DNA from: an uncultured Victivallales bacterium | GTDB lineage: Bacteria; Verrucomicrobiota; Kiritimatiellia; UBA8416 | Reading direction: 5' to 3' | Length of the DNA: 33,510 nucleotides | Assembly (NCBI GenBank): GCA_964523995.1 | Contig: CAZGBW010000002.1 | Coordinates: 1-33,510, forward strand | Part shown: positions 1-33,510 of the stretch, piece after piece | Layout of the letters: each line of letters opens with the position of its first letter | Position numbering within the stretch: the first letter of the stretch is position 1 | Notes under the pieces: generated by a model | The model's database searches: none | What the model was told of the DNA's origin: nothing | The model's input: the letters and a program-made list of their open reading frames with translations, nothing else | Program-made: the position numbers and the translations under genes

Positions 1-42
1 ATGATTCTGCCAACCATGATTCTGCCGTTCTCAAGTCCCCTG

Positions 43-633
43 CTATGATTCTGCCGCCATCGTTTCCTGAATACAGTTCCGGGTTCTGAGAATCCGGGCG
101 GGATTGCCGCCCACCACTTGACGGGCTGGCACATCGTGCATCACCACGGCGCGGACGCCAGCGACAGCATCGGTTCCCACCGTGACGCCGAGGTGGACAT
201 ACACCTCGGCACACACCCAGGCACCGTCGCCAATGTGTATGGGCGCCGTGATGAGCGGCATGTGGGGGTGATCAATCTCATGACTGGCGGTACAAAGGAA
301 GGCCCGCTGGCTCACCGTGGCATGGGCACCGATCGCGATGCGATCCACACAGTACAGGTCCACCCCGTGACTGACCGTCGCCTGTTCACCGAGCACCAGA
401 TTCCAGGGGGCCCAGATCCGGACGGAGGGCATCACCTGCACCCCGCGTCCTACGCGCGCCCCGAAGAGCCGCAGCAGCAGGCGGCGGGGCAGGTGCCAGA
501 ACCAGGGGGAAGGGCGGAACAAGAGCAGCCATGCTGCCTGCCAGAGCAGGCGGGCCGCCTTGTTGGCGAAGGTGTGCGGGCTCGGACACGCTCCCCGATC
601 CGTCCGCACCGCCGATTTCTTGTCATCACTCAT
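43..633 (-). CDS. Hexapeptide-repeat (left-handed beta-helix) O-acetyltransferase, WcaF/colanic-acid type
   Basis: 196-aa ORF with ATG at 633. It has a hydrophobic N-terminal segment followed by hexapeptide-repeat stretches (IGAHATV, IGDGAWV, VGTDAVAGVRAVV, GGNPARIL) typical of polysaccharide acetyltransferases. Confidence 0.8.
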   Translation of the reverse strand: MSDDKKSAVRTDRGACPSPHTFANKAARLLWQAAWLLLFRPSPWFWHLPRRLLLRLFGARVGRGVQVMPSVRIWAPWNLVLGEQATVSHGVDLYCVDRIAIGAHATVSQRAFLCTASHEIDHPHMPLITAPIHIGDGAWVCAEVYVHLGVTVGTDAVAGVRAVVMHDVPARQVVGGNPARILRTRNCIQETMAAES

Positions 634-668
634 TTGACCACCTTACGAAAAAAACTGAAATCGGAGAC

Positions 669-796
669 AACCGCGAATTTGGCGAATGATACGAATTAAG
701 ACAGGACCCAGAAGACAGAAATTCACAGAAAAACAACGAAGATCTGTAATGGTTATGCATCAATCTCAATTCGCTAAATTCGCCAAATTCGCGGTT
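669..796. mobile_element. MITE-like AT-rich element, copy 1 (128 bp, no ORF)
   Basis: Perfect 19-bp terminal inverted repeats: AACCGCGAATTTGGCGAAT at 669-687 and ATTCGCCAAATTCGCGGTT at 778-796. The interior is AT-rich, contains a CGAATTAAGACAGG box and sits in a GC-rich context. The last two bases overlap the TAA stop (795-797) of the adjacent GT4 gene. Confidence 0.65.
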
Positions 797-1865
797 ATCC
801 TTGTCTCATAGTCAGGTTTTTTCCATACCACGCGGTCAAAGCATCCGAGAACCGCTGCATGGTGAATCCGCCAGCATGCCTTTGCCCCTTTACCACCAAT
901 CTCTCGCGCAGGCCAGCATCTGTGAATAACGCCCGGCAGTGACGGGCCAGCGCGTCAGGATTACCGGCAGGTGCCAGCAGCGCCGCCCCGCCCGCCACCT
1001 CCGGCAGGGATCCGCCATCCGAGCAGACCACCGGACAGCCAGCGGTCATCGCCTCCAGGATCGGCATTCCGAACCCCTCATACAGGCTGGGGAAGAGGAA
1101 GACGGAGGCGTTTCGATACAGGGCTCCGAGTTCGGCATCGGACACGTCTACCCGGAAAGACACCCGCTGGAGCCCCTGTGCACGCCTCCGCAGGATGGTT
1201 CCCGGCTCGGGACCGGCCATGACCAGATGCAGGTCCGCCACATCCTGAAGACGCGCGAACACATCCAGTACTCCGGAACGATTCTTGTAAAGCGCATTGT
1301 TGCCGACATGCAGAAGATAGCGGGCCGGAAGGCCGGAAGGCACATCCGCCGCGCCGCTGGCCAGAGGCCGGACGGCGTGGGGGATGACCACTCCGTCGGA
1401 ACGTCCCGTCAGCCGTTCCAGGTCGCAACGCGTATGCGCGGAAACGGTGGCCATGCCTGCCACCTCCGCCAGTGCGGCGGCGGTACGCCGGATCAGGCGG
1501 ACGGCAGGCCGACTGGGGGTTCCCGGCAGATGGCCCTCCTGTTGCAGCATCGGGATCAGGTCATGCACGGTCACCACCGTCCGCCCGCGAAATGCAGACG
1601 GCACGAAAGCGCACATGGACCCATCCAGAAGATGATAGAGGTCGGCGGGAACCGCCGACAGGATCCGCCGCGCGTGCATGATCCGCCACAGGTGCTGGAA
1701 CCACATCGAGCATCCCGCGTGCAAGGGGAACAGGTCGCAGCAGCGCACCTCGAACGGCGGATCCTCCGCGTCGGCCAACGCCTGCTGCACGAGGTTCGCG
1801 TAGGCAGACATGCTGCCGGGGGCCTGCGGCGGACTGGTCCGGATAAGTGCTAGCACCGGTTTCAT
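795..1865 (-). CDS. Glycosyltransferase family 4 (GT-B fold)
   Basis: 356-aa ORF with ATG at 1865 in an ATGA overlap with the upstream gene's stop. It has the C-terminal GT4 signature FLFPSLYEGFGMPILEAMTAGCPVVCS. Confidence 0.85.
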   Translation of the reverse strand: MKPVLALIRTSPPQAPGSMSAYANLVQQALADAEDPPFEVRCCDLFPLHAGCSMWFQHLWRIMHARRILSAVPADLYHLLDGSMCAFVPSAFRGRTVVTVHDLIPMLQQEGHLPGTPSRPAVRLIRRTAAALAEVAGMATVSAHTRCDLERLTGRSDGVVIPHAVRPLASGAADVPSGLPARYLLHVGNNALYKNRSGVLDVFARLQDVADLHLVMAGPEPGTILRRRAQGLQRVSFRVDVSDAELGALYRNASVFLFPSLYEGFGMPILEAMTAGCPVVCSDGGSLPEVAGGAALLAPAGNPDALARHCRALFTDAGLRERLVVKGQRHAGGFTMQRFSDALTAWYGKNLTMRQG

Positions 1866-3220
1866 GCGGGCTCCTGTTCATTTTCCGCCGCCGCTGGATT
1901 TCCTCCGGAGAGCAGCGCTCCCGCCAGCATGGCCAGGAAGAGCGCCACGAACGGGTCACCGTAGATCTGTGCAGACACGACGGCGGAGGCAAGGTTCGCC
2001 ATCAGGATCGAGAACAGGCCGCCAAACAGGTACACACTACCCGTCCGGGCGTTCTTGCGCACCACTTCATAAGCGGTGCGCAGATAGACAAACCCCAGCA
2101 CCAGGAACAGGACCGATCCCGGCACGCCAAGTTCCGCCACAAGCTTGCTCGGTCCGCTTTCCTGCCAAAGGCGCGGTTTTTCAGCCTGGATATTGTGAAC
2201 ACCCTGCTGGGACATTCCCAGGCCGTAGCCCCAGAATCCGGCCTGCTGCACGGTGCCGATCACAGAATAGACACCGTGCCGGGCAATCTGTTCATCCCAT
2301 TCATCCAGCACGGTCATATAGAAGCCGCCGACGGGATCTTTCCGGAAAACCGCATCCGCGATATGCCAGCCGATCCCCAGGAGCAACAGGACGACTCCCA
2401 GCATCGAGGCGAAGCGGCGGGCGCTCTGGAACCGGAATATCAGCAGCAGATAGGTTCCAAGGAAGACCGGGATCATCGACAGCATTTTCCGGCGGCCGCA
2501 AAGCCAGAGACTCAGAACACCCCAGATCCCGACGGCAATCCAGAACCACCGCATTCGGCCCCGGCTGCGCATCGCCATGATCACCGAGAACATGAACACC
2601 ATCACCGCATGCCAGCCCATCACATCCGGTCCGCGGAAAAACCCCGAGAGCATATACACGGCATCGCCCATCCGATGCGTCACCCAGACGTTTCCAAACA
2701 CAGCAGTTCCTACCGCCTTCCACCGCTCCCCCCACCCCATGTATTCCAGAGGGCCGCCGATCAGGAGGACCGCCGCGCAAAGGCAATAGAACGCCAGCAA
2801 GGCGACCAGCGCATGACGCCGCTCCGGGAGTGCCCATCCCGCCACGATCATCAGGAAGGTAGCGGCATAGACCAACGCACCCAGCAGCGTGATCCGCCAC
2901 GAATGGGTCCCGTACGTCAAGGACAGTGCCGCCGGAATGACCAGATAGAGCGCAAAGACACGGGTCCACCGCGCCAATTGCGGGAAGTTGTTGTGGAAAC
3001 ACTTGAGGCGCTGGTGACGTTCCGCCAGTGCGACGGCCGCCGCCATCAGCCAGATCGGCATGGAGGCCATGGTCAGGAAGACCGGCGTGCCCGGCATGAG
3101 TTTACGTAGCGGATCCAGGATCAAGCCAACCAGGATCGCCGCCGCGATCCCGCAGCGCCAATCCCTGTACGCCAGCACGCAGCCGGCAACGATAACAGCA
3201 GCGACCATTACCATCAGCAT
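1862..3220 (-). CDS. Wzy_C/O-antigen-ligase-family integral membrane protein (candidate polymerase)
   Basis: 452-aa polytopic hydrophobic ORF. The periplasmic-loop motif GYGLGMSQQGVHN...LVAELGVPG resembles the G-x-G-x-G...H-N...E-x-G-x-x-G signature of O-antigen ligase/polymerase proteins. The start could be ATG 3220 or ATG 3214, the latter in a TGATG overlap. Confidence 0.6.
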   Translation of the reverse strand: MLMVMVAAVIVAGCVLAYRDWRCGIAAAILVGLILDPLRKLMPGTPVFLTMASMPIWLMAAAVALAERHQRLKCFHNNFPQLARWTRVFALYLVIPAALSLTYGTHSWRITLLGALVYAATFLMIVAGWALPERRHALVALLAFYCLCAAVLLIGGPLEYMGWGERWKAVGTAVFGNVWVTHRMGDAVYMLSGFFRGPDVMGWHAVMVFMFSVIMAMRSRGRMRWFWIAVGIWGVLSLWLCGRRKMLSMIPVFLGTYLLLIFRFQSARRFASMLGVVLLLLGIGWHIADAVFRKDPVGGFYMTVLDEWDEQIARHGVYSVIGTVQQAGFWGYGLGMSQQGVHNIQAEKPRLWQESGPSKLVAELGVPGSVLFLVLGFVYLRTAYEVVRKNARTGSVYLFGGLFSILMANLASAVVSAQIYGDPFVALFLAMLAGALLSGGNPAAAENEQEPA

Positions 3221-4401
3221 GCCTGGCCCTCCCGTGCCGGATTCCTATGATGCAGCGCCTCCCGAATTCCTTCAACCGCCTTCGCCAGACCGTGACCCTG
3301 GATATGCCGGGCGGCATTGATCCCATGCCGCGCCGCCATGGCAGGGTCATGGATATACAGGTTCATCAGCGCCGCGAGGCGGCATCCGTCATGCAGATCA
3401 AACGCATACCCGGTTTCGCCATCCATGACAAGATCCCGGCAGCAGCCGGCGGAACGCGACACGATGGCCGGCCGGCCCGAGGCCATGGCCTCGTTCACCA
3501 CCAGGCCCCAGGTCTCCCCCGCATCCGAGGGAAGCACAAGGACATCGGCGGCGGCGTAGGCGTCCGGGAGCGCGGACTGATTCAGGAATCCGGTGAACCG
3601 GACCGGCAGATGCTGTGCCGTGGCAAAGGCTTCACATTCGGCGCGCAGGGGGCCATCGCCGACCATGAGAAGACATGCATCGGAAGGAGGATGCAGGGAG
3701 GCGAGTGCCTTTAACACGTCCATCGGATTCTTTTTCGCCTCCAGCTTGCCGACGAACAGGAAGACGACGGCGCCGGATGCAATGCCGAAACGCTCGCGCA
3801 GCGCTGGCCGCTGTTCGCTGCGCGTCGCGGCCTCCGCCGCGAACCAGTCGTTATCCACGGCGTAAGGCACAAGGAAGATCCGGTTATCGGGACAGTGGTG
3901 ATAACGGTAGAAGGCACGATTGGCGGACCCGATGGCCAGATAGGCGCTGTACTGCGACAGCAGCACCCGATGGAGCACATGCTTCCACCAGGCGCGCGGA
4001 CGCAGCAGGTTGGCCTCCCCGCGCACCATGCAGGGGATTCCAAGCCGGCGACAGGCCCAAAGGGCTTGCAGGCAGGTTTTCACCACCCAGCCGTTCACCA
4101 GCACCGCATCGGGCTTCTCCCGCTTCAGGAAATCATATAATTCCGGCGTATCGCAGCCGCTGAACCGGTTGACGGATGGATTGCGGGCGACATTGTCCAG
4201 GACCGTATACGCGTAGTCCTCGAGCAGCGGGATATCCCAGGAGAACGACACGCCAAACCCTGCCCCTTGCTGGGCGGCGTCCGGGATCATGGCATACACG
4301 ACACGGACGTCCAGTCCCGGTACCAGCGCCAGCCGCCGGAACAACGGGACCTTGTACTGGATCGGATGTGTTTCGACCGCTACCAGCTTATACGTCACCA
4401 A
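3214..4401 (-). CDS. Glycosyltransferase family 4
   Basis: 395-aa ORF with the signature VLVLPSDAGETWGLVVNEAMASGRPAIVS (E-x7-E type). The start is TTG 4401 or GTG 4398, so it is uncertain by one codon. Confidence 0.85.
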   Translation of the reverse strand: MVTYKLVAVETHPIQYKVPLFRRLALVPGLDVRVVYAMIPDAAQQGAGFGVSFSWDIPLLEDYAYTVLDNVARNPSVNRFSGCDTPELYDFLKREKPDAVLVNGWVVKTCLQALWACRRLGIPCMVRGEANLLRPRAWWKHVLHRVLLSQYSAYLAIGSANRAFYRYHHCPDNRIFLVPYAVDNDWFAAEAATRSEQRPALRERFGIASGAVVFLFVGKLEAKKNPMDVLKALASLHPPSDACLLMVGDGPLRAECEAFATAQHLPVRFTGFLNQSALPDAYAAADVLVLPSDAGETWGLVVNEAMASGRPAIVSRSAGCCRDLVMDGETGYAFDLHDGCRLAALMNLYIHDPAMAARHGINAARHIQGHGLAKAVEGIREALHHRNPAREGQAC

Positions 4402-4431
4402 AGAACTCCTCCAAATGCGAAATATTGAGAG

Positions 4432-4546
4432 AACCGCGAATTATACGAATTAGGCGAATTAAGAAAGGAACCGCAGAATACACCGAAAATAATTCTGGAT
4501 CAATTTTAGAACTTCTGAATTCGCTCAATTCGCCAAATTCGCGGTT
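4432..4546. mobile_element. MITE-like AT-rich element, copy 2 (115 bp, no ORF)
   Basis: The right TIR ATTCGCCAAATTCGCGGTT (4528-4546) is identical to copy 1. The left end AACCGCGAATTATACGAAT (4432-4450) differs from the consensus at 3 of 19 positions. It contains the same GCGAATTAAGAAAGG box and fills the gap between two glycosyltransferase genes. Confidence 0.6.
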
Positions 4547-4597
4547 AACATCTCTCCACTCCAGAGTTTTTCTCCTCTACCTTTCTGGTCACGAGGA

Positions 4598-6538
4598 TCA
4601 TGGACTTCCTTTTTCAATCACCAGGGTACCGGTTCGCACAAAGAAGGACCGGCACCAACCAGGATGCGAGAGGATTCTGTCACCCCTGGAACGGAACCAC
4701 AATATGGCGTCGAAGGGATCCAGGTGATGCCGGGCATCGGCATCAATGACGTTGTATTCAGAGTAATTCGGCGTCAAGGGTCGACTGTATAAACGGTGCG
4801 GTTGTCTTCGCATCACGTAGTTCATCAGGTGAACGAGGCGGCGGGGAAAGACCGAACAGGCGCGAACCGCCACGGAGTTACGCAGCGGAATCAACGCTTT
4901 TTGAAGCCGGTCGCGCAGGGAGAGACCACACCAGGGTTTCCAGGCGTATTCACGGCCAGCCCACGGCCGGCATTGCCAGGCGGGCGACAGGAACAGGATA
5001 CCCCCGGTTCTGAGAACGCGCCGCATTTCCGAAAGCGCCTGTTCCGGGCTCTCGACATGCTCCAGTACGGCATAACTCCAGAGCCCGTCGAAAACACCAT
5101 CCTCGAAAGGCAATGCTTCGGCCGGCGCGCCATGGAATGGCTTGTGCATGAACGCGGAAATGGTGGCGGCGACATCCACACCGGTGTAATCCGCGACGAC
5201 ATCCTGCAGCAGGCCGCGGCCACAGCCAACGTCGAGCCATTTGCCATTCCGGCGGCCGTACCGCTTCAGAAGCCCGTTGAGTTCGGTGTAGAACGGATGC
5301 ATCGCCGGCTCCGCATAAGCGGCATACCGGCTGCCGGAATACTGCGAGTCGTAATACGCCTTGGCGTCATCACCGGTCGATCGCGGCATGGAACCTGTCG
5401 AGTAGAGCCGGACCGCCATCCGGAGTGCGCGCAACTCGCCGACGAACTTGACCGGGACCCACCAGGGATGCCGCAGATGAAACCGCGTGAGCACTTCCCG
5501 GAACGGGCGGCGCAGCATGTACCCAACACGATCCAGCCCCTTTCCGCAACAAAGCGCATAATAGTAGTCGCCGACCCCGTGCAGGGGCGACGCACTGGTC
5601 AGGTGCGACCCCAGCGACCGGGTTCCGCCTGTTCCGGCACGCAAGTGACGGACCAACGCTGACGGCTCAAACCGGATCCGTCCGCCCGCCGCGATCAGCC
5701 GCCTGGCGAATTCCGTCTCAAAGCGATAGGAAACCGGGGGGATGAAATTCGCATCGAACCCGCCAACCGCCAGGAACCGCTCCCGGCGCACGGACAGATT
5801 CCCTGCCATCACATTCCCGATCCACGCCGACTCGGTCCCGTTGAAGGCAAAATCCAAATCCCGTCCCAGCGCGCTGGACGAGCAGGTGGAGAATGGCAAC
5901 CGCGGAAAACGCGGAATACACAGAAAAGAATATTTCAACCGCGAATTTTTCGAATTATGCGAATTATATCTGTCCTCCGCCCTCTGTCCTCCGGCATCTG
6001 TCTTCAGTCCTCTGCCTTCTGTCTCCTGACTTCCGCCTTCCGTCTCACATTCTGTGTATTTCTGTGTATTCTGTGGTTCCTCTCTCCATTCGCTGAATTC
6101 GCCAAATTCGCGGTTATCTCTCTCCTGTCTGCCGTCTGCCGCCTGCCGTCTGCAGTCTTCGGGTTGCACCACCCGACCGGCAACCGCCCAGGCCTCGGGA
6201 TGCCGTTGATACGCCTGGAGATGCCGGACCATCAAATCCGGACACGGTATGATATCATCATCCAGGAAGAGGACCATTTCTCCCCGTGCCGCCTGGAGCC
6301 CTGCATTCATGGCCACGGGAATGGAGGGACGGGGAAGCCGGATCCTCCGGATTTTCCCGGCGTCCTCCAATACCTGAAGCGCGTGCGACACCGGCTCCGG
6401 ATGCTGCTCCGTCTGGTCCGCGATCAGGATCTCTGCCGGGGGATCCGCCAGCTCCAGCAGGCTGCGGACCGTCTGTAGCAGGACCTCCCCGCGCCGATAA
6501 GAGGGAATCACCACCGATATGTTCAACGATGTATTCAT
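4598..6538 (-). CDS. Bifunctional GT2 glycosyltransferase / class-I SAM methyltransferase, carrying an in-frame repeat-element insertion
   Basis: I chose ATG 6538 (ATGA overlap with the upstream stop) rather than the track start at 6673. GT2 motifs are ISVVIPSYRRGE and FLDDDIIP. The methyltransferase motif I is WLDVGCGRG, followed by LEHVESPEQALSEMRRVLRTGGILF. About 95 codons (roughly 5873-6157) are low-GC repeat-element sequence that stays open in frame. Confidence 0.7.
   Translation of the reverse strand: MNTSLNISVVIPSYRRGEVLLQTVRSLLELADPPAEILIADQTEQHPEPVSHALQVLEDAGKIRRIRLPRPSIPVAMNAGLQAARGEMVLFLDDDIIPCPDLMVRHLQAYQRHPEAWAVAGRVVQPEDCRRQAADGRQERDNREFGEFSEWREEPQNTQKYTECETEGGSQETEGRGLKTDAGGQRAEDRYNSHNSKNSRLKYSFLCIPRFPRLPFSTCSSSALGRDLDFAFNGTESAWIGNVMAGNLSVRRERFLAVGGFDANFIPPVSYRFETEFARRLIAAGGRIRFEPSALVRHLRAGTGGTRSLGSHLTSASPLHGVGDYYYALCCGKGLDRVGYMLRRPFREVLTRFHLRHPWWVPVKFVGELRALRMAVRLYSTGSMPRSTGDDAKAYYDSQYSGSRYAAYAEPAMHPFYTELNGLLKRYGRRNGKWLDVGCGRGLLQDVVADYTGVDVAATISAFMHKPFHGAPAEALPFEDGVFDGLWSYAVLEHVESPEQALSEMRRVLRTGGILFLSPAWQCRPWAGREYAWKPWCGLSLRDRLQKALIPLRNSVAVRACSVFPRRLVHLMNYVMRRQPHRLYSRPLTPNYSEYNVIDADARHHLDPFDAILWFRSRGDRILSHPGWCRSFFVRTGTLVIEKGSP
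5937..6115. mobile_element. MITE-like element, copy 3 (179 bp), located inside the GT2-methyltransferase coding sequence
   Basis: The left end AACCGCGAATTTTTCGAAT (5937-5955) has 2 mismatches to the consensus. The right TIR ATTCGCCAAATTCGCGGTT (6097-6115) is perfect. The interior is a run of degenerate TCTGTC(C/T)TC-type repeats. On the minus strand the TIR is translated as NREFGEFSEW. Confidence 0.65.
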
Positions 6539-8652
6539 CCGGACATCACCGCCGCGTAAGCATTCCGGATGCCGGAGCGGGCTGCATCCGCCAGGCTGCC
6601 CAGGGTCGTCAAGGGCAGCGTCACGCCATCGACCTCCAGCAGCTTCCGGCTGCTTGCCGCCGGGTCCCGGCAAAGGTCGATCCGGCCAACCTGCAGTCCG
6701 GGATCAAGCCCCAGGTCCTTCCAAAGTTCAACACATTTACCCGAATAGGCGAGCGAGACAACCGGCGTGCCGGCAACGAATCCGAAAACATGCGAGTGAA
6801 ACCGGGCCGCCAGATATTTTCGGCAGGTCTGCAGGACGGCGATCACCCCCCGGTAATCGCGCGAATACGGAATGCGCCTGACGTTCAAATCCCCAAGCAC
6901 CGCATCGGCAAACATTGCATCCACCTCGCTGAACGGTATATTCAAGACCTCCCACCCCTGTGCAAGCGCCTGCCGGACCGTACGGCGCATGACTTCAATG
7001 TAAACCTCTCCAGCGGTCTCGATATGCTGCCGGAATTCCGGGTCCGCAACCACGGTTTTCATGGTGGCATCCGCCGCGAACACGCGGCGACGCTGTACAC
7101 TGAGATAAAAGGTCATCAGGCTGATCGCCATTCTGCGGGGCTGGCGTGATGCGACGGCCAGCGGGGCCGGCACATTGGTGAACAGGCAGAATGCCGGATC
7201 AGGATGGTAAGCGACATCCGGACGGGCCAGGACATTTCTCAACAGCGCCGCGCCTGATTTCGAGCGTACGGAAAGGTAGGCGGTTTTCCGAATGGCATCG
7301 AGAAGCGGCTGGGGGAAGCCGCCCACGTTGTAAACCGGATTGATGCCGCAGGCGGCCACCCGTTCCGGAGCGCCAGCGAGCTCAAACGCACGGGTGAAAT
7401 GCAAGGCATCGCCCAGTTCACCGCCGCCCATGATCAACGGGCCTGGCGACGTTCCTGCCGATGCGTAATCCGTGAGGCCCGGACGATGCGAACAGTCCCC
7501 GGCAGCGGACAGAAACATATTGCCCATCGTCCAGTCACCCAGGTTCCCGGAAAAGTATTCACCGGCAATCCGGATGTCACACCGCCGCAGGTGATTGATT
7601 CGAAGGTGCCATTGCCTGTGAACCCGCCGGACCACCGCGAACTTGAGATAAGCGCATGGATGCGCCAATGGCAGGGGAATCGTCGGCACCTGCCCGCGGG
7701 TTTCGTTGCCAATGGCAGTGCGGAAGCGCGCTTCCGCGAGCCGGGCCCGCGCCCGCACGGACCATGGTCGCCATGACAGCGCCTCCTTGAAGTAGTTCGC
7801 CGCACGTCGGGGATCCTGCCGCATCAGGCAAGCGCCGATGAAGCAGGTTCCGGCAAACGGATCCTGTACCGGTCTTCTTGAATTGCGAACCGCCAGGCAG
7901 AGGGATTCGGCCTCTGCCAGGATTGCCGATTCGGAAGCACCGGACTCCCGTGCCCGGCGGCCCGCAAGGATCAACCGGCGAAAGGCAGCCTGCGTATCGG
8001 CGGCATAGCCGGAGATGGACACCGGCGAGAAACAATAGACATACAGGATCTCCGGGATGGACACCACCGCCCCGCAAGCGGCCAGTCGCACTCGCAAGTC
8101 CAGATCCTGGGCATAGTAGAACGGCTGCCGGTATCCACCGGCGGCGATGTACGCCTGCCTTGAGAAAAACAGGGATCCATGCGGACCGGGATTCGCGCCG
8201 GACTCCAGGATCATCGCCCGGACGCCCTCGGGATCCGCAGGCGGCACCACTTGGAAAAGACGTTCATGAGCGGGGGTCCGGCATTCGGCACCGCAAGCCA
8301 CCAGCACAGGCGCATCGGCTTGACGCGCCCGATCCAACTGGGCGCGCAACCGGCCCGGCAATGATAGGTCATCGGCGTCCTGCCGGGCTATCCAGGGGGC
8401 CGAGGCCAGCGCGCAGCCGGTGATCAACGCGCAGGTCAGGCCTTCGTTGGCCTGATGCACGACGCGCAGGCGCGAGTCACGCCGGGCTTCCTCGTCGAGG
8501 ATCTGGCCGGAAGCATCCGTGGAGCCATCGTCAATGACGACAAACTCCAGATCCACCCCCTCCTGGGAAAGGATACTCGCCAAGGCGGCGGGAAGCGTGC
8601 CGGCATTATCATGAACGCTCATCACCACGGAGATTTCGGGCAGTGGCTTCAT
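6535..8652 (-). CDS. Bifunctional GT2 glycosyltransferase / polysaccharide pyruvyl transferase (CsaB/WcaK-like)
   Basis: ATG 8652 gives an ATGA overlap with the upstream stop. The 118-aa Gly/Ala/Arg-rich extension in the track is rejected. GT2 motifs are ISVVMSVHDNAGTLP, VVIDDGSTD and RQDADD. The C-terminal half carries pyruvyl-transferase-like motifs (GNLGDW..., ARFHSHVFGFVAGTPVVSLAYSGK). Confidence 0.7.
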   Translation of the reverse strand: MKPLPEISVVMSVHDNAGTLPAALASILSQEGVDLEFVVIDDGSTDASGQILDEEARRDSRLRVVHQANEGLTCALITGCALASAPWIARQDADDLSLPGRLRAQLDRARQADAPVLVACGAECRTPAHERLFQVVPPADPEGVRAMILESGANPGPHGSLFFSRQAYIAAGGYRQPFYYAQDLDLRVRLAACGAVVSIPEILYVYCFSPVSISGYAADTQAAFRRLILAGRRARESGASESAILAEAESLCLAVRNSRRPVQDPFAGTCFIGACLMRQDPRRAANYFKEALSWRPWSVRARARLAEARFRTAIGNETRGQVPTIPLPLAHPCAYLKFAVVRRVHRQWHLRINHLRRCDIRIAGEYFSGNLGDWTMGNMFLSAAGDCSHRPGLTDYASAGTSPGPLIMGGGELGDALHFTRAFELAGAPERVAACGINPVYNVGGFPQPLLDAIRKTAYLSVRSKSGAALLRNVLARPDVAYHPDPAFCLFTNVPAPLAVASRQPRRMAISLMTFYLSVQRRRVFAADATMKTVVADPEFRQHIETAGEVYIEVMRRTVRQALAQGWEVLNIPFSEVDAMFADAVLGDLNVRRIPYSRDYRGVIAVLQTCRKYLAARFHSHVFGFVAGTPVVSLAYSGKCVELWKDLGLDPGLQVGRIDLCRDPAASSRKLLEVDGVTLPLTTLGSLADAARSGIRNAYAAVMSG

Positions 8653-9671
8653 TGCTCCCCGCCTCCAAACCAACGGCGCAGCACCCTCGCGGATTCCGCG
8701 CACAGTTCCTGATGCAGCGCCATCCCCTGCGGCGGCTCTTCCAGCGTTCTGGCGACAGCGGCAGCGTCCAGGGGGCGATTGCTGTCCAGTGGCAGCAGAA
8801 ACGGACGGACCGCCGCCGGACTTCGGCGCACCAGGTCCGGGTGCGCCAGCACGTGCGCGCCTGCCGCCAGCGCATCCGCAGCCGTTGTCTTGACCCCGTA
8901 TCCAAGCGGCGAAAGCAATGCCACCGCGCGGCAGGTACCCATGAAATCCGCCGGATTCCCGATGAATCCGGAATATGTGACCGCCGCGCAGGAAGGCAGT
9001 GTCCACGTTTCGAGACTTCCGGTGACCACGAACGCGTCCCGACTGCCAGACCGCTTCATCGCGGTCGCGAAGTCCTGGAACCGGATCACCAGATCCCGGC
9101 TCTTGCGATTCTCATGCGACGTCGGCATGCAGGCGATGATCCGACGCTGGCCGTAAGGAAGTGGATGCGGGGGGAGCAGATGCTCCGGGCACCGGTATGG
9201 AAGCCATTCCACACTTGCCTTGCCGGGAAGCCAGTTCCAGTACTTCCGGTTTTCCCACTCGTTGATCGAGAGGATGACATCCGCCGTCCGCTTGACCCTG
9301 ATATCCTGGCTCAGCAGCCGTCCCATGCCGAACAGCATCCAGAGCGGACCGCGCTCCGGAAACCATCCGTGGTTGCCCAGGAATTGCAGCGGCTCCAGAT
9401 TAATCGCCCGCACCGCCACACAGGCCTGGGGAGCCAGCCGCTTGAGATGCCCGACGATACGCGGATAATAGGAATATTCAACCAGCGCGCCCTCGAGACG
9501 GACCCCGCCCGTCAGGGCGGAGTCCACCACGACGGGATCATCGCCGCTGACCGGTATCTGGCGATACGCCGGAAATCGGGTTTCCAGCCAGCGGACCCTG
9601 GAAATAACGTCCTTGTAGGTGCCGTGGTGCAGATTGGCCAGATCGCGGGCCGGGATGAAATGAAGAAACAT
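8649..9671 (-). CDS. Hypothetical protein (possibly a GT-B-like glycosyltransferase); function not recognised
   Basis: 340 aa counted from ATG 9671, which is in a TGATG overlap with the upstream stop. It is co-directional and translationally coupled on both sides. I found no motif I can name. Confidence 0.55.
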   Translation of the reverse strand: MFLHFIPARDLANLHHGTYKDVISRVRWLETRFPAYRQIPVSGDDPVVVDSALTGGVRLEGALVEYSYYPRIVGHLKRLAPQACVAVRAINLEPLQFLGNHGWFPERGPLWMLFGMGRLLSQDIRVKRTADVILSINEWENRKYWNWLPGKASVEWLPYRCPEHLLPPHPLPYGQRRIIACMPTSHENRKSRDLVIRFQDFATAMKRSGSRDAFVVTGSLETWTLPSCAAVTYSGFIGNPADFMGTCRAVALLSPLGYGVKTTAADALAAGAHVLAHPDLVRRSPAAVRPFLLPLDSNRPLDAAAVARTLEEPPQGMALHQELCAESARVLRRWFGGGEQ

Positions 9672-10693
9672 CAGCACCCTCCCTTGTAGTCGACGGCAAG
9701 CCGTTCGATGCGCTGTTCCGCCGGGATGGAACGGATCTGCTGCATCAGCTCCAGATTGCGATGCCCGCTTCTTTTTTGTCCGGCGGGAGCATGCCACAAA
9801 TGAAGGCCCGGCATCCAGGCACCGTCATACAAACGACACGTTTTCAAGCGGTCCAGGAATTCCAGATCCTCACCACCCCAATCCTGGAAGCGCTCATCCA
9901 TTCCACCGAGGCGCTTGAACACATCGCGCCGCACCCCCACCGATCCCCCTGGGAAGTTCTGCATCACGTCGCGGATGCTCCCGATCCCCGACAGGTCAAG
10001 GGTTTCCTGCACACGGCGGGAGGTATCTTTGTCGAGACAGAACAGGAAACGCAACGGTCTCACTCCATCCACGCCGGCATCCAGACATCGGACAATCTCC
10101 TCCAGGTACCGGGAAGGTACCACCACATCCGCATCATGCAACAGCAGATGGCGGCCCCGCGCCACCGCCGCCCCGGCGTTCAGCATCCGGCTCTTGCAAT
10201 AGGCCGCCCCGACAGGACGGTGCAGGAAAAGATACCTGACCTTTGCGCCCAGCTCCACCGGGAACAGACTGCGCTCCCCCTCCTCCACGACAACCGCCTC
10301 GAACGTCACCCCCGCCTGGCCGGCCAATGCGGCCAGAACAGTCCGACACGGCGCCATACGCTCTTCACCGCCTACAGGAATCACCACGGAAATTTCCGGA
10401 TTCCGTTCAGGATCATATAACGACCGGTCACTGAACCCAAGCGGCCATTGCTTCAAGCAATGTTGCAGCAAGCGTCCGCCGACGACGGGGAATGTGCGTG
10501 CAACGGTCAACCAGGAGGACTCCTCCCATGGGCAGACGCGCCCCTGACCGTCACCGCGCACCATGTGCTCCTGGCGATTGCACACGTCAGGCCACGCCAG
10601 TTGAAAATGGCGGGCCAGATGCGGCAGGCGTAAAACGAGTTCAAGCCTCCAGCGCTCATGGAACCAGCACCCGAGTTGCTGTTTAAGTGACAT
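9671..10693 (-). CDS. GT2-family glycosyltransferase (galactosyltransferase-like C-terminus)
   Basis: 340 aa counted from ATG 10693 (TGATG overlap). Motifs are ISVVIPVGGEE, the DxD-like LLLHDADVVVP, and WGGEDLEFLDR, which is typical of GT2 / GT7-C-like transferases. Confidence 0.75.
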   Translation of the reverse strand: MSLKQQLGCWFHERWRLELVLRLPHLARHFQLAWPDVCNRQEHMVRGDGQGRVCPWEESSWLTVARTFPVVGGRLLQHCLKQWPLGFSDRSLYDPERNPEISVVIPVGGEERMAPCRTVLAALAGQAGVTFEAVVVEEGERSLFPVELGAKVRYLFLHRPVGAAYCKSRMLNAGAAVARGRHLLLHDADVVVPSRYLEEIVRCLDAGVDGVRPLRFLFCLDKDTSRRVQETLDLSGIGSIRDVMQNFPGGSVGVRRDVFKRLGGMDERFQDWGGEDLEFLDRLKTCRLYDGAWMPGLHLWHAPAGQKRSGHRNLELMQQIRSIPAEQRIERLAVDYKGGC

Positions 10694-11787
10694 CACCGAC
10701 GCCCCTCCATCCATCCCACCCGTCGTATCAAACGACGCCAAAGCGGTGCCTTCCAGACCAGCGTGGTTCGATTCCGCCCGGGCGTTGTGGAAAACATCCG
10801 GGCGAGCATACTGAACGAGGAATTGCCCATCGTGACCAGATAATCCGCCGACGCCAGCAGCAGGATATCCAGCAGCGCATCCCGCGCGGATTGCAACCGG
10901 TCGGGGCAGTCGTTCCCAAGTTGCAGCGCCACACCGGGATCGGGAAGCCATTTCCCGGTCCACACGACGCACTCACGCCCGAACTCGCGGCGGAACAGAT
11001 CTTGTACCTCGCGGTTGTCCGTAGCCAGGAACACCCCGAAGGCCCCTGTTCTGCGCCTCATTTCCTGGACAGCGCGGACGTAATCAGACACCAGCGGCGC
11101 GTTCCGCATCCTGAAGTTGTCCTCTGCGGCGCGCACATGGACACCGATAAACGGTTTTAACGAATTCAAACGCTCCAGATACGGCTGCATCACCTTTTCA
11201 ACAGTCTCAGACGGACGGACATGCCGGCGCAGGATCTCTCCCTGGATCCGTTCAGGAGGCTCGCCAGCTTGAAGGGAAGGATACATTCCGGGCAGAAGGG
11301 GGATCATCTTGCCGAACTGATCGAAATCCCACATCACGCAAATGTTTTCCGGCCAATCCAGCACGCCTTGGTCAAACGAAAATGTTTCCATCGCCCAGGA
11401 GCGGTTCCACGGCGGAATACCGAATTCGGCGTAGAGCTGATCCCAGTTCAGATGCAGTCTGTCCTGCCATGCCGATGGTCGAACCGATCCATGGAGCGGG
11501 CGCTCGTCCACCGTCTCCACCCCCTCCAGGCGGAACAAATCCGGAAAACAGTTATGTTTCCCGTCACCGTACGCCGGATCATTCCAGTCCACATACAGTT
11601 TCCGTCCCGAAAGCCGCGCGTAGACAACCGCCGATATGACCGCCCGCAGTTTATCCCCGAGCCCGGCCGAGCCCGATCCTTTGACAACCAGATAGCGCCC
11701 GGTTTTCCCGCCTGAAGACTGACAGTCCGTTGCCCTCTGCCCGACTCCTTGTGCGGCGCACCCATTTTGCATGGTTTTCAGATGCAT
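10693..11787 (-). CDS. NodZ-like (GT23-type) putative fucosyltransferase
   Basis: The N-terminal segment GSGSAGLGDKLRAVISAVVYARLSGRKLYVDWN resembles the NodZ G-F-G-D...G-R-x-L-x-x-D-W region. Later segments are IGVHVR and LLDILLLASADYLV...NSSFS. The start could be ATG 11787 or ATG 11772. Confidence 0.55.
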   Translation of the reverse strand: MHLKTMQNGCAAQGVGQRATDCQSSGGKTGRYLVVKGSGSAGLGDKLRAVISAVVYARLSGRKLYVDWNDPAYGDGKHNCFPDLFRLEGVETVDERPLHGSVRPSAWQDRLHLNWDQLYAEFGIPPWNRSWAMETFSFDQGVLDWPENICVMWDFDQFGKMIPLLPGMYPSLQAGEPPERIQGEILRRHVRPSETVEKVMQPYLERLNSLKPFIGVHVRAAEDNFRMRNAPLVSDYVRAVQEMRRRTGAFGVFLATDNREVQDLFRREFGRECVVWTGKWLPDPGVALQLGNDCPDRLQSARDALLDILLLASADYLVTMGNSSFSMLARMFSTTPGRNRTTLVWKAPLWRRLIRRVGWMEGRR

Positions 11788-13013
11788 AGCTGCTCCAGGA
11801 AAAAGGAACGTACCGCATCGCCAGAAAACCGTCGCATGAATGCGGGCAGGCGTTCCACATCGGAAAACCGATCCCCGGTCCGGCACGCGACCCAGCGGTC
11901 ACGTAATGACGACGGATCCCCGTAAGCATACGCTGCCCCCAGCCCGAACGTGCGAGTCCGCCAACCGATCAACCCCGTATCGGGCGTCAGCAAAGGTCTG
12001 CCCGCCTCCAGCGCCTGTAGCGCCGTGCCGCTTGAAAGCGTCAGCCGGTGTGTGGATACAAAACGTCCGATGCCGCCGAAAAGCAGATCCACCAGATCCT
12101 GGCTTTCAACAAAGGCATGGGTCTCGAACAGCCGCCCCTGCCGCAGCAGATCCTGTCGAACCGCTGCCACGTCGCCGTCATATTCCTTCCCCGGCTCCCG
12201 GCGGTCCGGCGCACCAGCATGCAAGGCAAAGGCGCCTGCGTCCTGCTGCGCCAGTTGGAGAAACCGATCATAACCTTTATACCAGGCACCGGTTCCGAAA
12301 TAGAGCAGGACGTTGGCGCCCCCGCCTGCCCGCGCCATGTACTCACCGACCGGACCCGCGAATCGCTCATAGTCCGGGCCCCGGCGTTCTTCGGGCAGCA
12401 GGTCGAATACCCGGTAGATCTCCGGCATCCAGAAGACCGGCGGACCGAAATGTGCGGCGATTCGTTCGTCCTTCACAATCACGGCATCCACGGCTCGGGA
12501 CCGCAACAACACCGTTTCGTAGAAATAGCGGGCCGTCTCTGTCCGGTGAAAAAGAGCCCGCCCCGCCCGGCCCAGAGTCTGCCGCACGGTCGGACCGAAC
12601 AGCGGTTTGCGCCTGCCGGTATAGATATCCTCTCCGGGATGCCACTCGCACGCCCCCGAAAAGACGGCGCAGACCCGTCCCCGTAAACGTGGCGCACTCC
12701 CGGCAGCGATCCGGCGGAATTGGCCTGCAAATCCGTCCGCATGGGTGAACAGCGTTGCGTCAACCCGGTACTGTTTCTGAATTTCAACCAGCGCTTCCAC
12801 AGTGCAAACCGAACGCTCCCGCAAATCAAGTCCCTGAAAAGCCGATTCATCCGCGAACGGCTTTAAAGCCGTCCAACGCGAAAGCCAGTCGCTCCTTGCC
12901 GAAGGAGAAGCCAGGATCACCTCGTGGCCGGCGTCCAGCAACACGCGCCCGATCACCCGACCATAAACCTGATGGTGACCGGACAGTTCAGGCGTATAGA
13001 GCAGCACCCTCAT
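11778..13013 (-). CDS. GT-B-fold glycosyltransferase-like protein
   Basis: 411 aa counted from ATG 13013 (ATGA overlap). The N-terminus MRVLLYTPELSGHHQVYGRVIGRVLLDAGHEVILAS is typical of GT-B enzymes. I did not see a canonical E-x7-E motif. Confidence 0.5.
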   Translation of the reverse strand: MRVLLYTPELSGHHQVYGRVIGRVLLDAGHEVILASPSARSDWLSRWTALKPFADESAFQGLDLRERSVCTVEALVEIQKQYRVDATLFTHADGFAGQFRRIAAGSAPRLRGRVCAVFSGACEWHPGEDIYTGRRKPLFGPTVRQTLGRAGRALFHRTETARYFYETVLLRSRAVDAVIVKDERIAAHFGPPVFWMPEIYRVFDLLPEERRGPDYERFAGPVGEYMARAGGGANVLLYFGTGAWYKGYDRFLQLAQQDAGAFALHAGAPDRREPGKEYDGDVAAVRQDLLRQGRLFETHAFVESQDLVDLLFGGIGRFVSTHRLTLSSGTALQALEAGRPLLTPDTGLIGWRTRTFGLGAAYAYGDPSSLRDRWVACRTGDRFSDVERLPAFMRRFSGDAVRSFFLEQLCI

Positions 13014-13822
13014 GGTGTCGCGGACTCCCGTTTCCGATGGCGATACATCTCCACCATGGCGGCAAGCCCCTGGCACAAATCGAAGGCCGGTACCCATCCG
13101 GGAATCTTGCCGACCATCGGCGTTACCGGCGTCGCGCCTTGCTTCGTTCCGGGAATCACGTCGGCCCCCGTCAGCGCGGCAATCGCCTTGGCCATATCGA
13201 GCACGCGAACCCACTCGAACGAGGTCACGTCATAGACCCCCTGGAAGCGACCGGCCAGCGCCGTATGAAACGCCCGGCACACATCGTCCACATGGATGAA
13301 CTGACGGACCTCCTCACCGGTGGTGATCATCTCGATTCGTCCGTTATCAAGCGCCTGATGCACAAAGTCAGCCACCACATGACTGCGCTCCGTGCGCTCT
13401 TCATAACTGCCGTAGACGTTCCACAACCGGACCCGGACCCCCTGCAGCAAGTGCGTCCACACTTCCCCCAGCCGCTTGGTCACGCCATAGACCGTATCGT
13501 ATTCTTCCGCAAGCTGTGAAGAGACAAACAAGAAGGGCAGCGAAACCTCTCTCAACTGGGGCATCAGGTTCAACAACAACTGCAGGTTCCAGTCCAGTTG
13601 CAGGAACTGGACATCGTCCCGATATAGATATTTGGCACCGCCCACCTCCCAGGCCAGGAAGTAAACCCGGTCGATCCCCGCCAGGGGGAGGCGAACACGC
13701 CGTCCGTCCTCATGATCACCGCGTTTGACATCAAAACGCACCACCTCCTCGCCCTGACGCCGCAGATAATCGCACAGCGGCCGACCGACAAACCCTTCCG
13801 AACCAATCACCAGGTTTTTCAT
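13010..13822 (-). CDS. NAD-dependent epimerase/dehydratase (extended SDR)
   Basis: 270 aa. It has the Rossmann motif MKNLVIGSEGFVGRPL (GxxGxxG) and a YGVTK (YxxxK) catalytic motif. There are ATGA overlaps at both ends. Confidence 0.8.
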   Translation of the reverse strand: MKNLVIGSEGFVGRPLCDYLRRQGEEVVRFDVKRGDHEDGRRVRLPLAGIDRVYFLAWEVGGAKYLYRDDVQFLQLDWNLQLLLNLMPQLREVSLPFLFVSSQLAEEYDTVYGVTKRLGEVWTHLLQGVRVRLWNVYGSYEERTERSHVVADFVHQALDNGRIEMITTGEEVRQFIHVDDVCRAFHTALAGRFQGVYDVTSFEWVRVLDMAKAIAALTGADVIPGTKQGATPVTPMVGKIPGWVPAFDLCQGLAAMVEMYRHRKRESATP

Positions 13823-15825
13823 GTTTTCCTCCCCGCGACAAGACGGTGCGGCCGTCCCGCGCCACGCACCCTCAACCCCTCTTCATCATCGGCGGCCAGC
13901 GTGCCCAGGGCAGCGCATGGTCTCGCCCCCATCAGATACCAATCCGACGGCAGATGCACGATATTCCTATGTTCAGCCCGGATTCCCGGCATGCGCCTGG
14001 ACCACGCTTCAAAATACTCGATATTGTCCACTTCGCCGAAGCGCTCCTGATACGCAATCAGGTAGGCCTGGAAATCCGACACCACAGAAAGGATCTCCTC
14101 GCGCAAAGCGACCGGAACCTCACTGATGGACCATGTGGCAACGAACATTTTTCTTGCGCCGGACGGCAACGCCTGAACGGCCTGCTGCAACCGCTCCCGA
14201 TCGGAAAGGCAGACGATACCGTCCGTATCCCTCACGTCCGCATCCGCATCCCGGACCGGGAATCCCGCTGTTTTCAAGTAATACCGCTGCAGGAGCGAAA
14301 AAGGAGCCAGGTCGAAAACGATGTACCGTCCGCGAAACCCCAGATTATGAAAAAGCCTGCAAAGACTCCCATACCCGCCGCCGAATTCGACCACGGCGTC
14401 CATCTCATGCACGGACATCCCGGTCTGCTCCTCGAATACGGCACAATGATAAGCATGGTGAATGAGATTGCCGCTGCTGGATGGATAAAACGAGCAGACC
14501 GAGGGCCGGCCAACGGGGATCTCCCGGATCGCCGCACGCCATCGTGAACCCCAGTCAGGCCGTGATTTCAAATACGCCAGTTCGCCGCGCAGGTACTCCG
14601 CCGAGGCGATGAACATCGAGTTGTAGATGACACTCCATCGCAGGAATTCCCTCGGGTTCCCGCGCAAGACCCGATCCCTGAGCTTATTCATATTGCTGCG
14701 CCAAGCCACTTCGGTCGGCAGACCGTGTTCACAATCCATCTCCGGCAGCGCTGAGAACGCGCCAACCAATTCCGACAACGCCGTTTTCTCATGATCTTCC
14801 GGAGGCCTGAGCGGTCGATCATATACCGCATTAAACAGTTTTCTTGCGGCCCGTCTCACGATGCTGGCGGCTTGCGGATCCGCCCATGCGCGGGCCAGGA
14901 CGATCCGGCCGGCCAGCCATGCGGTCCCCGGTTGCGCCAGAAACCTTACGCCGGATACCGTCACCAGGCAGCGAAGATAGAGATAGGCCTCCCGGTGTCG
15001 TTTCTGGAGATGCGCCGACCCGGCAATCTTGATGAAATAGCTCTTTACACCCTGCCTCAGGATTTCACAGCTCCCGGCAGGCAATGACCGTTGCCGGCCC
15101 CAGCGCCACGCCTCCGCCATCGCCTGGAGCAAACAAGCCCGGCTCTCCGGACCCACACACAACGTTGATCCCGATCGTCGCCGATAGACCGCCACGGGGG
15201 CGCTGTTCGGCGAAGCGCTCAACCTTCCCGCGGCCGCCAGTTTGAATCCGAGCAGACAATCCTCCGACATGCGCAGATGCTCGGCAAATCCGCCAACCTG
15301 AAGCACGGATGAACGGCGAACCGTCAAGGCATTGACATGCCAGAACTTCTCCTGGACCAGACAGCGCAGCACCTGATCCCCGGAAACCCCCTTCGGCAAG
15401 GCGATGCGTGCCGATCCCTCCCGGTAGGGAGATGACGCCGTCTCCTGGAAATCCATGCGGGTGGCTCCCGCGACCCCGTCCCATGACGCATCCGCGCTTA
15501 TCATTCTCAAGTCGTCATTGAAGCGGTCCGGCAAGTAGTAGTCATCCCCGTCCAGAAAAGCGATCCATTCGCCGACGGCGGCCTGCACGCCAAGATTGCG
15601 CGACGCGCCGGGGCCACGATTCTCGCCGTCGGGATGCTTGAGCAAGCGAAACGGTCCATGCCAGGCCGCTCCCATCCGTTCCGCAATCTCCAGGGACCCA
15701 TCGCTGGAACCGTCATCCACGACGATGACTTCGGTTCCCGCGGGTGCCGCTTCAAACACGGACCGCAAGGCTTGCTCGATATAAGGGGCATCATTATAAA
15801 CGGGGACAATGATTGATAGTTTCAC
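13819..15825 (-). CDS. Bifunctional GT2 glycosyltransferase / putative sugar O-methyltransferase
   Basis: 668 aa with a GTG start at 15825. GT2 motifs are LSIIVPVYNDAPYI, VVDDGSSDGS and FLDGDDYY. The C-terminal half (FLRWSVIYNSMF...NLIHHAYH...VEFGGGYGSLCRLF...IVFDLAPFSLLQRYYL) resembles the 'putative sugar O-methyltransferase' family as I recall it. Confidence 0.7.
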   Translation of the reverse strand: MKLSIIVPVYNDAPYIEQALRSVFEAAPAGTEVIVVDDGSSDGSLEIAERMGAAWHGPFRLLKHPDGENRGPGASRNLGVQAAVGEWIAFLDGDDYYLPDRFNDDLRMISADASWDGVAGATRMDFQETASSPYREGSARIALPKGVSGDQVLRCLVQEKFWHVNALTVRRSSVLQVGGFAEHLRMSEDCLLGFKLAAAGRLSASPNSAPVAVYRRRSGSTLCVGPESRACLLQAMAEAWRWGRQRSLPAGSCEILRQGVKSYFIKIAGSAHLQKRHREAYLYLRCLVTVSGVRFLAQPGTAWLAGRIVLARAWADPQAASIVRRAARKLFNAVYDRPLRPPEDHEKTALSELVGAFSALPEMDCEHGLPTEVAWRSNMNKLRDRVLRGNPREFLRWSVIYNSMFIASAEYLRGELAYLKSRPDWGSRWRAAIREIPVGRPSVCSFYPSSSGNLIHHAYHCAVFEEQTGMSVHEMDAVVEFGGGYGSLCRLFHNLGFRGRYIVFDLAPFSLLQRYYLKTAGFPVRDADADVRDTDGIVCLSDRERLQQAVQALPSGARKMFVATWSISEVPVALREEILSVVSDFQAYLIAYQERFGEVDNIEYFEAWSRRMPGIRAEHRNIVHLPSDWYLMGARPCAALGTLAADDEEGLRVRGAGRPHRLVAGRKT

Positions 15826-15852
15826 GGAGACTCTCTTGCCTGCGCCGCACGG

Positions 15853-16572
15853 TTATAGGGCCTTCCTCAGTTCCTGTAAAAACTCGTTTTCGCAAAAAAA
15901 CAACGTGTTGAGCGTCTTGGCGATCAACCCATAACCCTGGGTCTCCAGATAATGCGAAAGGTCACTGGACACGGCCTCAGCGGCGGTGGTGACGTGCTTT
16001 TCGACAACCAGGATCCTAGGGCGATACATCTGCCAGTTGTTGGAAATCAGCACGTTCATCTCAAATCCCTCGACATCGATGGACATGACATCCAAAGGGC
16101 GTGGATCCGGCAACGCTTCCGCAAGAAGATCGGCCAGCGGACGGACATGCACCGTGCGTTCCGAAACCGGACGAATGCCGTGTTCACTGAACGCATCGAC
16201 CGTTCGCGGATCGAACGTATTGAGCGCCGGATGATCGAAACAATAATAGGTCAAGTCGCCTTCCCGATCCGATACGCCACACTCAATATTGATATCCAGC
16301 GGTCTCATCTGCCTGAACAACTCCATGCTGCCGGGCATCGCATCCATGTTAATGCCTCGCCAGCCCCTGAGATACAACAACAGCGTATTGGAAAACAGCA
16401 CGGGGTGATGGGCACCCACGTCGACATAAAACCCGGTTTGCTGATCCTGGAAAATACGCTTCAGCAAGAGATCCTCCCCCTCCTGGGAAAAAGCGCGGAC
16501 CCCCTTCCCTGCCAGGGGGTCGGCGATGCCGCCCCGCCCCCGTAAACGCCGCCATAGACCTCCTGGTTTCAT
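15853..16572 (-). CDS. FkbM-family methyltransferase
   Basis: 239 aa counted from ATG 16572 (ATGA overlap with the wzt stop). Motifs are FYVDVGAHHPVLFSNT..., INIECGVSDREG and VMSIDVEGFEMNVL. Confidence 0.8.
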   Translation of the reverse strand: MKPGGLWRRLRGRGGIADPLAGKGVRAFSQEGEDLLLKRIFQDQQTGFYVDVGAHHPVLFSNTLLLYLRGWRGINMDAMPGSMELFRQMRPLDINIECGVSDREGDLTYYCFDHPALNTFDPRTVDAFSEHGIRPVSERTVHVRPLADLLAEALPDPRPLDVMSIDVEGFEMNVLISNNWQMYRPRILVVEKHVTTAAEAVSSDLSHYLETQGYGLIAKTLNTLFFCENEFLQELRKAL

Positions 16573-17861
16573 CGCATCCCCCATTCACCCTTGAGAAGAA
16601 AAAGACTCCGGCCACGGAACCCCGTCTGTCCCGTGCCGTAAAAATCCCCGGTTTCGACCCGGAGCATCCCCAGGGGAGTCTTCGGGCAATCGGCCACCTG
16701 TCCGCCGTCTGCCAGCAGCCGCCCCCGCACAAAGTAGGTCCCCGGCGCCAGAAAGACGCGGGGCCACGAGAACACCACGTCCCGCGTCTCGCCAGCCTTC
16801 ATCGAGAAGGTCTGCTCCTGATACCCCGAATACAAGACCGACAGCAACCCGTCGTGTTCGTCATGAATCGAAAAACCGAGATCCACCCCTTTGCATGCTT
16901 CCTTCGCGTGCAGTGCAAAGACAAGATCCACTGGAGAACCGGAGACGGCCGGAGTGCTCCGCCCCTCTCTCTGAATCGAAAACCCGTGAAAACTCACCCT
17001 TTGGTCCCCATCACGATTCCGGAGTTCCGCCAGCGAAAGCACCTGCACCTCTTCACGAACCGCCGCCGTGTAGCGGGCAATCATGTCGTCGGTCTGTCCG
17101 CTTTCCTTGATCTCTCCGCCAGCCAGCAGAATCGCCCGGTCGCACAGCATCGCAACCGCCCCCATATTATGGCTGACAAAAAGAACCGTCCGTCCGCGCG
17201 AGGCCACATCCTTCATTTTCCCGATACACTTCTTCTGGAACTCGGCATCGCCGACCGCCAGCACCTCGTCGATAATCAGGATTTCAGGTTCAAGATGGGC
17301 AGCCACCGCAAAACCCAATCGCACGACCATTCCGCTCGAATAGCGCTTGACCGGCGTGTCCACGTAACGCTCGCAACCGGAAAACGCGATGATCTCGTCC
17401 AGCTTGGAGGTGATCTCGCGCCGCGTCATCCCCAGGATGGCCCCGTTCAGGTAGATATTCTCACGGCCGGTCAAGTCCTGATGGAAACCGGTTCCGACCT
17501 CCAGCAGGGCGGCAATCCGTCCGTCGATCCGGATTTCCCCCGCCGTGGGGGCCGTGATGCGGCTGAGGATTTTCAGCAGTGTGCTTTTGCCCGCGCCATT
17601 GCGCCCGATGATCCCCAGCACTTCACCGCGTTTCACCTCGAAATTGACATCCTTCAATGCCCAGACATAGCCGGAGGACGGACGCCTGCCCTCCGACCTT
17701 GAATCCCGGATATTGGCCTGCGTGACGTTCAGGTAGGGATCGGGGTTGCCGCGGACGCGATGCCACCAGCGGTTCAGATCGTGTCCCAGCGACCGGGTGG
17801 ACACTTCGCCCAGGCGGTACTGCTTGGACAACCCCTCGACTTGTATGACTACGTCTGACAT
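16569..17861 (-). CDS. wzt: Polysaccharide ABC exporter ATP-binding protein with a C-terminal extension (Wzt/TagH type)
   Basis: I chose ATG 17861; the track start at 17873 is a TTG lying inside the repeat element. Walker A is GRNGAGKST, the signature is YSSGMVVRL and Walker B is ILIIDEVLAVGD. About 170 further C-terminal residues occupy the position of Wzt carbohydrate-binding domains. Confidence 0.85.
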   Translation of the reverse strand: MSDVVIQVEGLSKQYRLGEVSTRSLGHDLNRWWHRVRGNPDPYLNVTQANIRDSRSEGRRPSSGYVWALKDVNFEVKRGEVLGIIGRNGAGKSTLLKILSRITAPTAGEIRIDGRIAALLEVGTGFHQDLTGRENIYLNGAILGMTRREITSKLDEIIAFSGCERYVDTPVKRYSSGMVVRLGFAVAAHLEPEILIIDEVLAVGDAEFQKKCIGKMKDVASRGRTVLFVSHNMGAVAMLCDRAILLAGGEIKESGQTDDMIARYTAAVREEVQVLSLAELRNRDGDQRVSFHGFSIQREGRSTPAVSGSPVDLVFALHAKEACKGVDLGFSIHDEHDGLLSVLYSGYQEQTFSMKAGETRDVVFSWPRVFLAPGTYFVRGRLLADGGQVADCPKTPLGMLRVETGDFYGTGQTGFRGRSLFLLKGEWGMR

Positions 17862-17871
17862 ACGATTTATC

Positions 17872-18405
17872 AACCGCGAATTTGGCGAATTTGGCGAATT
17901 AAGAGACAGGGAAATATTTCGAACAGACTATTCGTTTATGTTGCAGGCTTGGTTTCCCGAAGTTCACCAGCAGGCCGAGAGAAAACCTTGTGGCTTTCAA
18001 GTAGTTGAACACTTGCGCCTCGTGATCCGGTAGAAGTTCCTTTACGCTCTTGCACTCGACGACAATGTTCCCATAGCAGAGGAAATCGCAGAAATACTCT
18101 TTATTCAGCAATCGTTCCTTGTAGTGAACCCTCAAGCAGGATTCACGTTCAAAGGGAACCCCTCGGCTATCCAGTTCGAAAGCCAAAGCCTCTTGATAAA
18201 TCGGTTCCAGAAAACCAGCACCGAGCTCCCGGTGCACTTCCATGCACGCGCCCACAATCGCGTAACTCTCCTCCGCAAACATCACATCCGCCATTCAAAC
18301 ACCCCTTGGTAATCCCCATCTCTCCATCTCGCCTGATTCGCTCACCCGTCCGTCCCCCCACGGCATCCCTTCCCAAAATTCGCCTAATTCGCCTAATTCG
18401 CGGTT
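17872..18405. mobile_element. TIR-bounded AT-rich cassette (534 bp) carrying a GxxExxY gene; the gene-bearing member of the repeat family
   Basis: The left TIR AACCGCGAATTTGGCGAAT (17872-17890) is identical to copy 1. The right end ATTCGCCTAATTCGCGGTT (18387-18405) has 1 mismatch. The cassette is low-GC and lies exactly between the wzm stop (18418) and the wzt start (17861). Confidence 0.65.
17899..18294 (-). CDS. GxxExxY family protein (PD-(D/E)xK nuclease-like fold)
   Basis: 131 aa. It contains GAGFLEPIYQEAL, which matches G-x-x-E-x-x-Y, and then D...VVECK, which resembles a restriction-endonuclease-like core. Its composition is AT-rich relative to its neighbours. Its TAA stop lies within the conserved GAATTAAG box of the element. 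Confidence 0.75.
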   Translation of the reverse strand: MADVMFAEESYAIVGACMEVHRELGAGFLEPIYQEALAFELDSRGVPFERESCLRVHYKERLLNKEYFCDFLCYGNIVVECKSVKELLPDHEAQVFNYLKATRFSLGLLVNFGKPSLQHKRIVCSKYFPVS

Positions 18406-18417
18406 ATCCCTCCCCCC

Positions 18418-19311
18418 CTACACGGTGTCCATGAAGGTTCGTTCCACGCGGTTGAACATCACGATCCCCAGGAACAAGGCGGCTAGCGCAAACCCGGCGC
18501 TGTAGCCGAGCCAGCCCCAGTGCAGGACTCCCTCCCCCAGGAACCCGAGCCGGAAGATCTCGATGATCGGCGTCATCGGATTGGCCAGCAGGACCCAGCG
18601 CCACCGGTCCGGGATGCTGGATAGCGGATAGATCACCGGCGTGGCATACATCAGGAGGCGGACCCCGAATTCAAGCAGGAAGCGCAAGTCACGGTACTTG
18701 GTCGTCATCGAACTGAAGATGATCCCCAGCCCCAGCCCCTGTCCGGCCATGATCAGCACCAGCAACGGGAACAGCCACACGGCGGCCGTCACCCGCACCT
18801 CCGCACCACGCAAGACGAAACACACCAGGAAGGCCAGGAAGAAGAGAATCTGCACTCCGAACTTGATCAGGTTGGAAATGGCAATCGACAGCGGAATCGC
18901 CATCCGCGGGAAATAGACCTTCCCAAAGAGGTTGGCATTGCCGACAAAGGTGTTGGCGGCGGCGGTCAGCACTCCGGAAAAGTACATCCAGACCACACTG
19001 CCGCTTAGGTAGAACAGGGTTTTCGGAAGACCGTCGGTACTGAGACCGGCGATATTGCCGAACACCACGGTGAAGACCACCGTCGTCAGCAATGGCTGGA
19101 CAATAAACCACAAAGGACCCAATAGCGTCTGCTTGAACTGCGACACGAAATCGCGTCGGACAAACATCCCCACCAGGTCACGGTAACGCCAGAGATCCGC
19201 CAGATGCAAATCGAACCAGCTGCTGCGCGGCCGGATGACCAGTTGCCAGACGCGATCAGAAGGTTGCGGTGTAAACGGGGACTCTGTGGTGGTGGTTTCC
19301 AATGCTTTCAC
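18418..19311 (-). CDS. wzm: ABC-2 type polysaccharide exporter permease
   Basis: 297 aa with about six hydrophobic spans in an ABC-2 permease layout. It lies directly upstream of wzt. The start is GTG 19311. Confidence 0.85.
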   Translation of the reverse strand: MKALETTTTESPFTPQPSDRVWQLVIRPRSSWFDLHLADLWRYRDLVGMFVRRDFVSQFKQTLLGPLWFIVQPLLTTVVFTVVFGNIAGLSTDGLPKTLFYLSGSVVWMYFSGVLTAAANTFVGNANLFGKVYFPRMAIPLSIAISNLIKFGVQILFFLAFLVCFVLRGAEVRVTAAVWLFPLLVLIMAGQGLGLGIIFSSMTTKYRDLRFLLEFGVRLLMYATPVIYPLSSIPDRWRWVLLANPMTPIIEIFRLGFLGEGVLHWGWLGYSAGFALAALFLGIVMFNRVERTFMDTV

Positions 19312-19316
19312 TCATT

Positions 19317-19368
19317 TCTGTCTTCAGTCTTCTGTCTTCAGTCTGTAGTCTTCAGTCTTCTGTCTTCC
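19317..19368. repeat. 14-bp tandem repeat (TCTGTCTTCAGTCT), about 3.7 copies
   Basis: The units are 19317-19330, 19331-19344, 19345-19358 (GTAGTCTTCAGTCT) and a partial unit at 19359-19368. The TCTGTCTTC motif also occurs inside element copies 1 and 3. The repeat overlaps the last codons of the upstream gene. Confidence 0.85.
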
Positions 19369-20713
19369 ACCGGCTTCTCCCGCCGGCCAGCAGTCCGATC
19401 CATACACACGTCAGCATCAGGATCAACGGATGCCGGAACGGGAAATCCACCAGGCTGTGCAAGCCGACACCGCCCAGCGCCAGCAGCAACCCGTAGCCCT
19501 CCAGTTCCATGAACGACGGGACTTGAGTGCTTCTCCGATCATACCGCCGGCTGCTTCTCCCTATCAGCACAAACCCGGCGAGGGTCATCCCTCCTCCCAG
19601 AATGCCATATTCCGCCAGGAACTGCAACGGTTCGCAGTGGGCATGCTTGAAGAAGTACTGATTCACAGGCAGCGTCTGGTAATACGGGAACACCACCGAG
19701 AACGTGCCCGGCCCGGTGCCCCACCATTGGCGTGATCGCCACATCGCCAACGTGTCGCTGGCGACGGTACTCCGGAAGCTCAAGTCATGCCCCACGGCGC
19801 GCACAAGCTGCAGATTCCGCGCGAGGCCGATGCCACCGGATGCCAACACCAGCACAAGGAGGCTGCCGAGAATCATCCGGTGTATCCTGGAAAACGGCTG
19901 CATGGCAAACGGATAACGCCACCGGATCCGCCACTGAATCAGGATGAACCCGATCACCTGCACCACCATCACCGCTATTCCGGCCCGGGATCCCGTCACG
20001 ATAACCGCACCGGCCAGCAGTCCCGCCACCAGATAGCAGAAGCCGGACGGATTTGAAAGTCGTCCGCCTTGGAAGGCCCGGTATTGCGCGCGCGCACCGC
20101 TTGCCAGCGCCACCGGAAAGACCAGATAGGAAAACGCCGCAAAATGATTCTGGCTGACAAAAAGACCTGTCCATTCGTAGACCGGATAGGGTCGGGGAAC
20201 CATCCGCTGATGCAGTGCCAGAAGCGCCATTCCCGCCGCCGCCGACACGATCAGGGCCGTCAACAGACGGCGCGCCCCCGACGGCAGCGATGCGGCAGCC
20301 CCCAGTGACGATGCCAGAGCCACCGATAGCCAAAGCCCCCTGATGGTGCCCTCTGGAAACGCGGACGCTGGCAGCAGGTGCCAGTGGGTCAGGGGGAAAA
20401 GCCCGACGCCCGCTCTCCATTCATGCGATGCATTCAGCGCATAAAGGGCTGGCAGACCGGCAATGAGCATCAGTCCGCCCAGGAAACAACAACGCTTTTT
20501 TTTCGAGGAACCCGCAAGGAATACGCGAAGCAGAAGCGCAGCGGCCAGCAGCAGTCCCGCCGACCACAGGCCAACCGTGCCATACGCATGGGGAGTCACA
20601 CCGTTCAGGCGCTGTTCGAACGCAGCCAACCCTAATGCACAAACCAGTAGACCGCAGAGGATCCAGCCAGCGAGGATCCCACTGGGTATCCCGTTTTTCG
20701 ACCGACTCATCAT
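19352..20713 (-). CDS. O-antigen ligase (Wzy_C) family membrane protein
   Basis: 453 aa counted from ATG 20713 (ATGA overlap with the wzc-like stop). It is polytopic and carries VTGSRAGIAV and WWGTGPGTF...HAHCEPLQFLAEYGILGG motifs typical of the family. Confidence 0.7.
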   Translation of the reverse strand: MMSRSKNGIPSGILAGWILCGLLVCALGLAAFEQRLNGVTPHAYGTVGLWSAGLLLAAALLLRVFLAGSSKKKRCCFLGGLMLIAGLPALYALNASHEWRAGVGLFPLTHWHLLPASAFPEGTIRGLWLSVALASSLGAAASLPSGARRLLTALIVSAAAGMALLALHQRMVPRPYPVYEWTGLFVSQNHFAAFSYLVFPVALASGARAQYRAFQGGRLSNPSGFCYLVAGLLAGAVIVTGSRAGIAVMVVQVIGFILIQWRIRWRYPFAMQPFSRIHRMILGSLLVLVLASGGIGLARNLQLVRAVGHDLSFRSTVASDTLAMWRSRQWWGTGPGTFSVVFPYYQTLPVNQYFFKHAHCEPLQFLAEYGILGGGMTLAGFVLIGRSSRRYDRRSTQVPSFMELEGYGLLLALGGVGLHSLVDFPFRHPLILMLTCVWIGLLAGGRSRWKTED

Positions 20714-22914
20714 GCCTGTCTCGAGAACAACGCCGACATCCATCGGCGTGAGCGCGGACCGCCTTTGCCGACGACCGCTCCGGATACCGTCGGAGGAACC
20801 GGCGGTGCCTGATGGTACTGGTGATAAGCATACCCGCCATAGCGGCGGTAATAGTAATAATTGGCCATGGATTTCAAATCGACCCCGTTCATCAGCACCC
20901 CTAGGCAGGGGACACCGCTTTCCGAGATCCGTTTCATCGCCAGCGCCGCTCCCAGGCTGTGCGTGACCCCGTAACGCACGATAAAGAGCACACCGCCCGT
21001 ATGATTGAGCAGGATCAGGGAATCGCTAACCCCCAGGATCGGCGGTGCATCAATAACGATCTGGTCATAAGCCGATTTCAGGCTCTCGATCAAACCGCTG
21101 AAGGCCTGGCTGCCCAGCAGCTCGGCTGGCCGGGACGGCACCTGACCGGAGGCCAGCACATCAAGCCGCGGTATACAAGGCGGCTGCAATGCATCCTTCC
21201 AGGCAACGTTCCCGGCGAGGACCTCGGCAAGCCCGTGTTCCGTCATTGGCCCCGTGAAGATCTTCTTGAAAGAAGGCCGGCGCAGGTCCGCTCCCAACAG
21301 CAGCGTCCGCCGGTCGTCCTGTGCAAAGCTGATGGCCAGATTCGTCGAGACCAGGGACTTTCCCTCCGATGGATGCGCACTGGTGACCAGAATGACTCTT
21401 GCCTTCTGAATGGACGGATTAATCTTCATGATCGCCCGCAGGGTGCGCAACGACTCGGACACTTCGCCCGCGGGTCTCAGATGCGTGTCCATCCCCCGTT
21501 CGCGATCGTTCTGGCCTGCGATAAACGGCAGCGACGCGAGAACAGGAACCCCCAGGGCACGCTCCACCTCCTCGTTACGGCGGAAGCGGTGATCCGCATA
21601 GTAGAAGAGGAAGATGACCGCTATCCCGCTCGCGACCCCGACAAGGGCACCCCGCAGCAGGAGTTGGCCGCGTCGGGGGCGATAGGGATGGCCTGCCGGA
21701 CGGGCCTCCTCCGCCAGACGAATGACCTCCGTCGGCAGTGTTTCGGCGATACTCGCCTCTTTCATCCGGGCAATCACCGATTCATAAATGTCCTGATCCG
21801 CCTCCACGTTGCGTTTCAGATCGTTATAAGCCACCAAGGCCCGTGCCAGCGTGAACGCTTCCTGCTCCTGGTCCTGCAACGCCTTGGCCAGGTTCTTCTC
21901 GCGGGCCTGCAGCGTCTCGAACCGGCTGAAGAGCGCATACGAGGCCACGTTGAACGCATCCTCGAACTCCCTTGTCAAATGCTGCTCCTGCTGGAGCGCC
22001 TCCTGCAAGTCGGGGTGATCCGACTTGTAACGCTCGCGCAAACGGAAGACCTGCTGCTGCTGCAACCGCAGGCGCGTCAGCGTCTCGGACAGCACCGGAT
22101 CCTCCAGTTGAGAGGCAAAGCCTTCCAGGGGGATCTTCTCCTTGATCTGTTTATCGATGGCCTCCCATTTGCTTTGCGCATCAATGCGCTCGGTCTGCGC
22201 GGAGGTCAGGGCGGCATTCAGCGACTTGAGTTTCGCGATCACGATGTTCTGGTCTTCCTCCAGGGAAACCGATTGCGAATCCTCGCGGTATTTCTGAAGC
22301 GCAAGCATTCCCTTCTCCAGCTTTTCGCGGTACTCGACGGATCGTTCACGCAGCCACTCGACGGCCTGCATCGACGCGGTCATCCGGTTGTCCAGTTCCT
22401 GCTGTATGTACGAGCGGGCCATGGCATTGGCCAATTCACTGGCAATCTCCGCTTTCGGATGCTCTGCCGAAATGTTGATCAGGCGGGTCTTGTCAACCGC
22501 GGTGATTGTGACCAGCGAAAGTGCTGCCGCCGCTTTCGCCGAAAGACCTGAAGATCCAGGGAAAAAATCCCCCCGATCCGCCAGTCCGCTTTGCGTCAAC
22601 GCCTTTTCCATCATCTGCCGGCTGTACAGGGTGTTGATGACCGTGTTGAAATATTCCAGATTGCGGACAGTGACCGCCACCACATCCTGGTAATTCAACA
22701 ACCGGGGCTGGCTTGCCTCCACCATCAGGACCGCCGTGCTCCGGTAATAGGGAACGGCATCCATCAGCCGCCACGCCGTAAAAAGGAACACAACGGCGGC
22801 GGCAGCCAGTCCGAACCAGAACCGTTCAAGCACAATCGCGGTCACTTCATGCCAGTCCGGAATCCGCGAGACCGCCTCCTCCCTGTCCGTCTGCGATAAA
22901 TAAGGTGTTTTCAT
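20710..22914 (-). CDS. Polysaccharide co-polymerase / tyrosine autokinase (Wzc/GumC/EpsB type, PCP-2a)
   Basis: 734 aa. It has an N-terminal TM segment, a long coiled-coil periplasmic region and a second TM segment. The kinase domain has Walker A SAHPSEGKS and Walker B-like IVIDAPPILGVSD, followed by a C-terminal Tyr cluster ANYYYYRRYGGYAYHQYH. Confidence 0.85.
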   Translation of the reverse strand: MKTPYLSQTDREEAVSRIPDWHEVTAIVLERFWFGLAAAAVVFLFTAWRLMDAVPYYRSTAVLMVEASQPRLLNYQDVVAVTVRNLEYFNTVINTLYSRQMMEKALTQSGLADRGDFFPGSSGLSAKAAAALSLVTITAVDKTRLINISAEHPKAEIASELANAMARSYIQQELDNRMTASMQAVEWLRERSVEYREKLEKGMLALQKYREDSQSVSLEEDQNIVIAKLKSLNAALTSAQTERIDAQSKWEAIDKQIKEKIPLEGFASQLEDPVLSETLTRLRLQQQQVFRLRERYKSDHPDLQEALQQEQHLTREFEDAFNVASYALFSRFETLQAREKNLAKALQDQEQEAFTLARALVAYNDLKRNVEADQDIYESVIARMKEASIAETLPTEVIRLAEEARPAGHPYRPRRGQLLLRGALVGVASGIAVIFLFYYADHRFRRNEEVERALGVPVLASLPFIAGQNDRERGMDTHLRPAGEVSESLRTLRAIMKINPSIQKARVILVTSAHPSEGKSLVSTNLAISFAQDDRRTLLLGADLRRPSFKKIFTGPMTEHGLAEVLAGNVAWKDALQPPCIPRLDVLASGQVPSRPAELLGSQAFSGLIESLKSAYDQIVIDAPPILGVSDSLILLNHTGGVLFIVRYGVTHSLGAALAMKRISESGVPCLGVLMNGVDLKSMANYYYYRRYGGYAYHQYHQAPPVPPTVSGAVVGKGGPRSRRWMSALFSRQA

Positions 22915-22938
22915 ACGAGGAAACGCTTTCTGCCGATG

Positions 22939-23592
22939 CTAAAACAGCGTTTGCGGCACCGTGATGACATCGTTCGGCTCCAGGCGGGTGTCCGGCTCTT
23001 TCCCGTCGATAATACGGGAAACCTGCACGCGCATTTTCTTTTGCCGCCCCTCGACGCTGCGGGTGATCAGCACGCGGTTGATGCTGGCAAGGTCGGTGAA
23101 TCCGCCTGCCTGGCCGATCGCCTGTAGCAACGTCATGGGCTTATCAAAGGGGATCGCATGTACACCCGGCGCCTTCACCTCCCCCAGGATGACCACCTGG
23201 GAAGACTGCGAGGAGACCACGCGGATCATCACCCGCGGGTTGACCAGATAGCGCTTGGACAGCAAATCCGTGATCCGGGCCTCGGCCTCCGCCGCGGTAT
23301 ATCCGGATATCTCGACCACCCCGAAAAGAGGATGCCGGATCGCCCCGGAAGCCTCCAGCCGGAAGGTTCCGGAAAGGTCCGGTTCCCGGAAAACATCAAT
23401 CGAAACCTGATCGCCCGCGCGCAGGATGTACCCTTCCGCCAGCCCCGCCTGCACCTCCGGCGAAACGGCAACCCTCGCCCCCCTGCATCCCGCCAAGGAC
23501 AACGGCAGCAAACACAGGCATAACACACCGGCAAGAACGGCTGCAAACCGGAACGTAAACGACAACAATCTGACTTCAGTAATCGCGCTCAA
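22939..23592 (-). CDS. Outer-membrane polysaccharide export lipoprotein (short Wza/GumB type)
   Basis: 217 aa with the lipobox LSLAGC. The Poly_export-like segment is YILRAGDQVSIDVFREPDLSGTFRLEASGAIRHPLFGVVEISGYTAAEAE, and the SLBB-like segment is VVILGEVKAPGVHAIP. The start is TTG (23592 or a nearby TTG) and is uncertain. Confidence 0.8.
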   Translation of the reverse strand: MSAITEVRLLSFTFRFAAVLAGVLCLCLLPLSLAGCRGARVAVSPEVQAGLAEGYILRAGDQVSIDVFREPDLSGTFRLEASGAIRHPLFGVVEISGYTAAEAEARITDLLSKRYLVNPRVMIRVVSSQSSQVVILGEVKAPGVHAIPFDKPMTLLQAIGQAGGFTDLASINRVLITRSVEGRQKKMRVQVSRIIDGKEPDTRLEPNDVITVPQTLF

Positions 23593-23603
23593 ATCAACCC
23601 TGC

Positions 23604-24911
23604 TCAGTAATTCCAGCTTGCACGCAATCCCCAGCGTTCGGAGGAATAGGATGCCCGGTCGCGCTCTTCCTCGCTGCCGCTGCGATTGCCCCTGTTCTCA
23701 AAGTACGAATACGACACCCCGACGGAAAAATTATGTTTCAGCCACCAATCCAGGCCCAGGCTGTAACCCCAATACTCGTCACCGCGCCCGTCATACACCT
23801 CGGACGCCCGCCCGTCATCGATATCCACCGGGCGACCTTCCGTCCCATAGTAATCCACCTGACCATAGAACAGCGATGCCTGCCCCCTCAGCCGCTCGCT
23901 GAAAAGACGGCGGGTAACCCCGGCCGTGGCCCGCTGATCCACCGTCGCGAAACCGGCATCCGTGATCGAGGGGCGGATATCCGCCATCAGGTCACCCGTG
24001 AATGTCGTCAGCCCGAAGGGTGTGGTCTCCGCATTCAGGGAGGCGATGTAGTGGTTCACGTCGTCCAGATCGTCGTCCACCGGACGGCGCCAGCGATAGC
24101 CAATCCGCCCGGAAACACTGGTCTTGACACTTTGCCGGCCGCGCATCCCGACGGAGACATCGTAGAAATCGGCGTCCCCGCTGCGCCCGTGTACCCCTTG
24201 CAGGTCATCGCGCCCGATGCCAAGCTGCAGGTACCCGTCGCTCTTCGGCGTGACACGGCGATACAGCCTTCCACCGCCGTAGTAACGCCAATAGTTGATA
24301 TACCGGTCTTCCTCGAAGTCATGAAACGAGACGCCGCCGACCAACCCCGCGCTGGACTTGGTCGAGAGCCGGTGCTCCAGATCCAGGTCGCCGGTGTAAT
24401 CCTGCTTCACGATACGCGCCCCGACGAGCGTATCCACATTCTCCAGCCGGCGGTAACCGGCACGCGCGTGTATGCTGCTCTTTCCCGTCCGGTACATGCC
24501 GCCGGCCGCCAGCATGTAGCTCGGCTTCTCATCCACGCGATCCGAACTGCGATACAGGGGGATGATCAGTCCGGCATCCGTGTACAGGTGATTGCGCCCC
24601 GGATGACCGTAGACCAGAAGAAGACCGGGCACCGCATAGACGGTGGTCGCATTCTCCGACGGGCCGCTGTTGAGCGTTGCATTATCCTCGTAGGCGGAAC
24701 TGACGGTGATGCGGGGCAGCAGCAGCCAATGGGACTGCAGCGGGATATAGAACGGCGCAAAGGCGGCATCCTCGCTCTCGACATAGGTGGCCGCATCAAC
24801 ACCCCGCGTATAGAACCCGGACGCGTAATAGTCCGTGCCGGCCGACGCCTGTAGCGCAACCCCGAACACAAGCGCCATCAGGCGCGAAACACCAGTTATT
24901 CCATTCCTCAT
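23604..24911 (-). CDS. Outer-membrane beta-barrel protein associated with polysaccharide export
   Basis: 435 aa with a signal peptide (...FGVALQASA). It shows an alternating amphipathic, Tyr/Gly/Arg/Asp-rich strand pattern and a C-terminal aromatic end ...LRASWNY. There is an ATGA overlap with the upstream gene. Confidence 0.6.
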   Translation of the reverse strand: MRNGITGVSRLMALVFGVALQASAGTDYYASGFYTRGVDAATYVESEDAAFAPFYIPLQSHWLLLPRITVSSAYEDNATLNSGPSENATTVYAVPGLLLVYGHPGRNHLYTDAGLIIPLYRSSDRVDEKPSYMLAAGGMYRTGKSSIHARAGYRRLENVDTLVGARIVKQDYTGDLDLEHRLSTKSSAGLVGGVSFHDFEEDRYINYWRYYGGGRLYRRVTPKSDGYLQLGIGRDDLQGVHGRSGDADFYDVSVGMRGRQSVKTSVSGRIGYRWRRPVDDDLDDVNHYIASLNAETTPFGLTTFTGDLMADIRPSITDAGFATVDQRATAGVTRRLFSERLRGQASLFYGQVDYYGTEGRPVDIDDGRASEVYDGRGDEYWGYSLGLDWWLKHNFSVGVSYSYFENRGNRSGSEEERDRASYSSERWGLRASWNY

Positions 24912-26815
24912 CGTGAAGTCTCCTGAAACCGAAACGCCTTGATCATTTCCACTTCATCCTCGCGATAGGCCTTGCCATCCGCGTGGAAAACATCGTGCTG
25001 CCACAAATCCGGATCCTTTTCGGAACGGAACTGCGGCTGCTGGATCCATGTCTGTGTCTTGCCTTTGACCAGCCCCCGGTTGAACCACCCGATGCGGCGG
25101 ACGGCAAAGAGGGGCAGCATCTTCTCGAACGTACAGTCCCGCTGGCGCATCAGCCAGGACGTGCACACGATCGGGCGGTCAAACCGCTCCAGCATCAGGA
25201 GCAGCGGCTCAACGGTCTCGGCACTGTCATAGCTCTGGAACGTGACGAGGTCGGAGCGCTCGTGGATCCGTGCGCCGATCGCGCTGCCGAACCGGCCCCA
25301 GGTGGCAACCGCCAGCGGCTGTCTTGGATTGACATCACGGGCCCAGTTGAAGGCTTGGCTCATCAGCGGCAGCGAGTTCTCCCCGAGCCCCCCGTCCCCC
25401 ACCCGGTTATACAGATCCCAGAACAGGATCCGATCATCGCGCTTGAATTCCCCGATCAGGTCACGCACATACTTCTCAAGACTCGGCCAGGACGAACGGT
25501 CCTGGACATCCTTTGCACCGGGACCGGGGGTCCAGCGCGCATTGTGCTCGCCCGGCACGGGTTCCGGCTGCGGCCCCGTCACCGGCTCGATACCCGCGAT
25601 ATTCCGATCATCGAACAGCACCGGGGTCACCTTCAGGCCATGCCGGTGCGCCAGCTCGAGAAAGCGCCGGAAACGCTCCATGAACCCGTCCGGATCGGAT
25701 TTCCAAACCACGTATTGGAGCTGCACGCGCACCGATGTGTAACCGGCATCGTGCGCCCAGCCCAGTTCCTCGGAAATAACATCCTCATCGAAGGTATCCA
25801 CCTGCCACATTTCCGTCGAATTCACGGCGTAGCGAGGCACATAATTGAAACCCTTGACAGGCCCGATGCGGTTATACCAGTCCCAGATACGCCGCCGGTC
25901 CCAGCGCCCGCCGCGACCCGCTGGACCATCGGGGGAAAGCTGAGGCCGCACGTTGGCGACGGGAACCGGACGGAACGACGGGCTGACATCCGCCACCGTC
26001 ATATCGCCGCCGATAAAGGTGATGGTCGATCCATTCCCCCCGATGTAACGCGACAATCCCTGCCGGTCGAACCGCAACGGGTCATCAAAGAACTGCTCAA
26101 GATCCTGGAAGAACACGTCGCAGACCTCGAACGCCCGCAACGGGGAATCGTTCAACGCCGCGTCGCGCCGCACTTCCGCACCGCCGCCGGGCAACCGTGC
26201 CATCACGGCGCTGCCCTTGTCCGCCAGGGCGACTGCGGTTCCGTTCGCCGGGATCAACTGCTGTTCAAACGCCTCATTGAACACCGCCCACGTTCCATCC
26301 GCCTGCTGGGAGACGGAAAACGTCCCGCCCCCCGCCCGGATCTCGCCTGCATCCATGCTGATGCGGATATCCAGCGAGGGAACCGGGGGTCCGGCATGAA
26401 TCAGGATCCTTCCCTTTAAAAGGTTGATGTATATCCGCCGGACCAGATCCTCCTCGCGCTGTGGAAGCCCATCGGATGCATGCCGTAGCTGCAGGAACGT
26501 CAACTCCGAATCCGGTGCCACGCAAAGCGCCGCCCCCGGCGAAAGGACAATACACAACTGCCCGTCATGTCCGGTCACGAGGCGGGCCGTTTCCCCGACG
26601 CTGCTGTTCTCGTAAACCTCAAACCGCTTCTGGCGTCCTTCATGCACGGGACCGTCACTGAGATAGACACCGGCCGTGCCGACCTTGTTGACCACAATGG
26701 CCTCCCCGCGGCCAGGCTCCGCCCCCGGCACGGGGCTCTCCATCAAACAGCCTGCCAGCAGGATGGCGCATGCCATGCGCCCCCCCCGTGAAACCAGCCT
26801 TGTATTGTTCGTCAT
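24908..26815 (-). CDS. Lipoprotein with FecR-like N-terminal region and clan GH-A (cellulase/'1,4-beta-xylanase'-like) TIM-barrel domain
   Basis: 635 aa with the lipobox ILLAGC. C-terminal motifs are KGFNYVPRYAVNSTEMW, GYTSVRVQL, HGLKVTPVLFDD, GEHNARWTPGPG, FWDLYNR, IVCTSW and VFHADGKAYREDEVEMIK. Confidence 0.55.
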   Translation of the reverse strand: MTNNTRLVSRGGRMACAILLAGCLMESPVPGAEPGRGEAIVVNKVGTAGVYLSDGPVHEGRQKRFEVYENSSVGETARLVTGHDGQLCIVLSPGAALCVAPDSELTFLQLRHASDGLPQREEDLVRRIYINLLKGRILIHAGPPVPSLDIRISMDAGEIRAGGGTFSVSQQADGTWAVFNEAFEQQLIPANGTAVALADKGSAVMARLPGGGAEVRRDAALNDSPLRAFEVCDVFFQDLEQFFDDPLRFDRQGLSRYIGGNGSTITFIGGDMTVADVSPSFRPVPVANVRPQLSPDGPAGRGGRWDRRRIWDWYNRIGPVKGFNYVPRYAVNSTEMWQVDTFDEDVISEELGWAHDAGYTSVRVQLQYVVWKSDPDGFMERFRRFLELAHRHGLKVTPVLFDDRNIAGIEPVTGPQPEPVPGEHNARWTPGPGAKDVQDRSSWPSLEKYVRDLIGEFKRDDRILFWDLYNRVGDGGLGENSLPLMSQAFNWARDVNPRQPLAVATWGRFGSAIGARIHERSDLVTFQSYDSAETVEPLLLMLERFDRPIVCTSWLMRQRDCTFEKMLPLFAVRRIGWFNRGLVKGKTQTWIQQPQFRSEKDPDLWQHDVFHADGKAYREDEVEMIKAFRFQETSR

Positions 26816-26854
26816 TTCCGCTACCCTCCTCTTATTGAATCCAACCTCTACGAC

Positions 26855-27319
26855 ATGTCAAACCAGGAACACACGACTTGGAAACATAACGGGACCGCCA
26901 GCAATACCATTGTTTCCCTTCTGCATCAAGGCGATACCGTTAAATTCCGTGCTGGCGGCCCCAGCATGCATCCGGTGATCCGACCGGGGGAAACCGTCCT
27001 GGTCCGCCCGGTCGGCAAAGGGGATCTCCGGCCCGGTGCCATCCTGCTTTTCCAGTATCACGGGCGCCTGGTCCTGCACCGGCTGGTTCGGAAATCCAAA
27101 ACAGAGGGCCACCTGCTGCTGGCTGGTGACGCCGTGATCGAGGGCACGGAACACCCGGAGATAAACGGCATCATCGGCGTTGCTACCACCGTCTATCGCC
27201 ACGGCACCGCAATCCGCCTGGATACGCCGCTCATGCGCCTCCGCGGACGGCTTCTCCAACGGTGGCGTCCTCTCCGGTGCTGGCTTTTGCGGGTGCGGCA
27301 TGCTGGATCGACGGCCTGA
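26855..27319 (+). CDS. S24/S26-clan serine peptidase domain protein (SipW/ER-type-like), no membrane anchor
   Basis: 154 aa and the only plus-strand gene accepted. It has a GGPSMHPVIRPGETVLV nucleophile box (G-x-S-M-x-P) and a downstream LVLHRLV box (H-R). The N-terminus is hydrophilic. The gene converges on the HprK-like gene. Confidence 0.7.
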   Translation: MSNQEHTTWKHNGTASNTIVSLLHQGDTVKFRAGGPSMHPVIRPGETVLVRPVGKGDLRPGAILLFQYHGRLVLHRLVRKSKTEGHLLLAGDAVIEGTEHPEINGIIGVATTVYRHGTAIRLDTPLMRLRGRLLQRWRPLRCWLLRVRHAGSTA

Positions 27320-27366
27320 TCCGCAAGTCGTCCGCCAGGTTCCCACGCATGTGTCGGTTGACGCGT

Positions 27367-28242
27367 TCACGCCTGTTCCTTTCGCCAGGTCTCCAATGCC
27401 GACACGGACGACGGCAGCGGCCTGAAATGAAATCGGTTGACCGGAACGGAGCGGGAGATATCATTCAGGGCTTCCAGGGAGGCGTCTGCCCACGCCGACG
27501 CAAACCAGGGAATCCCGGCCATTGGCAACAACGACTGCCATGCATCGCCCGGCGGCAACCGCTCTAGGGACTCGAACGGGGCCTGCGAGAGCAGGAAAAT
27601 CCCGGCCAGCGGAACCTCATCGGCCTCGGCGAAACGACCCGACCCATGCCACGGCGTACCGGCCACGTGCAACCGCCCGTCGCGCCGGAACAGCACCACC
27701 CGGTCATCATTCAATACACGCCATCCCGCCTGATGACAAAGCGCCGACAGCGTCGTTTTCCCGGCACCGCTACGCCCGGCGAACACCAGGCCAAGACCGC
27801 CGCAAACCACGGTGGCCGCATGTAGCAGCACTCCACCGCAACGCCCTAGCAATCCCCATGTGAGAACTTGATCCAAGGGGTAACGCAACGGGGCATCCGC
27901 CGGATCGCCATCCACGCTAAGCGTCGCCCGATCCAGCCCGCCAAGTAACCGGCAGGTGACCCGCGGGCGCTCGCGGCCCGAAAACCCCGTGCAAAACAGC
28001 CAGTCGTCACCATCCTGCCAGACAGCCCAGTTCCGACCCGCCGAAAACCATGGCGAGGTTGCCGGCATCTGACGTGACCCGCGGACAAGCTGCACGGGCA
28101 GCTCGGCCAAGGGACGATACGCCCCCTTGACCTCGCGGTCCGCGAAAAAGCCGCCGTACGCCCAGTCGTCATACCGCACAGGAATGCCCTCATCCCCGTT
28201 CAGCAGAAAACGCACCGGACCCACTGTCAGATGGTTGATCAT
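27367..28242 (-). CDS. HPr kinase/phosphorylase-related P-loop protein (HprK-related kinase)
   Basis: 291 aa counted from ATG 28242, which lies 5 nt after the small ORF's stop. The track start GTG 28311 would overlap the small ORF. LLHAATVVCGGLGLVFAGRSGAGKTTLSALCHQAGWRVLNDDRVVL matches the HprK C-terminal domain pattern (H-x-x-x-V...G-x-S-G-x-G-K-[ST]...DD). Confidence 0.7.
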   Translation of the reverse strand: MINHLTVGPVRFLLNGDEGIPVRYDDWAYGGFFADREVKGAYRPLAELPVQLVRGSRQMPATSPWFSAGRNWAVWQDGDDWLFCTGFSGRERPRVTCRLLGGLDRATLSVDGDPADAPLRYPLDQVLTWGLLGRCGGVLLHAATVVCGGLGLVFAGRSGAGKTTLSALCHQAGWRVLNDDRVVLFRRDGRLHVAGTPWHGSGRFAEADEVPLAGIFLLSQAPFESLERLPPGDAWQSLLPMAGIPWFASAWADASLEALNDISRSVPVNRFHFRPLPSSVSALETWRKEQA

Positions 28243-28247
28243 GGTAT

Positions 28248-28430
28248 TCAGGAGCCTGCCTGCCCGATTCCAGGGAATGGATCCGTACACTCGGTTCCAT
28301 TCAACTTGCACCCCGCCGAAAGAGTTTCCTCGAGCGCCAGATCCACCCGCTGGACCTCCGGCTTGATATAGGGACGCCGCCCCTCCTCGACAGCGAACTC
28401 CGGGCCATGTTGTTCCAGTGTTCTCATCAT
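28248..28430 (-). CDS. Putative RiPP precursor peptide (60 aa): MMRTLEQHGPEFAVEEGRRPYIKPEVQRVDLALEETLSAGCKLNGTECTDPFPGIGQAGS
   Basis: ATG-ATG at 28430/28427 begins 4 nt after the rSAM TAA, with a GAGGG Shine-Dalgarno-like box 7 nt upstream. The TGA at 28248-28250 is followed 5 nt later by the kinase ATG. The peptide has an acidic leader with a YIKP motif and a Cys-containing C-terminal core. Confidence 0.6.
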   Translation of the reverse strand: MMRTLEQHGPEFAVEEGRRPYIKPEVQRVDLALEETLSAGCKLNGTECTDPFPGIGQAGS

Positions 28431-28434
28431 CAGT

Positions 28435-29559
28435 TTACCCTCTTTCCTCGATTGCAACCACCGCCTCATAACGCAGACGGGTTGTCTTCCGCATGTAATC
28501 AGACTCGGTTTCTTCGTCCCCGGTCTCCACCTCGTTGAATGCCGGGCAATGCGTGCAGGCACCCCGCATAGCCCCGTTGAAACTTGTATCGGACCGGGTG
28601 GGCTTCCGGTCCCGTATCCGGGCAAGCTCATCGCGCCAGAGATCCTGGAATGCGCGACCCTGGCCCGGATAGCGGTAAAGCCGCGTCATGAGACAGGGGG
28701 AAAGGAATCCATACGGATCGGCATAAAACGACGTGGTTCCCGCCCCGCACGGGTAGAGCCGGTCCGTGTCGGGACTGCCCCGTCCGCTGCGGACAGATCG
28801 CACCCATTTCCCGCGCTGCTCCGGAACGGCCATGTCCAGGCGCACGGCCTCCTCCGGGGTCACCCGCAAGTCAACAGGCGATGGTGAGGGTTGCGGCCCA
28901 CCCGCAATGCAAGGGAACACGGCGGCATCGAAGCGAAAGGGGACGCCTAGACCGGACGCCTGCAACGCCATGGCCTCCAGCTCGTGCTGATTCAGGGTCA
29001 TCAGCATGGTCTTGAGTCCGACCCGGATGCCGCCGTCGTGCAGACGCCGGATCCCCTCCCACGCCCGCGCATGCGAACCCGGTACGCGCGTAACGTTCTC
29101 ATAGGTCGCGGCGGTCGCCCCGTAGATGCTGATTTCCACCTTCCGGGGCGGTAATTCACGGAAGAGCGCCAGAATCCGATCCGTCACCAGAATCCCGTCG
29201 CAGAATACCGTCACCACCATCCCCAGCTCGCAGGCGTGGCGGTAGACATCCGGAAAATCCGCTCGCATCATCGGGTCACCACCGGTGATCAGCAAGTAGA
29301 GACAGCCGGCATCCGCCCACTCGTCAAGGGACCGCATCACGGCGGCGGTGTCGCATTCGCGTTCGCGATTCGCCACTTGATGGTCCTGGCTTCCAAGATA
29401 GCAATGCCGGCAACGCAGGTTGCAGCGGCTGGTCAATTCGAGCACGGCGGAAAGCGGAATGCGCGCCTTCGCCGCCCGGGTGCGCAGGCCGACCGTCCAG
29501 CCTTGCGATTCCCCGGTAGCCGCCGGGCCGCGCTCCTGTATTGATGTCTCGCTATTCAT
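28435..29559 (-). CDS. Radical SAM enzyme with SPASM/twitch-like C-terminal Cys cluster
   Basis: 374 aa counted from ATG 29559, in an 8-nt overlap (ATGAATAG) with the PqqD-like stop. It has the CNLRCRHC (CxxxCxxC) cluster and a GGDP motif. C-terminal Cys motifs are YPCGAGTTSFYADPYGFLSPC and GACTHCPAF. Confidence 0.85.
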   Translation of the reverse strand: MNSETSIQERGPAATGESQGWTVGLRTRAAKARIPLSAVLELTSRCNLRCRHCYLGSQDHQVANRERECDTAAVMRSLDEWADAGCLYLLITGGDPMMRADFPDVYRHACELGMVVTVFCDGILVTDRILALFRELPPRKVEISIYGATAATYENVTRVPGSHARAWEGIRRLHDGGIRVGLKTMLMTLNQHELEAMALQASGLGVPFRFDAAVFPCIAGGPQPSPSPVDLRVTPEEAVRLDMAVPEQRGKWVRSVRSGRGSPDTDRLYPCGAGTTSFYADPYGFLSPCLMTRLYRYPGQGRAFQDLWRDELARIRDRKPTRSDTSFNGAMRGACTHCPAFNEVETGDEETESDYMRKTTRLRYEAVVAIEERG

Positions 29560-29866
29560 CGTCTGTTCCCGCCACTGCCGCCTCAATCAATCCCTTCTCC
29601 TCAAGACGCTTCACAAAGTCAACGCAGTCCCCCATCGCGGCCTCATCGTCCACCATGAACCGACGGCTGACTTCACGGCTGGCGTCTTCCAATGTCTTCC
29701 CTGCGGAAATACACTCCCAGATCACCGCCCCCGTCTCGTTCAAGGGAAATACCGCATTGGCACGCGCCAGATCGCCCGTGATCGGCACCAGCAGCCGGTC
29801 TTCGCCAATCCGGCGGAGAACCATCCGGCCCGATACCTTGAAACGCATTTTTTCCGGCCCCGTCAT
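29552..29866 (-). CDS. PqqD-family protein (RiPP recognition element / peptide chaperone)
   Basis: About 104 aa. The sequence RIGEDRLLVPITG...VFPLNETGAVIWECISAGKTLEDASREVSRRFMVDDEAAMGDCVDFVKRLEEKGLIE fits the PqqD winged-helix pattern. I prefer ATG 29866, which has AAGGA 8 nt upstream. ATG 29875 and TTG 29887 are also possible. Confidence 0.75.
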   Translation of the reverse strand: MTGPEKMRFKVSGRMVLRRIGEDRLLVPITGDLARANAVFPLNETGAVIWECISAGKTLEDASREVSRRFMVDDEAAMGDCVDFVKRLEEKGLIEAAVAGTDDE

Positions 29867-29888
29867 GACACACATCCTTTTCCGCAAC

Positions 29889-32800
29889 TCACCACCGCTC
29901 CCACTTCCCTGACGTCATATTGATGAACCAGCGAGGATTCCTCGCCCCGTTGTACCACAGCCATGCCTCCGGCGAGGCGCGATAGAGGAAGGGATACGTG
30001 GTGCTGCCCGTCCACAACCACCCCATATCCTGCGTATACATCCAGACACTCTGCGCCGTTCCACCGGCCGGAACGAAAATGAAGCCGTGCTTGTTATGCC
30101 AGACCCAGCCGTCCGGCCCCATCGGGACATAATCCCCGAACCACGTCAGCCGCCGCCACCCGCCGACCAGGGACTGATAACCGGAATCCCAGCCCGAAGG
30201 CGCCGGGACCGCGGCCTGGGTGACGGTGAAGATCCGGGTGAGACCCCCGCCGGTCACCGAAAGGGATCCATGACGGACCGCGCCGCTGTTGGTCTCGATC
30301 CGGTATGTCACCGTCCCGCTATTGATGCCGGAGGAACCACCCGTTATCGTGATCCAAGGGGATTGCGAGGTTGCGGTCCAAGGGACAATCGCCGTGACCC
30401 CGACGGTCTGGCCGGTCACGGACGCACTCGAATGCTCCCGGTTCGTCGGGCTGAGCGCAAGATAACCATGAAGGGTGACAAAATCGCGGATGGCCGCGAG
30501 GCTGTAGACCGGATCCGCCAGTTCGGAAACCGTGAACCGCTCCCAGCGCCAGTGCGCGATCATATTGATCCATGCGGGGGGAACATTCCCTTCGCCGCCC
30601 CGGAGCTTCAGCGCGGGATCCCCCAGCAGGTTATACGTCCGGATCGCATCGGCGTGTAACCCACCCAGGACACCGAACGAACGACGGGTCTGCTGCAGCA
30701 GCGGACCGATGGTGTCCACCCGCTCGTCGGCGTGAATGCGGTGGAACTCGTGACTGAATTGACCCGCAAAACTGTTCCAGGACAGCCCCGCCGGCGCATA
30801 GACCGCCAACGCACCGCCATTCGGCTGCAGGACCAGCGCTTCCGCCAGGCACCGCTGCGTCGCGAGATAGATATCGAACCGCCCAATCAGGCAGGTCATG
30901 GATGCAAACAGCAGCAGCGGTGAATTCGTCATGCCGACGACATCGTCATAATGCAGGAGATTCTCATCCGCCAACTGCCGGTAGCTGCCATGACCGGTAT
31001 AGTGGATCATCCCGGAACCGTTGGTGATGGCGGCTCGGATATCGGCACGAACCCCGGCCACCGTGTTGGAGTCCAGCGAGGTGTACGCAAGCGTGTAGCG
31101 CTTTTTCGCCTCGGTGCCCATTTCGAGATTGCTGGCGGTAAAATCACCACCGCCATCCGCATTGTCAGCCGCGAGCAGCGCCATCGCATGCCTTGGCCGC
31201 GCAGCCGCCGCCTCATAGGCCTTCAACTTGGTGATATAGGCATTGAACTGCGTGACACTCTGCACCGGCAGGCGCCCGACCGCCAGGTCCGGTACCCCAT
31301 CAGCACCGGCAACATCCCCGAACAGCGAGTCTGATGGCCTTAACGTGGCCGAATCGGATCCCAGCAACGATGGCAGGTAACTGGTCAGCGCCGTCTGGGC
31401 ATTGAAATAGTCATAATGCCCCCAGCCGCCCAGAACCACCATCCAGGGAGCCATGCCCCACTGCTGACGGGCATACACCAGGAAATCCCGAATCGCCTCG
31501 GGTGTCGCCAAGCCGCCGCCGAACTGGTCGCAAATGTCCTCAAATACCGCGACGGCGCTGCGGAGACCCAGACTCGCGCGGTAGTCCGCCAGGGCCTGCG
31601 CCGGGACTTTGAACGCCCGCGGGGCGATGACCAGATAATCCACGGCATTCGTGGTAGCGCGCATCCAGCCGCCGTTACCTCCGGATTCCGCCTCCACCGC
31701 AGGAATGCCCGACCTCTCGCGCAACGCCCACGCGGTTCCCGCCGCGACGGGCCAGCTCCAGCCCGAAGGCAAAACACCCGCCGCGTCCGCGATCCAGACC
31801 GGATCAAGAGGATCGGTCACATCCAGGACGAGCGGATCGGTGAACAGGGCGGAGGAAAGACGGGCATGCCCGCCATCCGTGGCCTTGAGAATCGGCACCC
31901 GCGGCGCATAGTACTGCTGGTAGGCAACCTCGAAACCATCCACCACGATCGTACTGCTGATCACGCCATCCTGCAGGATTCCCTTGATCTTGAGTTGGTT
32001 TCCCGAGGGCAGCACGGTGCCCGCCGCCGCCGTGAATACGGCCGAGACGTCTGCCTTCCCGTCAAACAAAACCTCGCCGAGCAGCGTGTTGTTGAAGCGG
32101 ACTTCCGCCTTGTGACCGAGACCCGACGGGGTTTCGTTCCATCCGGTCAGGCGTACCGTGAACGTCACGCTTCCCGACGCATAACCCCCCAGCGGAACCT
32201 CGAACGTTCGCTCGCCGGTACTCGCGTTGCCGCTGTCGATATGCGTCCAGAAGTAGAGGTCGTCACGCAGTACCCCGCTGTGCTCGACCATGCTGACGAG
32301 ATCCTGCTCGAAATCCTGCCTTCCGAAAAACGTCTGGTTCGTCGGCACGGCAACGGATGCTGGCGACACGCGCTGCATGTGCATGCCCGCCCCCGGCTCG
32401 ATCCAGAAGACATTCCTGCGGGTGTAGCGGTTCGTGGCACCCCATCCGTAAAACAGGATGCGCTCAAGGGGGGCATCCACCAGATACGCCACCGGCTCGT
32501 TCCCGCAGCGCATCGCCAGAAGCGCATCGCGAGCCTTCACACCGACCTCGGCAGGCGTCAGCCCCAATCCGGCGGCTACCGAAGCAAACGACACGGAATA
32601 GATGTCGTTCGAGATCACCGGCAGCTTGACCGCCGGGCCTGTCACCGACACTCCCTTTGATGATGATTTCGGTCGCTCGGACTGCTCTGGCGAAAGGACA
32701 GCCACCGGTTCTTCCGCGTCCTCCTCAAACCGCACCGTCCAAACCCCCAGCGTCAAGGTTCGTCCATCACCACGCAACTCTTCCAGGCGATAGGTCGCCT

Positions 32801-33119
32801 CCGTTCCCCTCTTGCGCGTTCCGTCCACCAGGGTATAGGTGCTGGAAGGACTCGTGATATCCGCCGGGATGGTTCCATCATGCAACGGAACTTCACCCTC
32901 AGCGTCCACGCGGAACACCCGGTATCCAGCCGTACCGAACTCCGAGCCCGTCGTCCAGACCAGCTCGGCCTGCCCCCCCGTCCAGCGGCCCGAGACGCTC
33001 TCGATATCCGCCGATAAGGGATAGCCGGCCAACGCCGCCAGGGCACCCCCGATCAGGAGCACCCCGGCTAGGCCTGCTGCCCGCCGCCACGGAGGTCGGA
33101 TTGTTCGTCTCGTCTTCAT
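29889..33119 (-). CDS. Secreted peptidase C25 (gingipain-type) domain protein with BACON-like domain and Trp-rich C-terminal module
   Basis: 1076 aa with ATG at 33119 and a signal/anchor segment (AGLAGVLLIGGALAALAG). C25 hallmarks are VDYLVIAPRAF, MVVLGGWGHYDYF, SDSLFGDV...VPDLAVGRLPV, the catalytic-His box IHYTGHGS and the catalytic-Cys box LLLFASMTCLIGRFD. The BACON-like stretch is PWTATSQSPWITITGGSSGINSGTVTYRIETNSGAVRHGSLSV. Confidence 0.75.
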   Translation of the reverse strand: MKTRRTIRPPWRRAAGLAGVLLIGGALAALAGYPLSADIESVSGRWTGGQAELVWTTGSEFGTAGYRVFRVDAEGEVPLHDGTIPADITSPSSTYTLVDGTRKRGTEATYRLEELRGDGRTLTLGVWTVRFEEDAEEPVAVLSPEQSERPKSSSKGVSVTGPAVKLPVISNDIYSVSFASVAAGLGLTPAEVGVKARDALLAMRCGNEPVAYLVDAPLERILFYGWGATNRYTRRNVFWIEPGAGMHMQRVSPASVAVPTNQTFFGRQDFEQDLVSMVEHSGVLRDDLYFWTHIDSGNASTGERTFEVPLGGYASGSVTFTVRLTGWNETPSGLGHKAEVRFNNTLLGEVLFDGKADVSAVFTAAAGTVLPSGNQLKIKGILQDGVISSTIVVDGFEVAYQQYYAPRVPILKATDGGHARLSSALFTDPLVLDVTDPLDPVWIADAAGVLPSGWSWPVAAGTAWALRERSGIPAVEAESGGNGGWMRATTNAVDYLVIAPRAFKVPAQALADYRASLGLRSAVAVFEDICDQFGGGLATPEAIRDFLVYARQQWGMAPWMVVLGGWGHYDYFNAQTALTSYLPSLLGSDSATLRPSDSLFGDVAGADGVPDLAVGRLPVQSVTQFNAYITKLKAYEAAAARPRHAMALLAADNADGGGDFTASNLEMGTEAKKRYTLAYTSLDSNTVAGVRADIRAAITNGSGMIHYTGHGSYRQLADENLLHYDDVVGMTNSPLLLFASMTCLIGRFDIYLATQRCLAEALVLQPNGGALAVYAPAGLSWNSFAGQFSHEFHRIHADERVDTIGPLLQQTRRSFGVLGGLHADAIRTYNLLGDPALKLRGGEGNVPPAWINMIAHWRWERFTVSELADPVYSLAAIRDFVTLHGYLALSPTNREHSSASVTGQTVGVTAIVPWTATSQSPWITITGGSSGINSGTVTYRIETNSGAVRHGSLSVTGGGLTRIFTVTQAAVPAPSGWDSGYQSLVGGWRRLTWFGDYVPMGPDGWVWHNKHGFIFVPAGGTAQSVWMYTQDMGWLWTGSTTYPFLYRASPEAWLWYNGARNPRWFINMTSGKWERW

Positions 33120-33191
33120 GTCTTTCTCTCAGGGGAACACTATACGAAGGAATCCCCTTATCGAATGGGGTACTTCCCTACCTGGCGATCC

Positions 33192-33269
33192 TCAAGGCTG
33201 ACTGACCACCATCCTAATCCTAATCGTAATCCTAATCCTGACTGCGTCGTCAAGGCTGACTGACCACCA
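33192..33269. repeat. Exact 20-bp direct duplication flanking a hexamer microsatellite
   Basis: TCAAGGCTGACTGACCACCA occurs at 33192-33211 and again at 33250-33269. Between the copies are TCCTAA TCCTAA TCGTAA TCCTAA TCCTGA. The second copy encodes the last 5 codons plus the stop (VVSQP*) of the upstream gene. Confidence 0.85.
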
Positions 33270-33510
33270 CTCTGAAGTAGGCATTCTTCACCGCATCCGG
33301 ATCAACCGGCACCACATAGCTGTTCTCCGGCGGGTCGGAGGCAAGGCCGGAGGCGATGGCGACGAACGGCTGGTCCAGCGAAAGCGTCATCTCCACCGCA
33401 TACACCCGCCCCGTCTTACTGTTCCAGGTCAGCCGCAGCCCATCCGCCACCGCTTCCGCGCGGTTCACGCGCAGCACGGAGTTGGCACTCAGCGGGTCGG
33501 TGCCCGCCAG
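33250..33510 (-). CDS. 3' end of a gene truncated by the window edge; C-terminal beta-rich domain of unknown function
   Basis: The frame is open from the window edge to the TGA at 33250. The translation is LAGTDPLSANSVLRVNRAEAVADGLRLTWNSKTGRVYAVEMTLSLDQPFVAIASGL...AYFRVVVSQP. The G-T-D-P-x-x-x-x-S-x-L linker followed by a roughly 70-aa domain resembles tails of large secreted proteins. Confidence 0.5.
   Translation of the reverse strand: MAGTDPLSANSVLRVNRAEAVADGLRLTWNSKTGRVYAVEMTLSLDQPFVAIASGLASDPPENSYVVPVDPDAVKNAYFRVVVSQP

Follow-up and report, generated by a model that had tools for sequence, protein, structure and literature searches.

The SynChlorMet cassette is represented by the NCBIfam models TIGR04248–TIGR04251 (PqqD-like ScmD, HprK-like ScmC, and the radical-SAM (rSAM)/SPASM proteins ScmE and ScmF), and reportedly no precursor is known for it. 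Our literature search found no paper mentioning this cassette. In phosphorylated lasso peptide systems (paeninodin PadeK, ThcoK, SyanK, pseudomycoidin PsmK/PsmN, and BsfK), a PqqD-type B1 protein is accompanied by an HprK-like kinase, and PadeK, ThcoK, and PsmK phosphorylate the C-terminal Ser of the precursors. A His-Lys-Asp-Asp set is essential in the lasso kinases that phosphorylate this Ser of the linear precursor (PMC9266682; PMC6993621). Some lasso kinases phosphorylate an internal Ser, as BsfK does with Ser3. Addition of hexose to the phospho-Ser requires the lasso 'N' gene, whose product belongs to PF14907. In thioether RiPP systems (subtilosin/AlbA, SKF/SkfB, and ranthipeptides), the rSAM enzyme has a fused N-terminal RRE and a C-terminal auxiliary-cluster domain, and the Cys-containing core is rich in Gly, Ser, Ala, and Thr; SkfB is a thioether-forming enzyme.

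We analyzed a 33,510-nt stretch of contig CAZGBW010000002.1 of an uncultured Victivallales bacterium (the window), in which an earlier note had described four packed minus-strand genes as an RiPP-type cassette (Table 1). Its structural statements hold base for base. The stop codon of the PqqD-like gene and the start codon of the rSAM gene lie within an 8-nt overlap (ATGAATAG), ACTG separates the rSAM TAA from the ATG of the 60-aa ORF, the described GAGGG box is present as AGAGGG a short way 5′ of this ATG, and ATACC separates the TGA of the small ORF from the ATG of the HprK-like gene. The limits 27367–29866 are right for the four genes but not for the functional unit, which is larger and includes the genes of an S24/S26-type peptidase and a PorU-like C25 protease; the stop codon of the latter is 22 nt upstream of the PqqD start. 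The gene order of the cassette is repeated in more than 20 independent contigs, and wherever a locus was long enough for a verdict, the rSAM and precursor genes occurred together (at least five phyla, with differing gene orders). PqqD-like genes and a conserved small ORF adjoin rSAM homologues down to ca. 28% identity, the opposite of what the earlier note had named as a refutation. The recurrence of the gene order together with selection on the small ORF is far beyond chance.

Table 1 Features of the cassette and its neighbors in the window.
Feature	Position	Strand	Remarks
PorU-like C25 cysteine peptidase	29889–33119	−	1076 aa; PF01364, E 2e-71
PqqD-like ORF	29552–29866	−	TAG at 29554–29552
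rSAM ORF	28435–29559	−	ATG at 29559–29557; stop TAA
CxxxCxxC radical-SAM cluster motif	29401–29424	−	CNLRCRHC (C46, C50, C53); invariant in 16/16 orthologues
Auxiliary-cluster region	28546–28749	−	Four conserved Cys: C271, C289, C338 in 16/16, C335 in 13/16 orthologues
Precursor peptide gene	28248–28430	−	60 aa, MMRTLEQHGPEFAVEEGRRPYIKPEVQRVDLALEETLSAGCKLNGTECTDPFPGIGQAGS; kept in every syntenic locus
Predicted leader, aa 1–37	28320–28430	−	Lasso-type YxxPxV at aa 21–26 (28353–28370); Thr at −2
Predicted core, aa 38–60	28251–28319	−	SAGCKLNGTECTDPFPGIGQAGS; Gly-Cys-Lys (28305–28313), second Cys, Ser60 (28251–28253)
ScmC-family HprK-like P-loop kinase	27367–28242	−	291 aa; precomputed Pfam PF27840 (ScmC)
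Kinase H141	27820–27822	−	
Kinase P-loop	27751–27777	−	GRSGAGKTT
Kinase D179/D180	27703–27708	−	
Soluble S24/S26-clan peptidase	26855–27319	+	154 aa; convergent with kinase gene; PF00717, E 1.6e-5
Peptidase Ser37, His75, Asp92	26963–26965, 27077–27079, 27128–27130	+	
PVC-lineage-specific downstream block	18418–26815	−	Domain assignments
FecR-domain protein	24908–26815	−	635 aa
BBP2/EpsL-like porin	23604–24911	−	
Wza-like exporter	22939–23592	−	
Wzc-like kinase	20710–22914	−	
Wzy/O-antigen-ligase-like protein	19352–20743	−	
ABC-2 permease	18418–19311	−	

The small ORF encodes a genuine precursor. Its product matched no Pfam or NCBIfam model, and a profile search yielded a family of 121 peptide clusters (≤50% identity; some positional counts rest on 120), with one gene copy per locus. 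Compared with the relative L001, the gene showed pS 0.72 (synonymous sites saturated) and pN 0.23 (0.13 over codons 18–60); it is under strong purifying selection, with dN far below dS. Y..P was found in 119/121 peptides, and among 120 peptides the Tyr-to-Cys spacing was 20 residues in 118, position −12 was L/I/V in 115, and position −2 was Thr in 62 and Val in 40. The leader is of the lasso type: positions −12 and −2 fit the pattern of lasso leaders, from which the register is taken (PMC10368454), and phosphorylated lasso precursors have the motif, as YxxPxL, at the same distance, again with Thr or Val at −2. Cleavage after aa 37 is predicted by analogy with this register. Cys-Lys is present in all 121 peptides and Gly precedes this Cys in 107, while the predicted cores contain two (63 peptides) or three (57 peptides) Cys, are 19–40 aa long, and vary in sequence between the anchor residues. 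The last residue is Ser in 111/121 and Thr in 7/121 (together 118/121, 98%). Since 96 of the 99 peptides whose C terminus lies outside the profile alignment also end in Ser/Thr (ca. 19% expected), this terminus is not a product of the search profile. The peptide of the Anaerolineae relative L007, whose locus has the kinase, ends in ...GTMP, a Paenibacillus peptide ('cluster a') has no C-terminal Ser, and one peptide without C-terminal Ser/Thr sits in a locus with fragmented genes.

The 104-aa PqqD-like product is a PqqD-family recognition protein (RRE; PF05402, E 7e-13, above the gathering score), whose top NCBIfam matches, under cut-off, are lasso B1-type PqqD chaperones. The 374-aa rSAM enzyme matched PF04055 (E 2.5e-21). 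Its nearest solved structures in the PDB are PqqE (6c8v, E 4e-13) and SkfB (6efn, E 3e-10 over aa 29–292), SkfB giving the longest alignment. All NCBIfam rSAM families were missed by far: the best-scoring matches, the heme enzymes AhbD and NirJ, cover the N-terminal core alone, and the sub-cut-off matches include the sactisynthases StsB, AlbA, and SkfB, plus MftC. The motifs CNLRCRHC, GGDP, PCGAG...SPC (C271, C289), and GACTHC (C335, C338) are all present as described earlier. The earlier label SPASM needs a correction: the C-terminal auxiliary Cys domain is not a canonical SPASM domain, with only four auxiliary Cys conserved in the lineage and no match to PF13186 in the rSAM protein. The region reads SFNGAMRGACTHC in the PVC-type enzymes; the distant orthologues L005, L007, L031, and L035 have two extra Cys just upstream (CxxCx5–6CxxC), which is nearer to the canonical SPASM motif. 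The domain is a degenerate SPASM (twitch-like) one, and because of this degeneracy and the missing PF13186 match the chemistry is not readable from homology. The auxiliary-cluster domain and the Cys-containing core, rich in Gly, Ser, Ala, and Thr, resemble those of the thioether RiPPs. In contrast to these, the enzyme of the window is under all family cut-offs and its chemistry is a prediction, peptide recognition falls to a free-standing PqqD protein, and the genes include a kinase and two kinds of peptidase that thioether RiPP clusters are not known to have.

The HprK-like protein consists of an N-terminal all-beta domain (about aa 1–120) and a kinase core, in which H141, K162, D179, and D180 were invariant in 22 sequences. 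Its profile (A1) matched HprK/P structures (PDB 2qmh/1jb1) with an E value of 5e-7, spanning the His, P-loop, and DDR. The AlphaFold2 model (pLDDT 94) gave PEPCK and HprK/P as Foldseek matches. Alignment with hhalign to a genuine lasso-cluster kinase, located in a complete lasso cluster with a precursor ending in ...LTWS, gave 96% probability; the stretch aligned with HprK/P or lasso kinases is only ca. 55–60 residues of the catalytic core. These matches, together with PF05402, PF04055, and the PqqE and SkfB structures, support the RiPP-type reading. In the relative L047, a PF14907 nucleotidyltransferase gene directly follows the kinase gene, a feature that the cassette occasionally shares with phosphorylated lasso clusters. 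The His-Lys-Asp-Asp set and the conserved C-terminal Ser are further features shared with those clusters. Unlike them, the window contains no gene for a B2 transglutaminase-like protease or an Asn-synthetase-like cyclase, as the earlier note had said, positions 7–9 of the core lack an acidic residue, and there are an rSAM enzyme, invariant Cys residues, and an S24/S26-type peptidase.

With SynChlorMet the cassette shares its component types (HprK-like P-loop protein, PqqD homologue, and PqqE-like rSAM), the kinase falls in Pfam ScmC (PF27840), and ScmC, ScmD, ScmE, and ScmF are among the weak NCBIfam matches. However, the proteins of the window miss all four equivalog models by far (24 vs 125, 18 vs 100, 78 vs 400, and 66 vs 400 bits), SynChlorMet has two rSAM enzymes and the window cassette one, and the latter adds the C25 protease and the S24/S26 peptidase as constant partners and has an identified precursor family. 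The 'HPr-rel-A system' mentioned in the earlier note does exist as NCBIfam families (TIGR04352 and TIGR04353), but the proteins studied here do not belong to them, the kinase scoring 37 bits against a cut-off of 200 and the PqqD protein giving no match to TIGR04353. Our literature searches found no paper describing the cassette and no report of a characterized class that pairs an rSAM enzyme with an HprK homologue, in agreement with the earlier claim; a purely bioinformatic precedent exists in SynChlorMet and Pfam ScmC.

The C25 protein has an N-terminal signal-like segment, a C25 domain (aa 495–839), and a BACON domain (aa 913–969). In the PDB it came closest to PorU (6za2); the GHG...TC His/Cys dyad aligns and is intact, and the similarity reaches into the region N-terminal of the C25 domain. 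It scored 174 bits, under the cut-off of 420, with the NCBIfam T9SS sortase PorU. The gene adjoins surface-polysaccharide genes, as in PorU systems. In contrast to PorU, this protein type is found on contigs of PVC, Acidobacteriota, Nitrospirota, and Chloroflexota and not in Bacteroidota, and no T9SS genes were seen. Its gene is next to the cassette in PVC, Thermoanaerobaculales, Anaerolineae, Nitrospira, Vicinamibacteria, and metagenome contigs, and in relatives the protein is frequently part of a fusion with adhesin-like repeats that run to thousands of residues. The S24/S26-type peptidase gene lies beside the cassette in PVC loci and directly after the kinase gene, on the same strand, in L029, L030, and L048. 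GxSMxP, HR, and GD, found likewise in SipW, Sec11 (ER/archaeal-type signal peptidases), and SodX, were invariant in 12 orthologues from four phyla (PVC, Thermodesulfovibrionales, Acidobacteriota, and Paenibacillus), and we take the catalytic type to be Ser-His-Asp. Matches to TIGR02228 and TIGR02754 were weak and under both cut-offs; the score with NCBIfam archaeal-type signal peptidase I, 29 bits, is under cut-off. Differences from SipW, Sec11, and SodX are the length of 154 aa, a conserved basic C-terminal helix, and the lack of a membrane anchor, no hydrophobic anchor being visible in the sequence. SodX, the NiSOD maturation protease, sets a precedent for propeptide trimming by a cytoplasmic member of the family. 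The peptidase is the best candidate for leader removal. In the lasso register, Leu/Val/Met precedes the predicted site of cleavage, unlike the small −1 residue usual for signal-peptidase-type enzymes, and cleavage two residues before the Cys would place Leu at −1 in 15/121 peptides; with such −1 residues, both the assignment of the leader peptidase and the cleavage site are weak.

The position beside EPS export genes, pointed out earlier, is real in the PVC lineage, where the whole block is joined to a Wza/Wzc/Wzy locus and the order of the downstream genes is kept in L002–L004, L022, L023, and L025–L028, but it does not extend beyond this lineage: L005 and L030, which are non-PVC cassettes, lack the downstream block and have no EPS genes around them. 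The kinase accompanies the precursor also at loci without EPS genes.

We propose that the four genes form the core of a real, widely conserved, experimentally uncharacterized RiPP pathway, a candidate new class, and put the probability of the proposed pathway as a whole at about 0.6. This pathway would probably cross-link a small Cys-containing peptide and phosphorylate its last serine. The PqqD-family protein would bind the leader of the 60-aa precursor (YxxP[LIV] at −17 to −12, Thr/Val at −2) and hand the core to the rSAM enzyme, which in this lineage has a single radical-SAM cluster and, most likely, just one auxiliary cluster. The enzyme would act on the core at, or by way of, the invariant Cys (+4) together with the second or third Cys, most likely forming thioether cross-links (sacti- or ranthi-type). 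The ScmC-family kinase would then use ATP to place a side-chain phosphate on the invariant Ser at the C terminus, replaced by Thr in 6% of relatives, and the neighboring soluble peptidase may remove the leader. Counting against this pathway, the conserved core contains no dedicated exporter, a simple thioether model does not account for the invariant Lys after the Cys, the peptide of L007 has a different end in spite of the kinase, and internal Ser phosphorylation of the BsfK type is known.

The alignment of the ScmC-like protein to peptide kinases over the catalytic core only, PEPCK, a small-molecule kinase, as the top of the whole-protein fold search, and weak NCBIfam matches of relatives to small-molecule kinases would also fit an ATP-dependent rSAM scaffold or chaperone, or a kinase/phosphorylase acting on a non-peptide substrate such as a sugar or lipid-linked intermediate, as would the L007 and 'cluster a' peptides. 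We regard this as unlikely, since 98% of the peptides end in Ser/Thr independently of the search profile, the four catalytic residues of peptide kinases are all invariant, and the protein accompanies the peptide where EPS genes are lacking. Chance adjacency of an rSAM gene to a decayed lasso cluster that has lost its B2 protease and cyclase is highly improbable: the leader register, the B1-like PqqD, and the lasso-type kinase agree with it, but the constant pairing of rSAM and peptide, the purifying selection, the absence of Asn-synthetase and transglutaminase genes from the window, and a core that has invariant Cys but lacks acidic residues at 7–9 do not.

A peptide-derived redox cofactor like PQQ or mycofactocin, with Gly-Cys-Lys and the C-terminal Gly-Ser providing its atoms, is suggested by PqqD together with a PqqE/MftC-like rSAM enzyme (PqqE being the best PDB match, and MftC among the few NCBIfam models aligned past the core, aa 34–311) and by the conserved C-terminal dipeptide, which resembles that of MftA. 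The cores, variable in length and in sequence between the anchors, are unlike cofactor precursors, no cofactor-dependent dehydrogenase was found nearby, and the cassette is constantly accompanied by a secreted protease, making such a product very unlikely. In another reading, the peptide would be a surface-assembly adaptor rather than a free natural product: after loss of the leader, its N-terminal amine would be free and its C-terminal Ser phosphorylated, the phosphate would be glycosylated or linked to the polysaccharide of the neighboring locus, and the PorU-like C25 enzyme, as a sortase, would attach surface proteins to the peptide. The C25 protein is nearer to PorU than to gingipains over aa 229–846, and PorU-type sortases anchor their cargo on a surface polysaccharide through its seryl-containing linking sugar (PMC7468200; PMC13086638). 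Hexosylation of lasso phospho-Ser by a PF14907 enzyme, the rigid joining of PVC cassettes to the Wza/Wzc/Wzy and glycosyltransferase locus, conservation at both ends of the peptide, and the missing exporter point the same way. This reading has analogy as its sole basis, and the lack of EPS genes around L005 and L030, the occurrence of PF14907 in one cassette only, the missed PorU model, and the failure to identify T9SS components or CTD-type cargo within the window leave it rather improbable.

In the preferred RiPP pathway, the modified peptide would act at the cell envelope, functionally tied to the secreted PorU-like C25 protease and, in PVC bacteria, also to the Wza/Wzc/Wzy polysaccharide export machinery.

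The four minus-strand ORFs that the earlier note had proposed as a cassette were recovered at the expected positions (see table), and their spacing was as claimed: the genes for the PqqD-like protein and the radical SAM (rSAM) enzyme overlap by 8 nt (ATGAATAG), the 60-aa ORF, with AGAGGG upstream, follows the rSAM TAA after a gap of 4 nt, and 5 nt separate it from the ATG of the HprK-like kinase gene. A search of species-representative genomes with the rSAM sequence retrieved loci from PVC-group, Verrucomicrobiota, and Kiritimatiellia MAGs, in which the order is C25 peptidase, PqqD, rSAM, small ORF, kinase, S24-like peptidase (opposite strand), and a 635-aa FecR-domain protein. The same block was found on metagenome contigs by kinase-first and peptide-first look-ups. 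In the PVC-type loci, it runs on into genes for a BBP2/EpsL-like porin, Wza, Wzc, Wzy, and an ABC-2 permease. Thermoanaerobaculales loci have giant C25, rSAM, peptide, PqqD, and kinase, in that order, and Nitrospira has SdrD-repeat protein, C25, PqqD, rSAM, peptide, kinase, and S24; cassette components were also found in Anaerolineae, Vicinamibacteria, further Acidobacteriota, and Thiolapillus. The co-occurrence of rSAM, PqqD, kinase, and small ORF in other genomes, which had been suggested as a check, thus recurs across PVC, Acidobacteriota, Nitrospira, and Anaerolineae loci, and neither the window nor any related cassette has more than one rSAM gene.

Positions of the cassette genes and of other features in the window and in related loci
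Sequence	Coordinates	Strand	Feature
Window	17899-18294	-	PD-(D/E)XK-superfamily gene
Window	24908-26815	-	635-aa FecR-domain protein
Window	26855-27319	+	S24/S26-type peptidase, 154 aa
Window	27367-28242	-	HprK-like kinase (P0001)
Window	28248-28430	-	Small ORF, 60 aa
Window	28435-29559	-	rSAM enzyme
Window	29552-29866	-	PqqD-like protein
Window	29889-33119	-	C25 (PorU-like) protease, 1076 aa
Window	29889-30200	-	Trp-rich C-terminal ~100 aa of the C25 protein
Window	33192-33267		Duplication before the C25 gene
Window	33192-33210		Copy of GGTGGTCAGTCAGCCTTGA
Window	33211-33239		AGGATT-like tandem repeats
Window	33249-33267		Copy of GGTGGTCAGTCAGCCTTGA
L025	7229-7441		Extra 70-aa called gene
L043	34-7623		Second RiPP-like set of P. 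violae
L047	6176-7261		PF14907 nucleotidyltransferase gene

Around the Nitrospira and Thermoanaerobaculales cassettes, neither EPS genes nor an exporter were found, and the flanking genes are unrelated. Therefore, the conserved core consists of C25, PqqD, rSAM, peptide, and kinase, often with S24. The position beside EPS export genes holds for the window and the PVC-type loci and not for these other cassettes; the fusion with an EPS locus is conserved in the PVC lineage only. The EPS locus of the window resembles XrtA/PEP-CTERM-associated EPS loci only at a level below the cut-offs. Scanning genome contigs with the kinase alignment gave at least 17 loci among the matches listed; the P-loop pattern is very generic, and these loci served as distant comparators.

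Several other features of the surrounding DNA were observed. All PVC-type loci encode the 635-aa protein, its gene being placed between those of the cassette and of the porin. FecR is its N-terminal domain, there may be a lipobox (LAGC) at about residue 20, and its C-terminal ~400 aa gave no informative Pfam or PDB match. The polysaccharide-exporter genes for the ABC-2 permease and for the Wzt-like ATPase are separated by a gene of the PD-(D/E)XK superfamily (PF13366, E 3e-40). The ORF upstream of the C25 gene runs off the end of the window. Its final 19 nt, stop codon included (GGTGGTCAGTCAGCCTTGA), recur 57 nt downstream in the intergenic stretch that precedes the C25 gene, and AGGATT-like tandem repeats separate the two copies. 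A Verrucomicrobia-type relative (L025) has an extra called gene of 70 aa between C25 and PqqD, which is absent from the window (22-nt gap).

A word-indexed search with the 60-aa peptide gave 12 relatives and was superseded by an exhaustive search with a profile of 12 sequences against 1.84 billion representatives, which gave 122 matches, 121 of them peptides of 45–113 aa. Every cassette locus has the small ORF, always as a single copy, and purifying selection on it is strong. The leader is poor in Cys and carries YxxP in 119 of the 121 peptides, and the distance from its Tyr to the invariant Cys is 20 residues in 118/120. All 121 peptides contain Cys-Lys, preceded by Gly in 107. Beyond Gly-Cys-Lys, the core varies and has many Gly, Ser, Ala, Thr, and Pro residues; the median length of the whole core is 25 aa, and it contains two (63 peptides) or three (57 peptides) Cys. 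The last residue is Ser in 111/121 and Thr in 7/121. Among the 99 peptides whose C-terminus falls outside the aligned stretch, 96 end in Ser or Thr, compared with ~19% expected from the core composition, so that the profile does not account for the C-terminal Ser/Thr. Of the three exceptions, one (P0192) comes from a locus with visibly fragmented genes, probably owing to frameshifts. The contig of a Thr-ending peptide (P0186) has 753 bp, not enough for a kinase gene to be visible. Lasso precursors carry YxxPxL at −17 to −12 and Thr, rarely Ile or Val, at −2 (PMC10368454). When this register was applied to the family, position −12 was L/I/V in 115/120 and position −2 was T (62 peptides) or V (40 peptides). 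The shared YxxP register and the occupancy of −12 and −2 indicate a lasso-type leader in the same register, which places Gly-Cys-Lys at +3 to +5; the core of the window peptide then reads SAGCKLNGTEC....

The window kinase (P0001) and all 120 relatives listed carry the precomputed annotation PF27840, called ScmC in the neighbourhood tables. Matches of the kinase to the NCBIfam and Pfam models of HprK-related kinases A and B, ScmC, and Hpr_kinase_C were weak, with 18.2 bits for PF07475 (gathering score, 33.3). The kinase shares the catalytic His, P-loop Lys, and Asp-Asp with bona fide HprK/P, but its N-terminal domain differs and the full-length HprK/P model of NCBIfam (TIGR00679) gave no match. 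A profile of 22 kinase sequences aligned with Lactobacillus HprK/P (2qmh/1jb1; E 5e-7) at the His, the GxSGxGKS P-loop, and DDR, and H141, K162, D179, and D180 are invariant among these 22 members of the ScmC family. In the structure model (pLDDT 94), the fold search retrieved PEPCK and HprK/P. The window proteins are not members of the HPr-rel-A system mentioned in the earlier note: the kinase scored 37.4 bits against the TIGR04352 cut-off of 200, and the PqqD-like protein had no match to TIGR04353 (PqqD_rel_X; cut-off, 35 bits) at E ≤ 0.01.

The HprK-like kinases PadeK, ThcoK, SyanK, and PsmK of lasso clusters phosphorylate the C-terminal Ser at its side-chain hydroxyl. This Ser is "extremely conserved" in such clusters, the substrate shown for PadeK is the linear precursor, and a His-Lys-Asp-Asp motif is essential (PMC9266682; PMC6993621). 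By contrast, an internal Ser is phosphorylated by BsfK (PMC10368454), and the peptide of the Anaerolineae relative ends in ...GTMP. The ScmC-family profile aligned with 96% probability to the kinase of a complete Paenibacillus violae lasso cluster (L043, the control), which comprises an Asn synthetase, a 44-aa precursor ending in LTWS, the kinase, PqqD, a transglutaminase-like B2 protein, and a PF14907 gene. The lasso 'N' gene, needed to attach hexose to phospho-Ser (PMC6993621), belongs to PF14907, and in one cassette relative (L047) a PF14907 nucleotidyltransferase gene (E 4e-35) directly follows the ScmC kinase gene. The invariant His-Lys-Asp-Asp, the alignment with the lasso kinase, the PF14907 gene of L047, and the 98% occurrence of C-terminal Ser/Thr make phosphorylation of the C-terminal Ser/Thr of the peptide the best-supported single step, and we infer that the kinase carries it out.

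The PqqD (RRE) identity of the recognition protein was borne out by PF05402 (E 7e-13); its best sub-family matches in NCBIfam were lasso-peptide B1 chaperones, below the cut-off. All the motifs read in the rSAM enzyme (CNLRCRHC, GGDP, PCGAG...SPC, and GACTHC) were present. PF04055 matched above the gathering score (E 2.5e-21), and C46/C50/C53 of CxxxCxxC are invariant. In an alignment of 16 orthologues, C271, C289, C335, and C338 were conserved together with CxxxCxxC; two Cys just upstream of the CxxC pair are kept in distant orthologues and missing from the PVC-type enzymes. Of the seven-Cys SPASM motif (CX9-15GX4C ... CX2CX5CX3C ... C), the window enzyme keeps only CX12GX4C and CX2C, and it did not match the Pfam SPASM model PF13186; the distant orthologues retain more of the motif. 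Thus the radical SAM part of the earlier rSAM/SPASM assignment stands, whereas the auxiliary domain is SPASM-derived but degenerate rather than canonical, probably holding one auxiliary cluster.

None of the curated NCBIfam families was reached by the rSAM enzyme. Its top scores were for AhbD and NirJ, in alignments limited to the N-terminal core; those with MftC and TIGR04133 extend further. The identities of heme enzyme (AhbD/NirJ) and sulfatase maturase were both rejected, since their matches were confined to the N-terminal core and far under the cut-offs and since the rSAM gene always accompanies PqqD and the peptide. The nearest solved structures were PqqE and SkfB, a twitch enzyme that forms thioethers, the latter aligned over residues 29–292. 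From the invariant Cys of the peptides and the similarity of the enzyme to SkfB, AlbA, and StsB, the rSAM enzyme would act on the invariant Cys, most likely forming a thioether from Cys-S to C-alpha, C-beta, or C-gamma. Loci of Selenomonas, Propionispira, and relatives (L008–L021) have two tandem rSAM paralogues ~24% identical to the window enzyme and no kinase match, and probably represent a different rSAM system.

The 154-aa protein encoded convergently with the kinase gene has an S24/S26-clan domain. Orthologues from four phyla (12 sequences) all keep GxSMxP, HR, and GD, with S37, H75, and D92 in place, the Ser-His-Asp arrangement known from signal peptidases of the ER/archaeal type (for example, SipW and Sec11). 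Although these motifs are shared with ER/archaeal signal peptidase I (S26B), the score for TIGR02228 was 29.4 bits (cut-off, 51.85), and no hydrophobic segment that could serve as a membrane anchor is visible in the sequence. In Thermodesulfovibrionales (L029), Nitrospira (L030), and a metagenome contig (L048), the S24-like gene follows the kinase gene on the same strand. We regard this protein as the best candidate for the leader peptidase, with an uncertain cleavage site. 'AxA-like' cleavage two residues before the Cys suits most peptides but was rejected, as Leu stands at −1 in 15/121; the lasso register places Leu, Val, or Met at −1.

The C25 protein scored 241.7 bits with PF01364 (threshold, 23) and keeps the GHG...TC dyad. 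It is closer to PorU of the T9SS than to gingipains; the C25 domain is shared, but the score for NF033707 was 174.4 bits against a cut-off of 420. In relatives, C25 forms the C-terminal part of surface proteins of 2,000–3,900 aa with adhesin-like repeats, whereas the window version has 1076 aa. The first genes of L022, L023, and L025 encode proteins of 3,300–3,900 aa with C25 at the C-terminus and CLIPPER, SdrD_B, and GEVED repeats. The window protein ends, after BACON, in a Trp-rich tail (...WVWHNKHGFIF...WMYTQDMGWLWTG...WLWYNG...WFINMTSGKWERW), for which no family match was found.

Lasso clusters share with the cassette the leader register (YxxPxL and Thr at −2), B1-like recognition, the kinase, and sometimes N. 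However, B2 and the Asn-synthetase-like cyclase (C), both present in the P. violae control, are absent as the earlier note had stated, the chosen long ORFs across the window giving no PF13471 or PF00733 match. Moreover, lasso cores have Asp/Glu at position 7–9 for the ring, whereas the first acidic residue of the window core is at +10. The cassette therefore lies outside the lasso family: it has neither B2 nor C, nor the acidic ring residue. SynChlorMet cassettes have two paralogous rSAM/SPASM genes, and the window proteins scored 24.1 bits for ScmC (TIGR04249; cut-off, 125), 17.6 for ScmD (TIGR04248; cut-off, 100), and 77.5 and 66.3 for ScmE and ScmF (TIGR04250 and TIGR04251; cut-off, 400). 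With all four cut-offs missed and one rSAM gene instead of two, they are not SynChlorMet equivalogs. Distant loci with the order kinase, PqqD, and rSAM (L031 and L037) were also rejected as true SynChlorMet, reaching only 34–36 bits against the cut-off of 125. Nor is the cassette a member of the HPr-rel-A system, the canonical SPASM subfamily, or the PorU family, and its formal home is only the recent Pfam ScmC family. It would work like a hybrid of phosphorylated lasso-peptide tailoring and rSAM thioether RiPPs. No description of the cassette was found among the roughly 8.3 million papers and preprints covered, in agreement with the earlier statement that no characterised class pairs an rSAM enzyme with an HprK homologue; nothing relevant was found on SynChlorMet cassettes or on C25 peptidases with radical SAM and RiPP or gingipain, and a 2025 RRE survey does not mention kinases.

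Directly beside its canonical paeninodin-type lasso cluster, P. violae (NZ_JAWCUD010000008.1), a cultured organism, has a second RiPP-like set in the order HlyD, a 573-aa protein without a Pfam match, a 68-aa peptide, ScmC-like kinase, PqqD, S24-like peptidase, ABC exporter, and PF14907. This set has no rSAM gene; its S24-like peptidase is 28% identical to that of the window, and its peptide lacks a C-terminal Ser but, placed in the lasso register, shows YIRPMV and has Thr at −2. The trio of kinase, PqqD, and S24 therefore looks like a portable leader-handling module.

Building on the observed gene structures, homologies, conserved catalytic residues, peptide anatomy, and synteny, we infer the following steps, in order of falling confidence. 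The small ORF product would be the substrate of the cassette; its YxxP leader would be bound by PqqD; the C-terminal Ser/Thr would be phosphorylated by the kinase; the rSAM enzyme would modify the invariant Cys, most likely forming thioethers; the S24/S26-type protein would remove the leader; and the product would work at the envelope with the C25 protein and, in PVC bacteria, also with the EPS machinery. The constant pairing with a secreted PorU-like protease and, in PVC bacteria, with an EPS export locus suggests a function in the construction or regulation of the cell surface, not in antibiosis. A more specific reading, to which we give about one chance in eight, is that the cross-linked, C-terminally phosphorylated peptide is a dedicated cell-envelope adaptor for the PorU-like C25 enzyme and the EPS machinery. 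The phospho-Ser might be glycosylated or joined to the exported polysaccharide, and the new N-terminus or another group might be the acceptor to which the C25 enzyme attaches giant adhesin-like surface proteins. The analogy comes from T9SS cargo, which is anchored to a seryl-sugar of A-LPS (PMC7468200; PMC13086638).

The cassette is a candidate for a new RiPP class and is not rare: the precursor clusters at 50% identity number at least 121, and there are >700 kinase relatives; they span PVC bacteria, Acidobacteriota, Nitrospirota, Chloroflexota, and Proteobacteria. A concrete precursor family is now available for ScmC-type cassettes, and its anchor residues, Gly-Cys-Lys and the C-terminal Ser, make them directly testable by co-expression and mass spectrometry. 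If the model holds, the class would join a lasso-type leader, recognition protein, and Ser-kinase to rSAM chemistry and a signal-peptidase-type leader protease. A role at the cell surface would be unusual for a RiPP, and the adaptor, if real, would amount to a peptide-based equivalent of T9SS/A-LPS anchoring outside the Bacteroidota that uses RiPP enzymes.

Follow-up and report, generated by a model that had tools for sequence, protein, structure and literature searches.

A conserved small-peptide gene beside radical SAM, PqqD-type and HprK-like kinase genes in a Victivallales bacterium, and the uncharacterised RiPP family to which it may belong

Gene content of the locus

The window, by which we mean the whole 33,510-nucleotide stretch analysed (contig CAZGBW010000002.1 of an uncultured Victivallales bacterium), contains a 60-codon gene set among candidate peptide-maturation genes and followed by a polysaccharide-export block. 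The features discussed below are as follows.

29889..33119, minus strand: secreted C25 (gingipain/PorU-like) cysteine peptidase; it carries a signal peptide and a BACON domain, and its His710/Cys743 dyad is conserved
29552..29887, minus strand: discrete PqqD-family RiPP recognition element (RRE), Pfam PqqD 7e-13
28435..29586, minus strand: radical SAM enzyme (rSAM), CxxxCxxC at C55/C59/C62, start at TTG 29586 or ATG 29559
28438..28447, minus strand: Shine-Dalgarno-like GGAAAGAGGG (GAGGG), read from the sequence, within the rSAM 3' end and 7 nt upstream of the peptide ATG
28248..28430, minus strand: candidate precursor peptide gene, 60 aa plus stop, recognised by homologues, conservation and pN/pS
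Residues 1-20 of the peptide: variable N-terminal leader
28370-28305, minus strand: conserved block Y21-K42 of the peptide
Residues L43-S60 of the peptide, minus strand: variable tail with Cys48 (28289-28287) and a C-terminal Gly-Ser (Ser60 at 28253-28251)
27367..28242, minus strand: HprK-like P-loop kinase of the ScmC family (PF27840), with invariant H141, G156-RSGAGK-T164 and N178-D-D-R181
26855..27319, plus strand: soluble Sec11/SipW-type (archaeal/ER-type) signal peptidase I homologue (S24), candidate leader peptidase, with invariant S37, H75-R76 and G91-D92
20710..26815, minus strand: polysaccharide-export block, always past the cassette in the PVC clade
24908-26815, minus strand: FecR-domain protein, 635 aa
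23604-24911, minus strand: BBP2_2 outer-membrane barrel
22939-23592, minus strand: Wza-like Poly_export protein
20710-22914, minus strand: Wzc-like tyrosine autokinase

The peptide translates as MMRTLEQHGPEFAVEEGRRPYIKPEVQRVDLALEETLSAGCKLNGTECTDPFPGIGQAGS, from a tandem ATG-ATG at 28430-28425 to a TGA at 28250-28248. A program-made ORF list does not give it separately but as the last part of a 127-aa ORF (28248-28631), which runs into the rSAM gene; an earlier note on this DNA had picked out the 60-aa frame hidden there, and the letters of the window bear this out. The 127-aa ORF was rejected as the true product, as the homologues begin near the internal ATG and the upstream part is the rSAM C-terminus in another frame. 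The rSAM stop (TAA) lies at 28437-28435 with the peptide ATG 4 nt further on, and the ATG of the next gene, at 28242, is only 5 nt past the peptide stop, such that the gene packing is tight and operon-like. Counting from Tyr21, the landmarks of the window peptide are Y21 (0), P24 (3), V26 (5), D30 (9), T36 (15) and S38 (17), together with C41, C48 and the C-terminal Ser60. The residue spacing from Y21 to S38, the two Cys residues and the C-terminal Ser that the earlier note described are all present, and the Cys pair and the terminal Ser are conserved in the family.

A large family of homologous peptides

In a database of 5.8 billion proteins, we find 12 called homologues of the peptide with E-values of 1e-33 to 8e-8, and 13 peptide loci were located in genomes of PVC-group bacteria. 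The family profile is matched by 122 clusters (50% identity), and a metagenome scan for the sister clade, for which an alignment of the 12 closer sequences served as query, gave 218 matches. The 216 distinct homologous peptides that we gathered have in common a 22-residue block, Y-x-K-P-x-[LIV]-x2-[IV]-[ED]-L-x2-[ED]-E-[VT]-L-[AS]-x-G-C-K, past which lies a variable tail of 15-30 residues with one or two Cys and a Gly-Ser at the C-terminus. Pro and the Cys-Lys pair are strictly conserved (216/216 each), as are, with few exceptions, Tyr (215/216), Glu at position 14 (214/216) and Leu, Ile or Val at position +5 (209/216). The C-terminal residue is Ser in 206/216 peptides and Thr in 7 more (Ser or Thr, 213/216), and the distance from the second Cys to this Ser is 5 residues in 101/127. 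Other positions are more variable: of the 216 peptides, 112 have Val and 88 have Thr at position 15, and 114 have Ala and 70 have Ser at position 17.

Averaged over 153 pairs, pS in the 22-codon block is 0.71 and pN is 0.15 (pN/pS 0.20), which indicates purifying selection in the peptide frame. Conservation up to G-C-K equals that of the leader, and variability begins only past Lys42. The segment L37-K42 is thus as conserved as the leader itself, which is unusual for a core peptide. A chance ORF is ruled out by the 216 homologues, the fixed synteny and the pN/pS of 0.20, and the 60-codon ORF is a genuine, strongly conserved small-peptide gene. When the window peptide, the 12 close homologues and 10 distant ones were scanned against Pfam and NCBIfam at E-values up to 10, only two spurious matches were returned; this large family is without a Pfam or NCBIfam model, unnamed and unstudied.

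A conserved cassette and its genomic setting

The peptide gene is almost always flanked by genes for a discrete PqqD-type RRE, an rSAM/SPASM protein, an HprK-like kinase (ScmC) and a Sec11/SipW-type signal-peptidase homologue (S24), with the secreted C25 peptidase adjoining, and together these form a conserved cassette in which the order C25-PqqD-rSAM-pep-ScmC-S24 recurs across protein identities from 85% to ~30%. Counting only loci with enough flanking DNA, the clade with one-Cys tails has rSAM in 15/16, PqqD in 12/14, ScmC in 14/16, S24 in 11/12 and C25 in 10/10 loci, while the corresponding values for the clade with two-Cys tails are 36/36, 27/27, 38/39, 14/20 and 9/11. The earlier note had taken the ORF for a real small gene with an rSAM and a PqqD-like RRE as neighbours, and had suggested a search for homologous small ORFs next to homologous rSAM genes; such ORFs are found at the frequencies just given, and the homologues, synteny and purifying selection all agree with its proposal. 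Exceptions are locus L006, which is without ScmC and S24, and loci L009 and L010, in which the peptide gene, with all of its invariants kept, lies between C25 and Wzc on short contigs that hold no maturation genes.

Our literature searches on SynChlorMet, ScmC, HPr kinase with radical SAM and PqqD, C25 with radical SAM and RRE, and Kiritimatiellia RiPPs returned nothing on this cassette, and they brought up no paper in which SynChlorMet or ScmC is named. None of the curated NCBIfam cut-offs for named rSAM, PqqD and HprK-related systems is reached by the window proteins, and the cassette is covered by no literature or family model that we found.

In the PVC clade, the cassette invariably lies between C25 and the FecR-protein/BBP2/Wza/Wzc block, with protein identities of 35-95%, and further downstream in the window we observe a Wzy_C/O-antigen-ligase-family gene and many glycosyltransferases. 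This fixed position in an exopolysaccharide export locus suggests a role in the cell envelope or in biofilms. In the two-Cys sister clade, the flanks of the cassette are heterogeneous, and tblastn with the EPS proteins of the window detects almost no EPS genes beside it. No dedicated peptide exporter was found in the window, where the only candidates are Wzm/Wzt of the polysaccharide pathway; among related loci, L102 and L103 have a MacB/FtsX-type ABC exporter within the cassette, and L083, L039 and L072 have ABC ATPase genes. The NTP_transf_5 gene found in L033, L058, L078 and L083 is likewise absent from the window.

Candidate maturation enzymes and proposed pathway

The RRE is, by sequence, closest to lasso B1 proteins: a profile search matches TbiB1 best (3e-10), followed by PbaB1 (2e-7), LppB (9x8z; 6e-7) and PqqD (1e-5). 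As in the lasso, LPP and PQQ pathways, it would bind the leader through Y21-x-x-P24-x-V26 and hand the peptide to the enzymes.

For the rSAM, the closest solved structures are PqqE (4e-13) and the thioether-forming SkfB, and many sacti/SPASM maturase models match it at 1e-12 to 1e-22. Its C-terminal domain keeps C280-x17-C298 and C344-x2-C347 and is twitch-like, since it lacks three of the AuxII cysteines, of which a full SPASM domain has four. Two-Cys tails (C-x4-C-x3-G-S) are found in all of the loci with a full 7-Cys SPASM (45/45), and one-Cys tails in all of those in which the AuxII cysteines are absent (16/16), a covariation that could be coincidence as it represents one single split between two clades. 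The window itself combines an rSAM with one predicted auxiliary cluster and a peptide tail with one Cys. The enzyme would modify the Cys-containing C-terminal part of the peptide, with a Cys-derived thioether or a similar cross-link as the likeliest product.

The kinase belongs to a family (ScmC) with at least 710 homologues, every one of which is unnamed or labelled 'hypothetical protein'. Its profile matches HprK/P at 5e-7 over the His/P-loop/DDR catalytic core, the catalytic residues are invariant in 49 homologues, and the AF2 model (pLDDT 95.6) has the PEPCK/HprK fold. The related PadeK and PsmK phosphorylate the C-terminal Ser of lasso precursors, PsmK being inactive as the D158A/D159A variant, and in pseudomycoidin the resulting phosphate bears hexoses (PMC6993621). 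By analogy, the window kinase would phosphorylate a Ser, most likely the C-terminal Ser60, and this is the only hydroxyl residue conserved family-wide. Ser38, the counterpart of LPP Ser3, may be a clade-specific alternative; we rejected it as a family-wide phosphosite because position 17 is Ala in most kinase-bearing members, ScmC being present in 38/39 loci of the clade in which this position is mostly Ala. The earlier note missed the kinase and both peptidases, and it is these three enzymes that define the system and would explain the invariant C-terminal Ser.

The S24 gene is convergent with the operon, and such a SpI-type peptidase gene is present in 25/32 loci with enough flank. Its profile matches SEC11C/A (8e-11 to 7e-9) more closely than it does bacterial SPase I, and the Ser, His and Asp residues (S37, H75, D92) are invariant in homologues. 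The window protein matches TIGR02228, by which all 126 LppS proteins are recognised, at 6e-7 with 29 bits, under the cut-off of 51.85. LppS cleaves RRE-dependently after T(-1) of E-T, which is to say directly past the Thr at Y+15, and requires Phe at P3 (PMC13381572). On this analogy, the soluble SpI-like peptidase would remove the leader in an RRE-dependent manner, the likeliest cut being after Thr36 (Y+15, after E-T), which would give an N-terminus of LSAGCK... and not SAGCK.... In most family members, the residue equivalent to P1 of LPP is Val rather than Thr, and P3 is not Phe. The secreted C25 peptidase, whose gene immediately precedes that of the RRE in almost every related locus, has the T9SS sortase PorU as its best NCBIfam match, far under the cut-off (174 vs 420 bits). 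It may trim or attach the peptide once the product has been exported, with one possible site after the invariant Lys42.

We therefore consider it rather likely, with a probability of roughly 70%, that the ORF encodes the precursor of a widespread, uncharacterised RiPP family matured by a route of RRE, rSAM, kinase and peptidase. The neighbouring enzymes probably cross-link, phosphorylate and trim the peptide, judging from their characterised relatives, and the type of cross-link, the phosphosite and the cleavage site are likewise inferred by analogy. Some observations fit this reading less well, namely the mostly Val P1, the P3 that is not Phe, the conserved L37-K42 segment, the gaps in loci L006, L009 and L010, the absence of a dedicated peptide exporter from the window, the missed NCBIfam cut-offs and the single clade split behind the SPASM/Cys covariation.

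Comparison with known systems

The closest characterised system is the LPP family of Bacillota (LppA/LppB/LppK/LppS), the linear polyphosphorylated peptides reported in 2026 (Popov et al., Nat Commun 2026, PMC13381572) and described as Bacillota-restricted (PMC13381572). Both systems have a discrete PqqD-type RRE, an HprK-like kinase and a soluble TIGR02228-matching SpI peptidase with a Ser-His-Asp triad, both lie in polysaccharide loci, and NTP_transf_5 and an ABC exporter are found in some loci related to the window, as in LPP clusters. The LPP precursor motif is YxxPxVLxHQxIxFETxxS (PMC13381572), and the window clade has the same YxxPxV followed by E-T at exactly Y+14/Y+15 and a Ser 2-3 residues on. 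Compared with the PVC clade, Y, P, V/I, E(14) and T(15) fall at identical spacing, whereas L(6), H(8), Q(9), I(11) and F(13) have no counterpart and the Ser is at +17 rather than +18; the HQxIxF part is absent here, and in most members the P1-equivalent residue is Val in place of Thr. LPP precursors are also of 35-200 aa with variable C-termini and have no conserved Cys or C-terminal Gly-Ser. When we searched the peptide-family profile against PDB chains for the LppA leader in 9x8z, only chance matches were obtained. The rSAM and C25 are additions relative to the LPP system: LPP clusters have neither, and the paper and its supplements mention neither (PMC13381572). The present system is found in PVC-group bacteria and diverse metagenomes instead of Bacillota, and the window is without the NTP transferase and MsbA-like pump.

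Paeninodin and pseudomycoidin also have a [Y/W]xxPx[L/V] leader with a discrete B1 RRE, and in both an HprK-like kinase acts on the side chain of the precursor C-terminal Ser, which is near-invariant in our family. In contrast to these lasso systems, the present one has no macrolactam cyclase or B2 cysteine protease, core positions 7-9 offer no acidic acceptor, the leader is presumably removed by a SpI-type serine peptidase, and an rSAM is present. A 2014 mining paper mentions HPr kinases in lasso clusters only.

Domain and Cys patterns fit the rSAM/SPASM thioether RiPPs (the SkfB and AlbA sactipeptides, and ranthipeptides/SCIFF), which, together with PqqE, share with the cassette a SPASM/twitch rSAM plus an RRE and a short substrate peptide with a conserved Cys. 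The differences are that their curated cut-offs are missed widely, that the RRE is a separate protein here, that a kinase and SpI-type and C25 peptidases are added, and that the precursor matches no known precursor model.

SynChlorMet (SCM: ScmC, ScmD, ScmE and ScmF) combines an ScmC-type HprK-like protein with a PqqD homologue and PqqE-like rSAM/SPASM proteins. The precomputed Pfam PF27840 'ScmC' covers the window kinase, which meets only this broad family; against the SCM models, scores are far from the cut-offs (ScmC 24/125, ScmD 17/100, ScmE 77/400 and ScmF 66/400 bits). The window has one rSAM where SCM has two, and C25 and SpI-like peptidases are not part of the SCM description. We know of no precursor identified in the TIGRFAM description of SCM; in the present cassette, we identify a likely one.

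Alternative explanations

The peptide could be mainly a component or regulator of the envelope or exopolysaccharide instead of a free natural product, an explanation that overlaps our main one and that we regard as unlikely. In favour of it, the PVC cassette is invariably placed between C25 and the FecR/BBP2/Wza/Wzc block, the peptide gene of L009 and L010 lies directly between C25 and Wzc, and the window continues with the Wzy_C/O-antigen-ligase-family gene and glycosyltransferases. LPP and paeninodin clusters lie in capsule loci too and are co-induced with an EPS gene, the C-terminal Ser-phosphate of pseudomycoidin bears hexoses, and PorU is the best NCBIfam match of C25. In one version, the Ser-phosphate is glycosylated or serves as anchor or primer for a polymer, and the PorU-like C25 attaches or releases the peptide at the surface; specifically, a cross-linked, C-terminally phosphorylated peptide would be covalently joined to, or prime, the exopolysaccharide of the surrounding locus via its Ser-phosphate, in the manner of pseudomycoidin with its hexose-bearing phosphate. 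This specific proposal is more doubtful still; if true, it would represent a ribosomal peptide-glycan conjugate system in PVC bacteria. The envelope explanation in general is opposed by the near absence of tblastn-detected EPS genes and the heterogeneous flanks in the two-Cys sister clade, by the MacB-type exporter of one two-Cys lineage, which is typical of secreted peptides, by the lack of the NTP_transf_5 glycosyl/nucleotidyl-transferase in the window and by a PorU score of 174 bits where 420 are needed.

We find it very unlikely that the peptide is the precursor of a small redox cofactor of the PqqA/PQQ or MftA/mycofactocin type, of which few conserved residues would be kept in the product. 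PqqE is indeed the closest solved relative of the rSAM (4e-13), the RRE motif is common to PQQ leaders, and the strictly invariant G-C-K and the C-terminal G-S could be reactive parts. PqqA, with the sequence WKKPAFIDLRLGLEVTLY, aligns gap-free with the conserved block; however, at E-values as permissive as 10 the peptides match no family model, those for PqqA and MftA included, and this resemblance therefore stays a visual lead. The enzymes score well below the cut-offs of the PQQ and mycofactocin models (PqqE 63 vs 381, PqqD 21 vs 46 and MftC 72 vs 265 bits), and the cassette lacks PqqB, PqqC, MftD/E/F-like genes and partner dehydrogenases. Moreover, the tail is hypervariable in both length and sequence, a pattern typical of bioactive RiPP cores rather than of cofactors, and a secreted protease, joined in some loci by an exporter, is part of the cassette.

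More improbable yet is that the kinase serves dehydration, with phospho-Ser converted to dehydroalanine and captured by Cys to form a lanthionine-like ring, as in class III/IV lanthipeptides, while the rSAM does something else. The kinase is always present, and the Cys and Ser near the C-terminus are at fixed spacing (5 residues from the second Cys in 101/127); nevertheless, we detected no homologue of a phosphoSer/Thr lyase or cyclase among the cassette proteins, and the mono- or poly-phosphates made by known HprK-like RiPP kinases are stable. To our knowledge, elimination at a C-terminal Ser is without precedent.

Finally, the earlier note had read the peptide as having a lasso-like leader grafted onto different chemistry. 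The YxxPx[LIV] portion of its motif holds family-wide, though it is generic to the RRE-binding motifs of lasso, LPP and PQQ leaders (PMC13381572); the rest does not hold, as position 9 is E/D and not G, position 15 is mostly Val and position 17 mostly Ala. The Thr that was thought to sit at -2 from a lasso-type cleavage site is specific to a clade (88/216), so that the predicted site is unproven and this Thr is no evidence for a lasso-type cut. The departure from lasso chemistry is supported: Pfam and NCBIfam scans of ORFs covering most of the window revealed neither an Asn-synthetase-like cyclase nor a transglutaminase-like B2 protease, neither is seen in the annotated related loci that we examined, and, using the core proposed in the earlier note, the first acidic residue is at position 10, outside 7-9. 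Despite the lasso-like YxxP..T..S spacing and the shortness of an ORF concealed in a longer mechanical one, we give virtually no credence to a lasso precursor, which is rejected for want of the cyclase, the B2 protease and an acidic residue at core 7-9, or to a chance ORF at the rSAM/kinase junction, which the 216 homologues, fixed synteny and pN/pS rule out.

Implications

If the ORF is the RiPP precursor gene that we propose, it would be the missing substrate of a widespread cassette of HprK-like ScmC, PqqD-type RRE and rSAM, and it would define a large precursor family that has no Pfam or NCBIfam model. Two so far separate lines of RiPP research, one on rSAM cross-linking and the other on the pathway of HprK kinase and SpI peptidase (LPP, 2026), would be joined in a single system, and the latter pathway would extend from Bacillota to Gram-negative PVC bacteria. 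The C25 (gingipain/PorU-type) peptidase would be added to the candidate RiPP-processing enzymes. Cassettes for phosphorylated RiPPs would then lie in polysaccharide loci both in Bacilli and, independently, in Kiritimatiellia, Lentisphaerae and Verrucomicrobia, a shared placement that makes the suspected link between such peptides and capsules or biofilms testable.

Identification of a conserved, probable precursor peptide

Between the radical SAM (rSAM) gene and the gene for an HprK-related protein, we read a 60-aa ORF on the minus strand, with GGAAAGAGGG lying 7 nt 5′ of its ATG-ATG. Start and stop codons in the following list were read from the sequence.

29889-33119, minus strand: C25 peptidase with a BACON domain, first in minus-strand order
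29552-29887, minus strand: PqqD (RRE), second
28435-29586, minus strand: rSAM enzyme, third, followed by the peptide; stop TAA at 28437-28435
28248-28430, minus strand: peptide; start ATG-ATG at 28430-28425, stop TGA at 28250-28248
27367-28242, minus strand: HprK-related protein (ScmC), directly after the peptide; start ATG at 28242
26855-27319, plus strand: S24/S26-type peptidase (S24), convergent with the cassette

Re-translation reproduces exactly the peptide proposed in the earlier note, which had recognized an ORF that the mechanical list shows solely as the C-terminal part of a 127-aa ORF overlapping the rSAM gene. All residues of the spacing proposed there (Y21, P24, V26, D30, T36, S38) are present, as are the two cysteines (C41, C48) and the C-terminal Ser60.

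Searching 5.8 billion proteins returns 11 other small ones (50-62 aa, E 4e-28 to 8e-8), in which Y21-K42 and a C-terminal A/G-G-S are nearly invariant. Scanning one genome per GTDB species adds 13 loci, every one in PVC-group MAGs (Kiritimatiellae, Victivallales/Lentisphaerae, Verrucomicrobia), while among 1.84 billion cluster representatives the family profile matches 122 clusters at E <= 1e-3, nearly all of them peptides of 45-72 aa, and scanning metagenomes with the sister clade as query gives 218 additional relatives. Where the sources name these homologues, the name is "hypothetical protein", and in our scans the family members match no model of Pfam or NCBIfam. Every one of 216 distinct peptides contains a conserved block of 22 residues.

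Residue counts in the conserved block (216 distinct peptides; Y21 = position 0)
0: Y 215
2: K 175
3: P 216
5: L/I/V 209
8: I/V 213
9: E/D 168
10: L 212
13: E/D 188
14: E 214
15: V 112, T 88
16: L 190
17: A 114, S 70
19: G 202
20: C 216
21: K 216

The tail that follows is variable in sequence and 15-30 residues long, with one Cys in 88 peptides and two in 127, and it ends in Gly (196) followed by Ser (206) or Thr (7). Across 153 pairs, the 22-codon block has a mean pS of 0.71, with synonymous sites near saturation, and a pN of 0.15 (ratio 0.20). The peptide gene is genuine, and we put the probability that it encodes an RRE-dependent RiPP precursor at roughly 95%.

Conservation of the gene neighborhood

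We scored co-occurrence with HMMs built from the family, counting solely loci with enough flanking DNA. A conserved small ORF beside homologous rSAM genes, which the earlier note proposed searching for, is present, with rSAM at 15/16 loci of the one-Cys-tail (PVC) clade and 36/36 of the two-Cys-tail (sister) clade; the corresponding counts are 12/14 and 27/27 for PqqD, 14/16 and 38/39 for ScmC, 11/12 and 14/20 for S24, and 10/10 and 9/11 for C25. Beyond S24, the window encodes a FecR-domain protein, a BBP2_2 barrel, a Wza-like exporter, a Wzc-like kinase, Wzy_C, Wzm/Wzt and many glycosyltransferases. Related loci L001-L017 repeat the order C25-PqqD-rSAM-peptide-ScmC-S24-FecR protein-BBP2-Poly_export-Wzc as protein identity falls from 95% to ~35%. 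The sister clade, which comes from a variety of metagenomes (GC 34-68%), keeps C25-PqqD-rSAM-peptide-ScmC-S24 and lacks the EPS block.

Additional genes are present in some loci, namely an NTP_transf_5 transferase and/or an ABC ATPase, or a glycosyltransferase or BBP2_2 barrel. The transferase and ATPase, which are of the type found in LPP (linear polyphosphorylated peptide) and paeninodin clusters, are additions in some sister-clade loci. One distant lineage, on megabase contigs, has a MacB/FtsX-type exporter inserted after ScmC and before S24 (sister-clade loci with either kind of addition: L083:37-2656, L033:10015-11142, L102:11271-16216). The window contains no dedicated peptide exporter. 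In L102 and L103, the genes flanking the cassette are an IS66 transposase gene and one that is DruA-like.

Several other features of the surroundings were observed. The FecR-domain protein (24908-26815, minus strand; 635 aa, secreted, FecR domain N-terminal) has ~450 C-terminal residues without a family match, is always the first gene past the cassette in the PVC clade, and is 46-94% identical across loci. Upstream of the C25 gene, the window stops within the 3′-terminal part of a giant gene (33250-33510, minus strand); in L001, where this gene encodes 2867 aa with many SdrD_B and CarboxypepD_reg repeats (L001:1-5144), the product looks like an adhesin-like surface protein. Within the glycosyltransferase-rich section, two candidate ORFs of 382 and 478 aa without a Pfam match (8649-9797 and 11778-13214, minus strand) are either genes or overlapping-frame artefacts of GC-rich DNA. 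Very long ORFs on the strand opposite Wzc, the FecR protein and C25 (20959-22551, 24983-26419 and 31416-32660, plus strand, among others) were rejected as typical shadow ORFs of such DNA because homology supports genes solely on the minus strand. The polysaccharide locus also holds a Wzy_C/O-antigen-ligase-family gene (19352-20743, minus strand). Among the members of this family are O-oligosaccharyltransferases glycosylating Ser residues, one of them a C-terminal Ser of pilin, and by analogy the gene may be a lead regarding the peptide's own conserved C-terminal Ser.

The putative maturation proteins

The RRE matches Pfam PqqD (7e-13), and its top NCBIfam matches are lasso PqqD chaperones; a 27-sequence profile finds TbiB1 (3e-10), PbaB1 of the paeninodin type (2e-7), LppB (6e-7), PqqD (1e-5) and TfuB1 (4e-5). 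ScmC has at least 710 homologues, all belonging to PF27840 ("ScmC") and none with an informative name. Its profile matches Lactobacillus casei HprK/P over the catalytic core (5e-7), and its AF2 model (pLDDT 95.6) retrieves PEPCK and HprK/P in Foldseek. Across 49 sequences, little or no variation is seen at H141, in the P-loop G156-RSGAGK-T164 or in N178-D-D-R181, and the Asp-Asp pair corresponds to D158/D159 of PsmK, mutation of which inactivates that kinase (PMC6993621).

S24 matches TIGR02228 (archaeal-type signal peptidase I; 6e-7, under the curated cut-off), a model that marks 126/126 LppS proteins. A 14-sequence profile scores human SEC11C/SEC11A at 8e-11 to 7e-9 versus 1e-5 for bacterial SPase I, and the invariant residues G35-x-S37-M-x-P40, H75-R76 and G91-D92 are those of the Ser-His-Asp type. 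It lacks an N-terminal membrane anchor and is therefore probably cytoplasmic. The C25 protein has a signal peptide and conserved G-H710 and C743, the same 33-residue spacing as the gingipain dyad; its top NCBIfam match is PorU, far under the cut-off.

The rSAM enzyme carries CxxxCxxC at positions 55/59/62 and reaches no curated NCBIfam cut-off. Its nearest solved structures are PqqE (4e-13) and SkfB (2e-10), a thioether-forming twitch enzyme. C280-x17-C298 (a C-x12-G-x4-C element) and C344-x2-C347 are invariant in 60 homologues. Enzymes of the two-Cys clade have additional cysteines at window-enzyme positions 335, 338 and 366, completing a seven-Cys SPASM motif, whereas those of the PVC clade, including the window's, lack them. 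By homology to anSME, we take these positions to be three of the four ligands of AuxII, the second auxiliary [4Fe-4S] cluster. With three ligands missing, the window enzyme should keep AuxI alone and be twitch-like, Cys344 being a possible vestige of AuxII. Loci with full-SPASM enzymes have two-Cys tails (45/45), mostly of the pattern C-x4-C-x3-G-S (Cys1-Cys2 spacing of 5 in 80/127; Cys2 to C-terminus of 5 in 101/127), and those without the AuxII cysteines have one-Cys tails (16/16), mostly with Thr at position 15 and Ser at 17. This covariation is suggestive of a link between the rSAM and the tail Cys residues rather than proof, because it reflects one split between two clades.

Comparison with known pathways

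The closest precedent lies in the LPP clusters of Bacillota, where the precursor motif is YxxPxVLxHQxIxFETxxS and the genes include a discrete RRE (LppB), an HprK-like kinase (LppK), a SipW-like SpI peptidase (LppS), an NTP_transf_5 transferase and an MsbA-like pump, all set in capsular polysaccharide loci (PMC13381572). LppK places several phosphates on core Ser3, LppS cuts after T(-1) only when LppB presents the leader, and the [Y/W]xxP element, common to lasso and PQQ leaders, is needed for RRE binding (PMC13381572). The window shares the trio of RRE, kinase and SpI peptidase and the polysaccharide context, and its E35-T36 matches exactly the LPP E-T at Y+14/Y+15; the LPP Ser is at +18, whereas Ser38 is at +17. 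The rSAM and C25 enzymes are additions of the window cassette, and the conserved Cys and C-terminal Gly-Ser belong to its precursor; the LPP paper and its supplements mention neither rSAM, C25 nor PVC taxa (PMC13381572).

The better analogy for what the kinase targets comes from those of paeninodin and pseudomycoidin, which phosphorylate the side chain of a C-terminal Ser (PMC6993621). The C-terminal Ser/Thr (213/216) is the sole hydroxyl residue conserved across the family, and in the clade where 38/39 loci retain the kinase, most peptides have Ala at position 17. The cassette fits the curated criteria of no named family: its LPP feature set is incomplete, and SynChlorMet, PQQ and sactipeptide maturase models all score under their cut-offs. 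The earlier suggestion of a lasso-like leader joined to other chemistry holds in part; the peptide is not a lasso peptide.

Proposed mechanism

We propose that the peptide is translated from its own ribosome-binding site inside the operon and bound by the RRE at Y21-x-x-P24-x-V26. The rSAM enzyme, with its predicted single auxiliary cluster, would then act on the Cys region, most likely producing a cross-link of thioether or similar type from Cys48 and/or Cys41, although the thioether chemistry itself is tentative. ScmC would phosphorylate Ser60, or alternatively Ser38; Ser phosphorylation is the somewhat favored outcome. The SpI-like peptidase would remove the leader, by LPP analogy after Thr36. 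This site is tentative, and the cut may instead fall one residue further, as first suggested, or at a small-x-small site after Gly40. Once exported, the peptide would meet the secreted C25 enzyme, which might cut after the invariant Lys42 or carry out a PorU-like transfer.

Some loci fit this scheme less well. In two Kiritimatiellae MAG contigs (L009:822-1007 and L010:2304-2558), C25 and Wzc directly flank the peptide gene, without PqqD, rSAM, ScmC or S24 there; the contigs are just 3-4 kb long, and unlinked copies of these genes may exist. These peptides keep all invariants (YxxP, GCK, tail Cys, C-terminal GS). In a Victivallales MAG (L006:8513-10186), the PqqD ORF is apparently truncated or frameshifted past its N-terminal strands, neither ScmC nor S24 is present, and the gene directly after the peptide is that of the FecR-domain protein, which may reflect a decaying cassette or an assembly error. 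Because of these loci, the lack of a dedicated peptide exporter in the window, and the conservation of L37-K42 to the same degree as the leader, the peptide may function together with the C25 enzyme and polysaccharide machinery, in place of or alongside a role as a free secreted peptide. Overall, the cassette appears closest in its workings to an LPP-type pathway with an rSAM cross-linking step fused to it, and it is of relevance to both RiPP and envelope biology.
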